The translations under genes were made by a program, and so were the position numbers. This document shows positions 1-55,864 of a DNA stretch of 55,864 nucleotides, in pieces. The stretch is from an uncultured Rikenellaceae bacterium (GTDB lineage Bacteria; Bacteroidota; Bacteroidia; Bacteroidales; UBA932), in NCBI GenBank assembly GCA_937906485.1, contig CALCYB010000083.1, forward strand, positions 1 to 55,864, in the 5' to 3' direction. The notes beneath the pieces are model-generated. The model was not told the DNA's origin. It made no database searches and saw only the letters and a list, made by a program, of their open reading frames with translations. Every line of letters starts with the position of its first letter. The stretch's first letter is position 1.

Positions 1-889
1 GTCATCCGGCGCATGCTGTAAGCCAACGAAAGGGTCACACTCATCGCCAGTCCTTCCGGAACCGCCACCACAATCAGGGTCACGGCTATCATAAAGAAGG
101 AGAGCAACATTTCAAAGGTCTCCATCGTCCAGTCAAAAGGCTTGCCTTGTACCACAAAATCCAGCACGCACAAGGCCAGGAAAGTCGTACCGGCCACGAT
201 GAAACTGATTTTGCTGATGATGCCGCTCAATTTGTCCAACTGTTGGTTCAGCGGGGTCTGTTGTCCGGTCAACTCCGTCGCCTGACGTGCGGTCTTGCCG
301 ATTTCAGTCGCATCCCCGACTGCAAACACTTCCATCACACCGGAACCCTCGGAAACCGTCGTTCCACGATAGATCTTGTTCGGTGCATAGGCTCCTTCAA
401 ATTCAAGCACTTCGCCCGGTTTCTTTTCGGCAGGCACCGATTCACCGTTCAGGGTGGACTCGTTCACCGACAAACTCATGGCGTCCACAACCACACCGTC
501 GGCAGGAATCTCATCCCCTTGCTCCACAATCACATAATCCCCTACCACAATCTCGGTCTTGGGAATCATGACCACATTGCCGTCACGATAGACCTTCACC
601 AGCACCGAGTCATTGATCTGGTTCAACACATCAAACTCTTTGGCGGCGCGGTACTCGTTGATAAAAGAAAGGAAAGTAGCCAGAAAAACAGCAATCAGGA
701 TACCGAAACTTTCAGCAAAGGAGCCGTGGAAATAGCCGGTGATGAACGACAGCAAGGTTGCAAAGAGCAACAACTTGATGATCGGATCGTTGAATTTCTG
801 TAAAAACAGCTTCCAGGCAGGAATCCGCTCGGCAGGTGTCAGGGTATTTGCCCCATGTTGCTGACGGCTTGCCAATACCTGTTGCTCAT
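1..889 (-). CDS. Cation-transporting P-type ATPase (P2 / Ca2+-ATPase-like), N-terminal ~296 codons; the rest runs off the left edge
   Basis: Absent from the ORF track because it is open at the window edge. My minus-strand translation from ATG 889..887 reads MSNRYWQAVSNMGQIPLTPAERIPAWKLFLQKFNDPIIKLLLFATLL...LNGESVPAEK...VAVPEGLAMSVTLSLAYSMRRM. It has a TGES-like actuator motif (NGES) and the PEGL motif of transmembrane helix M4. The + ORFs 147..803 and 287..571 are antisense shadows. Confidence 0.8.
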
Positions 890-3550
890 TTAAGCCTTGG
901 TAAGTTTGCATAACTGATCTTTTAAATTCGTAATCTTGGTCATAGCGTCCGATTCTTTCTTGCGCTCCATGTTCACCACTTGTTCCGGTGCATGGTTGAC
1001 AAACTTCTCATTGGACAATTTTGCCCGAACTCCTTTCAAAAATCCTTCCAGACGCTTGATTTCTGCCTCGATCTTTGCAATTTCTTCCGCTTCGTCAATC
1101 AGACCGGTCAACGGAACACGGAATTCCAGCGTACCGACCATGAACGAAGCACCGGCTGCCGCTTCATCGTCAAAAGCCGCTGCAATGACACATTCCGACA
1201 GGTTGGCCATCCGGGTAACGACCGGCATGATTTCTTGCGGGAAGTTGCCTTTGATCACCAGTCTCAAGGCATCTTTCGGAGACAAGCCCTTGCTCTGGCG
1301 CACATTACGCATAGCGGCAATAACAGCCGTACCCAGATCGAAACGTTCGATCAATTCAGCATCATAAGCCTCAGGCTGGGGCAATTGGGCCAACATGATG
1401 GTTTCCCCTTCCTGACGCGGCGACAAGTTTTGCCACAATTCTTCGGTGATGAACGGCATGATCGGGTGCAGGAGTTTCAACAAGGTATCGAAGAAACCGA
1501 TGGTCGCATCGTAGGTCGACCGGTCGATGGGTTTGCCGAATTCTGGTTTGATGATTTCCAGGTACCAGGCGCAGAAATCATCCCAGAAGAGCTTGTACAT
1601 CGTCATGAGCGCATCGCTGATGCGGAATTTCGCAAAATGGTCGTTGACCGTTTCCATCGTACGGAAGAGCTTGTTGCGGAACCAATCCACCGCCAGACGG
1701 GAAGAAGCCGGTTGTTCCAGGTCTTCCACCGCCCAACCTTGGACCAGACGATAAGCATTCCAGATCTTGTTGCAGAAATTACGGCCTTGTTCCACTTGGG
1801 ACTCATCAAAGAGGATATCGTTGCCGGCGGCACTGCAGAGCAACATGCCCAGACGGACACCATCAGCACCGTATTGGTTCATCAGCTCGATGGGATCCGG
1901 TGAATTACCCAGGGATTTGGACATCTTCCGGCCGAGCTTGTCACGGACCGTTCCGGTCAGGTAAACGTTCCGGAAGGGGACTTCTCCACAGAACTCATTG
2001 GCCGCCATAATCATACGGGCCACCCAGAAGAAGAGGATATCCGGAGCGGTAATCAGGTCGTTGGTCGGGAAATAATAGGCCAGCTCGGCATTCGGCTCAC
2101 GGTCCGGGCAACCGGCCTTTTCGGGATCAAAGACCGAAATGGGCCACAACCAGGAGGAGAACCAGGTATCCAGCACATCTTCGTCCTGATGCAGGTCCGA
2201 AGCCTGAACGGAGGGATCCAATTCCCGTGCAGCAGCCAACGCCGCCTGTGCATCCGTTTCTACCACAAAACGTCCGTCCGGCAGGTACCAGGCCGGAATC
2301 TGTTGTCCCCACCACAATTGACGGGAGATGCACCAGTCACGTACATTTTCCATCCAGTGACGGTAGGTATTCTTGAACTTGTCCGGAATCAGACGGATCT
2401 GGTCAGATTCCACCCGCTGCAGCGCGTCTTTGGCCAAGACGTCCATTTTCAGGAACCATTGCAGGGAAAGACGGGGTTCGATGACGGCATTGGTCCGTTC
2501 CGAATAGCCGATCTGAGAACTGTAATTTTCTTCCTTTTCCAGATGTCCGGCTTCTTCCAGCATCTTGACAATCTTCTTGCGGGCCACGAAACGGTCTTCT
2601 CCGACCAGGATTTGTGCCTTGTCGTTCAGACAACCATGCTCATCAATGATGTCCAGCACCGGCAGACGGTGACGGATACCGATTTCGTAATCATTGATGT
2701 CGTGTGCCGGTGTCACTTTCAGACAACCGGTACCGAAGTCCATGGTCACGTAATCATCCTCAATGACCGGAATCTCGCGGTTGATGAGCGGAATCAGGAT
2801 CTTCTTGCCACGCAAATGGTGATAACGGGGATCTTCCGGATTGATGCAGACAGCCGCATCCGCCATGATGGTTTCCGGACGGGTGGTTGCGATGACAATG
2901 TACTCGGAAGTCGCCTGACCGTTTTCACTGATGAAATAGCGCAGGTAATAGAGTTTGGACGGGGTTTCCTTGCGGATCACTTCTTCATCGCTCACCGCCG
3001 TAAGGCTTTGGGGATCCCAGTTGACCATCCGCACTCCGCGGTAAATCAATCCTTTCTTGTAAAAATGGACAAAGGTCCGGATGACCGCACGGCTCAAGGG
3101 TTCGTCCATCGTGAATTTGGTCCGTTCCCAGTCACAGGAAGCCCCCAGTTTCTTGAGTTGTTCCAAAATGATGCCCCCGTGCTTTTCTTTCCATTCCCAG
3201 GCATGCTCAAGGAACTGCTCACGGGTAAGTGATGACTTGTCAATCCCTTCCGCCTTCAGCTTGGCCACCACCTTGGCTTCCGTAGCGATGGAAGCATGGT
3301 CGGTTCCCGGCACCCAGCAGGCATTCTTGCCCGTCATACGCGCACGGCGCACCAGCACATCTTGAATCGTATTGTTCAACATGTGTCCCATGTGCAACAC
3401 ACCGGTCACATTCGGAGGAGGAATCACAATGGAATAAGGTTCCCGTTCATCCGGTTCAGAATGAAAAAATCTGTTTTTCAGCCAATAGGCATACCATTTG
3501 TCTTCTACTTCCGCCGGATTATATTTTGCGGATAATTCATTGCTTTTCAT
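890..3550 (-). CDS. valS: Valine--tRNA ligase
   Basis: Class I aminoacyl-tRNA synthetase signatures HMGH (VLHMGHMLN) and KMSKS ([10 protein letters not shown]), ValRS-like length and a C-terminal coiled coil. The track start at 3559 is TTG. ATG at 3550 ([12 protein letters not shown]...) is the more likely start. Confidence 0.97.
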
Positions 3551-3570
3551 TTTTATCAAAAATTAACCTG

Positions 3571-3578
3571 CAAATTTA
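3571..3578 (-). promoter_or_regulatory. Bacteroidetes -7 promoter box TAAATTTG for valS
   Basis: The reverse complement of caaattta matches TAnnTTTG and lies 20 nt upstream of the valS ATG. Confidence 0.45.
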
Positions 3579-3587
3579 ACAAAATGC

Positions 3588-3595
3588 TATCTTTG
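3588..3595 (+). promoter_or_regulatory. Bacteroidetes -7 promoter box TATCTTTG for the DUF3467 gene
   Basis: tatctttg matches TAnnTTTG and lies 33 nt upstream of ATG 3629, divergent from the valS box. Confidence 0.45.
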
Positions 3596-3628
3596 TGCCA
3601 CAAAAATTGATTAAAAATTCTAACAATC

Positions 3629-3946
3629 ATGGAAAACAAAAAGAACGAAGCAAAAATCAATATTGAGATCAGCAAGGACATCGCCAAAGGCACCTATTCC
3701 AACCTGGCCATCATTTCCCACAGCCAGACCGAATTTCTGGTGGACTTTGCCCAACTGTTCCCGGGCATTCCCAAAGCGGAAGTCGTATCCCGCGTAATCA
3801 TGGCCCCGGAACACCTGAAAAGACTGTATTTTGCGCTCAGCGAAAACATCCGCAAGTACGAACAGGCTCACGGTGAAATCCAACTCAACGGCAACAAAAA
3901 CAACATTCCCTTCGGCGGTTTCGGCCCCAACACCCCGAAAGCCTGA
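3629..3946 (+). CDS. DUF3467 family protein
   Basis: 105 aa. The core YSNLAIISHSQTEFLVDFAQLFPG...VSRVIMAPEHLKRL is typical of this small conserved Bacteroidetes family. Recognised from memory, not searched. Confidence 0.75.
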   Translation: MENKKNEAKINIEISKDIAKGTYSNLAIISHSQTEFLVDFAQLFPGIPKAEVVSRVIMAPEHLKRLYFALSENIRKYEQAHGEIQLNGNKNNIPFGGFGPNTPKA

Positions 3947-3965
3947 TCACTCTGCTGCACTTCCA

Positions 3966-4832
3966 ATGAATGGACTTATGGATGACAGACTTACGGATTG
4001 CAAAATCTCACTGGCAGGTGCCGGCAACCTGGCCTTCCGGCTGGCCATCGCCCTGGCCGAGAACGGCATACCGATCCAATACGTTTGGAACCGCTCCCCT
4101 GAACGGGGCGAAAAACTGACCAAAGCCCTGGAACGCAACGGTTCCGCTACCCGCTACACCCAGCATCTGACGGACTTGACCGAGTCGGACATCATCATTC
4201 TGGCCATCTCCGATGATGCCATTGCCCCGATGGTGGAGCGACTCGCCCGGGAGTTTCCGAGCCATTGCCGCCCGATCATCCTGCACACCAGCGGGGCCAC
4301 CCCCTACTCCGTCTTCCGCCCTTTGGAAGAAGCCGGATTCCGTTGTGGCGTTTTCTATCCGCTCATGACCTTGAGCCGGACCAAAAACGTCAATTTCATG
4401 GAAATTCCCCTGCTGTTTGAAACCCCGGATCCGACCGTCCGCCAATGGATGGCCGACCTGGCCTTTGCCCTGAAAGCCGAATACCTGTTCTGTGACTCCG
4501 ACAAACGGTTAAGAATGCATACAGCAGCCGTATTTGCCTGCAACTTTGTCAATTATATTTTAGGACTGGCCTTCGAAGTGGCCGGAAACAGCCATACGTT
4601 CCTGATGCCCCTGGCCTGGGAAATGCTCCGCAAAGCCTTTCTCAAAACGCCCTGGGATGCACAAACCGGACCTGCCATCCGGGGCGACCGCACCACCATC
4701 GAAAAACACCTCCAGCTCCTGCAGCAACTGGGCCTGCCGGAAGAAGAAGAAATCTATCGTCTGTTGACCGAACGCATCGCACAACGCTTCAACTCCGGTG
4801 CCACCGGCTACTATCCGGATCCCTCAAAATAA
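3966..4832 (+). CDS. Rossmann-like NAD(P)-binding / DUF2520 domain protein
   Basis: N-terminal dinucleotide-binding loop ISLAGAGNLAFRLA and a C-terminal DUF2520-like LHTAAVFACNF...TGPAIRGD...HL. The track ORF starts at 3831 and overlaps the upstream gene. ATG 3966 (MNGLMDD...) fits better. Confidence 0.7.
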   Translation: MNGLMDDRLTDCKISLAGAGNLAFRLAIALAENGIPIQYVWNRSPERGEKLTKALERNGSATRYTQHLTDLTESDIIILAISDDAIAPMVERLAREFPSHCRPIILHTSGATPYSVFRPLEEAGFRCGVFYPLMTLSRTKNVNFMEIPLLFETPDPTVRQWMADLAFALKAEYLFCDSDKRLRMHTAAVFACNFVNYILGLAFEVAGNSHTFLMPLAWEMLRKAFLKTPWDAQTGPAIRGDRTTIEKHLQLLQQLGLPEEEEIYRLLTERIAQRFNSGATGYYPDPSK

Positions 4833-4846
4833 CCTGAAACAGCCTT

Positions 4847-5419
4847 ATGCCGAACTACAACTATAAATGCAAATTACATCAGATCAAAGCATTGGCACTG
4901 GATGTCGATGGCGTACTGACCGATGGACTCATCCTCTCCCTCCCCAATGGTGACCTGCTGCGTACCTTCGAAAGCAAAGACCGTATGGGTATGCGCATGT
5001 GGATCCTGAAAGGCCATCCCATCGCCATCATCACCGGAGGTGTCACCCAAAGCATTTCCACCTATTTTGAAAACCTCGGCATCCCGACCCATTGCATCTA
5101 CCAACGTTCCCGCAAGAAACTGCCCATTTTCCTGGATTTCTGCGAGCAACACGGCCTTCAACCCGAAGAAGTGGCCTATGTCGGCGACGATCTGCCGGAT
5201 ATTCCCGTACTGCAACGTTGCGGACTGGCAGTATGCCCTTCGGATGCAGTCACCGAAGTCAAAGACGTCTGCGATTATGTATCCCTCTATCCCGGTGGAC
5301 GGGGATGTGTCCGGGACCTGATCGAACAACTGATGAAGGTCAAGGGGCAGTGGGAACTGGACTTGGACGCCTATGATGCTGTCGTAACGAAAGACACCTT
5401 CATTCCTGGAACAAGATGA
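4847..5419 (+). CDS. kdsC: KDO 8-phosphate phosphatase (HAD superfamily, YrbI family)
   Basis: HAD motif I LALDVDGVLTDG, then DRMGMRMW...AIITGG and GDDLPD. Confidence 0.8.
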   Translation: MPNYNYKCKLHQIKALALDVDGVLTDGLILSLPNGDLLRTFESKDRMGMRMWILKGHPIAIITGGVTQSISTYFENLGIPTHCIYQRSRKKLPIFLDFCEQHGLQPEEVAYVGDDLPDIPVLQRCGLAVCPSDAVTEVKDVCDYVSLYPGGRGCVRDLIEQLMKVKGQWELDLDAYDAVVTKDTFIPGTR

Positions 5420-6015
5420 TACTCAACGAACTCATCCGGCCCTGGCACGTTATCCTTGCCTCCGCCTCTCCCCGCCGTCAGGAACTGTTAAGGGGGTTGG
5501 GTATTGAATTCGAGATCGATACCCGTTCCAATACCGACGAAAAATACGACCCGGAACTGCCCAAAGCCCAGGTCGCCGAATTCCTTTCCCGCCTCAAATC
5601 CGAAGGTTTCCATCGTCCACTGACCGACAACGAACTCCTGATTACAGCAGACACGGTGGTCTGCATAGACAATCAGGTACTGGGCAAACCCAAAGACCGG
5701 GCAGATGCCGTGCAGATGCTCCAATCCTTGTCCGGACGCAGCCACACCGTCTATACCGGTGTCACCCTCCGCACCGCCGCCCGGATCCGTTCTTTCCGCG
5801 TCGGCTCCGAGGTCTTTTTCCGTGAAATTACAGACGAAGAAATCAATTATTACATAGACAATTACCGTCCCTACGACAAGGCGGGAGCCTATGGCATCCA
5901 AGAATGGATCGGATACGCCACCATCACCGGGCTGAAGGGTTCCTATTTCAATGTAATGGGACTGCCGGTACAACGGCTTTACGATGAACTGACCTCGTTC
6001 CTGAGCCAACGATAG
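5416..6015 (+). CDS. maf: Maf-like nucleoside triphosphate pyrophosphatase
   Basis: ILASASPRRQELL...ADTVV...GKP...KAGAYGIQ motifs. Its ATGA start overlaps the kdsC stop. Confidence 0.9.
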   Translation: MILNELIRPWHVILASASPRRQELLRGLGIEFEIDTRSNTDEKYDPELPKAQVAEFLSRLKSEGFHRPLTDNELLITADTVVCIDNQVLGKPKDRADAVQMLQSLSGRSHTVYTGVTLRTAARIRSFRVGSEVFFREITDEEINYYIDNYRPYDKAGAYGIQEWIGYATITGLKGSYFNVMGLPVQRLYDELTSFLSQR

Positions 6016-7949
6016 ACTTCCAGGAACTCCAACCAATCTTCTCCGGCCACCTCTTCCAGACGCTCCAGCGAAAAATCAGGTGCCTTCATCAGTTCACGCA
6101 CCTGCTGCTCAATGCGTTGGTCCCGCTCGCTGCGTTTTTCTTCCACCAGGGTGCCATCCGCGGCCTTTTTTACGCCCCGCTTGATGCACAAGTCACAGAC
6201 CCCACAATCCCGGCTCTCGGTCTGCCCGAAATAAGACAACAGGCGACGGCTGCGGCACGGAATGGAACGGAAGGTTTCCCCACCCTGCTCATCCGCATAA
6301 TCCAACATCGCCCGCATCCGGTCTTCGAAGAGTTTCTTGCGTTCCGAATAGACCTTCCGGGAGAGGTAGAAATTTGCCGGTACCAGCCGTTCATTGTTCA
6401 AATGCAGCAAAGGCGTCCGCTGACGGGGCCGGTACTGGATGATGTGCATCCGGGAAAGTTCCATCAGACGCTCGTGCACTTCCGGACGGCTCAGGAGCGT
6501 CACCCGTGCAATCTGCTCCTGGTCAATGCGCACCATGTGTGAAAACAACGCCGGATACATCCGCATCAGCGCTTTCACAAACGCATCAATGTCCTGACGC
6601 TTCAACTGAATGTGGTACAGTTCTTCACGGTCAATGACAAACTGGATCCGGGCAGGATTGTCCAACTCCTCGGTCAGCGTCCAGTAACCGCACATCTCTA
6701 TGTATTTGATGGCATAATACGCCATGGAGGCCTGCAGCCGGTAGCGTCGTGAGAAATCCATCCAGTCAAAGGCCAGGGTCATCCCCTCTCCCTCCTCAAA
6801 AGACAAGTCCAGGTAATTGAATACCTTCTGATAGATATCCTTGATGTATTCCGGTTCCGGAAAGGAGACCTTGAAAATCTGGTTCAGCCGTTGTTCATCC
6901 TTGCCGTTGTACAACAGTACGGCAAAGGCCTTCTTACCGTCCCGTCCTGCCCGACCGGCTTCCTGAAAATAGGACTCCAAGGATTCGGGCACATTGAAAT
7001 GTACCACAAAACGCACATCCGGCTTGTCAATCCCCATCCCGAAAGCATTGGTCGCCACGATCACCCGCAACTCCCCTTTCTTCCAGGCCGTCTGCTTGCG
7101 GTTGCGCTCCTGCTGGGGCATCCCTGCATGGTAGAAATCCGCTGCAATTCCTTTGGCATTCAGAAAATCAGCCAGTTCCTCACATTTCTTCCGTTCCCTC
7201 AAGTACACAATACCCGAACCGGCAACCCCGTTGCACACCCGAAGCAATTGCCCGAACTTGTCTTCCACACACCGGACCACATACGCCAGGTTGGGTCGCT
7301 CAAACCCGGATCGGATGACATTCGGATGACGGAACTGCAGATTTGTCATGATTTCCTCTGCCACCTTCGGCGTCGCTGTCGCTGTCAACGCAAGCACCGG
7401 CACACGATGCCCGGCCACCTCGTCCAACAAGGGACGGATCTGCTGGATCTCCAGGTAATCGGGGCGGAAATCATACCCCCATTGGGCAATGCAGTGCGCT
7501 TCGTCTACGGCCAGCATAGAAACCTCCATGCGCTGCACCCGCGTCCGGAAGAGTGGTGTCTTCAAGCGTTCCGGAGAAAGGTAGAGAAATTTATAATCCC
7601 CATAGACGGCATTGTCCAAAGCCACATCCATCTCGTGCGAGGACATGCCCGAATGCACAAGCAACGAACGTATTCCTCTGGCATTCAGGTTCTCCACCTG
7701 ATCCTTCATCAAGGCAATCAAGGGAGAGACGACCAGACAGATGCCCGGCCGCATCAAAGCCGGCACTTGAAAACAGATGGATTTTCCACCTCCCGTCGGC
7801 AAAATCGCCAGCACATCCTCACCCGCCAATACCTGTTCCACAATCTCCCGCTGCATGGGCCGGAAAGCCGGATATCCCCAGACCTGTTGCAACACCTGCT
7901 GCGGGCTTTTTTGTTCCATTTCCATCTCGCAAACTTTTGTCTTTGTCAT
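5979..7949 (-). CDS. recQ: RecQ-family ATP-dependent DNA helicase
   Basis: FRPMQ, Walker A PTGGGKS, DEAH box (VDEAHCIAQWGYDFRPDY) and QEAGRAGRDG. The 3' end converges on and overlaps maf by 37 nt. Confidence 0.9.
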   Translation of the reverse strand: MTKTKVCEMEMEQKSPQQVLQQVWGYPAFRPMQREIVEQVLAGEDVLAILPTGGGKSICFQVPALMRPGICLVVSPLIALMKDQVENLNARGIRSLLVHSGMSSHEMDVALDNAVYGDYKFLYLSPERLKTPLFRTRVQRMEVSMLAVDEAHCIAQWGYDFRPDYLEIQQIRPLLDEVAGHRVPVLALTATATPKVAEEIMTNLQFRHPNVIRSGFERPNLAYVVRCVEDKFGQLLRVCNGVAGSGIVYLRERKKCEELADFLNAKGIAADFYHAGMPQQERNRKQTAWKKGELRVIVATNAFGMGIDKPDVRFVVHFNVPESLESYFQEAGRAGRDGKKAFAVLLYNGKDEQRLNQIFKVSFPEPEYIKDIYQKVFNYLDLSFEEGEGMTLAFDWMDFSRRYRLQASMAYYAIKYIEMCGYWTLTEELDNPARIQFVIDREELYHIQLKRQDIDAFVKALMRMYPALFSHMVRIDQEQIARVTLLSRPEVHERLMELSRMHIIQYRPRQRTPLLHLNNERLVPANFYLSRKVYSERKKLFEDRMRAMLDYADEQGGETFRSIPCRSRRLLSYFGQTESRDCGVCDLCIKRGVKKAADGTLVEEKRSERDQRIEQQVRELMKAPDFSLERLEEVAGEDWLEFLEVYRWLRNEVSSS

Positions 7950-7959
7950 CCGTAATCGC

Positions 7960-7967
7960 TATCTTTG
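7960..7967 (+). promoter_or_regulatory. -7 box TATCTTTG, possibly for pckA
   Basis: Matches TAnnTTTG on the + strand, ~190 nt upstream of the pckA ATG. Confidence 0.3.
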
Positions 7968-8013
7968 CGGCGCCTGCTGAAAACTTCAGATCAGGCCCGT
8001 GCCGATCTGCTGA

Positions 8014-8021
8014 CAAAGATA
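8014..8021 (-). promoter_or_regulatory. -7 box TATCTTTG for recQ
   Basis: The reverse complement of caaagata matches TAnnTTTG, 64 nt upstream of recQ ATG 7949. Confidence 0.4.
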
Positions 8022-8158
8022 GCAAAAAAGCATCTGTGGCAAAAGATTTGCAGGAGTACGAAAGGCCGCCAAAAACGGTCAAAAGCAAAACAAGAACAAT
8101 ATAAAACAACAATAATTAGTTAATTACAAATTCATATTTATTTAATCCTATTCAAATT

Positions 8159-9763
8159 ATGGCAACTATTGATTTGAGCAAGTACGGGATTCAAAATGTA
8201 GCCGAAGTGGTTTACAACCCGGATTACGACACGCTTTACAAAGCAGAATTGGACCCGACTCTCGAAGGTTATGAAAAAGGTCAACTGACAGAACTTGGTG
8301 CAGTCAATGTGATGACAGGTGTATACACCGGCCGTTCTCCCAAAGACAAATTCTGGGTAATGGATGACATCACCAAAGATACCATCTGGTGGACTTCCGA
8401 AGAATACAAAAACGACAACAAGCCGGTGACTCCGGAAGCTTGGAAGACCTTGAAGGACATCGCAAGCAAAGAATTGTCAAACAAAAAATTGTATGTAGTG
8501 GACACTTTCTGCGGCGCTAACGAAAATACCCGTCTGAAAATCCGCTTCATCATGGAAGTGGCATGGCAAGCCCACTTTGTGAAGAACATGTTCATCCGTC
8601 CCACTGAAGAAGAACTCGCAGCTTACGGAGAACCTGACTTCGTGGTATTGAATGCTTCCAAAGCAAAAGTTGAAAACTACAAAGAACTCGGTCTGAACTC
8701 TGAAACCGCAGTGGTATTCAACCTGACTGAAAAAATGCAAGTCATCATCAACACCTGGTACGGTGGTGAAATGAAAAAAGGTATGTTCTCATACATGAAC
8801 TACCTCCTCCCCTTGAAAGGCATCGCTGCCATGCACTGCTCTGCCAACGTAGGCAAAGACGGTGACACCGCTATCTTCTTCGGTCTGTCAGGAACCGGTA
8901 AGACCACCCTGTCCACCGACCCCAAACGCCAACTCATCGGTGACGACGAACACGGTTGGGACGACGACGGCGTATTCAACTTTGAAGGTGGTTGCTATGC
9001 AAAAGTCATCAACCTCTCCAAAGAAAACGAACCTGACATCTACAACGCCATCAAGAAAGACGCTTTGCTGGAAAACGTAACCGTAGATGCAGAAGGCAAG
9101 ATTGATTTCGCGGACAAGAGCGTTACCGAAAACACCCGCGTATCATATCCGATCTACCACATCAACAACATCGTCAAACCCGTATCCAAAGCAGGAGCTG
9201 CCAAGAAAGTGATCTTCCTGACCGCTGATGCATTCGGCGTACTGCCTCCGGTATCCAAACTGACTCCTGAACAAACCCAATACTACTTCTTGAGTGGATT
9301 TACCGCAAAACTCGCAGGTACAGAACGTGGTATTACCGAACCGACCCCGACCTTCTCGGCTTGCTTCGGTGCCGCATTCCTGTCACTCCACCCGACCAAA
9401 TACGGTGAAGAACTCGTTAAGAGAATGCAACAATCCGGAGCAACCGCTTACCTGGTCAACACCGGATGGAACGGAACCGGCAAACGTATCTCCATCAAAG
9501 ATACCCGCGCCATCATCGACGCTATCCTCGACGGTTCCATTGACAAAGCAGAAACCATCACCATTCCGATGTTCAACCTGGAAGTTCCCACTGCACTGCC
9601 GAACGTGGACACCAACATCCTCGATCCTCGCAACACCTATGCTACTGCGGCAGAATGGGAAGTGAAAGCAAAAGACCTTGCCGGACGTTTCGTGAAGAAC
9701 TTCAACAAGTTCACCGGAAACGAAGCAGGAAAAGCGCTGGTACCCGCAGGTCCTCAACTGTAA
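8159..9763 (+). CDS. pckA: Phosphoenolpyruvate carboxykinase (ATP)
   Basis: 534 aa with the kinase-1a loop [13 protein letters not shown]. The family is recognisable along the full length. Confidence 0.97.
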
Positions 9764-9812
9764 TCTACATCCGTTCAAGAACGTGAGGCATCACGTTCAG
9801 TAACAGAACGAC

Positions 9813-9854
9813 AAAAAAACTGACCTTAACAGTTCACTGCTAAGGTCAGTTTTT
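9813..9854. terminator. Bidirectional intrinsic terminator between pckA and the GLUG gene
   Basis: A 9-bp stem ctgacctta/taaggtcag (9820..9828 and 9841..9849) is flanked by an A-run on the left and a T-run on the right. A second 8-bp hairpin gaacgtga/tcacgttc lies at 9779..9798. Confidence 0.75.
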
Positions 9855-9872
9855 ATTTGATGCCGGACGCCA

Positions 9873-12800
9873 TTACTTGGGTGCGCTGGAATACTGGAAC
9901 GGACAATCCCTCAATTCCGGACGACCATTGCAGATGACCCAGGTCTTAGTAAAATCCAAACTTGTTCCATCCCAATAATCCGAATCGCCCATCTGGTCCG
10001 TGCTAAAGACATTGACACTCTTCGGCCACAAATCCTTGGAGGTGTCATAAGAGTCTGCCAAGGTATAACAGTCACTGTAATCGGCACTGCCATCCTGGGT
10101 CCCCATAATTCCATTTCCATGAGGCACATAACCATAATTGATGCATTTGTCTGTCAGACTATGGTAGGCCGCACAGCCGACGATACCACCGGGATCATTA
10201 TCCAGACTGCAGGGAATCGGTCCTGCATTATAACAGTTCTGGATGATGGAATTTGACTGGTTCCCCATATTGGCCTTTTCCAGGTACCCCAATATACCAC
10301 CCACATAAGAATCTGATGTTAACGAAGATACCTCCCCATAATTGGCAGAATCCCGCATGCTGACGTTTGACTCGACATAACCGTTTGCAGAGCCCATCTT
10401 ACCGGCAATACCGCCCACGCAGATGTTTGTTCCACTCCCGGTAATCGTGCCAAAATTCACACAATACTGAACGGTACAACGACGGTCGTGCCCTTTCCCA
10501 AGAATACCTCCGACTGCAGGATAAGGACTCGAATCGTTGGAATTTGCGGTCACCGCACCATAATTGGCAGAATGATGTATCTTACACCAGTCCGTATCAT
10601 CGTTACCGCTCATTCCTCCAACTACCCCGCCTACAAAATTACAACCTGTGACGTTGCCCAGATTCACACAATAATTCACATAAGGCTCGGCACTACTGTA
10701 CTGCATGTGACCGACAATTCCACCAAAGTTATCCGCTCCTGTGACTGTACCGTAATTGATACATTCCTGTACCTTACCCCGCTTCTCTATTTCGCCGACC
10801 ACTCCACCGGCATAATTGGCCGCTGTAAGGGTTCCGGCAAACGAACAATCATCCACCACAAGATCGTTATCGAACGAAACAAACCCGATCACGCCGCCGG
10901 TATAATTTCCATTCCCGGTCACATATCCATCTACATGAATACCGTTCACGTGGGATTTGATCACATGGCCGATCGCTCCAGCGATGTATCTGGTCCCCTC
11001 TTTGGAGTCGTACGGAGACACATGACCATCAAAGGTCTTCTTCAAACTACTGGCAGCAGGAATGGTCGGTGTTGTCCTTTTCAAGTCATAACTGTTGTCC
11101 GCATCAAAGATACCCTCTTCCAGCAATCCGATCAGACCGCCCACCTTAAAAGGGCCTTTGATGTAGATCCCCCCTGTGCCCACACAACTGTTCGTCCAAA
11201 CAATACCGACTTTATAGGCATTCCCGGCAAAACCACCGACCCAACCATAGTCTTCCGTATTGAAAGGAGAGGTTACATTTGCGGCAACAGAAAGGTTGTT
11301 CACTGAGATAATTGAGGTCTCGGAACCGGCGCCTTCGATTTTTCCAACAAAACCTCCGACATACTTCTCCGCTTCACAATAATAAGGTGTTTCAACGATT
11401 TCATTGGATCCGAATACAAATCCATCCAGGGTGATTTTTCCGGATCCACTCAGCTTGGCATACCCCAACCCTCCTCCGACATAGGTCTTGCTTTTGATCG
11501 GAGCACTGATGCTGACATTGTTCAAGGTAAGATGCTGGGACAGTTCCGCGTGCCCGACATACCCCCCTACGTAGGAATCGTTGTTGGAGCTGATGACCAG
11601 GGCCAATTCCCCATCCTTGATGGTACTGGCGGCCGACAACGACTCAATATAACCGATCAGACCACCGATTTTGGATTGTCCATGGACAATCCGGACATCA
11701 TCGTTGTATTTATTGGGTGCATGCAGCAAACGGACACCACTGATCTCAAAGGAGGAATTCAACACATGGCCGACAAGCCCGCCCACATAATTTCCGCTTG
11801 CCTGAACCTGGAAGATGTCTGCACAGACCTCTTCCTGGTAATCACTTCCGCCAAAATTTTCAATCGAACTGGTGCTGACCGTATGAAAACCCGATACAAT
11901 CAGTTGGGCATCCTGCAGTTTCCCGACAGCCCCACCGACCGCATTTCCGGAAGAGGATTGGACAACCAGATTGGTTTTACAATTCTTCAGGGTAAGCACA
12001 GCAGAGGCGGTGACACTGCCGATAAAACCACCGACAGAAGATTGTCCCTGAAGGGAACCGGTAATCGCCACATTCTCCAACACTACCGTTTTGCTCACTG
12101 TACCGGCAACAACACCCACCTCCGAAGCCGTATTCATAAAGGATACGTTCTTCAGGTACAAGTTCTTGATGACAGCCCCATTTTCCAGGGATTTAAAAAT
12201 CCCCCTCTTGCTGTCGGTCGTACCATTTCCTGAGCCGACATAGTTCAGATTGGCAATGTAATGTCCGTCTCCGTCATAACTGCCGGCAAAACTCATATTC
12301 CCCAGCGTCCGGTTGCTTTCCATCACACCGCTGGTCCAATAGAAGCTTTCTGTCTGCTTGAAATACAACCCTTTCCCCTTTGTTTCGTCAACGTTCAGGT
12401 GATTCAAGAAGTCATTGAAGTTGGTAGTGGATGCAATCTCGAAGGGTTCACTTTCGGTCCCTTTTCCATCCAGGTACTGACCAAATCCTTCTTCTTCAAT
12501 CTCATCATCCAACTCGTCAATCTTGGTCACCTGGCCTCCGGAAAATTCCACCAGGTAACGCTTGGCGATTTGCGTCAGAAAATGCTTTGAAGTCAACACA
12601 TAATCATCGTCCGGAATCGAAATGGTTGAAGGCACCGTGATGGACACCTTCATGTACTCATCCGTAAATTCACAACTGGTCTTCAGCGTCAAGATGGTTG
12701 ACGTCCGGTCTCCGATAATCTTGACCTCAAAATTTCTCGGGGTATCCACTTCCCAACGAAGCCGCGTATAGAAAGTCGTCACGGAATACCCATCGTAATA

Positions 12801-12908
12801 CTGGGTATGAGGCTCACGCAACACACCCTCGTCCTTTGAACAAGCCACAGCCGCGAACACCAAACTTGCCAGGATCAGACATTTTAACAATTGTTTCATA
12901 CAGCTCAT
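9873..12908 (-). CDS. GLUG-motif repeat surface lipoprotein (1011 aa)
   Basis: Signal peptide with lipobox (VFAAVAC-SKDE). More than 20 degenerate ~25-30 aa repeats of the type N(Y/F)G.V.G....VGG(I/L/V)(V/I)G. An alternative ATG lies at 12899. Confidence 0.85.
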   Translation of the reverse strand: MSCMKQLLKCLILASLVFAAVACSKDEGVLREPHTQYYDGYSVTTFYTRLRWEVDTPRNFEVKIIGDRTSTILTLKTSCEFTDEYMKVSITVPSTISIPDDDYVLTSKHFLTQIAKRYLVEFSGGQVTKIDELDDEIEEEGFGQYLDGKGTESEPFEIASTTNFNDFLNHLNVDETKGKGLYFKQTESFYWTSGVMESNRTLGNMSFAGSYDGDGHYIANLNYVGSGNGTTDSKRGIFKSLENGAVIKNLYLKNVSFMNTASEVGVVAGTVSKTVVLENVAITGSLQGQSSVGGFIGSVTASAVLTLKNCKTNLVVQSSSGNAVGGAVGKLQDAQLIVSGFHTVSTSSIENFGGSDYQEEVCADIFQVQASGNYVGGLVGHVLNSSFEISGVRLLHAPNKYNDDVRIVHGQSKIGGLIGYIESLSAASTIKDGELALVISSNNDSYVGGYVGHAELSQHLTLNNVSISAPIKSKTYVGGGLGYAKLSGSGKITLDGFVFGSNEIVETPYYCEAEKYVGGFVGKIEGAGSETSIISVNNLSVAANVTSPFNTEDYGWVGGFAGNAYKVGIVWTNSCVGTGGIYIKGPFKVGGLIGLLEEGIFDADNSYDLKRTTPTIPAASSLKKTFDGHVSPYDSKEGTRYIAGAIGHVIKSHVNGIHVDGYVTGNGNYTGGVIGFVSFDNDLVVDDCSFAGTLTAANYAGGVVGEIEKRGKVQECINYGTVTGADNFGGIVGHMQYSSAEPYVNYCVNLGNVTGCNFVGGVVGGMSGNDDTDWCKIHHSANYGAVTANSNDSSPYPAVGGILGKGHDRRCTVQYCVNFGTITGSGTNICVGGIAGKMGSANGYVESNVSMRDSANYGEVSSLTSDSYVGGILGYLEKANMGNQSNSIIQNCYNAGPIPCSLDNDPGGIVGCAAYHSLTDKCINYGYVPHGNGIMGTQDGSADYSDCYTLADSYDTSKDLWPKSVNVFSTDQMGDSDYWDGTSLDFTKTWVICNGRPELRDCPFQYSSAPK

Positions 12909-12925
12909 ATCTATTATTTTCTATT

Positions 12926-15796
12926 TTACCGATAAATTGAATTGTTGGGTATCGGATAAGAAACTCCGGTTGAACCCGTCGGAACTTCAGGAATCCGCCA
13001 GGGTTGGTCTGCTCCGATGGACCACTCTTTATAACTGGAGGGCAAGGGCAATTGCTCTGAGGTCAAGCCTGTCGCATGATAATAACTAAAAATATCGGAC
13101 TGATTCTTGAAATAATAGATACCCTCACGCGTATCGTATTCTTCCTCATAACTGCTATCGCCATAAACCCCCGACCAGGAATTCATATCTGCCAGACCTA
13201 TGGAATGGAGTACCGTGTACTCATCATCCAGGTATCCGACCAGCTCTCCACCATACCCGGGCCCATTGCCTGCATTCAGACAATGACTCAAATAGCCTCT
13301 TTTTTGGAAACGTCCCACTATACCGCCTACCTCGTCAGCACTGCCACCGGAAATCTCCCCAAAATTGACACATTGAGTGACCATCACGATATTATCCTGA
13401 TAATCCGTCAACCCTTTCACGATAGAATTCATTCCTCCAACAGTAGAACAGAACAAACCTGCCAAGACCGGGGCAAGCGAGCCCTCAGAGACAATGGCCA
13501 GACCAACCATAGCAACCACCTCGGTAGCCAGAATCAGTCCCGCAGCAATCTGATAACTCGTTTCATGCTTTTCATTCAACTCATTCACCTGCTCTGCCCG
13601 TTCGTGCATCGCCAGATTCAGGCTGTCGTTGAACATTCTGACCTGTTCTTCCAACTGCAGGTAATTGGTCAACGAATCGACGGCTCTCGGATATTCATCC
13701 TTCAAGTTGGTCAAGGCCAATCCGCTGGCAAGCGAGAAAGTCTGTTTCTCCCGAAGCGCCTTCAACTCAGCATTCATCTCATTCAGATCCTTCTCCACGG
13801 TCTCTACAATACGCGAAGCAATGGCATGGACGTGGGGATTATTGGCATGATAGCCCGAAACCGAGATAAAAGCGATCTCTGTTGCATCAACAATCACATC
13901 CACAGCAACTTCAATGACCAGAACAACCGCTGATGCCACCCCATTGAGTGCATGGTGGGCAATAGCCAGCGTAGGACCGACAATCGCTCCGGCTACAATC
14001 TGTATCACCCCGAAAGCAATTTCAGCTTTATTCAGAGGGCTTAACTCCTCTTTCATCCCCATTTCTGCCACAATCCCACCAACCGGTGAGTTCGCGCCAT
14101 GAATCTTACCATAATTTGCAGAGTAATGAATCAGAGAATTGTTGACGGCATACCCGACAATGCCGGCCGCATGCGAGCCACTTCCGGTCACCTTTCCCAA
14201 ATTCTGCACATCGGCGATGATCCCCATGCAGGTATTCGCGACAATACCCGCAACATAATCACCAGAAGCTTCCACCTCGCCATTGTTCACAGAATTATGA
14301 ATCGCGGCATATGCCGTATTCCCGGCAAATCCCCCTACGAAATCTTTTCCACTGACCTTCCCTTCATTAATACAACCGTAGCAGGCCAGTTGAGCCTCTC
14401 CACACAGACCACCGATGTTTCGCTCACCCGACACCCTTCCGGAATTCTTACAATAACGCAGATAAACATTATTGAACACATAACCGGTCTCTTCACTATA
14501 ATAAGAACGAGTACTACCAATGATGCCGCCCGTACCTTCGTATCCTTTCACCGTACCCTGGTTCTGACAGGCCGTAATCCAGCCAGCTCGCGCACCACCG
14601 ATAATTCCCCCGAAAGAACGCTGCGTCTGATCGATGTCCGAAATCGGTCCTTCCACAACAGCCTCTTTCAAATTCTTGGAGCCCACAATATTGACCGTAT
14701 CCCCTACGGCAATGATTCCACCGGCACTCCCCTTGTTCACCTTCACGGAACTGCTGTTTTCGCAAAGATTGATCAGGATGCTGGAACGTTGGCCTCCTGC
14801 ACCAATGATTCCACCGGCATTGTAATCCGCGGACACCTCTGACTCTCTGGACCGGCATTCCGCAATATTCAAGATGGTTCCAGCATCCACAGCCCCCAGC
14901 ACTGCTCCCACAGACGCCCCATCCTCAAAACTATAGGCCTCCGAACTGTAAACCTCGCAATTGATCAGGTGGGTCGTATCAGGCGTTCCCCCCTTCGATA
15001 TGGCGATTCCGGCCAACACACCAACCCCATAAACCCCCTTGACATAAGAATGTTGGACGGTCAGGTTCTGGATCGTCGCTCCACCCAAATAACCAAAGAG
15101 CCCTAGCGCAACACCATTGGACAAACCGTCAGCAATCGCCTTCACATATTCAATGTAGTGATGGTTGCCATCGTACACCCCCGAAAACGGATTGTTGTTG
15201 TCGTAACCGATCGGTGTCCAGAAATGGACGGGATCACACAACTCCACTTCCTTTTTCATGTATTTCGCCTCAATATCAGCCTCCTGACAAAAATAAACCC
15301 CTTCCGTCGGATAACTGTTGGTAAACTTGCGGATCCGTGAAAGATGCTCAGCTGCTGTAACGATGTAAGGATCTTCCGGAGTACCTTGTCCGCTCAGACC
15401 GCTCAACGGATCGTACGTATCCAACACCTTGAACGTACCCTTTGCGAACTCAATCCGCATCCCCAGTCCGAAAGTACGGTCCTCGTCATACTCAAAAAAT
15501 AACAGACGATAAACGCCTTCCCTCAAGCCCTTATCCATCGTAACCAACGAAAGAGAATTCTCACGCTGATGCACGCACTCGCGGGTAATCACAGAACCAT
15601 CCGGTGCAAGAATATGGCACACCAGGTCCTTCTCAAAGAACCCCTGCAACTGCTCACTCAATTGGAAGACCTTGTGCTCACCCACAAAGCCATCCGTATC
15701 AGGCCCCACAGGATCATGCTCATCTTGGGCACACTGAGCCAAGAGCCCCAATGAGAGGAGAATAATTCCCCAAAAAGTCAATCTGATATTCTTCAT
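12926..15796 (-). CDS. GLUG-motif repeat lipoprotein (956 aa) with an internal hydrophobic/coiled-coil module
   Basis: Lipobox LLAQC-AQDE and GLUG-type repeats (GGIIG, VGGFAG, AAGIVG). It lies 17 nt upstream of its paralogue. Confidence 0.85.
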   Translation of the reverse strand: MKNIRLTFWGIILLSLGLLAQCAQDEHDPVGPDTDGFVGEHKVFQLSEQLQGFFEKDLVCHILAPDGSVITRECVHQRENSLSLVTMDKGLREGVYRLLFFEYDEDRTFGLGMRIEFAKGTFKVLDTYDPLSGLSGQGTPEDPYIVTAAEHLSRIRKFTNSYPTEGVYFCQEADIEAKYMKKEVELCDPVHFWTPIGYDNNNPFSGVYDGNHHYIEYVKAIADGLSNGVALGLFGYLGGATIQNLTVQHSYVKGVYGVGVLAGIAISKGGTPDTTHLINCEVYSSEAYSFEDGASVGAVLGAVDAGTILNIAECRSRESEVSADYNAGGIIGAGGQRSSILINLCENSSSVKVNKGSAGGIIAVGDTVNIVGSKNLKEAVVEGPISDIDQTQRSFGGIIGGARAGWITACQNQGTVKGYEGTGGIIGSTRSYYSEETGYVFNNVYLRYCKNSGRVSGERNIGGLCGEAQLACYGCINEGKVSGKDFVGGFAGNTAYAAIHNSVNNGEVEASGDYVAGIVANTCMGIIADVQNLGKVTGSGSHAAGIVGYAVNNSLIHYSANYGKIHGANSPVGGIVAEMGMKEELSPLNKAEIAFGVIQIVAGAIVGPTLAIAHHALNGVASAVVLVIEVAVDVIVDATEIAFISVSGYHANNPHVHAIASRIVETVEKDLNEMNAELKALREKQTFSLASGLALTNLKDEYPRAVDSLTNYLQLEEQVRMFNDSLNLAMHERAEQVNELNEKHETSYQIAAGLILATEVVAMVGLAIVSEGSLAPVLAGLFCSTVGGMNSIVKGLTDYQDNIVMVTQCVNFGEISGGSADEVGGIVGRFQKRGYLSHCLNAGNGPGYGGELVGYLDDEYTVLHSIGLADMNSWSGVYGDSSYEEEYDTREGIYYFKNQSDIFSYYHATGLTSEQLPLPSSYKEWSIGADQPWRIPEVPTGSTGVSYPIPNNSIYR

Positions 15797-15976
15797 AAAG
15801 TAGCAAATAGTAGCAATGTTTAGTAGTGTTATGTAGTAGTATCAAAACACAAATCATAAAATTAAGCAGCAAAAGTAATAAATATTTTGGATATAAATTT
15901 AGTTTTTATGTCATTAATTTAATAACTTTTTGCTAAAAGTTATCAACAATTAAGCAAGCATCCCAAAGAAATGCAT

Positions 15977-15984
15977 TATATTTG
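15977..15984 (+). promoter_or_regulatory. -7 box TATATTTG for the amidohydrolase/PNP pair
   Basis: Matches TAnnTTTG, 16 nt upstream of ATG 16001. Confidence 0.4.
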
Positions 15985-16000
15985 TAAAAAATAAGACAGC

Positions 16001-17404
16001 ATGAGTGAACTATTGATAAAAAACGTCACCCTGGACGGTAAACAAGTTGATATACGTATCTCGGGCAACCGGATTCTGGAGATCAACCCCATCCCCCAAG
16101 ATGGACCCGGCACTTCCGGTGTCGAATCCATCCTTTCAGGTATTGCCGGTTTCTTCTCCGGCATATCTTCGGGTGACCACCATTCCGGAAAACTCCCCGA
16201 CATCGCCAAATCCGGCATGTCCCGCAGCGCCCGGGAAGCGGCCACCGTACAAAAGTTGCAGGTAATTGACGGTACCGGCAAATGGGTAATCCCTGGACTG
16301 ATCAACATGCATACCCACTCGGGAATGACCATGACCCGTGGTGTGGGCGAAGATATGCCCCTAAGTACCTGGTTGGACCTGATCTGGGAAATAGAACAAG
16401 GCCTTAATGAAGACATCATCTACTGGGGCACGCGACTGGCTTGTCTGGAAATGATCAAATCCGGAACAACCTGTTTCAACGACCAATACTGGATGATCGA
16501 CTCGGCGGCCCAAGCCGTTGAAGAAGCCGGAATCCGAGCTTTCCACTCATACGTCCTGCTTGATGGAGGGGATGCCCACAAAGCAGCCCGTCAACGAAAG
16601 GAAGCAGAAGAGACGTTCGAGCGTTCAAAAAAATGGGATCCGCTCAACCATTTCACCATCGCCATCCACGCCCCCTACACCGTATGCGAAGAAAACATGC
16701 GTTGGGCAGGTGAATTCACAAAGGAAAACAACCTATTGATCCACACTCATTTATCAGAAACAAAAAACGAAGTGGACACCTCCCTCCAACGCTACGGAAA
16801 AACCCCTATACGAAGAATGTATGACCTGGGACTGCTCTCCAACCGTGTCATTTCCGCCCACTCCCTATGGCTCAATGAAGAAGACATTGCCTTACTGGGA
16901 GAAAACGGGGTCACCACAGTCCACAACGTCAACTCCAACCTCAAACTGGCCTCCGGCTACCGATTCCTCTACAAGGAACTGGCCGCAGCCGGTGCCAATG
17001 TCACCCTCGGAACCGACGGATGCGGGTCTTCCAACAACCTGGATATGCTGGAAGCCATGAAGACTTCCGCCCTGCTGCAAAAAGCCTGGCGTGAAGATCC
17101 GGCTGCCTTGTCGCTTCAAGAACTGATGGAAATGGCCACCGTCAACGGAGCCAAAGCACTGGGACTCAACACAGGAAAAATCGAGGTTGGTGCCCTGGCC
17201 GACCTCAGTTTGATTGATGTGAAAAGTTCAGCCTTCACCCCGATGCTCGACTTCTACTCGAACCTGATCTACTCAGCCAACAGCTCTTGTGTTGACACGG
17301 TCATCTGCAACGGCAGCATCGTCATGCAGAATCGACAAGTCCCCGGCGAAGAGGAAATTCTAAATAAGGTCAACGAACTTTACAAACAACTGATTGCAAA
17401 ATAA
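16001..17404 (+). CDS. mtaD: Amidohydrolase, 5'-methylthioadenosine/S-adenosylhomocysteine deaminase-like
   Basis: PGLINMHTHSGMT metal-binding HxH motif, HTHLSET and GTDGCGSSN. The gene sits next to a purine nucleoside phosphorylase. Confidence 0.75.
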   Translation: MSELLIKNVTLDGKQVDIRISGNRILEINPIPQDGPGTSGVESILSGIAGFFSGISSGDHHSGKLPDIAKSGMSRSAREAATVQKLQVIDGTGKWVIPGLINMHTHSGMTMTRGVGEDMPLSTWLDLIWEIEQGLNEDIIYWGTRLACLEMIKSGTTCFNDQYWMIDSAAQAVEEAGIRAFHSYVLLDGGDAHKAARQRKEAEETFERSKKWDPLNHFTIAIHAPYTVCEENMRWAGEFTKENNLLIHTHLSETKNEVDTSLQRYGKTPIRRMYDLGLLSNRVISAHSLWLNEEDIALLGENGVTTVHNVNSNLKLASGYRFLYKELAAAGANVTLGTDGCGSSNNLDMLEAMKTSALLQKAWREDPAALSLQELMEMATVNGAKALGLNTGKIEVGALADLSLIDVKSSAFTPMLDFYSNLIYSANSSCVDTVICNGSIVMQNRQVPGEEEILNKVNELYKQLIAK

Positions 17405-17430
17405 TAACCTAACACCCAAAATATACAGCC

Positions 17431-18258
17431 ATGAGCGAACAAATGATTGCCATCCAACAAGCCGCAGACTATCTCAAGACACGCCTCCAAGACAGACAAC
17501 CCGTTGTAGGTATCGTGTTAGGCAGTGGGCTCGGCCGCCTGGCAGAAGAAATCCAACACCCGATTGTCATTCCCTATGCCGATATCCCCAACTTTGTCAA
17601 ATCCACCGCACAAGGCCACAAAGGCAACCTGATTGTCGGAGAACTCGGTGGCAAATTCGTCATTGCCATGCAAGGGCGTTTCCATTACTACGAAGGCTAT
17701 CCGATGAGTAAAGTCACCCTTCCGATCCGCGTCATGATCCGTCTGGGCATCCAGGCCCTGTTCGTTTCCAACGCTGCCGGAGGCGTCAACTTTGATTACC
17801 GCGTAGGCGACCTGATGATCATCCGTGACCACATCAATCTGCTTCCTAATCCCCTCATAGGCCCCAACTTGGATGAATTTGGTCCCCGTTTCCCTGACAT
17901 GACCCGCCCCTACGACCTGAACCTCATCCGCCGTGCCGAACAAATTGCTGCAGAACTGACCATCCCGCTCCGAAAAGGCGTATACCTGGCCAGCACCGGC
18001 CCGACTTATGAAACCCCGGCCGAATACAAATATTTCCGACTCATCGGAGCTGATGCCGTCGGTATGTCCACCATCCCGGAAGTCATCGTCGCCCGCCATG
18101 CCGACGTCCCGGTATTCGGTATGTCCGTCATCACCAACGAGGCCCACGACGATTATGCCGAAGACTTCAAGAATGACGGAGACGACGTTGTACGCGCAGC
18201 CAACGCCGCCGCCGACAAAATGATTGCCCTGTTCCGACGCCTGATCGAAACCTTTTAA
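17431..18258 (+). CDS. Purine nucleoside phosphorylase (inosine/guanosine type, PNP family 2)
   Basis: VLGSGLG...GRFHYYEG...VSNAAGG...GPTYETPAE...[12 protein letters not shown] motifs. Confidence 0.92.
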
Positions 18259-18495
18259 CCCATCAAGCATCGGGGGAGTTGGTCGCTCAGAATACACGAT
18301 CAGCTACAACAAACGTTAAACACCTAGCATTCAACATATATAACAAATATGTATTTATCAAAAACATTTTTGTTACATCGTTTTTTTTACGAAAACTCTC
18401 TAAAAAAGTCACTGACAGGACATCGCAAACACACTTCCCGCAGATCGGTTTTATGCAACAGCAAATAGAGTAGTCCTTCTTGGTTTTTCGGAAAG

Positions 18496-19149
18496 TTATT
18501 CTTCTTCGGGATTGATCTCTTTTAGGCGGCGGGAGACTTCGGCGTAGAGATCGTTGTGGGGGTCATAATGCAGTCCATAGAAACCCAACTCTTCTGCCGC
18601 CCGGATATTTGCCAGTGAATCGTCAATGAACAAGGTCTCATGCGGATCAATCTTGGTTTTCTTGAGCATTTTTTGAAAAATGGAGGCATTAGGTTTGGCA
18701 TCCTTCATCTTGTAGGAGAGAAATAAAGTTTCAAAAAGTTCCTCCATTTTGTAGCCACGTTCTTCAAACATTTCCCGTACGCGGACCATTGAAATCGGAT
18801 TGGTATTGCTGAGTAGGAAAATTCGGAAATCATGGCGGTAAAACAGCAACGTATCAATCTTATCCTGAGGAAGATCCTTCATGTAACAATTCAGGGCAAA
18901 ATCAATCTGGTGATCACGCACTTTCTCTTTTCCCGGCTCGTCCTGGGAATTGATACGGATGATGTTGCGGAACTGACGGGCAGAAATGGCGCCTGTCTCG
19001 AATTTATCAAAGAATCCCAACTGACGGTAGGTTCCGAAAACGGCAGCGAAATCCTTGTACCTGACAATCTCATCAAATGCCCGCAAGCAACTGATCCGAT
19101 TGAGGTTAATCAAAACACCACCCAAGTCAAAAACCAAATTCCGTATCAT
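18496..19149 (-). CDS. HAD-IA family hydrolase
   Basis: Motif I VFDLGGVL, motif II LLSNTN and motif IV FIDDS. Confidence 0.8.
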   Translation of the reverse strand: MIRNLVFDLGGVLINLNRISCLRAFDEIVRYKDFAAVFGTYRQLGFFDKFETGAISARQFRNIIRINSQDEPGKEKVRDHQIDFALNCYMKDLPQDKIDTLLFYRHDFRIFLLSNTNPISMVRVREMFEERGYKMEELFETLFLSYKMKDAKPNASIFQKMLKKTKIDPHETLFIDDSLANIRAAEELGFYGLHYDPHNDLYAEVSRRLKEINPEEE

Positions 19150-19232
19150 ACTACAAATATAGGACTTTTTTTTCTCTCCGATAAATAATTAACTTTTTCT
19201 TTCAGAAGTAAATAAGAATGCATTCTTTTTGT

Positions 19233-19240
19233 TATATTTG
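19233..19240 (+). promoter_or_regulatory. -7 box TATATTTG for the acetyl-CoA synthetase gene
   Basis: Matches TAnnTTTG, 18 nt upstream of ATG 19259. Confidence 0.4.
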
Positions 19241-19258
19241 CAAAATAAATAAGCGCTT

Positions 19259-21310
19259 ATGGTTACGAAACAATTAATATCCCCCAGAAGTATTGTGGTT
19301 GTCGGAGGTTCCGACGATATCCACAAACCGGGAGGACGTACACTGAAGAACCTCATTGATACAAAATTCTCGGGCAACCTCTACGTTGTCAACCCGAAAT
19401 GTGACACGGTCCAAGGTGTTCAATCCTTCCGTAAAGTTGATGATTTACCGGCTGTTGACTGTGCAATTCTTGCGATTCCTGCAGCCTTGTGTACCGAAGC
19501 GGTGAGTGTGCTCTGCAACAAGAAAGCCTGCCGCGCCATCATTATCCTTTCCGCAGGTTTCCACGAAGACAGTCCTGAAGGTGCTGCCATCGAAAAAGAA
19601 ATTACCGATATCTGCAACAATACCGGCACTTCCCTCATCGGTCCGAACTGCATCGGGGTGATGACTCCGAGCTATGCCGGTGTATTTACCCAACCCATCC
19701 CGAAACTGGCTCCTCACGGTGCTGACCTGATTTCCGGATCCGGTGCCACCATCGTCTTCATTCTTGAGGCGGCCATGCAGTTGGGATTGACCTTCAACCA
19801 AGTATTTTCAGTAGGAAACAGTGCCCAACTGGGTGTAGAAGACATCCTGGAATACCTCGATGAATCCTATGTTCCCGGTGAAAGTGCTCCCGTGAAAATG
19901 CTCTACATTGAAAGCATCAACAACCCGCATAAACTCTACAAACACGCTGCATCCCTGGCCGCTAAAGGTGTAAAGATTGCAGCTATCAAATCCGGCTACA
20001 GCGAAGCCGGCAGCCGTGCCGCTTCTTCCCATACCGGAGCCATGGCTTCACCAGACAAGGCCGTAGATGCCCTCTTCCGCAAAGCCGGCATCATCCGTTG
20101 CTACAGCCGCACCGAACTGGTGACCGTAGCCTCTGCCTTGATGTATCCTGAACCGCAAGGCAACCGCATCGCCATCATCACCCATGCCGGTGGTCCCGCC
20201 GTGATGCAAACGGACGTTCTCTCCAGCAATGGCGTTGAAATTCCGAAAATTGAAGGGCCCAAAGCAGATGAATTGCTGGGCAAACTCTTTGCCGGTTCTT
20301 CCGTTTCCAACCCGATTGACTTTTTGGCAACCGGTACCGGTGAACAACTCGGCCAGATCATTGATGCTTGTGAAAATGACTTCGATGTGGACGCCATGAC
20401 CGTCATTTTCGGATCTCCGGGTCTGCGTACTGTAGGCGACGTGTACGATATCCTCTATGACCGCATCCGTCAAGGCAAGAAGCCGATTTATCCTGTACTT
20501 CCTTCGATTGTGAATGTAGCACAGGACATCGCTGATTTCCAAGCCAAAGGCGGTATCAGTTTCCCGGACGAAGTCGCTTTGGGGTCTGCACTGGTTAAAA
20601 TCATGAAACGCCCCCACCCCATTACAGACGTTACCCTGCCCCCGGTGGACAAGAAGATGATCCGCAAGGTAATCGACAGCAACAGCAACGGTTACCTCGC
20701 TCCGGAACAAGTTCAGGTTCTGCTGGATGCAGCCGGCATCAACCGCGCCAAGGAACGCGTTGTATTTGATGTGGACGGTCTGCTGGAAGGTGCACGGGAA
20801 ATCGGTTACCCGATCGTCATGAAAGTAGTCGGTCCGGTACACAAATCCGATGTAGGTGGTGTTACCCTGAACATCACTGACGACAATACCCTGGTCAACG
20901 AGTTCACCCGGATGATGAACATCCCCGATGCGACCGGCACCTTGTTGCAACCAATGCTTTCCGGTACGCAAGTATTTGTCGGAGCCAAACGTGACGAAAA
21001 ATTCGGTCCACTGATTCTCTGCGGTCTGGGTGGCATCTATGTGGAAGTGCTCAAGGACATCAGTTATGCCCTCTCACCGGTATCCGATCACGAAGCCAAC
21101 GAAATGTTGCGCAACCTGCGCAGTTTCAAACTGCTGGAAGGTGTTCGCGGACAAGAAGGCGTCAACCTGTCCCTGTTTGCTGAAACGATCCGCCGCGTAT
21201 CCGCCTTGTGTGAAGCCGCACCGGAAATTTTTGAAATGGACATCAATCCCTTGTTGGGTAACGCCAAACAAGTGATTGCCGTTGATGCACGTATCCGTAT
21301 TGAAAAATAA
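19259..21310 (+). CDS. Acetate--CoA ligase (ADP-forming), fused alpha/beta (CoA-binding plus ATP-grasp)
   Basis: 683 aa. N-terminal CoA-binding/succinyl-CoA-synthetase-like flavodoxin fold (PRSIVVVGGS..., GPNCIG, phosphohistidine segment SSHTGAM). C-terminal ATP-grasp (GYPIVMKVVGPVHKSDVGGV). Confidence 0.9.
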   Translation: MVTKQLISPRSIVVVGGSDDIHKPGGRTLKNLIDTKFSGNLYVVNPKCDTVQGVQSFRKVDDLPAVDCAILAIPAALCTEAVSVLCNKKACRAIIILSAGFHEDSPEGAAIEKEITDICNNTGTSLIGPNCIGVMTPSYAGVFTQPIPKLAPHGADLISGSGATIVFILEAAMQLGLTFNQVFSVGNSAQLGVEDILEYLDESYVPGESAPVKMLYIESINNPHKLYKHAASLAAKGVKIAAIKSGYSEAGSRAASSHTGAMASPDKAVDALFRKAGIIRCYSRTELVTVASALMYPEPQGNRIAIITHAGGPAVMQTDVLSSNGVEIPKIEGPKADELLGKLFAGSSVSNPIDFLATGTGEQLGQIIDACENDFDVDAMTVIFGSPGLRTVGDVYDILYDRIRQGKKPIYPVLPSIVNVAQDIADFQAKGGISFPDEVALGSALVKIMKRPHPITDVTLPPVDKKMIRKVIDSNSNGYLAPEQVQVLLDAAGINRAKERVVFDVDGLLEGAREIGYPIVMKVVGPVHKSDVGGVTLNITDDNTLVNEFTRMMNIPDATGTLLQPMLSGTQVFVGAKRDEKFGPLILCGLGGIYVEVLKDISYALSPVSDHEANEMLRNLRSFKLLEGVRGQEGVNLSLFAETIRRVSALCEAAPEIFEMDINPLLGNAKQVIAVDARIRIEK

Positions 21311-21311
21311 T

Positions 21312-21470
21312 ATGTTCAAGAAACTGAAAAACTGGTATCAGGAACAAAGTTCCACCACCCAGGGGATGCTCTGGCTGGGACTTTTGCTGATTATCGGAAT
21401 CATCCTCCGATGGGACTACATTTATGAAACCGTCAAGCACTCTTTCGGTTTCTTCTCCTCCGGCAAATAA
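21312..21470 (+). CDS. Possible small single-pass membrane protein (52 aa)
   Basis: ATG lies 2 nt after the upstream stop. One hydrophobic helix, MLWLGLLLIIGIIL. No family recognised. Confidence 0.35.
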   Translation: MFKKLKNWYQEQSSTTQGMLWLGLLLIIGIILRWDYIYETVKHSFGFFSSGK

Positions 21471-21552
21471 GCCCTGCTGGAGCAGTCCCTCCGGAAACAG
21501 ATGAAAACAACAACAAACAGTAACACTTTATAACAACTTTAAATTAACTATT

Positions 21553-21774
21553 ATGGCATTAAAAGGAGCTATCGTCGTTGATAACGAAAGATGCAAAGGT
21601 TGCGGCGTTTGTGCAGCAAACTGCCCTACCAACACCATTGCGTTGGCCAGTGAGGTTAACAGCAAAGGTTACAACTTCGCCTATATGGCAAACCCGGACA
21701 ACTGTACGGGTTGTACCAACTGTGCAACCGTATGTCCTGATGCGGTAATCACCGTTTATAGAGTAAAAATTTAA
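21553..21774 (+). CDS. korD: 2-oxoacid:ferredoxin oxidoreductase delta subunit (2x[4Fe-4S] ferredoxin)
   Basis: Two CxxCxxCxxxCP motifs (CKGCGVCAANCP and CTGCTNCATVCP). Confidence 0.9.
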   Translation: MALKGAIVVDNERCKGCGVCAANCPTNTIALASEVNSKGYNFAYMANPDNCTGCTNCATVCPDAVITVYRVKI

Positions 21775-21786
21775 ATTGGATTCAAT

Positions 21787-22863
21787 ATGGCAGAAAAGAT
21801 TCTAATCAAAGGTAACGAAGCTATCGCTATTGCTGCTATCCACTGTGGTTGCGATGGTTATTTCGGCTATCCGATTACCCCTCAATCTGAGGTAATGGAA
21901 ACATTGATGAAAGAAAAACCGTGGGAAACTACCGGTATGGTCGTTCTCCAGGCGGAAAGTGAAACTTCTTCCATCAACATGGTTTACGGTGGCGCATGCT
22001 GCGGTAAGAAAGTAATGACCTCATCATCCAGCCCGGGCGTGAGCTTGATGGCAGAAGGTCTGAGTTACATGGCAGGTGCAGAACTCCCCTGCCTGGTGGT
22101 AAACGTAATGCGTGGCGGTCCGGGTCTGGGTACCATCCAACCCAGCCAAGGTGACTACTTCCAAGCAACCAAAGGTGGCGGACACGGAGACTACCGCATG
22201 TATGTATTGGCACCGGCTTCCGGACAAGACATGTATGACTTCGTAGACAAAGCCTTCGAAGTAGCATTCAAATACCGCGTTCCCGCAATGATTCTGGCTG
22301 ACGGTGTGATTGGTCAAATGATGGAAAAAGTAGAATTCCGTCCGATGAAACCGCGTCGTACTGACGAAGAAATCAAAGCATTGTGTGACTCATGGGCAAC
22401 CATCGGTAAAGGTGCTCACCGTGGTGGCAACACCATTACCTCCCTTGCACTGGATCCCGAAGTACAAGAACGCCACAACATCCACCTTCAAGAAAAATAC
22501 GCGAAGATGGAAGAAAACGAAGTTCTGTACGAAACATACCGCGCTGAAGACGCTGAACACCTGATCGTTGCTTTCGGCTGTATGTCCCGTATTTGCCAAA
22601 ACACCGTGGATGAAGCTCGTGAAAAAGGCATCAAGATGGGTCTGATCCGTCCGATTACCCTCTATCCTTTCCCCAAGAAAGAAATTGATGCATTGGTACC
22701 GCAACTCAAGAGCATGATGTCTGTTGAATTGAACACCGGTCAAATGGTAGAAGATGTTCGTCAGATTGCGAACGGTCGTGTACCCGTTTACTTCTACGGT
22801 CGTCAAGGTGGTATCATCCCCTCACCCGAAGAAGTTCTCGAAGCTTATTTGAAACACATTTAA
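21787..22863 (+). CDS. korA: 2-oxoglutarate/2-oxoacid:ferredoxin oxidoreductase alpha subunit
   Basis: GNEAIAIAAI..GYPITPQSE start typical of KorA/PorA, within the four-gene operon context. Confidence 0.92.
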   Translation: MAEKILIKGNEAIAIAAIHCGCDGYFGYPITPQSEVMETLMKEKPWETTGMVVLQAESETSSINMVYGGACCGKKVMTSSSSPGVSLMAEGLSYMAGAELPCLVVNVMRGGPGLGTIQPSQGDYFQATKGGGHGDYRMYVLAPASGQDMYDFVDKAFEVAFKYRVPAMILADGVIGQMMEKVEFRPMKPRRTDEEIKALCDSWATIGKGAHRGGNTITSLALDPEVQERHNIHLQEKYAKMEENEVLYETYRAEDAEHLIVAFGCMSRICQNTVDEAREKGIKMGLIRPITLYPFPKKEIDALVPQLKSMMSVELNTGQMVEDVRQIANGRVPVYFYGRQGGIIPSPEEVLEAYLKHI

Positions 22864-22874
22864 TTTAGAGCTCT

Positions 22875-23636
22875 ATGGATATCAAAGATATTATCAAACC
22901 CGAAAACAAGGTGTATGGCAGAACCCCTGTTTTGAAAGACAATGTAATGCACTATTGTCCTGGCTGCTCACACGGAACCGTTCACAAACTCATTGCTGAA
23001 GTTATCGAAGAAATGGGTATTCAAGAAAAAACCATCGGTATTTCACCCGTAGGTTGCTCCGTGTTTGCTTACAACTACCTCGACATTGACTGGCAACAAG
23101 CCGCTCACGGTCGTGCTCCTGCCCTGGCTACCGCAACAAAACGTCTGAACCCTGACAAATACGTGTTCACTTACCAAGGTGACGGTGACTTGGCTTCCAT
23201 CGGATGCGCAGAAATCATGCATGCCTGCAGCCGTGGTGAAAACATCGTGGTGATCTTCATCAACAACGCTATCTATGGTATGACCGGTGGACAAATGGCT
23301 CCGACGACCTTGCTCGGTATGGTGACCGCAACTACTCCTTACGGCCGTGATCCGAAACTGAACGGTTTCCCGTTGAAAATCACTGAACTGATCGCCCAAT
23401 TGGAAGGAACTTGCTACGTAACCCGTCAATCCGTTCAAAACCCGGCATCTGCCCGCAAAGCAAAAAAAGCCATCCGCAAAGCATTTGAAAACTCCGCAAT
23501 GGGTAAAGGTACCTCCTTTGTTGAAATCGTCGCTACTTGCAACTCCGGTTGGAAGATGCACCCGGTGAAAGCCAACAAATGGATGGAAGAAAACATGTTC
23601 CCCTTCTATCCTCTCGGAGACATGAAAGACAGATAA
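22875..23636 (+). CDS. korB: 2-oxoacid:ferredoxin oxidoreductase beta subunit (thiamine diphosphate-binding)
   Basis: CPGCSHG and the TPP motif GDGD...NN..YGMTGGQ. Confidence 0.92.
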   Translation: MDIKDIIKPENKVYGRTPVLKDNVMHYCPGCSHGTVHKLIAEVIEEMGIQEKTIGISPVGCSVFAYNYLDIDWQQAAHGRAPALATATKRLNPDKYVFTYQGDGDLASIGCAEIMHACSRGENIVVIFINNAIYGMTGGQMAPTTLLGMVTATTPYGRDPKLNGFPLKITELIAQLEGTCYVTRQSVQNPASARKAKKAIRKAFENSAMGKGTSFVEIVATCNSGWKMHPVKANKWMEENMFPFYPLGDMKDR

Positions 23637-23661
23637 TCGATAAAAAATAAAAAGTAACAAT

Positions 23662-24213
23662 ATGAAAGAAGAACTTATCATTGCAGGTTTCGGTGGCCAA
23701 GGTGTATTGTCCATGGGTAAAATCCTGGCGTACTCCGGCATTATGCAAGACCAAGAAGTAGCATGGATGCCTTCTTACGGTCCTGAAATGCGCGGCGGTA
23801 CAGCAAACGTTACCGTTATCTTGAGCGACAACCGGATCAGCTCTCCGATCTTAAGCAAATTCGACACCGCTATCATCTTGAACCAACAATCTTTGGATAA
23901 ATTCGAATCCCGCGTAAAACCCGGTGGATTGTTGATTTATGACCCCAATGGAATTACCCGTCACCCGGAAAGAAAAGACATCACCGTATGTCGCATCGCT
24001 GCCGTTGACGAATCCGCAAAATTGGGTAACGCCAAAGCTTACAACATGGTTGTTTTGGGAGCTTTCCTCAAAATGAAACCCATCGTATCTATGGAAAACG
24101 TGATCAAAGGTCTGAAGAAATCCATTCCTGCACGTCACCACCACCTGATTCCGATGAACGAAGAAGCCATCAACGTAGGTATGCAAACCGTTGAAATCGT
24201 AAATCAACTGTAG
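23662..24213 (+). CDS. korG: 2-oxoacid:ferredoxin oxidoreductase gamma subunit
   Basis: The motif run GFGGQGV...G..MRGG is typical of the gamma subunit. Confidence 0.9.
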   Translation: MKEELIIAGFGGQGVLSMGKILAYSGIMQDQEVAWMPSYGPEMRGGTANVTVILSDNRISSPILSKFDTAIILNQQSLDKFESRVKPGGLLIYDPNGITRHPERKDITVCRIAAVDESAKLGNAKAYNMVVLGAFLKMKPIVSMENVIKGLKKSIPARHHHLIPMNEEAINVGMQTVEIVNQL

Positions 24214-24245
24214 TCACTGCAACACCAACCCATCCATAGTAACAA

Positions 24246-24276
24246 GGCGCTCCCCTTCCGGTCGAGCGCCTTTTCT
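24246..24276 (+). terminator. Intrinsic terminator of the kor operon
   Basis: A 7-bp GC-rich stem ggcgctc/gagcgcc with an 11-nt loop, followed by ttttct. Confidence 0.7.
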
Positions 24277-24381
24277 ATTAACCATAACGATCTCCACACC
24301 CGAACAGCAACCAGAACTTCTTTACAAGAAAAGGGTACCTGATTTCTCAAGTACCCTCTCAGCTTTATGTATGACTAATGA

Positions 24382-24981
24382 TTACTCCAGTTCTGAGTTT
24401 GAGAAATTTCTCCAACCCAAGAAAGCGTATACCAATACAGCAATTGAGCAAATCAAAGAAAGCACACCACCAACCAACGGAATAATACCGATGATGACAC
24501 CAATCAAAGAAAGCAACATCACCAACCAGAGTTGTTGTGCACCTTTAGCTGCCAATTCATTGATAGGGAGTTTACGCAAAATACCAAAACCCTGCATCAT
24601 AAACACAAAAGCGATAATGTTAAGTACAAGAGCGACAATACCCAACAACGGAATAATGTCCACGATAGTAGCAATCAGTCCTAACAAAACACCTTTATAT
24701 ACTTTTGCTGTGCCATCTTGGAGAGGAGTATCAACTGCGCTATCACGCATACCTTTCACACCGATAAAATAATACACATATCCAACAAGTGCAAGAACTC
24801 CAACGATAATAGGTCCCAAAAGACCACCACCACCGCCACCAGAAGCTAATGATGCAAGTCCTGCTGCTCCTGAAACCAATCCAACAATTGCTCCGACGAT
24901 GCCACTGAGCAAGGTATACGCCAAAAATCCATAGAAAGCTTTATTTACACTTGCTTTCCAAAGTTGAGATTTATTTTCCAT
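24382..24981 (-). CDS. Multi-pass membrane protein, unknown family
   Basis: 199 aa with about five hydrophobic helices and a GGGGGG stretch. It is the first gene of the AT-richer island. Confidence 0.65.
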   Translation of the reverse strand: MENKSQLWKASVNKAFYGFLAYTLLSGIVGAIVGLVSGAAGLASLASGGGGGGLLGPIIVGVLALVGYVYYFIGVKGMRDSAVDTPLQDGTAKVYKGVLLGLIATIVDIIPLLGIVALVLNIIAFVFMMQGFGILRKLPINELAAKGAQQLWLVMLLSLIGVIIGIIPLVGGVLSLICSIAVLVYAFLGWRNFSNSELE

Positions 24982-25349
24982 AACTTTAATAATTAATGGT
25001 TTTTAAAAAGTTTGTTGTAAAGATACATTGATAATCTGTAACTATCAAGTTTTTTTTACAAAATAAGTCCCTCTAATTCCTTTCCTATAGCAAAATCGCT
25101 TGGGATTAACCCCAGGAGACAAAGCAGAAAAATTGGCCCCAGAAGATATTCCGAGCGGTCAACTCCTTATGGTTTTTCTAAAACATCAATACTATGTCAA
25201 TTAATTTTGAAGTATGCTTGCGCTGCTTCTTATACGCAAGGTTTGCTTTTTCTATATCGTTGTACTTCGTTCTCAACCTATGTTCCCCTAACTGGAAATC
25301 CAGTAGCTCAGCAAGCGATTTCAGAATTGAATAAATCAAACGTAAATGG

Positions 25350-25802
25350 TTGAGAAACAGCGATGACCTTCCTGAAAGAACATCGCCCGACGTTATAAAA
25401 TCCTTGAATGAGATTAAGGCTAATCAGGAGCAAAAAACGGACGAGGTAAAATCGGCTTTGATTTTGGGGTTGTTTACTTGGATAATAATATCGGAGAAAC
25501 CTAATCAGCGAGAAGAGGATAACGACCTCAAATATCGCTACATCAAGATGAAAGGCGATGCCTCGGCAGAGCAGATAGCCACATTGGAGGACATCTTCGA
25601 ACTCAACCGCAACAACGAAGTAATCAATCAAATGAGTGAAGATGTGGAGACTTACGAAGAGGCTGTCCGCAAGCAAGCCGCCCTTGCAGAACAAGCGCGA
25701 CTTAAAGAGCAGGCTGCAAAGGAGCAAGAGAGCAAAGCTAATTCCATCAAGAACAAGCAGGACGATAGTAAGGTTAATCTGAATAACAAATCAAAACCAT
25801 GA
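25350..25802 (+). CDS. Hypothetical protein with a charged coiled-coil C-terminus; start uncertain
   Basis: The track start is TTG. The first in-frame ATG is at 25549 (MKGDASAEQ...). The stop lies 7 nt before the recombinase ATG. Confidence 0.4.
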   Translation: MRNSDDLPERTSPDVIKSLNEIKANQEQKTDEVKSALILGLFTWIIISEKPNQREEDNDLKYRYIKMKGDASAEQIATLEDIFELNRNNEVINQMSEDVETYEEAVRKQAALAEQARLKEQAAKEQESKANSIKNKQDDSKVNLNNKSKP

Positions 25803-25809
25803 TTGTGAT

Positions 25810-27018
25810 ATGGCAACAGTTAAGATTAAGTTCCGACCATCAACGGTTGATGGCGGACAAGGTACAATTTTCTATCAAGTAATCCATAATCGTGTAGCCC
25901 GTCAGCAAAAGACGGGCTACCGTCTCTACGGCTATGAGTGGAACAGCCACTTAACGGAGGTGGTGTTACCACGATTCAATGATGAGAGAAAGCGTTATCT
26001 GTCGGAAATAAGCGATAAAATCCGAATGGATGTAAAGGATCTTCAAATGATTATTTCAGTATTTGAGCATAGCGGATGTGACTATACCGCTGATGATGTG
26101 ATAGCCGAGTTTATAGCGGACAATCCTGAAAATTACCTATTCTCATTCATGGAGGGTGTCATCTCCAATCTGAAAACATTGGGCAAGATACGCACTTCTG
26201 AAACCTATACCGCAACTCTCAGCAGCTTCAAACGCTTTCGTGAGGACAAGGATGTGCCATTGGATGATATGGACTCCGATATGATGATGGCATACGAAGC
26301 ATATTTGAAGAATAACGGAGTGAGTCCCAACTCTTCATCTTTCTATATGCGTAATCTCAGAGCAGTATATAATCGAGCCGTAGAAAAGGGACTTACCTCA
26401 CAACGCTTCCCGTTCAAGCGCGTCTATACGGGAGTGGATAAGACCGTCAAGCGAGCCGTACCATTGAAAGTTATCAAGATAATCAAAGAGTTGGATTTTT
26501 CGATGAATCCGACATTTGACTTTGCCCGAGATATGTTCCTTATGAGTTTCTATACCCGAGGTATGTCATTCGTGGATATGGCATACCTGCGAAAAAAGGA
26601 TTTGCAGAATGGTGTGCTTTCCTATCGCAGACGCAAGACGGGGCAACAGCTATTCATCAAATGGGAGAAATGTATGCAGGAAATAGTGGATAAGTACGAT
26701 AATCCACTGTCGCAATATCTGTTGCCCATCATCAAGCCATTCAGCGAAATAGATGAACGCAAGCAATACATCTATACGGCTCACAACATCAACCGTAGCC
26801 TAAAAGTCATCGGGAAGCAATTGGGTTTGTCCGTAACGCTTACAATGTATGTAAGCCGTCACGCTTGGGCAAGCATCGCCAAGAGCAAGAATGTTCCTAT
26901 TTCGGTTATCAGTGAAGGAATGGGTCACGATTCAGAAGCGACTACACGCATCTACCTGGCATCATTGGATACAATGGCAATCGATAAGGCGAATAGTATG
27001 ATATTGAAATCTCTGTAA
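25810..27018 (+). mobile_element. Tyrosine site-specific recombinase/integrase (Bacteroides arm-binding-domain type)
   Basis: N-terminal KIKFRPS...GTIFYQVIHNRV arm-type domain, a SAM-like core, and a C-terminal catalytic region (SRHAWAS...GHDSEATTRIYL) carrying the His/Arg/Tyr residues. Confidence 0.9.
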
Positions 27019-27046
27019 GTGAAGGATTGTTGAGCGAATTGTAAAG

Positions 27047-27248
27047 TCTCTTTGGAAGAGAAATGATTATCGATGCAATATTACACATTTTTCGGCAAAT
27101 GACACCAGATTACACTAAAAAATGTTACGCAAGATTCTGATTTTGTTTTGGTCAAAGGCGGATTGTTGAGCAAAGCACATTATACTTATTCAAATAACCT
27201 GCTCGTAATCAAAGAGGATATACCGCATAAATCACTCTTCCAAAGAGA
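27047..27248. repeat. Perfect 14-bp inverted repeat (27047..27060 tctctttggaagag; 27235..27248 ctcttccaaagaga) flanking 174 bp
   Basis: Read directly from the sequence. It lies between the recombinase stop (27018) and the pilus operon ATG (27279). A 12-nt direct repeat ggattgttgagc also occurs at 27024..27035 and 27160..27171. Confidence 0.9.
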
Positions 27249-27278
27249 TAAGTTATAAGTTATCAATTATTTCGATTT

Positions 27279-28556
27279 ATGCGCATTAAGAAATATTGTA
27301 TAACGCTGATTCTCTTGCTGTCTGGCGTGGGTGTTGCGCATTCGCAAGTGAGACACACGGAAATCTGTATTGACTTCCGTGTGAACAGTATTGTCATAGA
27401 CTCCGCCTATTCGGACAATGCCGTCCGTATGCAGGAGATGGTGGAGTTCCTACGAACTATCCGTCAAGACAGTACAATCCACATCGTTGAAGTTTCCTTC
27501 TGTGGTGCTGCATCACCCGAAGGCAGCGACGAGCTTAACCGCAAGTTGGCACGAGGTCGTCTCACAGCTCTTGAAAATCTCGTTCGCCAGCAGGTGGATA
27601 TTCCCGACAGTATCATTACCTATAATAACAACTACATTCCTTGGGAGTTTCTTAAATCCCAAATTGAAGATTCAGAACTAGTTTATAAAAATGAAGTGCT
27701 TGCCATACTGGAAGAAGAGTCTTTCTTGGTTGATTATCATTATCCAAACTTACACATTGATAATCGCATCGTGAAATTGCGGGCATTGAATGATGGTAAG
27801 GTTTGGCAACAGATGCACAAGCTTTTCTTCGAGCGTATGCGAAATGCGTGTGCCGTGTTTGTAACCTACAAAAAAGAGTTGCCGGTTGTTCAACTGCCTA
27901 TTATAACAGTGCCCAAACCTACTACACTGGGATATGAACCGAAAGAACCTATAGTGCCAGAATTTGTAATAGAAGAACCAAAGGAGAAATCCCCATTAAT
28001 AAAGGAGAAATCCCCATTTAATATGGGTCTTAAAACTAATTTGTTATACACTATTTTAGCCATTCCAAATCTTGGAGCCGAATTCTATTTGGGCAGTAAC
28101 TTCAGCGTAGCCACCAATTGGCATTATGCGTGGTGGAAGAATGATAGAAAGTATTATTATTGGCGTACATATGGTGGCGATTTGGCTGTTCGCTATTGGT
28201 TTGGGAAAAAGGCTCACGAAAAACCCCTGACAGGTCATCATATAGGACTGTACGGCCAAATGATAACTTATGACTTCGAACTTGGAGGCAAAGGCGTTCT
28301 TGCTGACCCTTGGAGCTGGACTACTGGATTGGAATATGGTTACTCGCTACCTGTTGCCAAACGCTTGAATCTCGATTTCACAATCGGTCTGGGCTATCAT
28401 TGGGGAGAATTTAAGGAATACTTGCCCATTGATGGACACTATGTGTGGCAGGTAACCAAGAATCGCAACTATTGGGGTCCGACAAAAGCCGAAATCTCAC
28501 TGGTGTGGCTCATCGGAAGAGGCAACTATAATGTAAGGAAAGGTGGCAATAAATGA
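27279..28556 (+). CDS. DUF3868/DUF3575-type outer-membrane protein of a type V pilus locus
   Basis: Signal peptide. The C-terminal LKTNLLYTILAIPNLGAEFYLGSNFSVATNWHYAWW is the DUF3575 beta-barrel signature. Confidence 0.8.
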   Translation: MRIKKYCITLILLLSGVGVAHSQVRHTEICIDFRVNSIVIDSAYSDNAVRMQEMVEFLRTIRQDSTIHIVEVSFCGAASPEGSDELNRKLARGRLTALENLVRQQVDIPDSIITYNNNYIPWEFLKSQIEDSELVYKNEVLAILEEESFLVDYHYPNLHIDNRIVKLRALNDGKVWQQMHKLFFERMRNACAVFVTYKKELPVVQLPIITVPKPTTLGYEPKEPIVPEFVIEEPKEKSPLIKEKSPFNMGLKTNLLYTILAIPNLGAEFYLGSNFSVATNWHYAWWKNDRKYYYWRTYGGDLAVRYWFGKKAHEKPLTGHHIGLYGQMITYDFELGGKGVLADPWSWTTGLEYGYSLPVAKRLNLDFTIGLGYHWGEFKEYLPIDGHYVWQVTKNRNYWGPTKAEISLVWLIGRGNYNVRKGGNK

Positions 28557-29584
28557 TGAGACTATTTAACATATACGTATTATGTGCCATACTGATAGTA
28601 CCATTGGTATCGTGCGAACATAAGGAACTATGCTATGACCACGATCCTCATGCGTTGAAGTATCATGTCAATGTGAAAGCATCGTATGAACAGGAATGGC
28701 AATATACCTATGGTGATGCTACTGATTGGGAAGCCGAATGGCCTGAGGAGCTCTCTATGAGTTATGAAAGCCTGCGTCCGGACATACCTGAGGGATTGCG
28801 AGTATTGTCTTTTGACGAAACTGGCAGACAGGAAATGAAAAACATGCCAGCAAGTGGTGGCAACCTCTTATTGTCAGAAGGTTCGCATTCACTTCTTTTT
28901 TACAATAATGATACCGAATATATCGTATTCGACAAGCTTGAATCGTTCGCCACAGCCAGAGCTACTACCCGAACTCGAACTCGAAGTTCCTATAAGGGCA
29001 ACAGCTATAGCCAAACGGAGAATGAGAATACAGTAAGTGCTCCCGATATGCTTTATGGTAACTATCTGGAGAAATATACCCCCGAAAAGGTGGTTGCCGC
29101 TCCTAATATGGATATTACAATGCATCCGCTGGTATTCACCTATGTGATAAAGTATGAATTTGAACACGGACTACAGTATGTTGCATTGGCACGCGGTGCA
29201 TTAGCGGGTATGGCAGAAGCCGTATATATGAACAGCGGCAAAACTTCTGCCGATGTTGTCACAATCTTGTATGATTGTACTATTGAGGATTATGGGACAC
29301 AAGCCGTTGTAAATTCATTTGGAATACCCAATTATCCGAATGACAACTATATGCGTACAAGCGATAGATATGGTTTGAACCTGGAAGTCAAGTTAAAGAA
29401 TGGAATCGTCAGGAATTTTGACTTTGATGTAACCGAGCAAGTTGCCAAACAACCGCATGGAGGAATAATCACCGTGAGTGGCATCAAAATCTCCGATGAG
29501 GACGGTAATCAGGGAGGTTCCGGCTTTAATGTGGATGTAGACGATTGGGGAGAGTTTGAAGATATTGAAATCCCATTAGATTAA
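28553..29584 (+). CDS. DUF5119-like pilus-locus lipoprotein (Mfa2/anchor-like position)
   Basis: The lipobox followed by CEHKELCYDHDPHA is typical of DUF5119. Its ATGA start overlaps the upstream stop. Confidence 0.7.
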   Translation: MMRLFNIYVLCAILIVPLVSCEHKELCYDHDPHALKYHVNVKASYEQEWQYTYGDATDWEAEWPEELSMSYESLRPDIPEGLRVLSFDETGRQEMKNMPASGGNLLLSEGSHSLLFYNNDTEYIVFDKLESFATARATTRTRTRSSYKGNSYSQTENENTVSAPDMLYGNYLEKYTPEKVVAAPNMDITMHPLVFTYVIKYEFEHGLQYVALARGALAGMAEAVYMNSGKTSADVVTILYDCTIEDYGTQAVVNSFGIPNYPNDNYMRTSDRYGLNLEVKLKNGIVRNFDFDVTEQVAKQPHGGIITVSGIKISDEDGNQGGSGFNVDVDDWGEFEDIEIPLD

Positions 29585-29634
29585 TGAGTGAATGCAATAT
29601 AAATCCTTTTATTAATCATTAAATTTTCAAAACA

Positions 29635-30567
29635 ATGAAGAAATTTTTATTTTTAGGTATCGCTGCAACTGCTATGTTTGCCAGCTGTACAAATGACGAG
29701 ATGGTGGAGATGAATCCACAAAGTGCAATTGGATTTGAAACATTTGTTGACAAATCTACTCGTGCCACAGATGTAACATTGGATAACCTTGGAACTTTTT
29801 GGGTTTATGGTTGGAGAACCAAAGATGGTGGATTGCCCGAGCAGATTTTCGATAATCAGGAAGTAAGTGTAAATGCTCTTGGAGAATGTACATATTCTCC
29901 ACTCCAGTATTGGGTAGGTGACTATGAGTACGATTTTGAGGCTGTATCGCCACAAACAGGAGGAAGCGGTGTAACAGTTACTGCTAGTTGTGGAGCAAGC
30001 ACCATAAAATTTGTGAGTGATTCACAAACTGATCTTATTTACGCTAGTGCAAGCAAAGATTTGTTATCATATGACCATGATATTCTCGCATCAGATCCTG
30101 GTGCTGTAGGTTTGATATTTGGTCACTTGTTGTCTCGTGTTAAGTTTACTTTCACTAACGGAGCTGTTGCTGGTAGCGCTGCAAAGATTGATGTTACTGA
30201 TGTAACGATCGAAAGCGCAGGTACTACAGGTGTTTACACTCCTTCTACTGGAACTTGGGCTACTGCAACAGCAACTGGAGATGTATCATTCGCAGACATC
30301 ACCAACATTGGAGGAAATGCATCTGGAGAAACGGATCATAAATACTTGATTCCTTACAATGTGATGGGTCATTCAGTTAGCTTTACTGTAACTATGACTC
30401 AGGGTTCTGTTTCAGATTCATTTGACTATACAGTAACATTACCTGACCTCACTTTGGAAAAAGGAAAGAGTTACAACTTCAAAGCTACATTTAACCCTGG
30501 ATATCCTATTGAATTTACAGCTGATGTTACTGATTGGGGTGTCTTTAATGAAGTTACCATTCCTTAA
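29635..30567 (+). CDS. Fimbrillin-family lipoprotein (type V pilus subunit)
   Basis: Lipobox MFASC-TNDE, about 310 aa, beta-rich, in the standard subunit position. Confidence 0.7.
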   Translation: MKKFLFLGIAATAMFASCTNDEMVEMNPQSAIGFETFVDKSTRATDVTLDNLGTFWVYGWRTKDGGLPEQIFDNQEVSVNALGECTYSPLQYWVGDYEYDFEAVSPQTGGSGVTVTASCGASTIKFVSDSQTDLIYASASKDLLSYDHDILASDPGAVGLIFGHLLSRVKFTFTNGAVAGSAAKIDVTDVTIESAGTTGVYTPSTGTWATATATGDVSFADITNIGGNASGETDHKYLIPYNVMGHSVSFTVTMTQGSVSDSFDYTVTLPDLTLEKGKSYNFKATFNPGYPIEFTADVTDWGVFNEVTIP

Positions 30568-30676
30568 TAACCAAACACTCTTTTTGAGAAATTTAGGGTA
30601 TAAGGGGCTGATTACCCCTTATACTCACTATAATGAGCCGCTGGCTCAACTGCAAGAATAAGAATACATAGAGAAC

Positions 30677-32947
30677 ATGAAGAAGTATTATTTGTATATT
30701 GTATCTTCCGCTGCGTTTGCCTTTCTGATGATGTCTTGTGTCAATGATGAGATTATAGAGACACCTATAATTTCATCTCCAAGCAAGACCATTGCTTTTG
30801 ATGCTGATATTGAGTGGACGGAGCCCGACCAAACAGGCAGTGCTTCTCCTAATAGAGTGGGCAATTTCTCTCTCTTGACTGATACAGGCGAAGAGGTTTT
30901 ACCTTGCGGTGTATATGTGCAAGATGGAATCCAATACAACGGTGAAGAAAAGCCTTTGACCCGTGGTGCTGTTATAAACAGCATCGGCGACTCATTTTAT
31001 GTGTGGGCTACATATACAAAGGATAATGTTTCTTCGGAGTTTTTCTCGAATCTTAAATTCTCCAAAGGCAGTGGCGATGTTTTCAATTCTGAAAATATAT
31101 ACTATTGGCCAGGGTCGGGTACATTAGACTTCGTAGCAGTTTCAAATACGCCAGCAAGCAACTTTGCACCCCAGATGAGTAGTGACGGAACTAAACTGGA
31201 ATCATTTATATACACCGTTCCTGCTGATGCTACACAGCAAAATGATATCATTGTAGCTATAGCCAAAGGGATAGCAGGTGATCATAATACGTCTGTACCT
31301 TTGTCATTCAAGCATATTATGTCAGCAGTGAATGTAAAGATAGGCTCGGTTGTGAAGGGTGAAATACAATCCATTACGTTCAAGAATGTATACAACAAGG
31401 GTAAGTATCTTGTAGAGCAAGGCGTTTGGGTTGTTGACAAGACTTCTGTGGGAGATTTTACCGTTACGATGCAGGACGGCAAGTTTGTATCATCGGGTAC
31501 GGATGCGGAGGGAACACCCGTAAATACTACGGAAGGAACATTTATGTTTATACCTCAGAATCCAGGTGATAACGCTGAAATGGTAATTGAATTTTTGGAT
31601 TCAAATACAGGGCATCTGTACTCTGATGATGATACCAAGAATCCATATAAGCCCGCTCTTCGTGGCTCTATTGCAGATGACAATTGGGATAAGAACAAAA
31701 CAGTCAACTATATGCTCTCTATCGACGAATCGTTTACTCTGACGATCGAGCCTGTAGGCAAGAAGTTGGATGCTCACTATGTGATTGGTTATGCCAATGT
31801 AACGGTAGAGGAAATTGACAATTGGACGATTGAAGTCTCTTCAGACATTTCCTCCGATGAACAAATAACCATTCAACCCGAGGAAGAGGTAAATCCTCTT
31901 GCAAAAGAAGGTTTCTGGACTGATAAAGTAGTGGACGCTGATGGTAATGTCACTACGGAATCTGCTCGAGGTTCGAGCTCATGGTCTGGAACAGGTAATG
32001 TAACCAACAAATTGTTCTATATATTTATTCCAGAGAATGTTAGTGATAAAGACAGAGAGATTAGTCTGACACTTAGAGGGACAGGCGACGCTTCAACAGT
32101 ATCTACAACAAAAGTACTGTTGCAGAAATATCCTAATTGGACCGAAGGTGGCTTTGGTTGGGAAGTTGTGGATGATGATGAGAGTGGTGAATATGGATTT
32201 AAATGGACACGAAAGGTTGTTTATCAGTTTTACCAACATCACGGAGAAATTTTTGGATTTGGAGTAGATTGGACTGGTTATTCTCGTACAAAAATGCTTG
32301 AGTTTATCAATGCTATTGTAGCTCCTTATAACAATGGTAATGCCTTGACTGTTGGTGCATCAGATTCGTGGATATATTTAACAGAAACGGAAGTTAACAG
32401 TTATAGTATTTTGGGATTTAAGTTTTGGGCAGAGTATAAGATGAATGTTCATATAGATTATACAAAACTTAATAATATTACCACAGCTTTATCCGAGACA
32501 GATGGATTGGCTAATTCTAAAGCATTGTATCAATTAGGAGGTTCAGCAGCAACATCTTCATTAGAAACAGTGTTGCAGGAGTCAACAAAAACAGAAAATA
32601 CAGACCCTGCATTTACTATTACAAGCGAAGACGGTAGCCTTAATGACTTGTCGGGTATTTTGACATACATACAGAAGAAGAATAAATATAATATGCAGAT
32701 AGTTACCACTGAAGTAGCCACAACTCCTCATCCAATTTTTAATGTAGATGACTTGAAATGGTATCTGCCTGCTTATGGTCAATTCCAATACTTCACTCCT
32801 GACCCTAACATTGCGGGTGATGACAAGTCTCATTATTGGTCGTCGACTGCTGTAAGTGGTTCCTCTGAAGCATATATCGGAGATGGAACGCCCAAAGACC
32901 GTGACCTACCGTATCGTGTTATTGCCGCGCGTAAAAATGACAACTGA
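30677..32947 (+). CDS. Large fimbrillin-like lipoprotein with a DUF1566-like C-terminus (putative tip adhesin)
   Basis: Lipobox MMSC-VNDE. The C-terminal W-YLPAYGQFQYF...HYWSST resembles the DUF1566 WRLP...YWSS motif pair. Confidence 0.65.
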   Translation: MKKYYLYIVSSAAFAFLMMSCVNDEIIETPIISSPSKTIAFDADIEWTEPDQTGSASPNRVGNFSLLTDTGEEVLPCGVYVQDGIQYNGEEKPLTRGAVINSIGDSFYVWATYTKDNVSSEFFSNLKFSKGSGDVFNSENIYYWPGSGTLDFVAVSNTPASNFAPQMSSDGTKLESFIYTVPADATQQNDIIVAIAKGIAGDHNTSVPLSFKHIMSAVNVKIGSVVKGEIQSITFKNVYNKGKYLVEQGVWVVDKTSVGDFTVTMQDGKFVSSGTDAEGTPVNTTEGTFMFIPQNPGDNAEMVIEFLDSNTGHLYSDDDTKNPYKPALRGSIADDNWDKNKTVNYMLSIDESFTLTIEPVGKKLDAHYVIGYANVTVEEIDNWTIEVSSDISSDEQITIQPEEEVNPLAKEGFWTDKVVDADGNVTTESARGSSSWSGTGNVTNKLFYIFIPENVSDKDREISLTLRGTGDASTVSTTKVLLQKYPNWTEGGFGWEVVDDDESGEYGFKWTRKVVYQFYQHHGEIFGFGVDWTGYSRTKMLEFINAIVAPYNNGNALTVGASDSWIYLTETEVNSYSILGFKFWAEYKMNVHIDYTKLNNITTALSETDGLANSKALYQLGGSAATSSLETVLQESTKTENTDPAFTITSEDGSLNDLSGILTYIQKKNKYNMQIVTTEVATTPHPIFNVDDLKWYLPAYGQFQYFTPDPNIAGDDKSHYWSSTAVSGSSEAYIGDGTPKDRDLPYRVIAARKNDN

Positions 32948-33180
32948 TATAGAAGTGAGACTATGCAGGGCATAGGACCAACCAAACGAGGCTTTCCATT
33001 GACCAATGGGAAGCCTCAGACTTTCATAGCAACTTGCATCAGTATAAACTGTGTCAAGGTTCTTCATGTATGGCTTCCAAGCATCTGCCAGCAGCTTTCG
33101 GAAGCACCACCAGCAACTTCCCCGGGAACCAATTCTCAGCAACTCTCCTACAGCAACCAACTCCCAGCAACCAACTCAAC

Positions 33181-35214
33181 CTACTGCTGGGTAATCAGGC
33201 GTGAGAGGGTTTCTTCGGCCAGGGCGGATTTGGTTTCGATGTGCTGGAGGACGGCCTTGACAAAGGCATTGGTTTCGAAGGCTCCACGTACTTGTTCGAA
33301 GTCCCGGTCACGTTCTTCCAAGGATCCGTCTGTTCCAAACCCTGTCATGAAAGACATGGAGAATTCTTTTTTAGCGTCTTCATAGAGCATACGATCCAAT
33401 GCGACAACAGAGGTTTTCCATTGATTGACAATCTCACGGACGTCATCAAGGGTCATCTGCCGGGGATCAATTCCGTAGAAGGATTTGATTTTTTCGTAAG
33501 CCCAACGCCATTCGTAGGTGTAATAGTTGGCGGCCATTCTTCCAAAGGCTTCGTTGATGGTCTGTAAACGATCAATCTTGCCGGTTTCTATGGCATCCAA
33601 TAGGGCATCAACTTCCTGCTTGGGTGCTATCAGCCCAGCAATGTCCACCCACTGTCCGTTTCCAATCTGTGTATCAGGTACCAGATGTTCCTGTAGCTGA
33701 CGATCCGAGGTGAAGCGGATTCCTTCCAGACGCTTGATGATGGAGTTGCCCATGAATTTATGGATTCCAAGCTGGTAGAGCTGAATTCCCTTGAGCAGGG
33801 ACGAGTTTTTGATACGGGTACTTTGGTAAGCGTATTCTTCAGAGGTAGCCCCTCCTACGCGTTGGAGATCACGGAGAATCTGCAGACCATTCATCATTTT
33901 CTGTATGGTGTAGGGACTAAGCAGATTGAAGTTGATGTGATCCAGTCGGTTGGGATCGGTACGCTTGTCTCTTTTGGGCCATTTCTGGGCGTCTCGGATG
34001 GTGCCGACACTGCGAAGATTGGCTCCCGGCATCAGATAGGTCGTGTTGTTCCGTTCTATCAGGTAGGAGAAAGGCAGGTTGGAGGTATCGGAGTGATGGA
34101 CATGACGTCCCATCACCAGCGAGAAAGGTCCGACATGCGAAGGGAAAAGAATGTACGAATCGGAAGATGTTTTTGATCCACGTTCAAGGATTCCTTGATG
34201 AATCGGCCCGAGTTTGTACATGTGGTTGCTTTGGTTGGATCCACTGCCGGCGTTCATAAAAGAAAACATCCCCGCGATCAGGAGGGTGGATTTATGGTGA
34301 GTCACCGTATAGGGACCTGCAAAAACTGCACAAGCTTCCCCATTTTCTCCGTGGCAATTGCTGAAAAACAACGAATCCGAAGCCGAGTAGTTACGACCCA
34401 AATGACAGGCTTGTCCCACAAAACAGCGTAGCACGGTAGCCCCATCATCAATGACCGAACCCGACGAAACGATAAAATCTTTGCAGCTGACCCCGTTACC
34501 GATTTTGACCGGCGCATCAGCATTGCTCATCAGGGTACCGTTCTCCAAGATACCGCAACCATCCAGTCGGGCATGATCGCCCACTTTCAGGTTCTTTAGG
34601 GTTCCGGTATTGAGAATCTGGACATGATGGCCGATGTACCCCAGGTCTGAGGTGTATTTTTCCTGGAAGTAATGTACGCGCTCAAACATCCGCTGCACCA
34701 ATGCCGGACGATGGCGGTACAAAGCCATGACATAAGCTTGCTGAGCAGACAATTTCTCGTGGATGGGGACTTCACGTCCTCCGGTTTCGTTCAAGACGGC
34801 TACCTCTACCCCATTACCGAACGAGGTCTGGCCATCCACCAACAGCATTCCGACATTCTTGATGTAGGTCCTTTCACCAATCCGGTAATTGGCAATGTAA
34901 TTATGGATGTTCTCAACACAAGAATTGTCTCCGATCTCAACGTTGTGCAATGTTGCATACCGCACACCCGCTTTTTTGACAATCCCACCGGGCAAGGTAA
35001 AATGCTCCTCAAAATTACCCAGTTTGACCAGTCCAGAGAAACGCACTTGAAACAATCGTTTCGGATTGAAACCCTCCTTGACCCAGACGCGGCTCCAATC
35101 ATCAGCAATACAGGCATTCTGCGTCAATGCGCAGATCTCCTCATCCGTCAATGAACGGAAAGGAGTTTCCGGGGCATGCCCCAGAAACTCCTTCAGGCAA
35201 ATTGTGTTACCCAT
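33181..35214 (-). CDS. DUF4954 family protein (left-handed beta-helix-like)
   Basis: N-terminal FRSLTDEEICALTQNACIADDWSRVWV...FSGLVKLGNF is typical of DUF4954. The track start at 35229 is TTG. ATG 35214 lies 7 nt after the ompA-like stop. Confidence 0.75.
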   Translation of the reverse strand: MGNTICLKEFLGHAPETPFRSLTDEEICALTQNACIADDWSRVWVKEGFNPKRLFQVRFSGLVKLGNFEEHFTLPGGIVKKAGVRYATLHNVEIGDNSCVENIHNYIANYRIGERTYIKNVGMLLVDGQTSFGNGVEVAVLNETGGREVPIHEKLSAQQAYVMALYRHRPALVQRMFERVHYFQEKYTSDLGYIGHHVQILNTGTLKNLKVGDHARLDGCGILENGTLMSNADAPVKIGNGVSCKDFIVSSGSVIDDGATVLRCFVGQACHLGRNYSASDSLFFSNCHGENGEACAVFAGPYTVTHHKSTLLIAGMFSFMNAGSGSNQSNHMYKLGPIHQGILERGSKTSSDSYILFPSHVGPFSLVMGRHVHHSDTSNLPFSYLIERNNTTYLMPGANLRSVGTIRDAQKWPKRDKRTDPNRLDHINFNLLSPYTIQKMMNGLQILRDLQRVGGATSEEYAYQSTRIKNSSLLKGIQLYQLGIHKFMGNSIIKRLEGIRFTSDRQLQEHLVPDTQIGNGQWVDIAGLIAPKQEVDALLDAIETGKIDRLQTINEAFGRMAANYYTYEWRWAYEKIKSFYGIDPRQMTLDDVREIVNQWKTSVVALDRMLYEDAKKEFSMSFMTGFGTDGSLEERDRDFEQVRGAFETNAFVKAVLQHIETKSALAEETLSRLITQQ

Positions 35215-35221
35215 CGGGATA

Positions 35222-36439
35222 TTATTCAATCACTACTGAACGGTTCAAAGAAGGCTCTTCGAATTGGTTGTTGGCAGAACCATCAACACGTTTGATCAGG
35301 CGATCTTCAGAGATACCGTATTTCTTAACCAGCAGGTTGTATACGTAGTTCAGACGTTTTTCGCTCAACTTTTCGTTGTATTCCGGAGTACCGGTTGCGC
35401 TGTCAGCAGAACCGATGATGGTGAAGGTCTTGTTCGGGTTGGCTTCGAGAATGGTCTTCACGTAATATTCCAGTACGGTAAGTTGTCTCTTGTCCAAAGT
35501 AGCGCGATCGATTGAGAAGAACACAGCGATCGGAGAAGTCTTGGACTCAAGTTCAGCTTGGGTCTTGGCCAAAGCGGATTCGGTTTGAGCCAGTTGTTGA
35601 CGCAATTGAGCGTTTTCTTGTACCAAAGCATCGTTGGTTTCAGCTTGAGCCACAGTTTGTACTTCCAAAGCAGCGATGGCTTCTTCGTACGGTGCATAGT
35701 TGGGAACTACCGGAGGTTGAACGCGGTTGAAGTTGGTCTTACCCAATTTCACAGCCAGACCTACGGTTGCTGTACCCATCAAGTCCACACGGTGATCACC
35801 TGCATTGGCGTCAAAATTTGAACGGGTCAAAATACCACGCAGGTCCAGGGTAGCATCCAGACGTTCGTTCAAGCGGAAGGTGTTGTAAAAACCACCACCC
35901 ACTACAAGTTCTTCGTTACCGGAGAAAATATTCTTTTCATAAGTACGACCGATACCGGCACTCAAGTAAGGAGAAAGGTTCCAGATACGGGTTTCTTTGT
36001 AACCCCAGATGCCGTTGGTCATGTTCCACATCACGTCCCCATGAATCAGCATCACGCCAAAATGTTCGTTATAAACACCATCTGCATGTTTGCCGTCCAC
36101 ATATCCCGCATTCGGATTCACAGTATAACCGTTAGCAGTCACACCGCTATAACCGAAACGCAAACCAAGTGAAGGAGTAAACCATTTACCAACATAAACG
36201 TCCATCGCAAAAGCCATACGGCCTTTCAGGAGATGATGGAAGTCATCTTCACCCATGTAGTAGTTCACACCACCGCCGATGTTGATGAAGACGTTATCAA
36301 ACAATTTGTTGGTTTCGTAAGGACCACGAACGATATTACCGTTTTCATCACGGTTACCGTCTTCCTGCGCAAATGCGCCCAATGAGACGAGGGCCAACGC
36401 AGCGGTCAAAAGACTTTTAGAGAAAAAATTCTTTTTCAT
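35222..36439 (-). CDS. OmpA-family outer-membrane protein (beta-barrel, coiled-coil linker, OmpA_C domain)
   Basis: Signal peptide ...LGAFAQ, a Q/A-rich coiled coil, and a C-terminal IIGSADSATGTPEYNEKLSEKR peptidoglycan-binding motif. The ATG is at 36439 (the track start at 36445 is TTG). Confidence 0.85.
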   Translation of the reverse strand: MKKNFFSKSLLTAALALVSLGAFAQEDGNRDENGNIVRGPYETNKLFDNVFINIGGGVNYYMGEDDFHHLLKGRMAFAMDVYVGKWFTPSLGLRFGYSGVTANGYTVNPNAGYVDGKHADGVYNEHFGVMLIHGDVMWNMTNGIWGYKETRIWNLSPYLSAGIGRTYEKNIFSGNEELVVGGGFYNTFRLNERLDATLDLRGILTRSNFDANAGDHRVDLMGTATVGLAVKLGKTNFNRVQPPVVPNYAPYEEAIAALEVQTVAQAETNDALVQENAQLRQQLAQTESALAKTQAELESKTSPIAVFFSIDRATLDKRQLTVLEYYVKTILEANPNKTFTIIGSADSATGTPEYNEKLSEKRLNYVYNLLVKKYGISEDRLIKRVDGSANNQFEEPSLNRSVVIE

Positions 36440-36581
36440 ATTCAATCGTATTTCAAGTTATTATAACTCTATGTAAAAATATTGCAAAATCTGTACCTTC
36501 TTTACAGATATGCAAAGGTAACTAAAAAATTTTTAACAAAGCAATAACTTTTATTACAATCTGTCAATTTCTTATCATTGT

Positions 36582-37667
36582 CTACAACCAACTCGCATTT
36601 TCCAGGTACCATCGTACTGTACGATCGATGCCTTCTTCGAACTGCAAGGTCGGCTCCCAGCCCAATTCGCGCTGGATTTTGGTAGAATCAATGGCATAAC
36701 GCAAATCATGACCGGCCCGATCCTCCACGAAGGTGATCAACTCCTCGCTATAGCCTTGCGGATGTCCCAACTGGCGGTCCACCGTCCGGACCAATACGCG
36801 GATCAGGTCAATGTTTTTCCATTCATTAAATCCACCTACATTATAAGTTTCCCCTATAACACCACGATGAAAGATCAGATCGATGGCCCGGGCATGATCT
36901 TCCACATACAACCAGTCCCGGACATTCTCACCCTTGCCATACACCGGCAACGGAAGACGGGAACAGATGTTCTTTATAAATAAAGGTATGAGTTTCTCGG
37001 GATACTGATTCGGACCGTAGTTGTTTGAACAATTGCTGATGAGTGTCGGCATGCCGTATGTATCGTGAAACGAACGCACAAAATGATCGGATGCCGCCTT
37101 GGAAGCGGAATAAGGCGAGTGCGGCGAGTAACGGGTCGTCTCGTAGAAAAATTCCTGACCATAGGCCAGGTGATGTTCTCCGGAGGAGGCTGTCGTTGAA
37201 AAAGGTGGCTCGATTCCCTCGGGGTGGGTCAGTTCCAAAGCGCCATACACTTCATCGGTCGAAATGTGGTAAAACCGTTTGCCGGCATAGCCTTCGGGGC
37301 AGGACTCCCACACCGTTTTAGCGGCCTGCAGCAACGACAGGGTCCCCATGACGTTGGTCCGGGCAAAGGTAAACGGATCCTTGATGCTCCGGTCCACGTG
37401 ACTCTCTGCTGCCAGATGGATCACCCCATCTACACGGTATTGCCGCATCAAGGCCATAACCGCCTCGAAATCACAAATATCACCTTGCACAAAGGTATAA
37501 TTGGGGGCTGTTTCCACATCCCGCAGGTTGTCCAGGTTCCCGGCATAGGTAAGTTTGTCCAAGTTGATGATGTGGCAATCCGGGTAGTTGTTCACAGACA
37601 GACGGACCACATGGCTTCCGATAAAGCCCGCTCCACCCGTAATCAAGTACGTTTTCTTTGCTTCCAT
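36582..37667 (-). CDS. rfbB: dTDP-glucose 4,6-dehydratase
   Basis: GGAGFIGS Rossmann loop, the YSASK catalytic motif and full-length family resemblance. Confidence 0.95.
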   Translation of the reverse strand: MEAKKTYLITGGAGFIGSHVVRLSVNNYPDCHIINLDKLTYAGNLDNLRDVETAPNYTFVQGDICDFEAVMALMRQYRVDGVIHLAAESHVDRSIKDPFTFARTNVMGTLSLLQAAKTVWESCPEGYAGKRFYHISTDEVYGALELTHPEGIEPPFSTTASSGEHHLAYGQEFFYETTRYSPHSPYSASKAASDHFVRSFHDTYGMPTLISNCSNNYGPNQYPEKLIPLFIKNICSRLPLPVYGKGENVRDWLYVEDHARAIDLIFHRGVIGETYNVGGFNEWKNIDLIRVLVRTVDRQLGHPQGYSEELITFVEDRAGHDLRYAIDSTKIQRELGWEPTLQFEEGIDRTVRWYLENASWL

Positions 37668-37679
37668 GTTGCTGTTTCT

Positions 37680-38585
37680 TTAACCTTGCCGAGCCAGCCC
37701 CAACAAATATTGTCCATAAGGGTTGTTGCGCATCGGCTCGGCAATTTCCTGCAATTTCTCTGCCGAAATCCAGCCTTTCTCAAAAGCAATGGCCTCCAGG
37801 GAGGCAATCTTCAACCCTTGACGCTTCTCAATGACCTCAACAAAAGTCGATGCCTCGGCCAAAGAATCGTGGGTTCCTGTATCCAACCAGGCAAAGCCTC
37901 GTCCCAACACCTCCAGACGCAGGGCCCCTTCTTCCAGGAAAGCCTGATTGACCGATGTGATTTCCAATTCTCCTCGGGCAGAGGGTTTGATTCGTTTGGC
38001 AATCTCCACCACCCGGTTCGGATAAAAATACAACCCCGTCACAGCATAATTGGATTTGGGCTCCGCAGGTTTCTCTTCAATGCTCAATACCCTGCCCTGC
38101 TCATCCATCTGGGCCACCCCATAACGCTGGGGATTGCTCACCCAATAACCGAAGACCGTCGCCTCTCCCGCAGGACGCACGGCCTCGCCTTCCGCCACAA
38201 CCTGCGCCAATTCCACCGCACGGGCAAGCATCGGGGTGAAATGTGCTCCAAAGAAAATATTGTCGCCCAGGACCAGGCAGACCGCATCCTGTCCGATGAA
38301 CTCCTCGCCAATGATAAACGCCTGTGCCAGTCCGTCCGGAGAAGGTTGTTCGGCATAAGAAAAATTCACCCCGAAGTCTGACCCGTCACCCAACAGACGA
38401 CGGAATCCCGGCAGATCCTGTGGCGTCGAAATGATCAGAATATCACGGATCCCGGCCAACATCAGGACCGAAATCGGGTAATACACCATCGGTTTGTCAT
38501 AAATCGGCAACAGTTGCTTGCTCACGCCCTTGGTAATGGGATAAAGCCGTGTTCCCGAGCCTCCAGCTAATACTATTCCTTTCAT
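37680..38585 (-). CDS. rfbA: Glucose-1-phosphate thymidylyltransferase
   Basis: [18 protein letters not shown] start. The track ORF extends to 38690 through a terminator hairpin, so that extension is rejected. Confidence 0.95.
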
Positions 38586-38600
38586 AGCAACAAAAATACG

Positions 38601-38634
38601 AAAAAAAAATCCAGATAGCCAATGACTACCTGGA
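38601..38634 (-). terminator. Strong intrinsic terminator closing the TIR/SIR2/KaiC-like cassette
   Basis: The minus-strand RNA reads uccagguag-ucauugg-cuaucugga (9-bp stem including one G-U pair) followed by U9. It lies 16 nt upstream of the rfbA ATG. Confidence 0.75.
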
Positions 38635-38873
38635 CAGGAGGTAAATAATCTTAAAACCTGAAATCGAACCCTACTTCCATGCATCGTCAAACGTCACATT
38701 CTTCCCACTCATAATCATACCGACCATATCCTTAACAACAAACGGACGCATTGTCGCAGTCGTATCGTTATTCATCATTCAATCCCATTAAATGTCCTTA
38801 CAAACCTTAGATTTGCAGCGTGATTCACTACCCCAAGGCTTGTAAGACAAAAGTAGTAAATTCATGCAGATAA

Positions 38874-41075
38874 TTAAAGTTTAACATCTGCATTGCTTGC
38901 CACAAGATTAACCTTCTGGCGCCAATAATCTTTCATTGAACCGATTCGTTCTACCCTACCCTTGAATCCATCTTGACGAAAGGCAATGCCACAACACTTC
39001 CCCTGTCCAGGCGCTCCGTCATCATCGGATAATGGACAAAACATCTTGAGCGGGTCCTGAATGCTATATTTCAACACCTCGCTCGGAACAGGATTCTGTT
39101 CATATTGCTCCACATACACGTCTATTTCATCCGCTTTGTCCCGATTAATGCAAATCACGTTATCGGAGAGTTTACATACTTCCCGCACACAAGAAGCTTT
39201 CTTGTCACACATCAATGTCAGTTCAATATCCCGATCTGCACAAAATGTATAGAGCGCCGTCAAGAATAGCGGAGATTCTTTTAGAAACGGAAAGCTGTAA
39301 TCAATCACCTGAAGATCATCAACAATCAGATGTTTCATCTTCTTTCCGTCGGCAAATGCCACAGCCAATTGTTCATTAATCTTCATCAGCAACTCCTCCG
39401 GAGTGATGCACCCCATCCGTATATCCAGAAAATGGATATAGTGGTAACACTTTATACACGCTTTGAGTTGACAGCTCAAGGAACAAGATGAACATGACCG
39501 GATCTCCAATTGATTGGACTTGGACAAGCAGGGTGGACATCCCGCCTTTTGTATGGCAATAGCCGGGCAAAACATCTGGCGCATCATGTTATCCCGATCC
39601 TTATCCAACAACAGAATCAATGTATGTTCTCCTTTTTTAGCCAGATGGAAGGCTTTGGCCAATGTAAACATGCGTTTATAACTATTGGGATTCCCGACAA
39701 TCGCTGTAGAATCCGGATGATGATCCGTATTTCTGCCTTTCCCAAATAAGATTTTTGTCAATATTTCTTGATCATGCTGGTCTTTTTTTTCTTCCACCCC
39801 ATAGCGTTCCATATACATGGATCTTAACTTATCCAGCGGGTATGACTGCTGTTGAGGCAGATAATCTTCTCCGCTGTATTCTTCGCCTGCATTGACCTTT
39901 CGATGAATGTATTCCATATAGGATTCATTGAACATGGGCCGATGAGAAGTCAATAGTTCACTGGAACTGTACCTGCGCTTGCGAAGGATACGATGCAGAC
40001 TCGGATAAACTTCCAGAATCGAGCTCCGCTTCTTATACAGATGCCAACCGATTGTTGCCTCCTGAAAAACACTTTTCGTAATCTGCATTTCATACATCAT
40101 GTAGTTCTCTATTTCAGAGGTTCGGCTCTGCATACGAATAATCACGTCTGCTCCAATCTTTGTATCATCATAACGCTCATCAAATACCAATATTGAAACA
40201 GGAGTTGTCCGACGTAATACCGACAACATATAATCATAGGGCAATGTCTCCAATTCGGGTGATGCAATGTGAGAGAAACCATCAATCACAATACATGGAA
40301 TCTTTTGATCCGGAAGATCTGTTCTTGGATCCAAGGTAGGATCAAGGGAGCAAATATAATCCGTCAAACGCTGAACCGATGGTGCTGAATAATAATGATG
40401 AGTGCTTTCTTGATCTCCATTTGGCATTTCTACAAAATCAGCCTTAACGAATTCATCCTCAAATCCCCCCTTCAGATTGTAGGCATTGATATCACTGCTT
40501 CTTCGCTTGTACAAGATGTTGAATTGGTCTGCCCCCTCCCTCATACGTCTGAAGTGCAATGATTTTGTCCGAGGATTGTAATAAACCAGATCCTCACAAA
40601 TGTATTTGTCCAATCTTGCAGCAAGATCCGCCGGTATCATTACCCGATATTCCTTTGATACTGATTCTTCACACATCAGTCGGGATGTATCGAACAAACA
40701 ATCTGACAAGGAATGATTTATCCATTTATCCGGTTGCTCTATCCGTTCTTTTGTCATCAGATCCAACTGTTTTTCAATCAGGAAATCCAAATACAGATCC
40801 GTCAGTTCGCTTCTGTTCTTGTCAATAGAATAGAATTGTGGTTTACCAATCTGAGTGCGATCTTCGCGCTGGTTAAGCGTAACAATGGATTTTGTCAACC
40901 CCTGCATCAACTGCAGTGACATCAAGGTTTTGTTGCAGCCCTGCGTCCCATATACCGCGATAATCATACCCTGGTTGACGGTCTTTGTCAAAACATCTTT
41001 TGTCACTTGGAAACCGCCATAAAATAACTCATCCAAACCAAAGATGCCTGTTGATAGCTTTTGAATGACACTCAT
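38874..41075 (-). CDS. Two-domain KaiC/RecA-superfamily ATPase (733 aa)
   Basis: N-terminal KLSTGIFGLDELFYGGF is the KaiC/RadA-type signature. Walker A is GTQGCNKT, Walker B is IPCIVIDGF, followed by ADVIIRMQ...EMQITKS. A second RecA-like half has a degenerate P-loop (VGNPNSYKR) and Walker B (HLIVDD). ATG 41075 is preferred over the track start at 41174, which overlaps the SIR2 gene by 77 nt. Confidence 0.8.
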   Translation of the reverse strand: MSVIQKLSTGIFGLDELFYGGFQVTKDVLTKTVNQGMIIAVYGTQGCNKTLMSLQLMQGLTKSIVTLNQREDRTQIGKPQFYSIDKNRSELTDLYLDFLIEKQLDLMTKERIEQPDKWINHSLSDCLFDTSRLMCEESVSKEYRVMIPADLAARLDKYICEDLVYYNPRTKSLHFRRMREGADQFNILYKRRSSDINAYNLKGGFEDEFVKADFVEMPNGDQESTHHYYSAPSVQRLTDYICSLDPTLDPRTDLPDQKIPCIVIDGFSHIASPELETLPYDYMLSVLRRTTPVSILVFDERYDDTKIGADVIIRMQSRTSEIENYMMYEMQITKSVFQEATIGWHLYKKRSSILEVYPSLHRILRKRRYSSSELLTSHRPMFNESYMEYIHRKVNAGEEYSGEDYLPQQQSYPLDKLRSMYMERYGVEEKKDQHDQEILTKILFGKGRNTDHHPDSTAIVGNPNSYKRMFTLAKAFHLAKKGEHTLILLLDKDRDNMMRQMFCPAIAIQKAGCPPCLSKSNQLEIRSCSSCSLSCQLKACIKCYHYIHFLDIRMGCITPEELLMKINEQLAVAFADGKKMKHLIVDDLQVIDYSFPFLKESPLFLTALYTFCADRDIELTLMCDKKASCVREVCKLSDNVICINRDKADEIDVYVEQYEQNPVPSEVLKYSIQDPLKMFCPLSDDDGAPGQGKCCGIAFRQDGFKGRVERIGSMKDYWRQKVNLVASNADVKL

Positions 41076-41097
41076 ATCTGATGCGATTATTAAAATT

Positions 41098-42246
41098 TCA
41101 AAATCTGCACTTCTCCACTTGAATACGGCTGCACAAATCCACAAGATCTCTGTACAATGCCCCGTACCCCTCATCGGACACGATCGGGGTTAACCCCAAC
41201 GACTGGTAGTAATCCATTTTTATCTCGTTGACCAACTTCCAATCTTTTATATACGATTGTTCTTTGTACGCCGTGTCGGCTTTCAAGTAATACAAGCGGT
41301 CCTTGTTGCCGGACAATCGGACATAATGCAACATCCGTTGCGTCGTTTCATCACTGACTGAAGAACCTGCAAATATACAGGTATAATGATTCAGAAAATG
41401 AATCTGTGTAGCGATCTGCCAGGAGTAGAATTGTGTAGACAACTCATTGAATTCATCCATCGATAACACAATCCGACTTTCTGACAATCTGGCCACTTCT
41501 ACAGGAGATGGAATATAACCATGCACATGATAGACAAATAGGTTCTCATCGGTCTTAGAATCATCATACGAATTCCCAAAAATATCAGAAATGTGCAGTT
41601 CACTCCGACAACGTTCTATACTGGCCAACTCCTCTTGTGTAAAATAATGACTACGGTCCCTCCAAAGAATAGATATGGCCCTGGTCAAAAAATTATCATA
41701 ATTATAGGTCACGATTGCCTTAATCTGTGGACAAAGTATGACCATTCGGGCCAACTGATACAAGGTATAAAACGGCAAACCTTCCGTTGTGGACTGCCTT
41801 TTTAAATTTGAAAGGGTATAGTGCTTTTCAAATTCTTCCTTTAACAGAAATTGGTTACATTCCTTATAGATATAATACTGTAACGTAGGTATGTACTTAT
41901 CCCCCAATACAGACTTTATTATAAATGCCTTGCTTGTATAGGATATTGCAGAATGTGAGGATTTATAAATATGGAACCAACTTTCTAACTCTTCTACCGT
42001 TTTGAAACCACTGGGGCGTCCTTTAAAAATGGCATTGACCGACCACACGGTTTTTGCATCCGCATTGTGCTTCATGCCCATCTGATGGATTACCCGATCC
42101 ATCAAATAATTCAATATATCATCCCACAACAAGTGAACACCTGGGCTACAATTGATACCGGCTCCCACAAACAGAATCATCTGTTTATGAGCTTCCAGAT
42201 CTTTCTTGAAAGACAAAAGGTTCTGATTTGAAAATAAAGCACACAT
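41098..42246 (-). CDS. Stand-alone SIR2-like (SIR2_2-type) protein, predicted NAD+-consuming effector (382 aa)
   Basis: All SIR2_2 landmarks are present in order: ILFVGAGIN (the GAG NAD-binding loop), VTYNYDNF (TTNYD motif), VYHVHGY (catalytic His), IVLSMDEF and IFAGSSVSDE. The track start at 42294 is TTG and overlaps a promoter box. ATG 42246 is preferred. Confidence 0.85.
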   Translation of the reverse strand: MCALFSNQNLLSFKKDLEAHKQMILFVGAGINCSPGVHLLWDDILNYLMDRVIHQMGMKHNADAKTVWSVNAIFKGRPSGFKTVEELESWFHIYKSSHSAISYTSKAFIIKSVLGDKYIPTLQYYIYKECNQFLLKEEFEKHYTLSNLKRQSTTEGLPFYTLYQLARMVILCPQIKAIVTYNYDNFLTRAISILWRDRSHYFTQEELASIERCRSELHISDIFGNSYDDSKTDENLFVYHVHGYIPSPVEVARLSESRIVLSMDEFNELSTQFYSWQIATQIHFLNHYTCIFAGSSVSDETTQRMLHYVRLSGNKDRLYYLKADTAYKEQSYIKDWKLVNEIKMDYYQSLGLTPIVSDEGYGALYRDLVDLCSRIQVEKCRF

Positions 42247-42291
42247 ATAGCATCCAAACCTTCCGCAATTTACATAAAAAAAATTCAGCTG

Positions 42292-42299
42292 CAAAATTA
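42292..42299 (-). promoter_or_regulatory. Candidate internal promoter (TTTG-17 nt-TAATTTTG) ahead of the SIR2 gene
   Basis: On the minus strand, TAATTTTG is the reverse complement of 42292..42299 and TTTG is the reverse complement of 42317..42320. The -7 box lies 45 nt upstream of ATG 42246. Confidence 0.35.
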
Positions 42300-42346
42300 A
42301 ATCATTGATATTTCGCCAAAGAATCAGAAAGCATCCCGCTGCCTTA

Positions 42347-42454
42347 TTAACGAGGGAGGACTTTCCTCAAAGCCTCAGTGATATGCTGAGTTTCCACCTG
42401 CCTATCTTCATATCCAATAATTTTGAACAACTGTAATAATCTTATTCTTTTCAT
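42347..42454 (-). CDS. Micro-ORF, 35 codons (MKRIRLLQLFKIIGYEDRQVETQHITEALRKVLPR); coding status uncertain
   Basis: Below the ORF-track length cut-off. Its ATG (42454..42452) overlaps the TGA (42453..42451) of the TIR-STAND gene as ATGA, which is the classic translational-coupling geometry. Confidence 0.25.
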   Translation of the reverse strand: MKRIRLLQLFKIIGYEDRQVETQHITEALRKVLPR

Positions 42455-44931
42455 CCATCAAGACCACGGCGCACAAAATCCTGGAACTGACTTACCACAC
42501 TGGAGGTAAAGCGTTTCTTCACTTCGTTTTCCACCAACCGCCGAGCTTCCCAGACTTGACCGGCGTGCACCAGCAGACGGCATTTTGCCAACAGATACTG
42601 CATTTTGCGACGTATATCTGAATTCTGATCAAACTGTTGATCAATTTTGGTAACAAAATCCTCTATTTCAGGGTATTGTTCCATATGGTTCAGCACCTCG
42701 AGTTTTGCCAGATAAGGATAGATCTTACGGGGATACTTCTGCAGGGTCTCATCCGCCATACGGAGTGCCTTCTCAGGCTCATCCTCTACATAGTAGTAAT
42801 AATCGATCATCGCAGTCCGGTACATCTCGTCGGCTTTGGGATTGAGGTTTCCTTTCAAGTCTTCCAGCAATCGTTTCAGCCGGTCAGCGGCTGCTTTTCC
42901 TTCCAGCTTCAACACGCACCGGAAATAGCTCTGGATCGCATAGGGATTATTCCGGTCTGCTTGATAAAACTCTTCGGCCAAATCATGGGCTGCCTCATAC
43001 GCTTCTTTGTTCAAATAGACTTGAATCAGTTCTCTTTTAGCCCGAATGTGTTCCGGAAACTGCTCCAATGCCCGGTTCAAACAACGTTCCGCATCCTCCA
43101 TCTGCCCACGCAAGCGATGATAAAAGCCTCGTAGAAAATCTTTCTCCGCCCCATTGATGTAATCCACTTCCATCAAAAAACGGTCATCCCCTTTTCTGGC
43201 CAATGACAGACACAACCAGTAGCGAATTTCCCGAATGATACGCTCATCCATGTACGAGACATTCTTCAAGACACGGTCTGCCAAAGCAATCACATCATCA
43301 TACTGACGCTGATAATTGTACAATTCTCGCATAGCATTCACAAAATGCGACGGAATCAGGAACTCTTCCGGAACTCCCCTACCTTGCTTAAGTGACTCTT
43401 TTAATGAAATCACATAATCAGAAGTGTCTCGCTCCATATCCTGTGCATAATCTTTACTCTGCTGGTTGACGTATTGAATTAGATTATTACGGTAAGTGTC
43501 CTTCAATTTATAGGTCGAACGTTGGATATGATCCCGAATCACATCACTCAACCGAAGGTTATCCTTGTTGGTCCCTATCCATTCAATCATCATAGATGAA
43601 GACAGGTCCTCCACAATATCCATCGCTGCATCAAAATCTTCCCCTAAAATCTTCTCCAACATTAGAAAACTGATGAACTCATATTCCGAAAGAATCACAA
43701 GTAGATTGATTGCCAATACATTACCATCATACTTTCTCACAAGATGAGAAACTTTCTCTGCATTATACTCAACAATTTCATGCAAGTGATTCCTTACGTA
43801 TTGAAGGCCTTCATGATTTAGTAACTGAACTGCATAATGAACCTGTTCGGGATAGCCGTTCAACACATTTGTGATCATACCCAAATCTTCCTTAGACATG
43901 GATAATCCATTGATTTTCAAAAGCGTTGTATATAACCCTATCCGTTCGGTACGTTCAAGTTCCGGAATATTGATACAGAACAATGATTTCTGTTGACTCA
44001 TGTACCTGGTCTTCACTTTTGACAAACTGATTACACATAGTAAGATACACCCCCTTCTGGAGAGATTTTCAATAATCCGAAGAAACCATCCTGGCAGACT
44101 TCCAGTTTTGGAAACAATTGCATGGTTATCTTCAACAAACAAAATCTCCCCGACATCTTCCAACTCCTGAATTAATTCCGTAGCCAAGGCAATCTTCTCG
44201 GGAAGCGTTTTTGCCAACAACGAAGACATCCTGTCACTTGACATCGACGAATAGCCCAATCCATAGATCCGAATGATAAAATCCTCAATAGAACACATTT
44301 GATCCAAAGTAATGGACAACGGGAAATATTCCGGCTTGATGGTTGAGGAGTTAGTCAAAGCATGGCGTAAGAACTTGCGCCTACCAATGGAGTTCAAACC
44401 ACTGACAATGATGCAACCGGGCAGGCCCAATTCAATATCATAGATTCTTGACTCAAATTCCTTCAACTGCTCAGTCCTCCCCACAAACAATCGGTCCAAC
44501 TCCTTTTTCTTTGGAAACAGATTCCACGCAGCAAGACGTTGGCGCTGACGAATCAGAGCTGCCACCTTAGTCGGTTTGGAGATATAACGCAGGTTATACT
44601 CTTTTCTCATCCACTCCGGTATGCGACCGTCAGTATGTCTGATCTGTTTATCAATGATTACCGGGAAAAAACATTTGATCTTCCCATTGGCAATATACTC
44701 TTCAGCCTTCAATATTTCTTTCTCCACCCAGGTACTGCCCAATGATTCTTCCGAAATGAAGAAAACAAAAATACTGGTATTGTCCAGTCCTTGATAAATC
44801 TCATCCAACGTCCGGCATCCTTCCTCAAAAGTCCATGCATCGTACACGACACGCTGCTTGCCCAATATCCGGGCAACCATCTCCACGTATCCTTTCTGCT
44901 TGCTGCTATGCGACAAAAATACTCTTCCCAT
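42451..44931 (-). CDS. TIR domain - STAND (AAA16/NB-ARC-like) NTPase - TPR repeat protein (826 aa)
   Basis: N-terminal TIR: VFLSHSSKQK...IFVFFISEESLGSTWVEKEI (the SxWxxxE catalytic-Glu motif, E72). NTPase: FVGRTEQLKEF...IIVSGLNSIGRRKFLRHAL (P-loop), EILFVEDN (Walker B) and NGYPEQVHYA (GxP-like). C-terminal ~300 aa: TPR-like helical repeats (RGQMEDAERCLNRALEQFPEHIRAKRELIQVYL...). Confidence 0.85.
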   Translation of the reverse strand: MGRVFLSHSSKQKGYVEMVARILGKQRVVYDAWTFEEGCRTLDEIYQGLDNTSIFVFFISEESLGSTWVEKEILKAEEYIANGKIKCFFPVIIDKQIRHTDGRIPEWMRKEYNLRYISKPTKVAALIRQRQRLAAWNLFPKKKELDRLFVGRTEQLKEFESRIYDIELGLPGCIIVSGLNSIGRRKFLRHALTNSSTIKPEYFPLSITLDQMCSIEDFIIRIYGLGYSSMSSDRMSSLLAKTLPEKIALATELIQELEDVGEILFVEDNHAIVSKTGSLPGWFLRIIENLSRRGCILLCVISLSKVKTRYMSQQKSLFCINIPELERTERIGLYTTLLKINGLSMSKEDLGMITNVLNGYPEQVHYAVQLLNHEGLQYVRNHLHEIVEYNAEKVSHLVRKYDGNVLAINLLVILSEYEFISFLMLEKILGEDFDAAMDIVEDLSSSMMIEWIGTNKDNLRLSDVIRDHIQRSTYKLKDTYRNNLIQYVNQQSKDYAQDMERDTSDYVISLKESLKQGRGVPEEFLIPSHFVNAMRELYNYQRQYDDVIALADRVLKNVSYMDERIIREIRYWLCLSLARKGDDRFLMEVDYINGAEKDFLRGFYHRLRGQMEDAERCLNRALEQFPEHIRAKRELIQVYLNKEAYEAAHDLAEEFYQADRNNPYAIQSYFRCVLKLEGKAAADRLKRLLEDLKGNLNPKADEMYRTAMIDYYYYVEDEPEKALRMADETLQKYPRKIYPYLAKLEVLNHMEQYPEIEDFVTKIDQQFDQNSDIRRKMQYLLAKCRLLVHAGQVWEARRLVENEVKKRFTSSVVSQFQDFVRRGLDG

Positions 44932-44961
44932 GATAAAGTCTTCTAAAAAATATAATGCTGT

Positions 44962-44969
44962 GCAAATCT
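44962..44969 (-). promoter_or_regulatory. -7 box TAGATTTG, candidate promoter of the cassette
   Basis: The reverse complement of caaatcta matches TAnnTTTG. It lies 30 nt upstream of ATG 44931 and just downstream of the preceding terminator. Confidence 0.4.
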
Positions 44970-44971
44970 AA

Positions 44972-45015
44972 TAAAAAAAGAAATTCGGGCCAGTACCTTA
45001 ACCGTACTGACCCGA
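44972..45015 (-). terminator. Intrinsic terminator after wbuC, ending the polysaccharide operon
   Basis: The minus-strand RNA reads uucgggucaguac-gguuaag-guacuggcccgaa (13-bp stem with one G-U pair) followed by a U-rich tract (uuucuuuuuuu). Confidence 0.75.
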
Positions 45016-45019
45016 AATC

Positions 45020-45421
45020 TCACTTCAGAATATCACACTCCTGAATCGGAATATATGGACCATCCTTCATCTCAAGGATCACAGTCCCGCTCTCAAGAGC
45101 TCTCAACGTGTGCCACTGACCTGCGGGAATATTCAGCGCAAAGACAGGACCTCCCGCTGCTAGTTCATACGTCGCAGAGCAAATACGCTCTAGTTCATCA
45201 TAAAATTCCTCTATGACTCGGCCACGAAGCACCACGACCGTTTCTGAAGTCTTCTGATGGCGATGAATCGGAATCACCGACCCCGGCTCAATGGCATTCA
45301 ACATCCGCTGAGAGGTATCCGCATCCGAATTCCTCAGATCCAGATTCATCCGCAAACGAGGCGACTCCTTCGCCTGAGAAGAGAGGTTATCAAGAAGTTG
45401 ATGGTCGATCTTGATGGTCAC
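45020..45421 (-). CDS. wbuC: WbuC-family cupin-fold protein
   Basis: IDHQLLDNLSSQAKESPRLRMNLDLRNS...LNAIEPGSVIPIHRH matches the WbuC pattern. The track start at 45460 is TTG and overlaps the upstream gene. GTG 45421 lies 9 nt after the upstream stop. The start is uncertain. Confidence 0.75.
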   Translation of the reverse strand: MTIKIDHQLLDNLSSQAKESPRLRMNLDLRNSDADTSQRMLNAIEPGSVIPIHRHQKTSETVVVLRGRVIEEFYDELERICSATYELAAGGPVFALNIPAGQWHTLRALESGTVILEMKDGPYIPIQECDILK

Positions 45422-45432
45422 GATAAACAAGA

Positions 45433-46707
45433 TTATGCGATTATCGCTTGTTTTATACAATCTACAATGTAATGAATGTCTTCATCAGATACACAAGGGC
45501 CAGACGGCAGACACAAGCCAACCTCAAAGAGATCTTCAGATACACCATTCACATAAGCGGGACATTTTGCATATACAGGCTGCTTGTGCATCGGTTTCCA
45601 CAATGGACGCACCTCTATGCCACAAGCATCCAAGGCAACCCGCATTGCCTCAACATTGGCATTCGGCTCACAATCTGTATGCATACTACCTCCGCCATGC
45701 AGTACGCCTGCAGCACCGCCTACTGCACCTTGAACAGCTGAACTATACGCAGATTCTTGTCCCTTTACTCTTAAATCAGGATCCAACGTCACAGTATTCA
45801 ACCAATAATTGCTATCATAGTCAGAAGAGGGATTCTCATGCAAAACAATTCCTGGAATCTCTTTCAACAACTCGCGATACAGGTCAGTGGTATGCTTGTG
45901 ATGTGCCACATGTTCTGCCACAACCGTCATTTGTCCTCGTCCAATTCCTGCGCAGATGTTGGACATCCGATAATTGTAACCAATCTTGTCATGCTGATAG
46001 TACGGATATGCCTCACGTGCTTGAGTAGCATAAAACATGATTTCCTGCTTGGCAGTCGCATCGGGACAAATCAAAGCACCTCCTCCGGAAGTCGTAATCA
46101 TCTTGTTTCCATTAAACGAAAGCACCCCATATTTGCCAAAAGTTCCGCACATCCGGCCTTTATACCGACTTCCGAACGCTTCGGCAGCATCTTCAATTAC
46201 GGGAATTTCATATTTGGCTGCAATAGAAAGAATTTCATCCAACTTGGCTGGCATTCCGTAAAGATATACCGGGACAATTGCCTTCGGTTTCTTTCCGGTC
46301 TTCGCCATCCGATCCACAATCGCCTCCTCCAATAGTGCGGGATCCATATTCCAAGTATCCCGTTCAGAATCAATGAACACCGGAGTTGCACCCAAATAGG
46401 TAATCGGATGGGATGAAGCACAGAATGTGAATGATTGTACCAATACCTCATCACCAGGGCCTACACCACAAGCAACTAAGGCTAAATGAACGGCCGCTGT
46501 TCCAGCAGAAAGGGCAACCACCTTGGCATCTCCTGTCGCAGGAGCTCCCGCTACTGCTGGACTATTGACATAGGTTTCCAAATCGGACTCAAATCCATTC
46601 ACATTCGGTCCAAGAGGCACTACCCAATTTGTATCAAAAGCCTCTTGTATGAAACGCTGCTCGCTTCCCGACATGTGAGCAAGACATAAATAAATACGTT
46701 TTTGCAT
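45433..46707 (-). CDS. DegT/DnrJ/EryC1/StrS-family PLP-dependent sugar aminotransferase
   Basis: HMSGSEQRFIQEAFDTNWV..., FTFCASSHP, VIEDAAEAFGS and the SFNGNKMITTSGGG PLP-lysine motif. Confidence 0.9.
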   Translation of the reverse strand: MQKRIYLCLAHMSGSEQRFIQEAFDTNWVVPLGPNVNGFESDLETYVNSPAVAGAPATGDAKVVALSAGTAAVHLALVACGVGPGDEVLVQSFTFCASSHPITYLGATPVFIDSERDTWNMDPALLEEAIVDRMAKTGKKPKAIVPVYLYGMPAKLDEILSIAAKYEIPVIEDAAEAFGSRYKGRMCGTFGKYGVLSFNGNKMITTSGGGALICPDATAKQEIMFYATQAREAYPYYQHDKIGYNYRMSNICAGIGRGQMTVVAEHVAHHKHTTDLYRELLKEIPGIVLHENPSSDYDSNYWLNTVTLDPDLRVKGQESAYSSAVQGAVGGAAGVLHGGGSMHTDCEPNANVEAMRVALDACGIEVRPLWKPMHKQPVYAKCPAYVNGVSEDLFEVGLCLPSGPCVSDEDIHYIVDCIKQAIIA

Positions 46708-46720
46708 GATAACAATACTA

Positions 46721-47815
46721 TTAGTACAATATAGAGTTACAACATCCGAACCTTATTCTCCACAGATTTATATCGTTTATATCTGAAAACTCTGAGGATT
46801 TATCTCTGAAGCCCATTTGCATATATCCGTGTTTAATAAACCCATAGTGGCGTAGTTTTTTTTCTGTCCTTTTGTTATTGGTTACGGTTAAGACACGATA
46901 ACAATCTTTTGAGAAGGTCTCTAAAGACAATAGATTTATATCTGCCTCACTGAGATTGTCATCAATTGTAGCCCACTCACACACTGTTCCATTTATCATT
47001 CTGCAGTTAGTTATATCAAGCCGTCTACGCTCCTTAGTCAGAAAGAACCCAATAGGCCTATTACCTCTATCGTATATAGCATAAAATTTTTGGATATCCT
47101 CCCTATGACCTGACAAATTATGGTCTAAACACCACTGCAACCATTTTGTATCATGATATTCAGCATATTTGTGACCATCATTCAGACACATCTTTCCAGC
47201 CCATTCTGGAACATCATGCAATTGATTGATGGTATAATATCTCTTTAAGTATTTTAATCTTATTTTATTTGGAACATCAAGTGTCTTAATTAGGGCATTC
47301 GTCAAAGTTTTCAACACATTTAATGGAAGCCCAACAAAACCACGACATGCAAAGGCTGCTTCAGAATTAATTACTTTGACATATTCAGGAAAATCAAATA
47401 TGGTACAACTCTTTTCTTTTTTTCTCATTATTGACAGAAATGAGGGTGATAATAATGAGAATAGATAAAAAGGATATTCATCATTATACAAGCAATAATC
47501 TCTCATACGTGAGCCAATTCCTCTACCCCTATACTCTTTACAAACCTCTATACTACCCATTGACTGGGAAATAACGAAAGAATTATCCACTTTGATTTTT
47601 GTGCCAAATAATAGCATTCTTGCTACAACAATATCTCCATCCAAAGTTAATAGTAACGTTGTTTTATGGTTGTCACATTTAGTTGGACATTGTAGAATTG
47701 TTGCTCGTAAATCTTCATTTATAAATGAATTCAAACTATACTTATCTTTATATCTTAGATAATTTTTGTTAACGAATTCATCGTGTGTAATATTAATTAT
47801 TCTAATATCAGCCAT
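46721..47815 (-). CDS. GNAT-like acyltransferase (two-lobed, FemAB-like size)
   Basis: Acetyl-CoA loop motif EYRGRGIGSRM. The ATG is at 47815 (the track start is TTG). Otherwise unrecognised. Confidence 0.55.
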   Translation of the reverse strand: MADIRIINITHDEFVNKNYLRYKDKYSLNSFINEDLRATILQCPTKCDNHKTTLLLTLDGDIVVARMLLFGTKIKVDNSFVISQSMGSIEVCKEYRGRGIGSRMRDYCLYNDEYPFYLFSLLSPSFLSIMRKKEKSCTIFDFPEYVKVINSEAAFACRGFVGLPLNVLKTLTNALIKTLDVPNKIRLKYLKRYYTINQLHDVPEWAGKMCLNDGHKYAEYHDTKWLQWCLDHNLSGHREDIQKFYAIYDRGNRPIGFFLTKERRRLDITNCRMINGTVCEWATIDDNLSEADINLLSLETFSKDCYRVLTVTNNKRTEKKLRHYGFIKHGYMQMGFRDKSSEFSDINDINLWRIRFGCCNSILY

Positions 47816-47829
47816 TAGTTGCAAGTCAT

Positions 47830-49038
47830 TTATTTGGCAAAATCTCCCAAGTAAGCGTAGGGATCAGTCAACATACCATCACGAATAATAGTCGCACCTT
47901 CAATTACAGAATTTTTAGCAGAAAAGTCCGTAAGCATGGGTTTAAAAACATGCTCAATAAGCATATCACCAAAATACTCGCTTGAATCCAACGCCAAGGC
48001 ATTCGGGCAAGTATCTACTGCCATTACACTTATATTATTATCTGAAGTGAAAGCGCCCTCTTCTCGCCCTGTTATAGGATTATAGTCGAAATACGGATTA
48101 GCATGAGTAGAGGATCGAACAGTGGACTTGATACTACCCATAATATCACACGTAACATCACCAATCATACGGATACGTAAATCCTCTCTGCGCAAATCAT
48201 CAACATCTAAGTATACAGGGGCGTCTGGAGCCCAAAAGTGTGCACAAATCAACACATCAGTAACTTTAGCAAACTTAAAGAAGTCACTTTCATAGTCATG
48301 AACATTTGCTGAAAAATCAGACCATGTAAACTTCTTCCGATCCTTATGTTTAACCAAACGATCAACATCTGCCACACAATAAGTAAGCTCATTAACAGTT
48401 TCTACTGATAGATACTCCTGCTCATCTATTTTATTTGCACCAATTTGGTTCAGGACAAATTGTGCACCTTGCGAAACGCGTCCCGCACCTGTCACCAAGA
48501 GTTTAACCCTAGGGAGCTCTATTTTATTTAAGGAATCCAGGAGTTGCTTAATAGTGAATCTAAGGTCCGGTTGTGGTAACTCATATAGCTTATATTTCAA
48601 ACCATAACCACGGAGTGTATAATACACTCCTACTACACCTGCCCACCATCCGAATGCACAAACCCGCTTACCTCCCTGATCTACGAGATATTCATAGTCT
48701 GAAAATGTTATTCTTTTTTCAATCATAGCTTTTATAAGTGGCCGATTGTATTCTTGCATTTTAGCTATATGACCAAAGAAGAAATAATGCTTTTGTGGTA
48801 AGATTGATTCAATGGCCGCTTCTTTAATACCAAATAAAATATCGCAGTCATTTAAATCTTTAACTACTTGTATTCCGAATGCCCGATACTCATCGTCTGA
48901 ATATGCACGAACATCACTTGATTCAACAACGATTTCTACCCCCATATAACTATCCATTAACATCCTTGCCTGTGAAGGGGTTAATGCGACTCTATTATCA
49001 ATAGGAGTCTTTGTTTCTCTAATTAATCCAATTTTCAT
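47830..49038 (-). CDS. AlaDH/PNT-family dehydrogenase, saccharopine/opine dehydrogenase-like
   Basis: MKIGLIRETKTPIDNRVALTPSQARMLM...VVESSDVRAYSDDEYRAFGIQVV resembles the saccharopine dehydrogenase (L-lysine-forming)/alanine dehydrogenase N-terminus. A Rossmann loop VTGAGRVSQGA is present. ATG 49038 is preferred. Confidence 0.65.
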   Translation of the reverse strand: MKIGLIRETKTPIDNRVALTPSQARMLMDSYMGVEIVVESSDVRAYSDDEYRAFGIQVVKDLNDCDILFGIKEAAIESILPQKHYFFFGHIAKMQEYNRPLIKAMIEKRITFSDYEYLVDQGGKRVCAFGWWAGVVGVYYTLRGYGLKYKLYELPQPDLRFTIKQLLDSLNKIELPRVKLLVTGAGRVSQGAQFVLNQIGANKIDEQEYLSVETVNELTYCVADVDRLVKHKDRKKFTWSDFSANVHDYESDFFKFAKVTDVLICAHFWAPDAPVYLDVDDLRREDLRIRMIGDVTCDIMGSIKSTVRSSTHANPYFDYNPITGREEGAFTSDNNISVMAVDTCPNALALDSSEYFGDMLIEHVFKPMLTDFSAKNSVIEGATIIRDGMLTDPYAYLGDFAK

Positions 49039-49046
49039 AGTTACAA

Positions 49047-50297
49047 TTATTTTGACAATGAATCTATAATTTCTTGTGACGTTAATTTGCAAAATACAGA
49101 ACACGTCTCAACATTAGTTTCTACCTTCAATGTTTCGTTTACCATATTAACATCATCAATAATAGATGCTAAATCTTCAGCATAGAAGGTACACATTGCA
49201 ATTTTATTAGGTTTATTTCCAACAACATACCCAGGATACAGATTCGGAACATATGTTACAACTTCTTTAATGTTTTTCACCAACTCTTCGCCAATAACAC
49301 GATTAACAACATCTCCTTCATTACTTCTAAAGTAGATATTATATGTTACAGCATATCCTCTATCATTGGTGATTTCTGTATTCACCTTATAGTCATCACC
49401 GACAGCATACTTAATCATGCATGATAAGTAATCAATGCCCTCGCTAGCTCTTTGATAATCAAAAGAGTGACCGCCGCCTAATCGAAATCCTGTTTCAAAC
49501 ACATAGAACCTACCATTCCGGTAGAAAAATGAAATATTTGCTACCCCACATTTCATTCCCAAACTCATCAGCATCGTTCTAACATTCTCGTGTACTTGAT
49601 CTATATACTCCGTTTCATATTTAGATGGAAATGTCCAGGCTTTCTGCATTGTTTCATAACCCTTTTGCTTTGTCAACATGGTTGTATCGCAAGTTTCAAT
49701 TAGTATAGCATCTGTCTCTGAAATATAATACGAGCAGTCGAACTTAACACCATCTCCGATAAAATCCTCCACAACGACATTTTTTGATGGAGACATCGAA
49801 TATGCATATGCGAGAAATTCTTTGTACTCAACTTCATTATATGCTACATTAATACCGATACTTCCACCCCTATCTGTTGGCTTGATAATAACTGGGAACT
49901 TTATATCCGCAGAATTAGGATTATATTCGTTAACTATGGGCACACCAAATTGCTTACATAGTTTCTTGAACTTATTTTTGTCCCTTGTTATCTCCAACTG
50001 TTCGCTATTAATATAGCACGGCAAATTAAGTCTCTTACACATTTCTATCATACTCTCAACCCTAAACTCGCTAAAACCCGCCATTATTCCATCTATACCA
50101 ACTTCTCGACACTTCTGCTCTAAGACATCATAATCAACCCAACTGATATTCCATGCTTCATTTGCAACCAATTTAGCTGGAGTAATATTTTTATCGGTAT
50201 AATAATCTGTAGTTATCACATAGTAACCCATTGATTGAGCGATCTTAATTACATCTACCTCCGCATTTGAGGATCCAATAATTAATATTTTTTTCAT
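49047..50297 (-). CDS. ATP-grasp domain protein
   Basis: KKILIIGSSNAEVDVIKIAQSMGY pre-ATP-grasp region, FPVIIKPTDRGGSIGI and FETGFRLGGG. Confidence 0.8.
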   Translation of the reverse strand: MKKILIIGSSNAEVDVIKIAQSMGYYVITTDYYTDKNITPAKLVANEAWNISWVDYDVLEQKCREVGIDGIMAGFSEFRVESMIEMCKRLNLPCYINSEQLEITRDKNKFKKLCKQFGVPIVNEYNPNSADIKFPVIIKPTDRGGSIGINVAYNEVEYKEFLAYAYSMSPSKNVVVEDFIGDGVKFDCSYYISETDAILIETCDTTMLTKQKGYETMQKAWTFPSKYETEYIDQVHENVRTMLMSLGMKCGVANISFFYRNGRFYVFETGFRLGGGHSFDYQRASEGIDYLSCMIKYAVGDDYKVNTEITNDRGYAVTYNIYFRSNEGDVVNRVIGEELVKNIKEVVTYVPNLYPGYVVGNKPNKIAMCTFYAEDLASIIDDVNMVNETLKVETNVETCSVFCKLTSQEIIDSLSK

Positions 50298-50318
50298 TTC
50301 TGTTTTCCCCCTATGTAT

Positions 50319-51392
50319 TTATCGCTTGACTTTTTCGAAAACATCCTCACCATCTAAAATAATTGGTTCCACATCAACATCCCGTAAGAAAACATACGGT
50401 TTATCATATTGATAATATTGGTCTCTGACCACGTTGTCCGCATTACCATCCTCCATAATGCGAATAGTATCTTCAATTAAATCAAAACCGACTCTCGCCA
50501 TAACACCAGCATAGGCCATATGACGGATATTCACTTCAGTAACCTTCAAATTCCCACCATTATCTTCTTTCAAATCAAACGACAATATGCCGTGAGCTGG
50601 AACTTCTAATTTTGATTCTAAATATTTGATACACCTATCACAGAACTCATTGATACGTTTCTCATTTAAGAAACGTGCAAAGGCTGTATTACCTGTCACT
50701 TTAGAGGGCGAAGTATTGGCCATTACATATTCCGCACATTCCAAAGCAGCTCCCTTCACATATTCACCATTATAATAGAGCATTTCATTTGCCAAATGTC
50801 TACCCGTCAAAAATTCACTAACTGTAAACTCGGAAATTTGACTGTTAATAAATAGCCACGATCGATAACTACTTATATCCTCCAACTTTAGTGAACCTAA
50901 TCCTCCTGTACCATTTGTGGCCCGAATCCAGCACGGAAATCCGATTTCTCTCTCAACATCATTGTAACGTGGATTTTCTTGTGTCACCTTAATAGTTTTT
51001 GGTATAAATTCTGTCCCTCTTAGTAATTCAGCCATTATAGCTTTATCCTTCAATGAAATAGAGAGCTTCTTTGAGCCCATAAAAACAGGACAGGGATACT
51101 TACCATATTTGTCGTAGTAGTCGCCCCATGCAACAATCTCACTTTCAGGCTGAACAAATGCATAATCAATATTTTGTTCCTCCACTAATTTTTCTATCCA
51201 AGGAAAATAAGCTTCATCATTACATCTAGGACAAATATAATAATCATCCAGTAGATTGTCCATGAAGAAACCGATTGCTTTCTTGTTTATATCAATACCG
51301 ATAATCTTATAATCAGGATGATTTTTCCTAATAATCGTCGTTATTGATCGAGGAGTTAGGCCTCCAATACCTGTTACCAAAATTGTTTTCAT
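50319..51392 (-). CDS. ATP-grasp domain protein (second copy, divergent)
   Basis: ILVTGIGGLTPRS start, FPCWIRATNGTGGLG and VTEVNIRHMA. Confidence 0.7.
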   Translation of the reverse strand: MKTILVTGIGGLTPRSITTIIRKNHPDYKIIGIDINKKAIGFFMDNLLDDYYICPRCNDEAYFPWIEKLVEEQNIDYAFVQPESEIVAWGDYYDKYGKYPCPVFMGSKKLSISLKDKAIMAELLRGTEFIPKTIKVTQENPRYNDVEREIGFPCWIRATNGTGGLGSLKLEDISSYRSWLFINSQISEFTVSEFLTGRHLANEMLYYNGEYVKGAALECAEYVMANTSPSKVTGNTAFARFLNEKRINEFCDRCIKYLESKLEVPAHGILSFDLKEDNGGNLKVTEVNIRHMAYAGVMARVGFDLIEDTIRIMEDGNADNVVRDQYYQYDKPYVFLRDVDVEPIILDGEDVFEKVKR

Positions 51393-51395
51393 AAC

Positions 51396-52442
51396 TTATC
51401 TGCTATTTTTAATAATGCCTATTAATCTTTGCATATCAGACTTATCATATCTTTGATCACACACAATGGATAATTCTTTTTCAAACAAGCCGTTAGCAGT
51501 CATATCTTGCTTAACATAGGAACATTTAGGCCAATGTATCGGGCAATATATCTGCTGATTTATCAGAACGTCCCTCACTCTATCTCGTTCTTCTTTTGAT
51601 TTAAATAATATGGGCACAAATAATGGGATATCTTCTTCATTCAAATCAAACATATAGTGGAACCTATCATCATTTTTCAATGCTTCATGAATAAAATATG
51701 CATTATCCCTACGCTTTGATTTTATTGATTCTTTGTCGATATTCTCCCACAATGAATATGATGTGATATCCATTTTATACATATGATAATCTCGCTTTAA
51801 AAATTCATTGAACTCTTTAAAAAGATTCAAAAAGTCATCTTTGGATATTGATGTATCGCCATTTATATATTTTCCTTTATATTTCATCGCTTTTAATTTG
51901 AGTGAAACATATGGACAATCCTTTAATTCTATATTTATTGGATGGGGACTTTTAAAAATATACGCCCCTCCTACAACATTACACCATTTCCTAATACTAG
52001 CGAAAGAGTAATCTGAGTATTCTTCAACTTTTTCATTATCCAAAAACAATGAATGGGTTTTATCATAGATAATAATGGATCCCTTTTGACGAAAACAAGA
52101 CAAAAGATTTTCATCAATTAGTGATTGATAGCCAAAGTAATTAGAAATATACAATATGCTTACTGAATGATTTGAATCTATTAGGAAGTTTAATGACTTG
52201 CCGTCATGAACTACATCATAAAAATCAACAGCTATTCCTCTAGTCAAAAATGGAAGTACCATTGACTCACAGCAATAGGCCGGTAAATATGCATTTTTCA
52301 CATCAGTATTCTCCATAACCTGTTGCAGTATAGCATCAATTACTGTTCTTCCTGAAAGAAAATATCCATTTGGAACTTTAGTATTTATTCGTAAATGATC
52401 AGCCTCGTCGGTCAACCAAAATTCACTACCAATTTCTTGCAT
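51396..52442 (-). CDS. DegT-fold PLP-dependent-like enzyme (divergent)
   Basis: The GSEFW start, LPAYCCESMV and the SFASIRKW Lys motif resemble the aminotransferase fold. This is a weak call. Confidence 0.45.
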   Translation of the reverse strand: MQEIGSEFWLTDEADHLRINTKVPNGYFLSGRTVIDAILQQVMENTDVKNAYLPAYCCESMVLPFLTRGIAVDFYDVVHDGKSLNFLIDSNHSVSILYISNYFGYQSLIDENLLSCFRQKGSIIIYDKTHSLFLDNEKVEEYSDYSFASIRKWCNVVGGAYIFKSPHPINIELKDCPYVSLKLKAMKYKGKYINGDTSISKDDFLNLFKEFNEFLKRDYHMYKMDITSYSLWENIDKESIKSKRRDNAYFIHEALKNDDRFHYMFDLNEEDIPLFVPILFKSKEERDRVRDVLINQQIYCPIHWPKCSYVKQDMTANGLFEKELSIVCDQRYDKSDMQRLIGIIKNSR

Positions 52443-52474
52443 TATAATATTAATTATTCGTCACAAGGATAACA

Positions 52475-53149
52475 TTATAATCTACCTGATTTATTTTTTG
52501 TGGTCTCAATTAAATCAAATCTACCAGCTTTCCTCCACTCGTCTTCCCTAAAGTCATAAAGACTTATTACACCACTTGTTTCCACGCCAACGCTTTCTTT
52601 CTTAATCACTTTGTAAAATGTTAAGAAAAGAATTCTTAGGTCTATTAAAATGGAGAGATTTTTAACATATTCTACATCTAGTTGAAGTTTCTGCCCCCAA
52701 TTAATGGACTTACGACCATTCACTTGTGCCCAACCAGAGATTCCTGGTCTTACTGTGTGACGTAAACGTTCTTCTTCTGTATAGTATACTAAATAAGTCT
52801 TAGGTAGTGGTCTAGGACCGATTAAAGACATATCACCTTTTAGCACATTTATCAACTGAGGCAACTCATCAATCGATGTTGATCTAATAAATCTTCCAAC
52901 GGCAGTCAATCGCATTGCATCTGGCAACAATTCACCGCAACTATCCCTCTCATCTGTCATGGACTTAAACTTAATTATTCGAAAAGGCCTTTCATTTAAA
53001 CCTATTCTTTCCTGTGTAAAAAACGCTCCTGCCCCTTTATTAGCGAAATGAAGCCAGATTGTGATTATCAACAGAATTGGCCAGATAATAAGCAGAACGA
53101 CAAAGACAATTGTAAAATCAAGCAATCGTTTAAAGAATTTTTTGTACAT
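52475..53149 (-). CDS. Undecaprenyl-phosphate sugar-phosphate transferase (small monotopic PGT, PglC/WcaJ C-terminal type)
   Basis: One N-terminal re-entrant helix, then FRIIKFKSM, SIDELPQLINVLKGDMSLIGPRP and PGISGWAQVNGR. Confidence 0.92.
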   Translation of the reverse strand: MYKKFFKRLLDFTIVFVVLLIIWPILLIITIWLHFANKGAGAFFTQERIGLNERPFRIIKFKSMTDERDSCGELLPDAMRLTAVGRFIRSTSIDELPQLINVLKGDMSLIGPRPLPKTYLVYYTEEERLRHTVRPGISGWAQVNGRKSINWGQKLQLDVEYVKNLSILIDLRILFLTFYKVIKKESVGVETSGVISLYDFREDEWRKAGRFDLIETTKNKSGRL

Positions 53150-53420
53150 GACTTAATACTTATTATTTCTTCTATTCAAGATATTCATTTTTAAAAGTTC
53201 ATTAACTGTCCGGACTATCTCAGTACCTGCTCCATGTCGTATCCCCCTCTATTGAATGACGCAATCCATCCAATGATTCAGCACATCATCCCCAATAAAC
53301 ACACCCGTGTCTATAATTAATTCCGAAACCTACAAACAAAATCATCTGCTGATTTGGGCTTTGTTTGAAATGACAAATAATCAGGACTAGGAAATAGCGA
53401 GCGGAGAAAATGATGATATA

Positions 53421-54638
53421 TTATAACTTACAATGCCGTACGATTGTGTCATATGTGTGCTGAACAGTATAATTATTCAAATAAAACTGATATCCGTTCT
53501 CTCCCATCTGTTTAAAGTCCGAAACCAACATTTTTTCCACAACACGAACAAAGTCATCAATGGAATTACTCGGACACCAATATCCATATCCATTCTCTTC
53601 TGCAATTGATCCGGTGTCGCAATTCGGGTCTGTAACTGCAATAATCGGTTTTCTACTCATAAGATATGGAAGTAATCTTGACGGATAATTCGGAATGGTA
53701 AAACGATAATCCAAAAAAATAAGACCAATATCGCACGCATTGGCCAAGCAATCATAATCTTCTTTAGGAATGTGTTTAAATAACGATACTGCCTTTGGAG
53801 AGGCAGTTGTCACCCAAGATTCAAACTTAGAATATTCTGTACCACTCCCCACAATAACAAAATAACAATCATTGCGATCTTGAACAGCTTTCATGCATTC
53901 GATGAGAAAAGATATCCCTTGTGGACGTCCCATGTTTCCACCATAGATAAATACGGGTTTATCTATGGGCAGATTATATTTTCTACGTACCTCTTCTCTA
54001 CTTAATGTAGTGGCACACCTACCCACTACATCATAAGAGTTCGGTGCCACTTCAACAATCCGAGAATCAATCTCGGGATTATGTTCTAGAACATATCTCA
54101 CATTGGCAGGACTCATACAACCAATGTAGTCAGATATGCGATATAAGGTTTTCTCTTTCTTTCGAAATGATCTATACAGGAATCCCTTTATTCCAGACTT
54201 AGATAGCATGCCAATATCAACAGCATTCTGCGGAAAAATATCTTTTAAAAGAAGATAGGAGACTACATCCGGATTATGCCTTTTAACATACTTAATCACC
54301 TTATTAAAGGTAATTGGAGGCGTTGAATATAAAATCAAATCAAATTTTACATGCCCAAAGTTCTTTTTTAACGCATGCATATACTGGGATTCCAATAATA
54401 CCTGACCTAATCCTTTTTCTATAACATTGGTTTTAGTGAGATTCATTGTCTTTACTCCAAGCAGATGCATTCGATTATTTTCTATCAGTCTGGTTGGTAT
54501 CCCTTCTCTCCTTTGATGCGGATAAATAACATAGACGTTATGCCCCTCATCTCGGAATTTACGCATTAAATCTGTATAGATACCTGATTGCTGGATGTTA
54601 GCCATGCCCGAAGACATAGTGAGGAATAGGAGATTCAT
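53421..54638 (-). CDS. GT4-family glycosyltransferase (WbuB-like)
   Basis: The IYTDLMRKFRDEGHNVYVIYP N-terminus and GT-B fold length. The C-terminal E-x7-E region is plausible. Confidence 0.75.
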   Translation of the reverse strand: MNLLFLTMSSGMANIQQSGIYTDLMRKFRDEGHNVYVIYPHQRREGIPTRLIENNRMHLLGVKTMNLTKTNVIEKGLGQVLLESQYMHALKKNFGHVKFDLILYSTPPITFNKVIKYVKRHNPDVVSYLLLKDIFPQNAVDIGMLSKSGIKGFLYRSFRKKEKTLYRISDYIGCMSPANVRYVLEHNPEIDSRIVEVAPNSYDVVGRCATTLSREEVRRKYNLPIDKPVFIYGGNMGRPQGISFLIECMKAVQDRNDCYFVIVGSGTEYSKFESWVTTASPKAVSLFKHIPKEDYDCLANACDIGLIFLDYRFTIPNYPSRLLPYLMSRKPIIAVTDPNCDTGSIAEENGYGYWCPSNSIDDFVRVVEKMLVSDFKQMGENGYQFYLNNYTVQHTYDTIVRHCKL

Positions 54639-54651
54639 TCAAATTCTAAAC

Positions 54652-55713
54652 TTATTTTGATATAAAAGAATAAATACTATCTTCCCAAATATGATAATCA
54701 TCTATGAATTGTTTCAACAAACTATTACATGATTTTTCGTATGATATGGGATCAAATTTATCTAAGTATCTCATCAACTCCTGAGCTAGATTATCACAAT
54801 TATTAATAGCAATCCCGATGTTGTATTTAGAAGTATAATTACCCTGGGTTGTATCTTTCGTTGTGATCATGGGCCTTTTATATATGAGGGAGTTATAAAA
54901 ACGATTTGATAAGGCTGAATCATGGGATGGTTTCCTTGGATAATATATATTTAGAAAAGTAGAATCCAATATGTACTCTTTCTCTTTTTCCTTAGGATAA
55001 TATCCTTCAAAGTATATATTTTTAGCCAATAGGTTAGTAGATAACTCCATTAAATCTGATGCTGAAGGGCCTTTTCCCACAAACTTTACCACAATATCAT
55101 CTCGGTTCACAAGCTCATTAATTACTTCCGCATTAGATTCGTAGTCTCTTATTCCACCTATAGTCAAAACCTCGATAGGTTTCCTCTTAACGATTACTTT
55201 TTCACGAGATTCTACAGCATTCTTCGCATCATTAATATTAAAATTGTGCGACAATATATATTTAAATCCAGTAGGAAGGTATTTTAGAAAACCTGTAGAT
55301 GAAATAACATTTATGTAACTATACCGCAATACTCTCTTAAATGGTCTCTTAAATAACTTCTTTTGTTCAATACTCAAATCCCTAAAATCAAATACATATT
55401 TTTGGGGATACCGTCTTTTTAGGTATCTTGAAAGAAAAATAGCAGACTGAGGTGTGAATACTATCACTTTATCATAGCATATGGTTTGTAACTTCTTTCG
55501 AACAAACCTAGCAAACTTCCAATATGCAATGGTTAAACTTACTCTATTTCGAGATTTTATGCAATATTCATATTGAATATCATTATTCTCATGACCATCT
55601 CTATTCCAAGATATGATATTATATTCAATATTTAACCTTTGCAGTAATTCGGTATAGATAGTGATATATGGACAAAACCAAACATTATTTGGCACAATGA
55701 GAGCTACTTTCAT
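54652..55713 (-). CDS. Putative glycosyltransferase
   Basis: 353 aa, GT-B-like layout (MKVALIVPNN...; VLTIGG...VKFVGKGP). Position is inside the polysaccharide operon. Confidence 0.55.
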   Translation of the reverse strand: MKVALIVPNNVWFCPYITIYTELLQRLNIEYNIISWNRDGHENNDIQYEYCIKSRNRVSLTIAYWKFARFVRKKLQTICYDKVIVFTPQSAIFLSRYLKRRYPQKYVFDFRDLSIEQKKLFKRPFKRVLRYSYINVISSTGFLKYLPTGFKYILSHNFNINDAKNAVESREKVIVKRKPIEVLTIGGIRDYESNAEVINELVNRDDIVVKFVGKGPSASDLMELSTNLLAKNIYFEGYYPKEKEKEYILDSTFLNIYYPRKPSHDSALSNRFYNSLIYKRPMITTKDTTQGNYTSKYNIGIAINNCDNLAQELMRYLDKFDPISYEKSCNSLLKQFIDDYHIWEDSIYSFISK

Positions 55714-55719
55714 CTTTTA

Positions 55720-55864
55720 TTAATTCATAAATTGCACTAATATACGCTGAGATGCTTCCCCATCCCCATAAGGATTAACCGCCTTGCTCATTTCGTCATA
55801 TGCTGCTTCATCATCAATGAGATGTGAAACCTCGTTTACAATTTTGTTGTAATCAGTTCCAACA
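55720..55864 (-). CDS. wecB: UDP-N-acetylglucosamine 2-epimerase (non-hydrolysing), C-terminal 47 codons; 5' part runs off the right edge
   Basis: My translation reads ...VGTDYNKIVNEVSHLIDDEAAYDEMSKAVNPYGDGEASQRILVQFMN*. NPYGDG.AS.RI is the WecB C-terminal signature. Confidence 0.75.
   Translation of the reverse strand, partial: VGTDYNKIVNEVSHLIDDEAAYDEMSKAVNPYGDGEASQRILVQFMN

What the first reader, a model, noticed from the sequence alone, without database searches (positions are those of the whole stretch)
38874..44931. TIR-STAND-TPR / SIR2 / double KaiC-like ATPase cassette: candidate undescribed NAD+-targeting anti-phage system
Three co-directional genes, plus a coupled micro-ORF, sit between two strong intrinsic terminators. 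The first (826 aa) is TIR - STAND NTPase - TPR with the TIR SxWxxxE catalytic-Glu motif intact. The second (382 aa) is a SIR2_2-type protein with the GAG loop, TTNYD-like motif and HG histidine intact. The third (733 aa) is a two-domain KaiC/RecA-like ATPase starting 22 nt after the SIR2 stop. TIR and SIR2 are the two hallmark domains of Thoeris, and SIR2 paired with an oligomeric ATPase recalls SIR2-HerA, but this architecture matches neither. The TIR is fused to a STAND/TPR sensor instead of being a free ThsB. The SIR2 has no SLOG or other ligand-sensor domain, unlike ThsA. The partner ATPase is RecA/KaiC-fold, not FtsK/HerA-fold. A KaiC-like ATPase partnered with a SIR2 NADase is not a combination I can place in any named system. 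Working model (inference): the STAND-TPR module senses a phage protein, and the TIR either depletes NAD+ or makes a nucleotide signal. SIR2 would then be scaffolded or gated by the KaiC-like ring as a second NADase stage, giving abortive infection.
Basis: partly seen in the sequence, partly recalled or inferred. Interest (0 to 1): 0.92.

Follow-up and report, generated by a model that had tools for sequence, protein, structure and literature searches.

The report
SIR2 plus KaiC-like pair beside TIR-NLR
The three genes are real but form two separate modules: a known one-gene anti-phage protein (TIR-NLR), and beside it a rare, apparently undescribed pair of a SIR2 NAD-cleaving enzyme and a double KaiC-like ring protein that is probably a new phage-defence system.

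Summary
The three minus-strand genes and their domains are confirmed. The interpretation as one three-gene system is not.

- **Gene 1** (42451..44931) matches PADLOC's TIR-NLR model end to end (E 8e-152). TIR-NLR is a validated single-gene defence system (Rousset 2022). Its relatives occur alone, without SIR2 or KaiC-like neighbours.
- **Genes 2 and 3** (SIR2 41098..42246; double KaiC-like 38874..41075) are a tightly linked pair. They recur together in about 20 independent contexts, in Bacteroidales and in five distant bacterial groups. TIR-NLR is never nearby, except in a 96%-identical twin strain.
- The pair has its own Bacteroides-type promoter in the 204-nt spacer.
- The SIR2 keeps its catalytic motifs. 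Its model resembles only defence NADases (DSR2, ThsA, SIR2/HerA).
- The partner folds as a two-domain KaiC but has deviant P-loops, an invariant GWHxYKxR loop and a Cys cluster.
- In a sister clade the same KaiC-like protein pairs with a 5–8-helix membrane protein instead of SIR2. This is an effector swap, typical of defence systems.
- Neither protein hits PADLOC, NCBIfam or any paper found.

Best reading: a new SIR2-plus-ring-NTPase abortive-infection system, analogous to SIR2–HerA but not homologous to it. Both modules recur inside Bacteroidales capsule loci. The micro-ORF is not conserved.

The parts
42451..44931 (-). TIR-NLR gene (826 aa): N-terminal TIR, central STAND-type NTPase, C-terminal TPR array. 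A separate, known single-gene defence system.
   Evidence: PADLOC TIR-NLR PDLC03015, E 7.9e-152, full length. Pfam TIR_2 7e-15 plus TPR families. 168 relatives with E <= 1e-20; nearly all of the 120 listed are about 820 aa and come from several phyla, including Klebsiella and Enterobacter.
44716..44718 (-). Codon for TIR catalytic Glu E72 (motif S66-x-W68-x3-E72)
   Evidence: E72 invariant in 113/113 aligned relatives.
44377..44400 (-). NTPase P-loop of TIR-NLR, G178-LNSI-G183-R184-R185, with Arg in place of the canonical Lys
   Evidence: G178 and G183 are invariant, R184 is found in 110/113 relatives, and the Walker B D268 is invariant. This is a family-wide feature, not a defect of this copy.
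42292..42320 (-). Bacteroides-type promoter consensus (TTTG, 17 nt, TAATTTTG) in the 204-nt spacer, 46 nt upstream of the SIR2 ATG
   Evidence: The pattern TTTG-N16-18-TAnnTTTG occurs 4 times in the window against 0.81 expected, and this copy is on the correct strand. That it functions as a promoter is inferred.
42347..42454 (-). 35-aa micro-ORF overlapping the TIR-NLR stop codon (ATGA); probably not a gene
   Evidence: tblastn and blastn find it only in the twin locus L029. Nothing comparable lies downstream of the TIR-NLR genes examined in L035, L037, L039 and L040.
41098..42246 (-). SIR2_2-family protein (382 aa, single domain); predicted NADase effector
   Evidence: Pfam SIR2_2 4e-13. Invariant GAG, YNxD and HG motifs. 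AF2 pLDDT 88.1, pTM 0.89. All 50 top Foldseek hits come from DSR2, ThsA or SIR2/HerA defence-complex entries. No PADLOC or NCBIfam hit.
38874..41075 (-). Double KaiC-like (RecA-superfamily) protein, 733 aa; predicted ring-forming sensor or scaffold partner of the SIR2
   Evidence: Foldseek: all 50 top hits are full-length KaiC. 78 homologous clusters. 228 representatives at E <= 1e-30 among 1.84 billion. A SIR2 gene lies immediately upstream in 17 of the first 28 loci.
40926..40949 (-). Domain 1 deviant P-loop G43-TQ-G46-CN-K49-T50 (GxxGxNKT)
   Evidence: G43 and K49 are invariant. The Gly before Lys is lost across the Bacteroidales clade. The distant-phyla clade keeps the canonical GxPGTGKTT.
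40026..40049 (-). Family signature loop G343-W-H-x-Y-K-x-R350
   Evidence: G343-W-H and K348 are present in every sequence examined, and the Y347 and R350 positions are nearly invariant. This holds in all three clades (SIR2-linked, TM-linked, distant phyla).
39672..39695 (-). Domain 2 P-loop-like motif G461-N-P-N-S-Y-K467-R468
   Evidence: Invariant in the A1 alignment. This motif is not canonical in any clade.
39408..39569 (-). Cys cluster inserted in domain 2 (C503-P, C540-xx-C543, C556); possible zinc-binding module
   Evidence: C503, P504, C540 and C543 are invariant; C556 is conserved in at least 90% of the 25 sequences. AF2 confidence is low for residues 511-534. Zinc binding is inferred.
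44984..45016 (-). Terminator-like hairpin ending the upstream polysaccharide gene (DUF6016 cupin)
   Evidence: 13-bp stem with 7 GC pairs and a T-rich tail. A TAGATTTG -7-type box follows at 44970..44963.
38609..38635 (-). Terminator-like hairpin after the KaiC-like gene, before rmlA
   Evidence: 12-bp stem followed by a run of T (sequence).

Best explanation
The region holds two independent defence modules that lie side by side inside a surface-polysaccharide locus.

**Module A** is a member of the known single-gene TIR-NLR family. By analogy with other STAND/NLR defence proteins, its TPR and STAND part senses infection and its TIR domain then consumes or converts NAD+.

**Module B** is a two-gene operon, SIR2 plus a double KaiC-like protein, which I read as an undescribed abortive-infection system. 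The steps below are all inferred.
1. The KaiC-like protein forms a two-tier ring, as KaiC does.
2. It acts as a nucleotide-bound sensor or scaffold rather than a fast motor. In this clade the P-loops are deviant and the catalytic Glu position is Asn or Asp.
3. It detects a phage cue through its invariant aromatic and basic loop (GWHxYKxR) and its Cys cluster.
4. It then releases or assembles the bound SIR2, which hydrolyses NAD+ and stops the infected cell.

In a sister clade the same sensor is wired to a polytopic membrane protein instead, which would kill by membrane damage.

Shown: gene linkage, fold, motif conservation, effector swap, independence from TIR-NLR. Inferred: oligomeric state, physical complex, trigger, NADase activity, phage protection.
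For: **Linkage.** A SIR2 gene lies directly upstream of the KaiC-like gene, overlapping it or up to 22 nt away.
- This holds in L001-L011 and L022-L028, in L030-L034 and in L041.
- The loci cover Bacteroidales plus Cloacimonadales, Sedimentisphaerales, Phycisphaerae, Hydrogenedentota and Opitutales.
- The two families are similar in size, 78 and 95 clusters.

**Independence from TIR-NLR.** Shown from both sides. The spacer carries its own promoter consensus.

**Effector.** The catalytic motifs are invariant. Structural neighbours are exclusively anti-phage SIR2 NADases.

**Effector swap.** In 9 of 10 Bacteroidales loci (L012-L021; the partner ORF was not found in L017) there is no SIR2. A conserved 340-440 aa protein with 5-8 predicted TM helices follows the KaiC-like gene instead. 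L020 was assessed only for absence of SIR2, not for the TM partner.

**Fold.** Two-domain KaiC.

**Defence or mobile neighbours.**
- TIR-NLR (window).
- A ThsA/LmuA-like SIR2 (L008).
- Type I RM and an AbiH fusion (L025).
- PD-Lambda-2_B-like and Gp49 (L026).
- Abi_2 (L003).
- CAP12-PCTIR TIR and RecT (L006).
- AAA_21 plus RloB (L033).
- An integrase (L032).

**Rarity.** The family is rare and patchy: 228 representatives at E <= 1e-30 among 1.84e9.
Against: - There is no experiment.
- Many neighbours are housekeeping or polysaccharide genes, so defence-island enrichment is only modest and was not quantified against a background.
- Both P-loops deviate from GxxxxGK[ST] and the catalytic Glu is replaced, so ATPase activity is doubtful.
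- No SIR2/KaiC-like complex was modelled.
- DefenseFinder and post-2023 PADLOC models could not be run, and the paper library lacks most subscription journals, so prior description cannot be excluded.
- The only apparent gene fusion (P0169) is a deletion chimera, not a Rosetta-stone fusion.
Confidence: 0.6

Rival explanations
1. TIR-NLR, SIR2 and the KaiC-like protein form one three-gene system in which the TIR makes a signal or depletes NAD+, and the KaiC-gated SIR2 is a second stage (Thoeris-like relay).
For: The three genes are co-directional, adjacent and bracketed by two terminator-like hairpins. TIR plus SIR2 is the Thoeris pairing. The arrangement is kept in a second strain (L029).
Against: L029 is 96.5% identical DNA, so it is not independent. 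Among about 25 independent KaiC-like contexts and 4 independent TIR-NLR contexts the families never co-occur. Gene 1 is a full-length member of a system validated as a single gene. The SIR2 has no SLOG, STALD or other ligand-binding domain and no ThsA hit. A promoter consensus sits between genes 1 and 2.
Confidence: 0.04
2. The SIR2/KaiC-like pair is not an anti-phage system. It would instead be a toxin-antitoxin-like addiction or competition module, or an NAD-dependent protein-modifying (deacylase or ADP-ribosyltransferase) regulator linked to surface-polysaccharide loci, with the KaiC-like protein as substrate or timer.
For: The pair recurs inside polysaccharide loci: the window, L001, L030/31, L033/34 and L041. 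Several distant-phylum loci have only housekeeping neighbours. KaiC proteins are autokinase and phosphatase switches, and some SIR2 proteins modify proteins.
Against: The SIR2 model matches only defence NADases, with no deacetylase sirtuin in the top 50. Replacement of SIR2 by a polytopic membrane protein with the same KaiC-like partner is hard to reconcile with a specific enzymatic regulator. The pair also occurs in prophage, integrase and RM/Abi contexts unrelated to polysaccharide synthesis. TIR-NLR, an established defence gene, shows the same polysaccharide-locus preference. That suggests these loci are simply a landing site for defence genes.
Confidence: 0.15
3. Same defence role but a different mechanism. 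The KaiC-like ring is an active ATP-driven translocase on phage DNA or RNA, as proposed for HerA in SIR2-HerA, and SIR2 activity is coupled to ATP hydrolysis rather than to a nucleotide-bound switch.
For: Distant-phylum members keep a canonical GxPGTGKTT Walker A, hhhhDG Walker B and a Glu after strand 2 in domain 1. K49, D265, K467 and D586-D587 are conserved in the Bacteroidales clade. RecA-superfamily rings commonly thread nucleic acid. The invariant W/H/Y/K/R loop could be a pore loop.
Against: In the clade that contains the window, the Gly preceding the P-loop Lys is lost, the Ser/Thr after it varies (T/H/M/I), and the catalytic Glu position is Asn or Asp. Domain 2 never has a canonical P-loop. 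In the TM-linked clade the Lys itself is often Arg or Glu.
Confidence: 0.2

Closest known systems
TIR-NLR single-gene defence system (Rousset et al. 2022; PADLOC 'TIR-NLR', DefenseFinder 'Rst_TIR-NLR' from my own knowledge)
   Same: Gene 1 matches the family model over its whole length. It shares the invariant TIR Glu and the family-specific GxxxxGR[RK] P-loop. It is about 33% identical over 98% of its length to Klebsiella and Enterobacter members. Relatives stand alone.
   Different: This is a Bacteroidales copy embedded in a polysaccharide locus, not in a P4-like satellite hotspot. No functional test exists for this clade.
SIR2-HerA (Gao et al. 2020; structures 8wld and 8yhx)
   Same: A two-gene operon of a single-domain SIR2 NADase next to a ring-forming ASCE P-loop NTPase. 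The SIR2 model aligns with the SIR2 of the SIR2/HerA complex. The expected logic is the same: the ring scaffolds and gates the NADase.
   Different: The partner has a two-domain KaiC/RecA fold, not an FtsK/HerA fold. There are no PADLOC HerA or SIR2 model hits. The P-loops are deviant. The partner carries a Cys cluster and the GWHxYKxR loop. An alternative effector is a polytopic membrane protein, not the DUF4297 nuclease.
Thoeris (ThsB TIR plus ThsA SIR2-SLOG)
   Same: TIR and SIR2 genes are adjacent in this window. The SIR2 fold resembles the ThsA SIR2 domain.
   Different: The SIR2 has no SLOG/STALD domain (382 aa, one domain; no ThsA hit). The TIR is part of an 826-aa STAND protein. The two genes do not co-occur elsewhere.
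KaiC circadian clock ATPase and KaiC-like proteins
   Same: The overall two-domain RecA-like architecture. The N-terminal TGIxGLDxLxxGG motif hits Pfam PF06745.
   Different: 9-13% identity. Non-canonical P-loops in both domains. Catalytic Glu pair replaced by [ND]-K. Large insertions. No kaiA or kaiB neighbours in any locus listed.
DSR2 / DSR1 / Avs5 (SIR2 fused to a large sensor)
   Same: Defence-type SIR2 NADase. DSR2 is the best structural match.
   Different: In those systems the sensor is fused in one polypeptide. Here the SIR2 is a separate 382-aa protein and the putative sensor is a separate KaiC-like protein.

Membership tests
TIR-NLR (PADLOC PDLC03015 / Rousset 2022) | Full-length match to the family profile (TIR, NTPase, C-terminal repeats; about 820 aa) | tested here: met
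   E 7.9e-152, residues 2-807 against profile positions 2-805 of 824.
TIR-NLR (PADLOC PDLC03015 / Rousset 2022) | Intact TIR catalytic glutamate | tested here: met
   E72 in S-x-W-x3-E, invariant in 113/113 relatives.
TIR-NLR (PADLOC PDLC03015 / Rousset 2022) | Functions as a single gene, with no conserved partner | tested here: met
   Relatives in L035-L040 have unrelated neighbours. The identical protein P0317 lies in three different gene contexts.
TIR-NLR (PADLOC PDLC03015 / Rousset 2022) | Protects against phage | not testable with these tools
   Shown for an E. coli P4-satellite copy (PMC9122126), not for this clade.
Thoeris | ThsA effector carries a SLOG/STALD (or Macro) ligand-sensing domain | tested here: not met
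   The SIR2 is a 382-aa single domain and hits no PADLOC ThsA model.
Thoeris | TIR gene and effector gene co-occur as an operon across genomes | tested here: not met
   No TIR-NLR in about 25 independent SIR2/KaiC-like contexts, and no SIR2 in 4 independent TIR-NLR contexts.
SIR2-HerA | Partner is a HerA (FtsK-HerA superfamily) ATPase | tested here: not met
   All 50 top Foldseek hits are KaiC. No PADLOC HerA hit.
SIR2-HerA | Single-domain SIR2 with catalytic Asn/Asp and His, encoded next to the ATPase | tested here: met
   N182, D184 and H242 are invariant. The genes are 22 nt apart, and overlap in other loci.
SIR2-HerA | SIR2 and ATPase form a supramolecular complex with NADase activity | not testable with these tools
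   No multimer prediction or biochemistry is available here.
KaiC family (PF06745; clock-type) | Two tandem RecA-like domains | tested here: met
   Foldseek alignments span about 700 columns of full-length KaiC.
KaiC family (PF06745; clock-type) | Canonical Walker A GxxxxGK[ST] and catalytic Glu pair in both domains | tested here: not met
   Domain 1 has GTQGCNKT and YSIDK. Domain 2 has GNPNSYKR and LLDK. The Pfam score of 23.1 is below the 26.6 cut-off.
KaiC family (PF06745; clock-type) | Genomic association with kaiB or kaiA | tested here: not met
   No such Pfam families appear among neighbours in the listed loci.
Candidate new SIR2 + double KaiC-like system (this report) | KaiC-like protein with invariant GWHxYKxR, adjacent to an effector gene (SIR2 upstream, or a 5-8-TM protein downstream) | tested here: met

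The most novel reading that the evidence does not exclude
The double KaiC-like protein is a new class of ring-shaped phage sensor that gates interchangeable killers (SIR2 NADase or a polytopic membrane protein). In gut Bacteroidales this module and TIR-NLR are deliberately embedded in capsular-polysaccharide operons, many of which are phase-variable (my own knowledge). Capsule type, which determines phage adsorption, and intracellular immunity would then be switched on together.
Probability: 0.15. Interest if true: 0.8.

Novelty: new variant of a known kind. Interest (0 to 1): 0.55.

Why it matters
If the pair protects against phage, it adds a third kind of ring NTPase (KaiC/RecA-type, beside HerA and STAND) that controls a SIR2 NADase. 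It would also give a natural case in which one sensor drives two unrelated effectors, which is useful for working out what the sensor recognises.

The family is centred on gut Bacteroidales, where few defence systems have been tested. Two unrelated defence modules repeatedly sit inside capsule loci. This raises a testable idea: surface variation and intracellular immunity may be genetically coupled in these abundant human-gut bacteria.

The result also corrects an over-reading. Adjacency of TIR and SIR2 genes here is a defence-island effect, not a Thoeris-like relay.

Tried and rejected
1. **Three-gene unit.** Rejected on co-occurrence from both sides.
2. **Micro-ORF 42347..42454 as a coupled gene.** No homologue at protein or DNA level outside the twin locus.
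3. **Rosetta-stone fusion.** P0169 looked like SIR2 fused to the KaiC-like protein. It is a SIR2 truncated at LSMD and joined to the C-terminal half of a KaiC-like protein, so it is a deletion or assembly chimera. P0202 has a 358-aa N-terminal extension with no SIR2 similarity and no Pfam hit. Other long relatives are KaiC-like proteins with insertions.
4. **Sequence search of PDB with the SIR2 and with the KaiC-like profile.** No hit at E <= 1. Only fold comparison worked.
5. **Mobile-element carriage.** No plasmid hit. The single 'phage' hit, MT835535.1 (an UNVERIFIED record), is a glycosyltransferase-rich bacterial-looking contig carrying the same SIR2/KaiC-like pair, so it is not evidence of phage carriage.
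6. **Empty-site comparison** through an exact look-up of the window's RmlA. Not on record.
7. **Conserved third gene downstream of the pair.** By inspection of the gene tables, the downstream neighbours differ between loci (LytTR, unknown proteins of 288, 132 and 150 aa, or none).
8. **The 35-aa ORF between the KaiC-like stop and the terminator.** Found only in the twin locus.
9. **Literature.** Five keyword searches combining SIR2, KaiC, KaiC-like, defence, abortive infection and Bacteroides returned nothing relevant.
Full report
**1. What is in the sequence**

Three long minus-strand ORFs occupy 38874..44931.
- Gene 1 is 42451..44931 (826 aa).
- Gene 3 is 38874..41075 (733 aa), starting 22 nt after the gene 2 stop.

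Terminator-like hairpins lie just upstream of gene 1 (45016..44984) and downstream of gene 3 (38635..38609). The flanks are surface-polysaccharide genes on the same strand. Upstream are a group-1 glycosyltransferase, Bac_transf, two ATP-grasp enzymes, DegT and a DUF6016 cupin. Downstream are rmlA and rmlB.

**2. Gene 1 is a member of a known single-gene system**

- It matches PADLOC's TIR-NLR model from end to end (E 7.9e-152; residues 2-807 against 2-805 of 824). Pfam sees TIR_2 plus TPR repeats.
- TIR-NLR was validated as a stand-alone anti-phage gene carried by P4-like satellites (PMC9122126).
- The family is broad: 168 relatives with E <= 1e-20. Nearly all of the 120 listed are about 820 aa, from Bacteroidota to Klebsiella, Enterobacter and Arcobacter.
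- In an alignment of 113 members the TIR glutamate E72 is invariant. The NTPase P-loop reads GxxxxG-R-[RK], with Arg in place of the usual Lys in 110/113. The Walker B Asp D268 is invariant. The odd P-loop in the window is therefore a family trait.
- Relatives at 74%, 57% and 51% identity have no SIR2 or KaiC-like neighbour (L035-L040).

**3. Genes 2 and 3 are a conserved pair that does not need gene 1**

- The KaiC-like protein has 78 homologous clusters, all unnamed. An exhaustive profile search finds 228 representatives at E <= 1e-30 among 1.84 billion. The family is rare.
- A SIR2 gene homologous to gene 2 lies immediately upstream of the KaiC-like gene, often overlapping it.
  - This holds in metagenome contexts (L001-L006, L030-L034).
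  - It also holds in 12 of 22 species-representative genomes (L007-L011 and L022-L028).
  - These include Cloacimonadales, Sedimentisphaerales, Phycisphaerae, Hydrogenedentota and Opitutales.
- TIR-NLR appears in none of these loci. The only exception is L029, which is 96.5% identical DNA to the window, hence the same species.
- The dedicated SIR2 family has 95 clusters, and many share contigs with KaiC-like clusters.
- The 204-nt spacer between genes 1 and 2 holds a match to the Bacteroides promoter consensus, TTTG-N17-TAATTTTG, at 42320..42292. It is on the right strand and 46 nt before the SIR2 ATG. There are only 4 such matches in the window against 0.81 expected. A TAGATTTG box also precedes gene 1. 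Two transcription units are therefore likely (inference).

**4. Nature of the two proteins**

*SIR2.* G28-A-G30, N32, Y181-N182-x-D184 and H242-G243 are invariant in 26 relatives. The AlphaFold model is confident (pLDDT 88.1, pTM 0.89) and is a single domain. All 50 best Foldseek matches come from anti-phage SIR2 entries: DSR2, ThsA and SIR2/HerA. It hits no PADLOC SIR2, ThsA or Dsr model and no NCBIfam model, so it is a divergent subfamily.

*KaiC-like protein.* Sequence evidence is weak (Pfam KaiC 5e-5, below the cut-off, N-terminus only). The model (pLDDT 72.9, pTM 0.69) aligns over about 700 columns with full-length KaiC in all 50 top hits (best E 1e-16).

The motif analysis shows the following.
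- Domain 1 has GxxGx[N/H]K[T/H/M] instead of GxxxxGK[ST].
- The position of KaiC's catalytic Glu pair is [N/D]-K.
- Walker B Asp (D265) is kept.
- Domain 2 has the invariant motifs GNPNSxKR, F-D-K and hhhhD586-D587.
- A Cys cluster (C503-P, C540xxC543, C556) is inserted in domain 2.
- The loop G343-W-H-x-Y-K-x-R350 is essentially invariant in every clade.
- Members from distant phyla keep a canonical GxPGTGKTT and a Glu after strand 2. The ancestor was thus a real ATPase, and the Bacteroidales lineage has drifted towards a nucleotide-binding, poorly hydrolysing form (inference).

**5. Effector swap**

Ten Bacteroidales loci (L012-L021) have the KaiC-like gene but no SIR2. In eight of these loci (L012-L016, L018, L019, L021) a mutually homologous 340-440 aa protein with 5-8 predicted transmembrane helices (a truncated copy in L016) starts at or just after the KaiC-like stop. 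L017 and L020 were not compared. That partner has no credible Pfam or PADLOC assignment. One conserved NTPase partnered with alternative cell-killing effectors is the pattern seen in many defence systems (established knowledge: CBASS, Thoeris, Lamassu, HerA systems). It is the strongest indirect argument here for a defence role.

**6. Genomic context**

Known defence or mobile neighbours occur in several loci.
- TIR-NLR in the window.
- A ThsA/LmuA-like SIR2 directly after the pair in L008.
- A type I R-M methylase and specificity subunit on one side and an AbiH-FGE fusion on the other in L025.
- A PD-Lambda-2_B-like protein and Gp49 in L026.
- Abi_2 in L003, CAP12-PCTIR TIR and RecT in L006, AAA_21 plus RloB in L033, and an integrase in L032.

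Other loci, especially in distant phyla, show only housekeeping neighbours. Enrichment is plausible but was not quantified.

**7. Mechanism proposed**

This is my inference, by analogy with SIR2-HerA. The KaiC-like protein forms a two-tier hexamer that holds SIR2 inactive. A phage-derived cue is sensed through the invariant aromatic and basic loop and/or the Cys cluster. The cue changes the ring and activates NAD+ hydrolysis, which aborts the infection. In the sister clade the same ring activates a membrane effector. I give the defence reading about 0.6. A variant in which the ring is an active translocase gets about 0.2. A non-defence role gets about 0.15. The translocase variant is a sub-case of the defence reading, so these four values are not meant to sum to 1.

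**8. Comparison and novelty**

- Gene 1 is an already known kind.
- The pair works like SIR2-HerA but fails the defining HerA criterion.
- It fails Thoeris membership, because it has no SLOG domain and shows no co-occurrence with a TIR gene.
- It is KaiC-like in fold only.
- Neither protein is in PADLOC 2.0 or NCBIfam 20, and five literature searches found nothing.

I classify it as a new variant of a known kind: a SIR2 effector plus an oligomeric P-loop NTPase. The caveat is that DefenseFinder and newer model sets could not be run.

**9. Side observation worth following**

Both modules, independently, sit inside Bacteroidales polysaccharide loci.
- The SIR2/KaiC-like pair does so in the window, L001, L030/31, L033/34 and L041.
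- The TM-linked form does so in L019/L021.
- TIR-NLR alone does so in L035-L039, where an identical protein sits behind three different sets of glycosyltransferase genes.

No paper on this was found. These loci may be recombination hotspots that collect defence genes. Alternatively, the defence genes may be co-expressed with particular capsules.

**10. Verdict**

Interest 0.55.

Noticed in passing
window 36582..55713; L001, L030, L031, L033, L034, L035-L039, L041, L019, L021: Two unrelated defence modules (TIR-NLR alone; SIR2 plus KaiC-like alone) repeatedly lie inside or at the distal end of Bacteroidales capsular or surface polysaccharide gene clusters. The identical TIR-NLR protein P0317 sits behind three different glycosyltransferase sets. 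No paper on this was found.
   Followed up: partly
L012-L021, e.g. L012:10038-11351, L013:10101-11213, L019:10044-11087: A conserved family of 340-440 aa proteins with 5-8 predicted TM helices and no Pfam or PADLOC assignment. It always lies directly downstream of a KaiC-like gene that lacks a SIR2 partner.
   Followed up: partly
window 44377..44400 and 113 relatives (P0311-P0430): The TIR-NLR family's NTPase P-loop has Arg instead of the canonical Lys (GxxxxG-R-[RK]) in 110 of 113 members. This is unusual for a STAND NTPase and may bear on whether it hydrolyses NTP.
   Followed up: partly
L008:3175-4542: A second, different SIR2 protein (455 aa; PADLOC ThsA 1.6e-15, LmuA 8e-15) lies immediately downstream of the SIR2/KaiC-like pair.
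   Followed up: no
L025:3933-6620 and L025:10299-12263: The pair is sandwiched between a type I R-M methylase and specificity genes on one side and a 654-aa AbiH plus FGE-sulfatase-domain fusion on the other. That fusion architecture is not one I recognise.
   Followed up: no
L041 (MT835535.1, 'UNVERIFIED: Bacteriophage sp.', 37.9 kb): This GenBank 'phage' record carries the SIR2/KaiC-like pair amid glycosyltransferase-like and O-antigen-polymerase-like ORFs. It looks like a bacterial polysaccharide locus rather than a phage genome.
   Followed up: partly
window 38668..38775 (-): A 35-aa ORF ([34 protein letters not shown]) lies between the KaiC-like stop and the terminator. It is found only in the twin locus and may be a remnant of a disrupted gene.
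   Followed up: partly
P0202 (1077 aa), P0169 (645 aa): P0202 is a KaiC-like homologue with a 358-aa N-terminal extension of unknown nature. P0169 is an in-frame chimera of a truncated SIR2 and the C-terminal half of a KaiC-like protein.
   Followed up: partly
L023:9517-11448 and L027:9409-11340 (both minus strand): In two Planctomycetota loci a 643-aa ORF lies convergently just after the pair. The L023 copy carries DUF6930, DUF7309 and TPR domains, and one search shows two neighbours hitting these families. It may be a lineage-specific third component.
   Followed up: no
window 47001..55000: G+C drops to 0.32-0.39, against about 0.50 in the first 23 kb. The region covers the glycosyltransferase and ATP-grasp part of the polysaccharide locus, consistent with horizontally exchanged capsule genes.
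   Followed up: no
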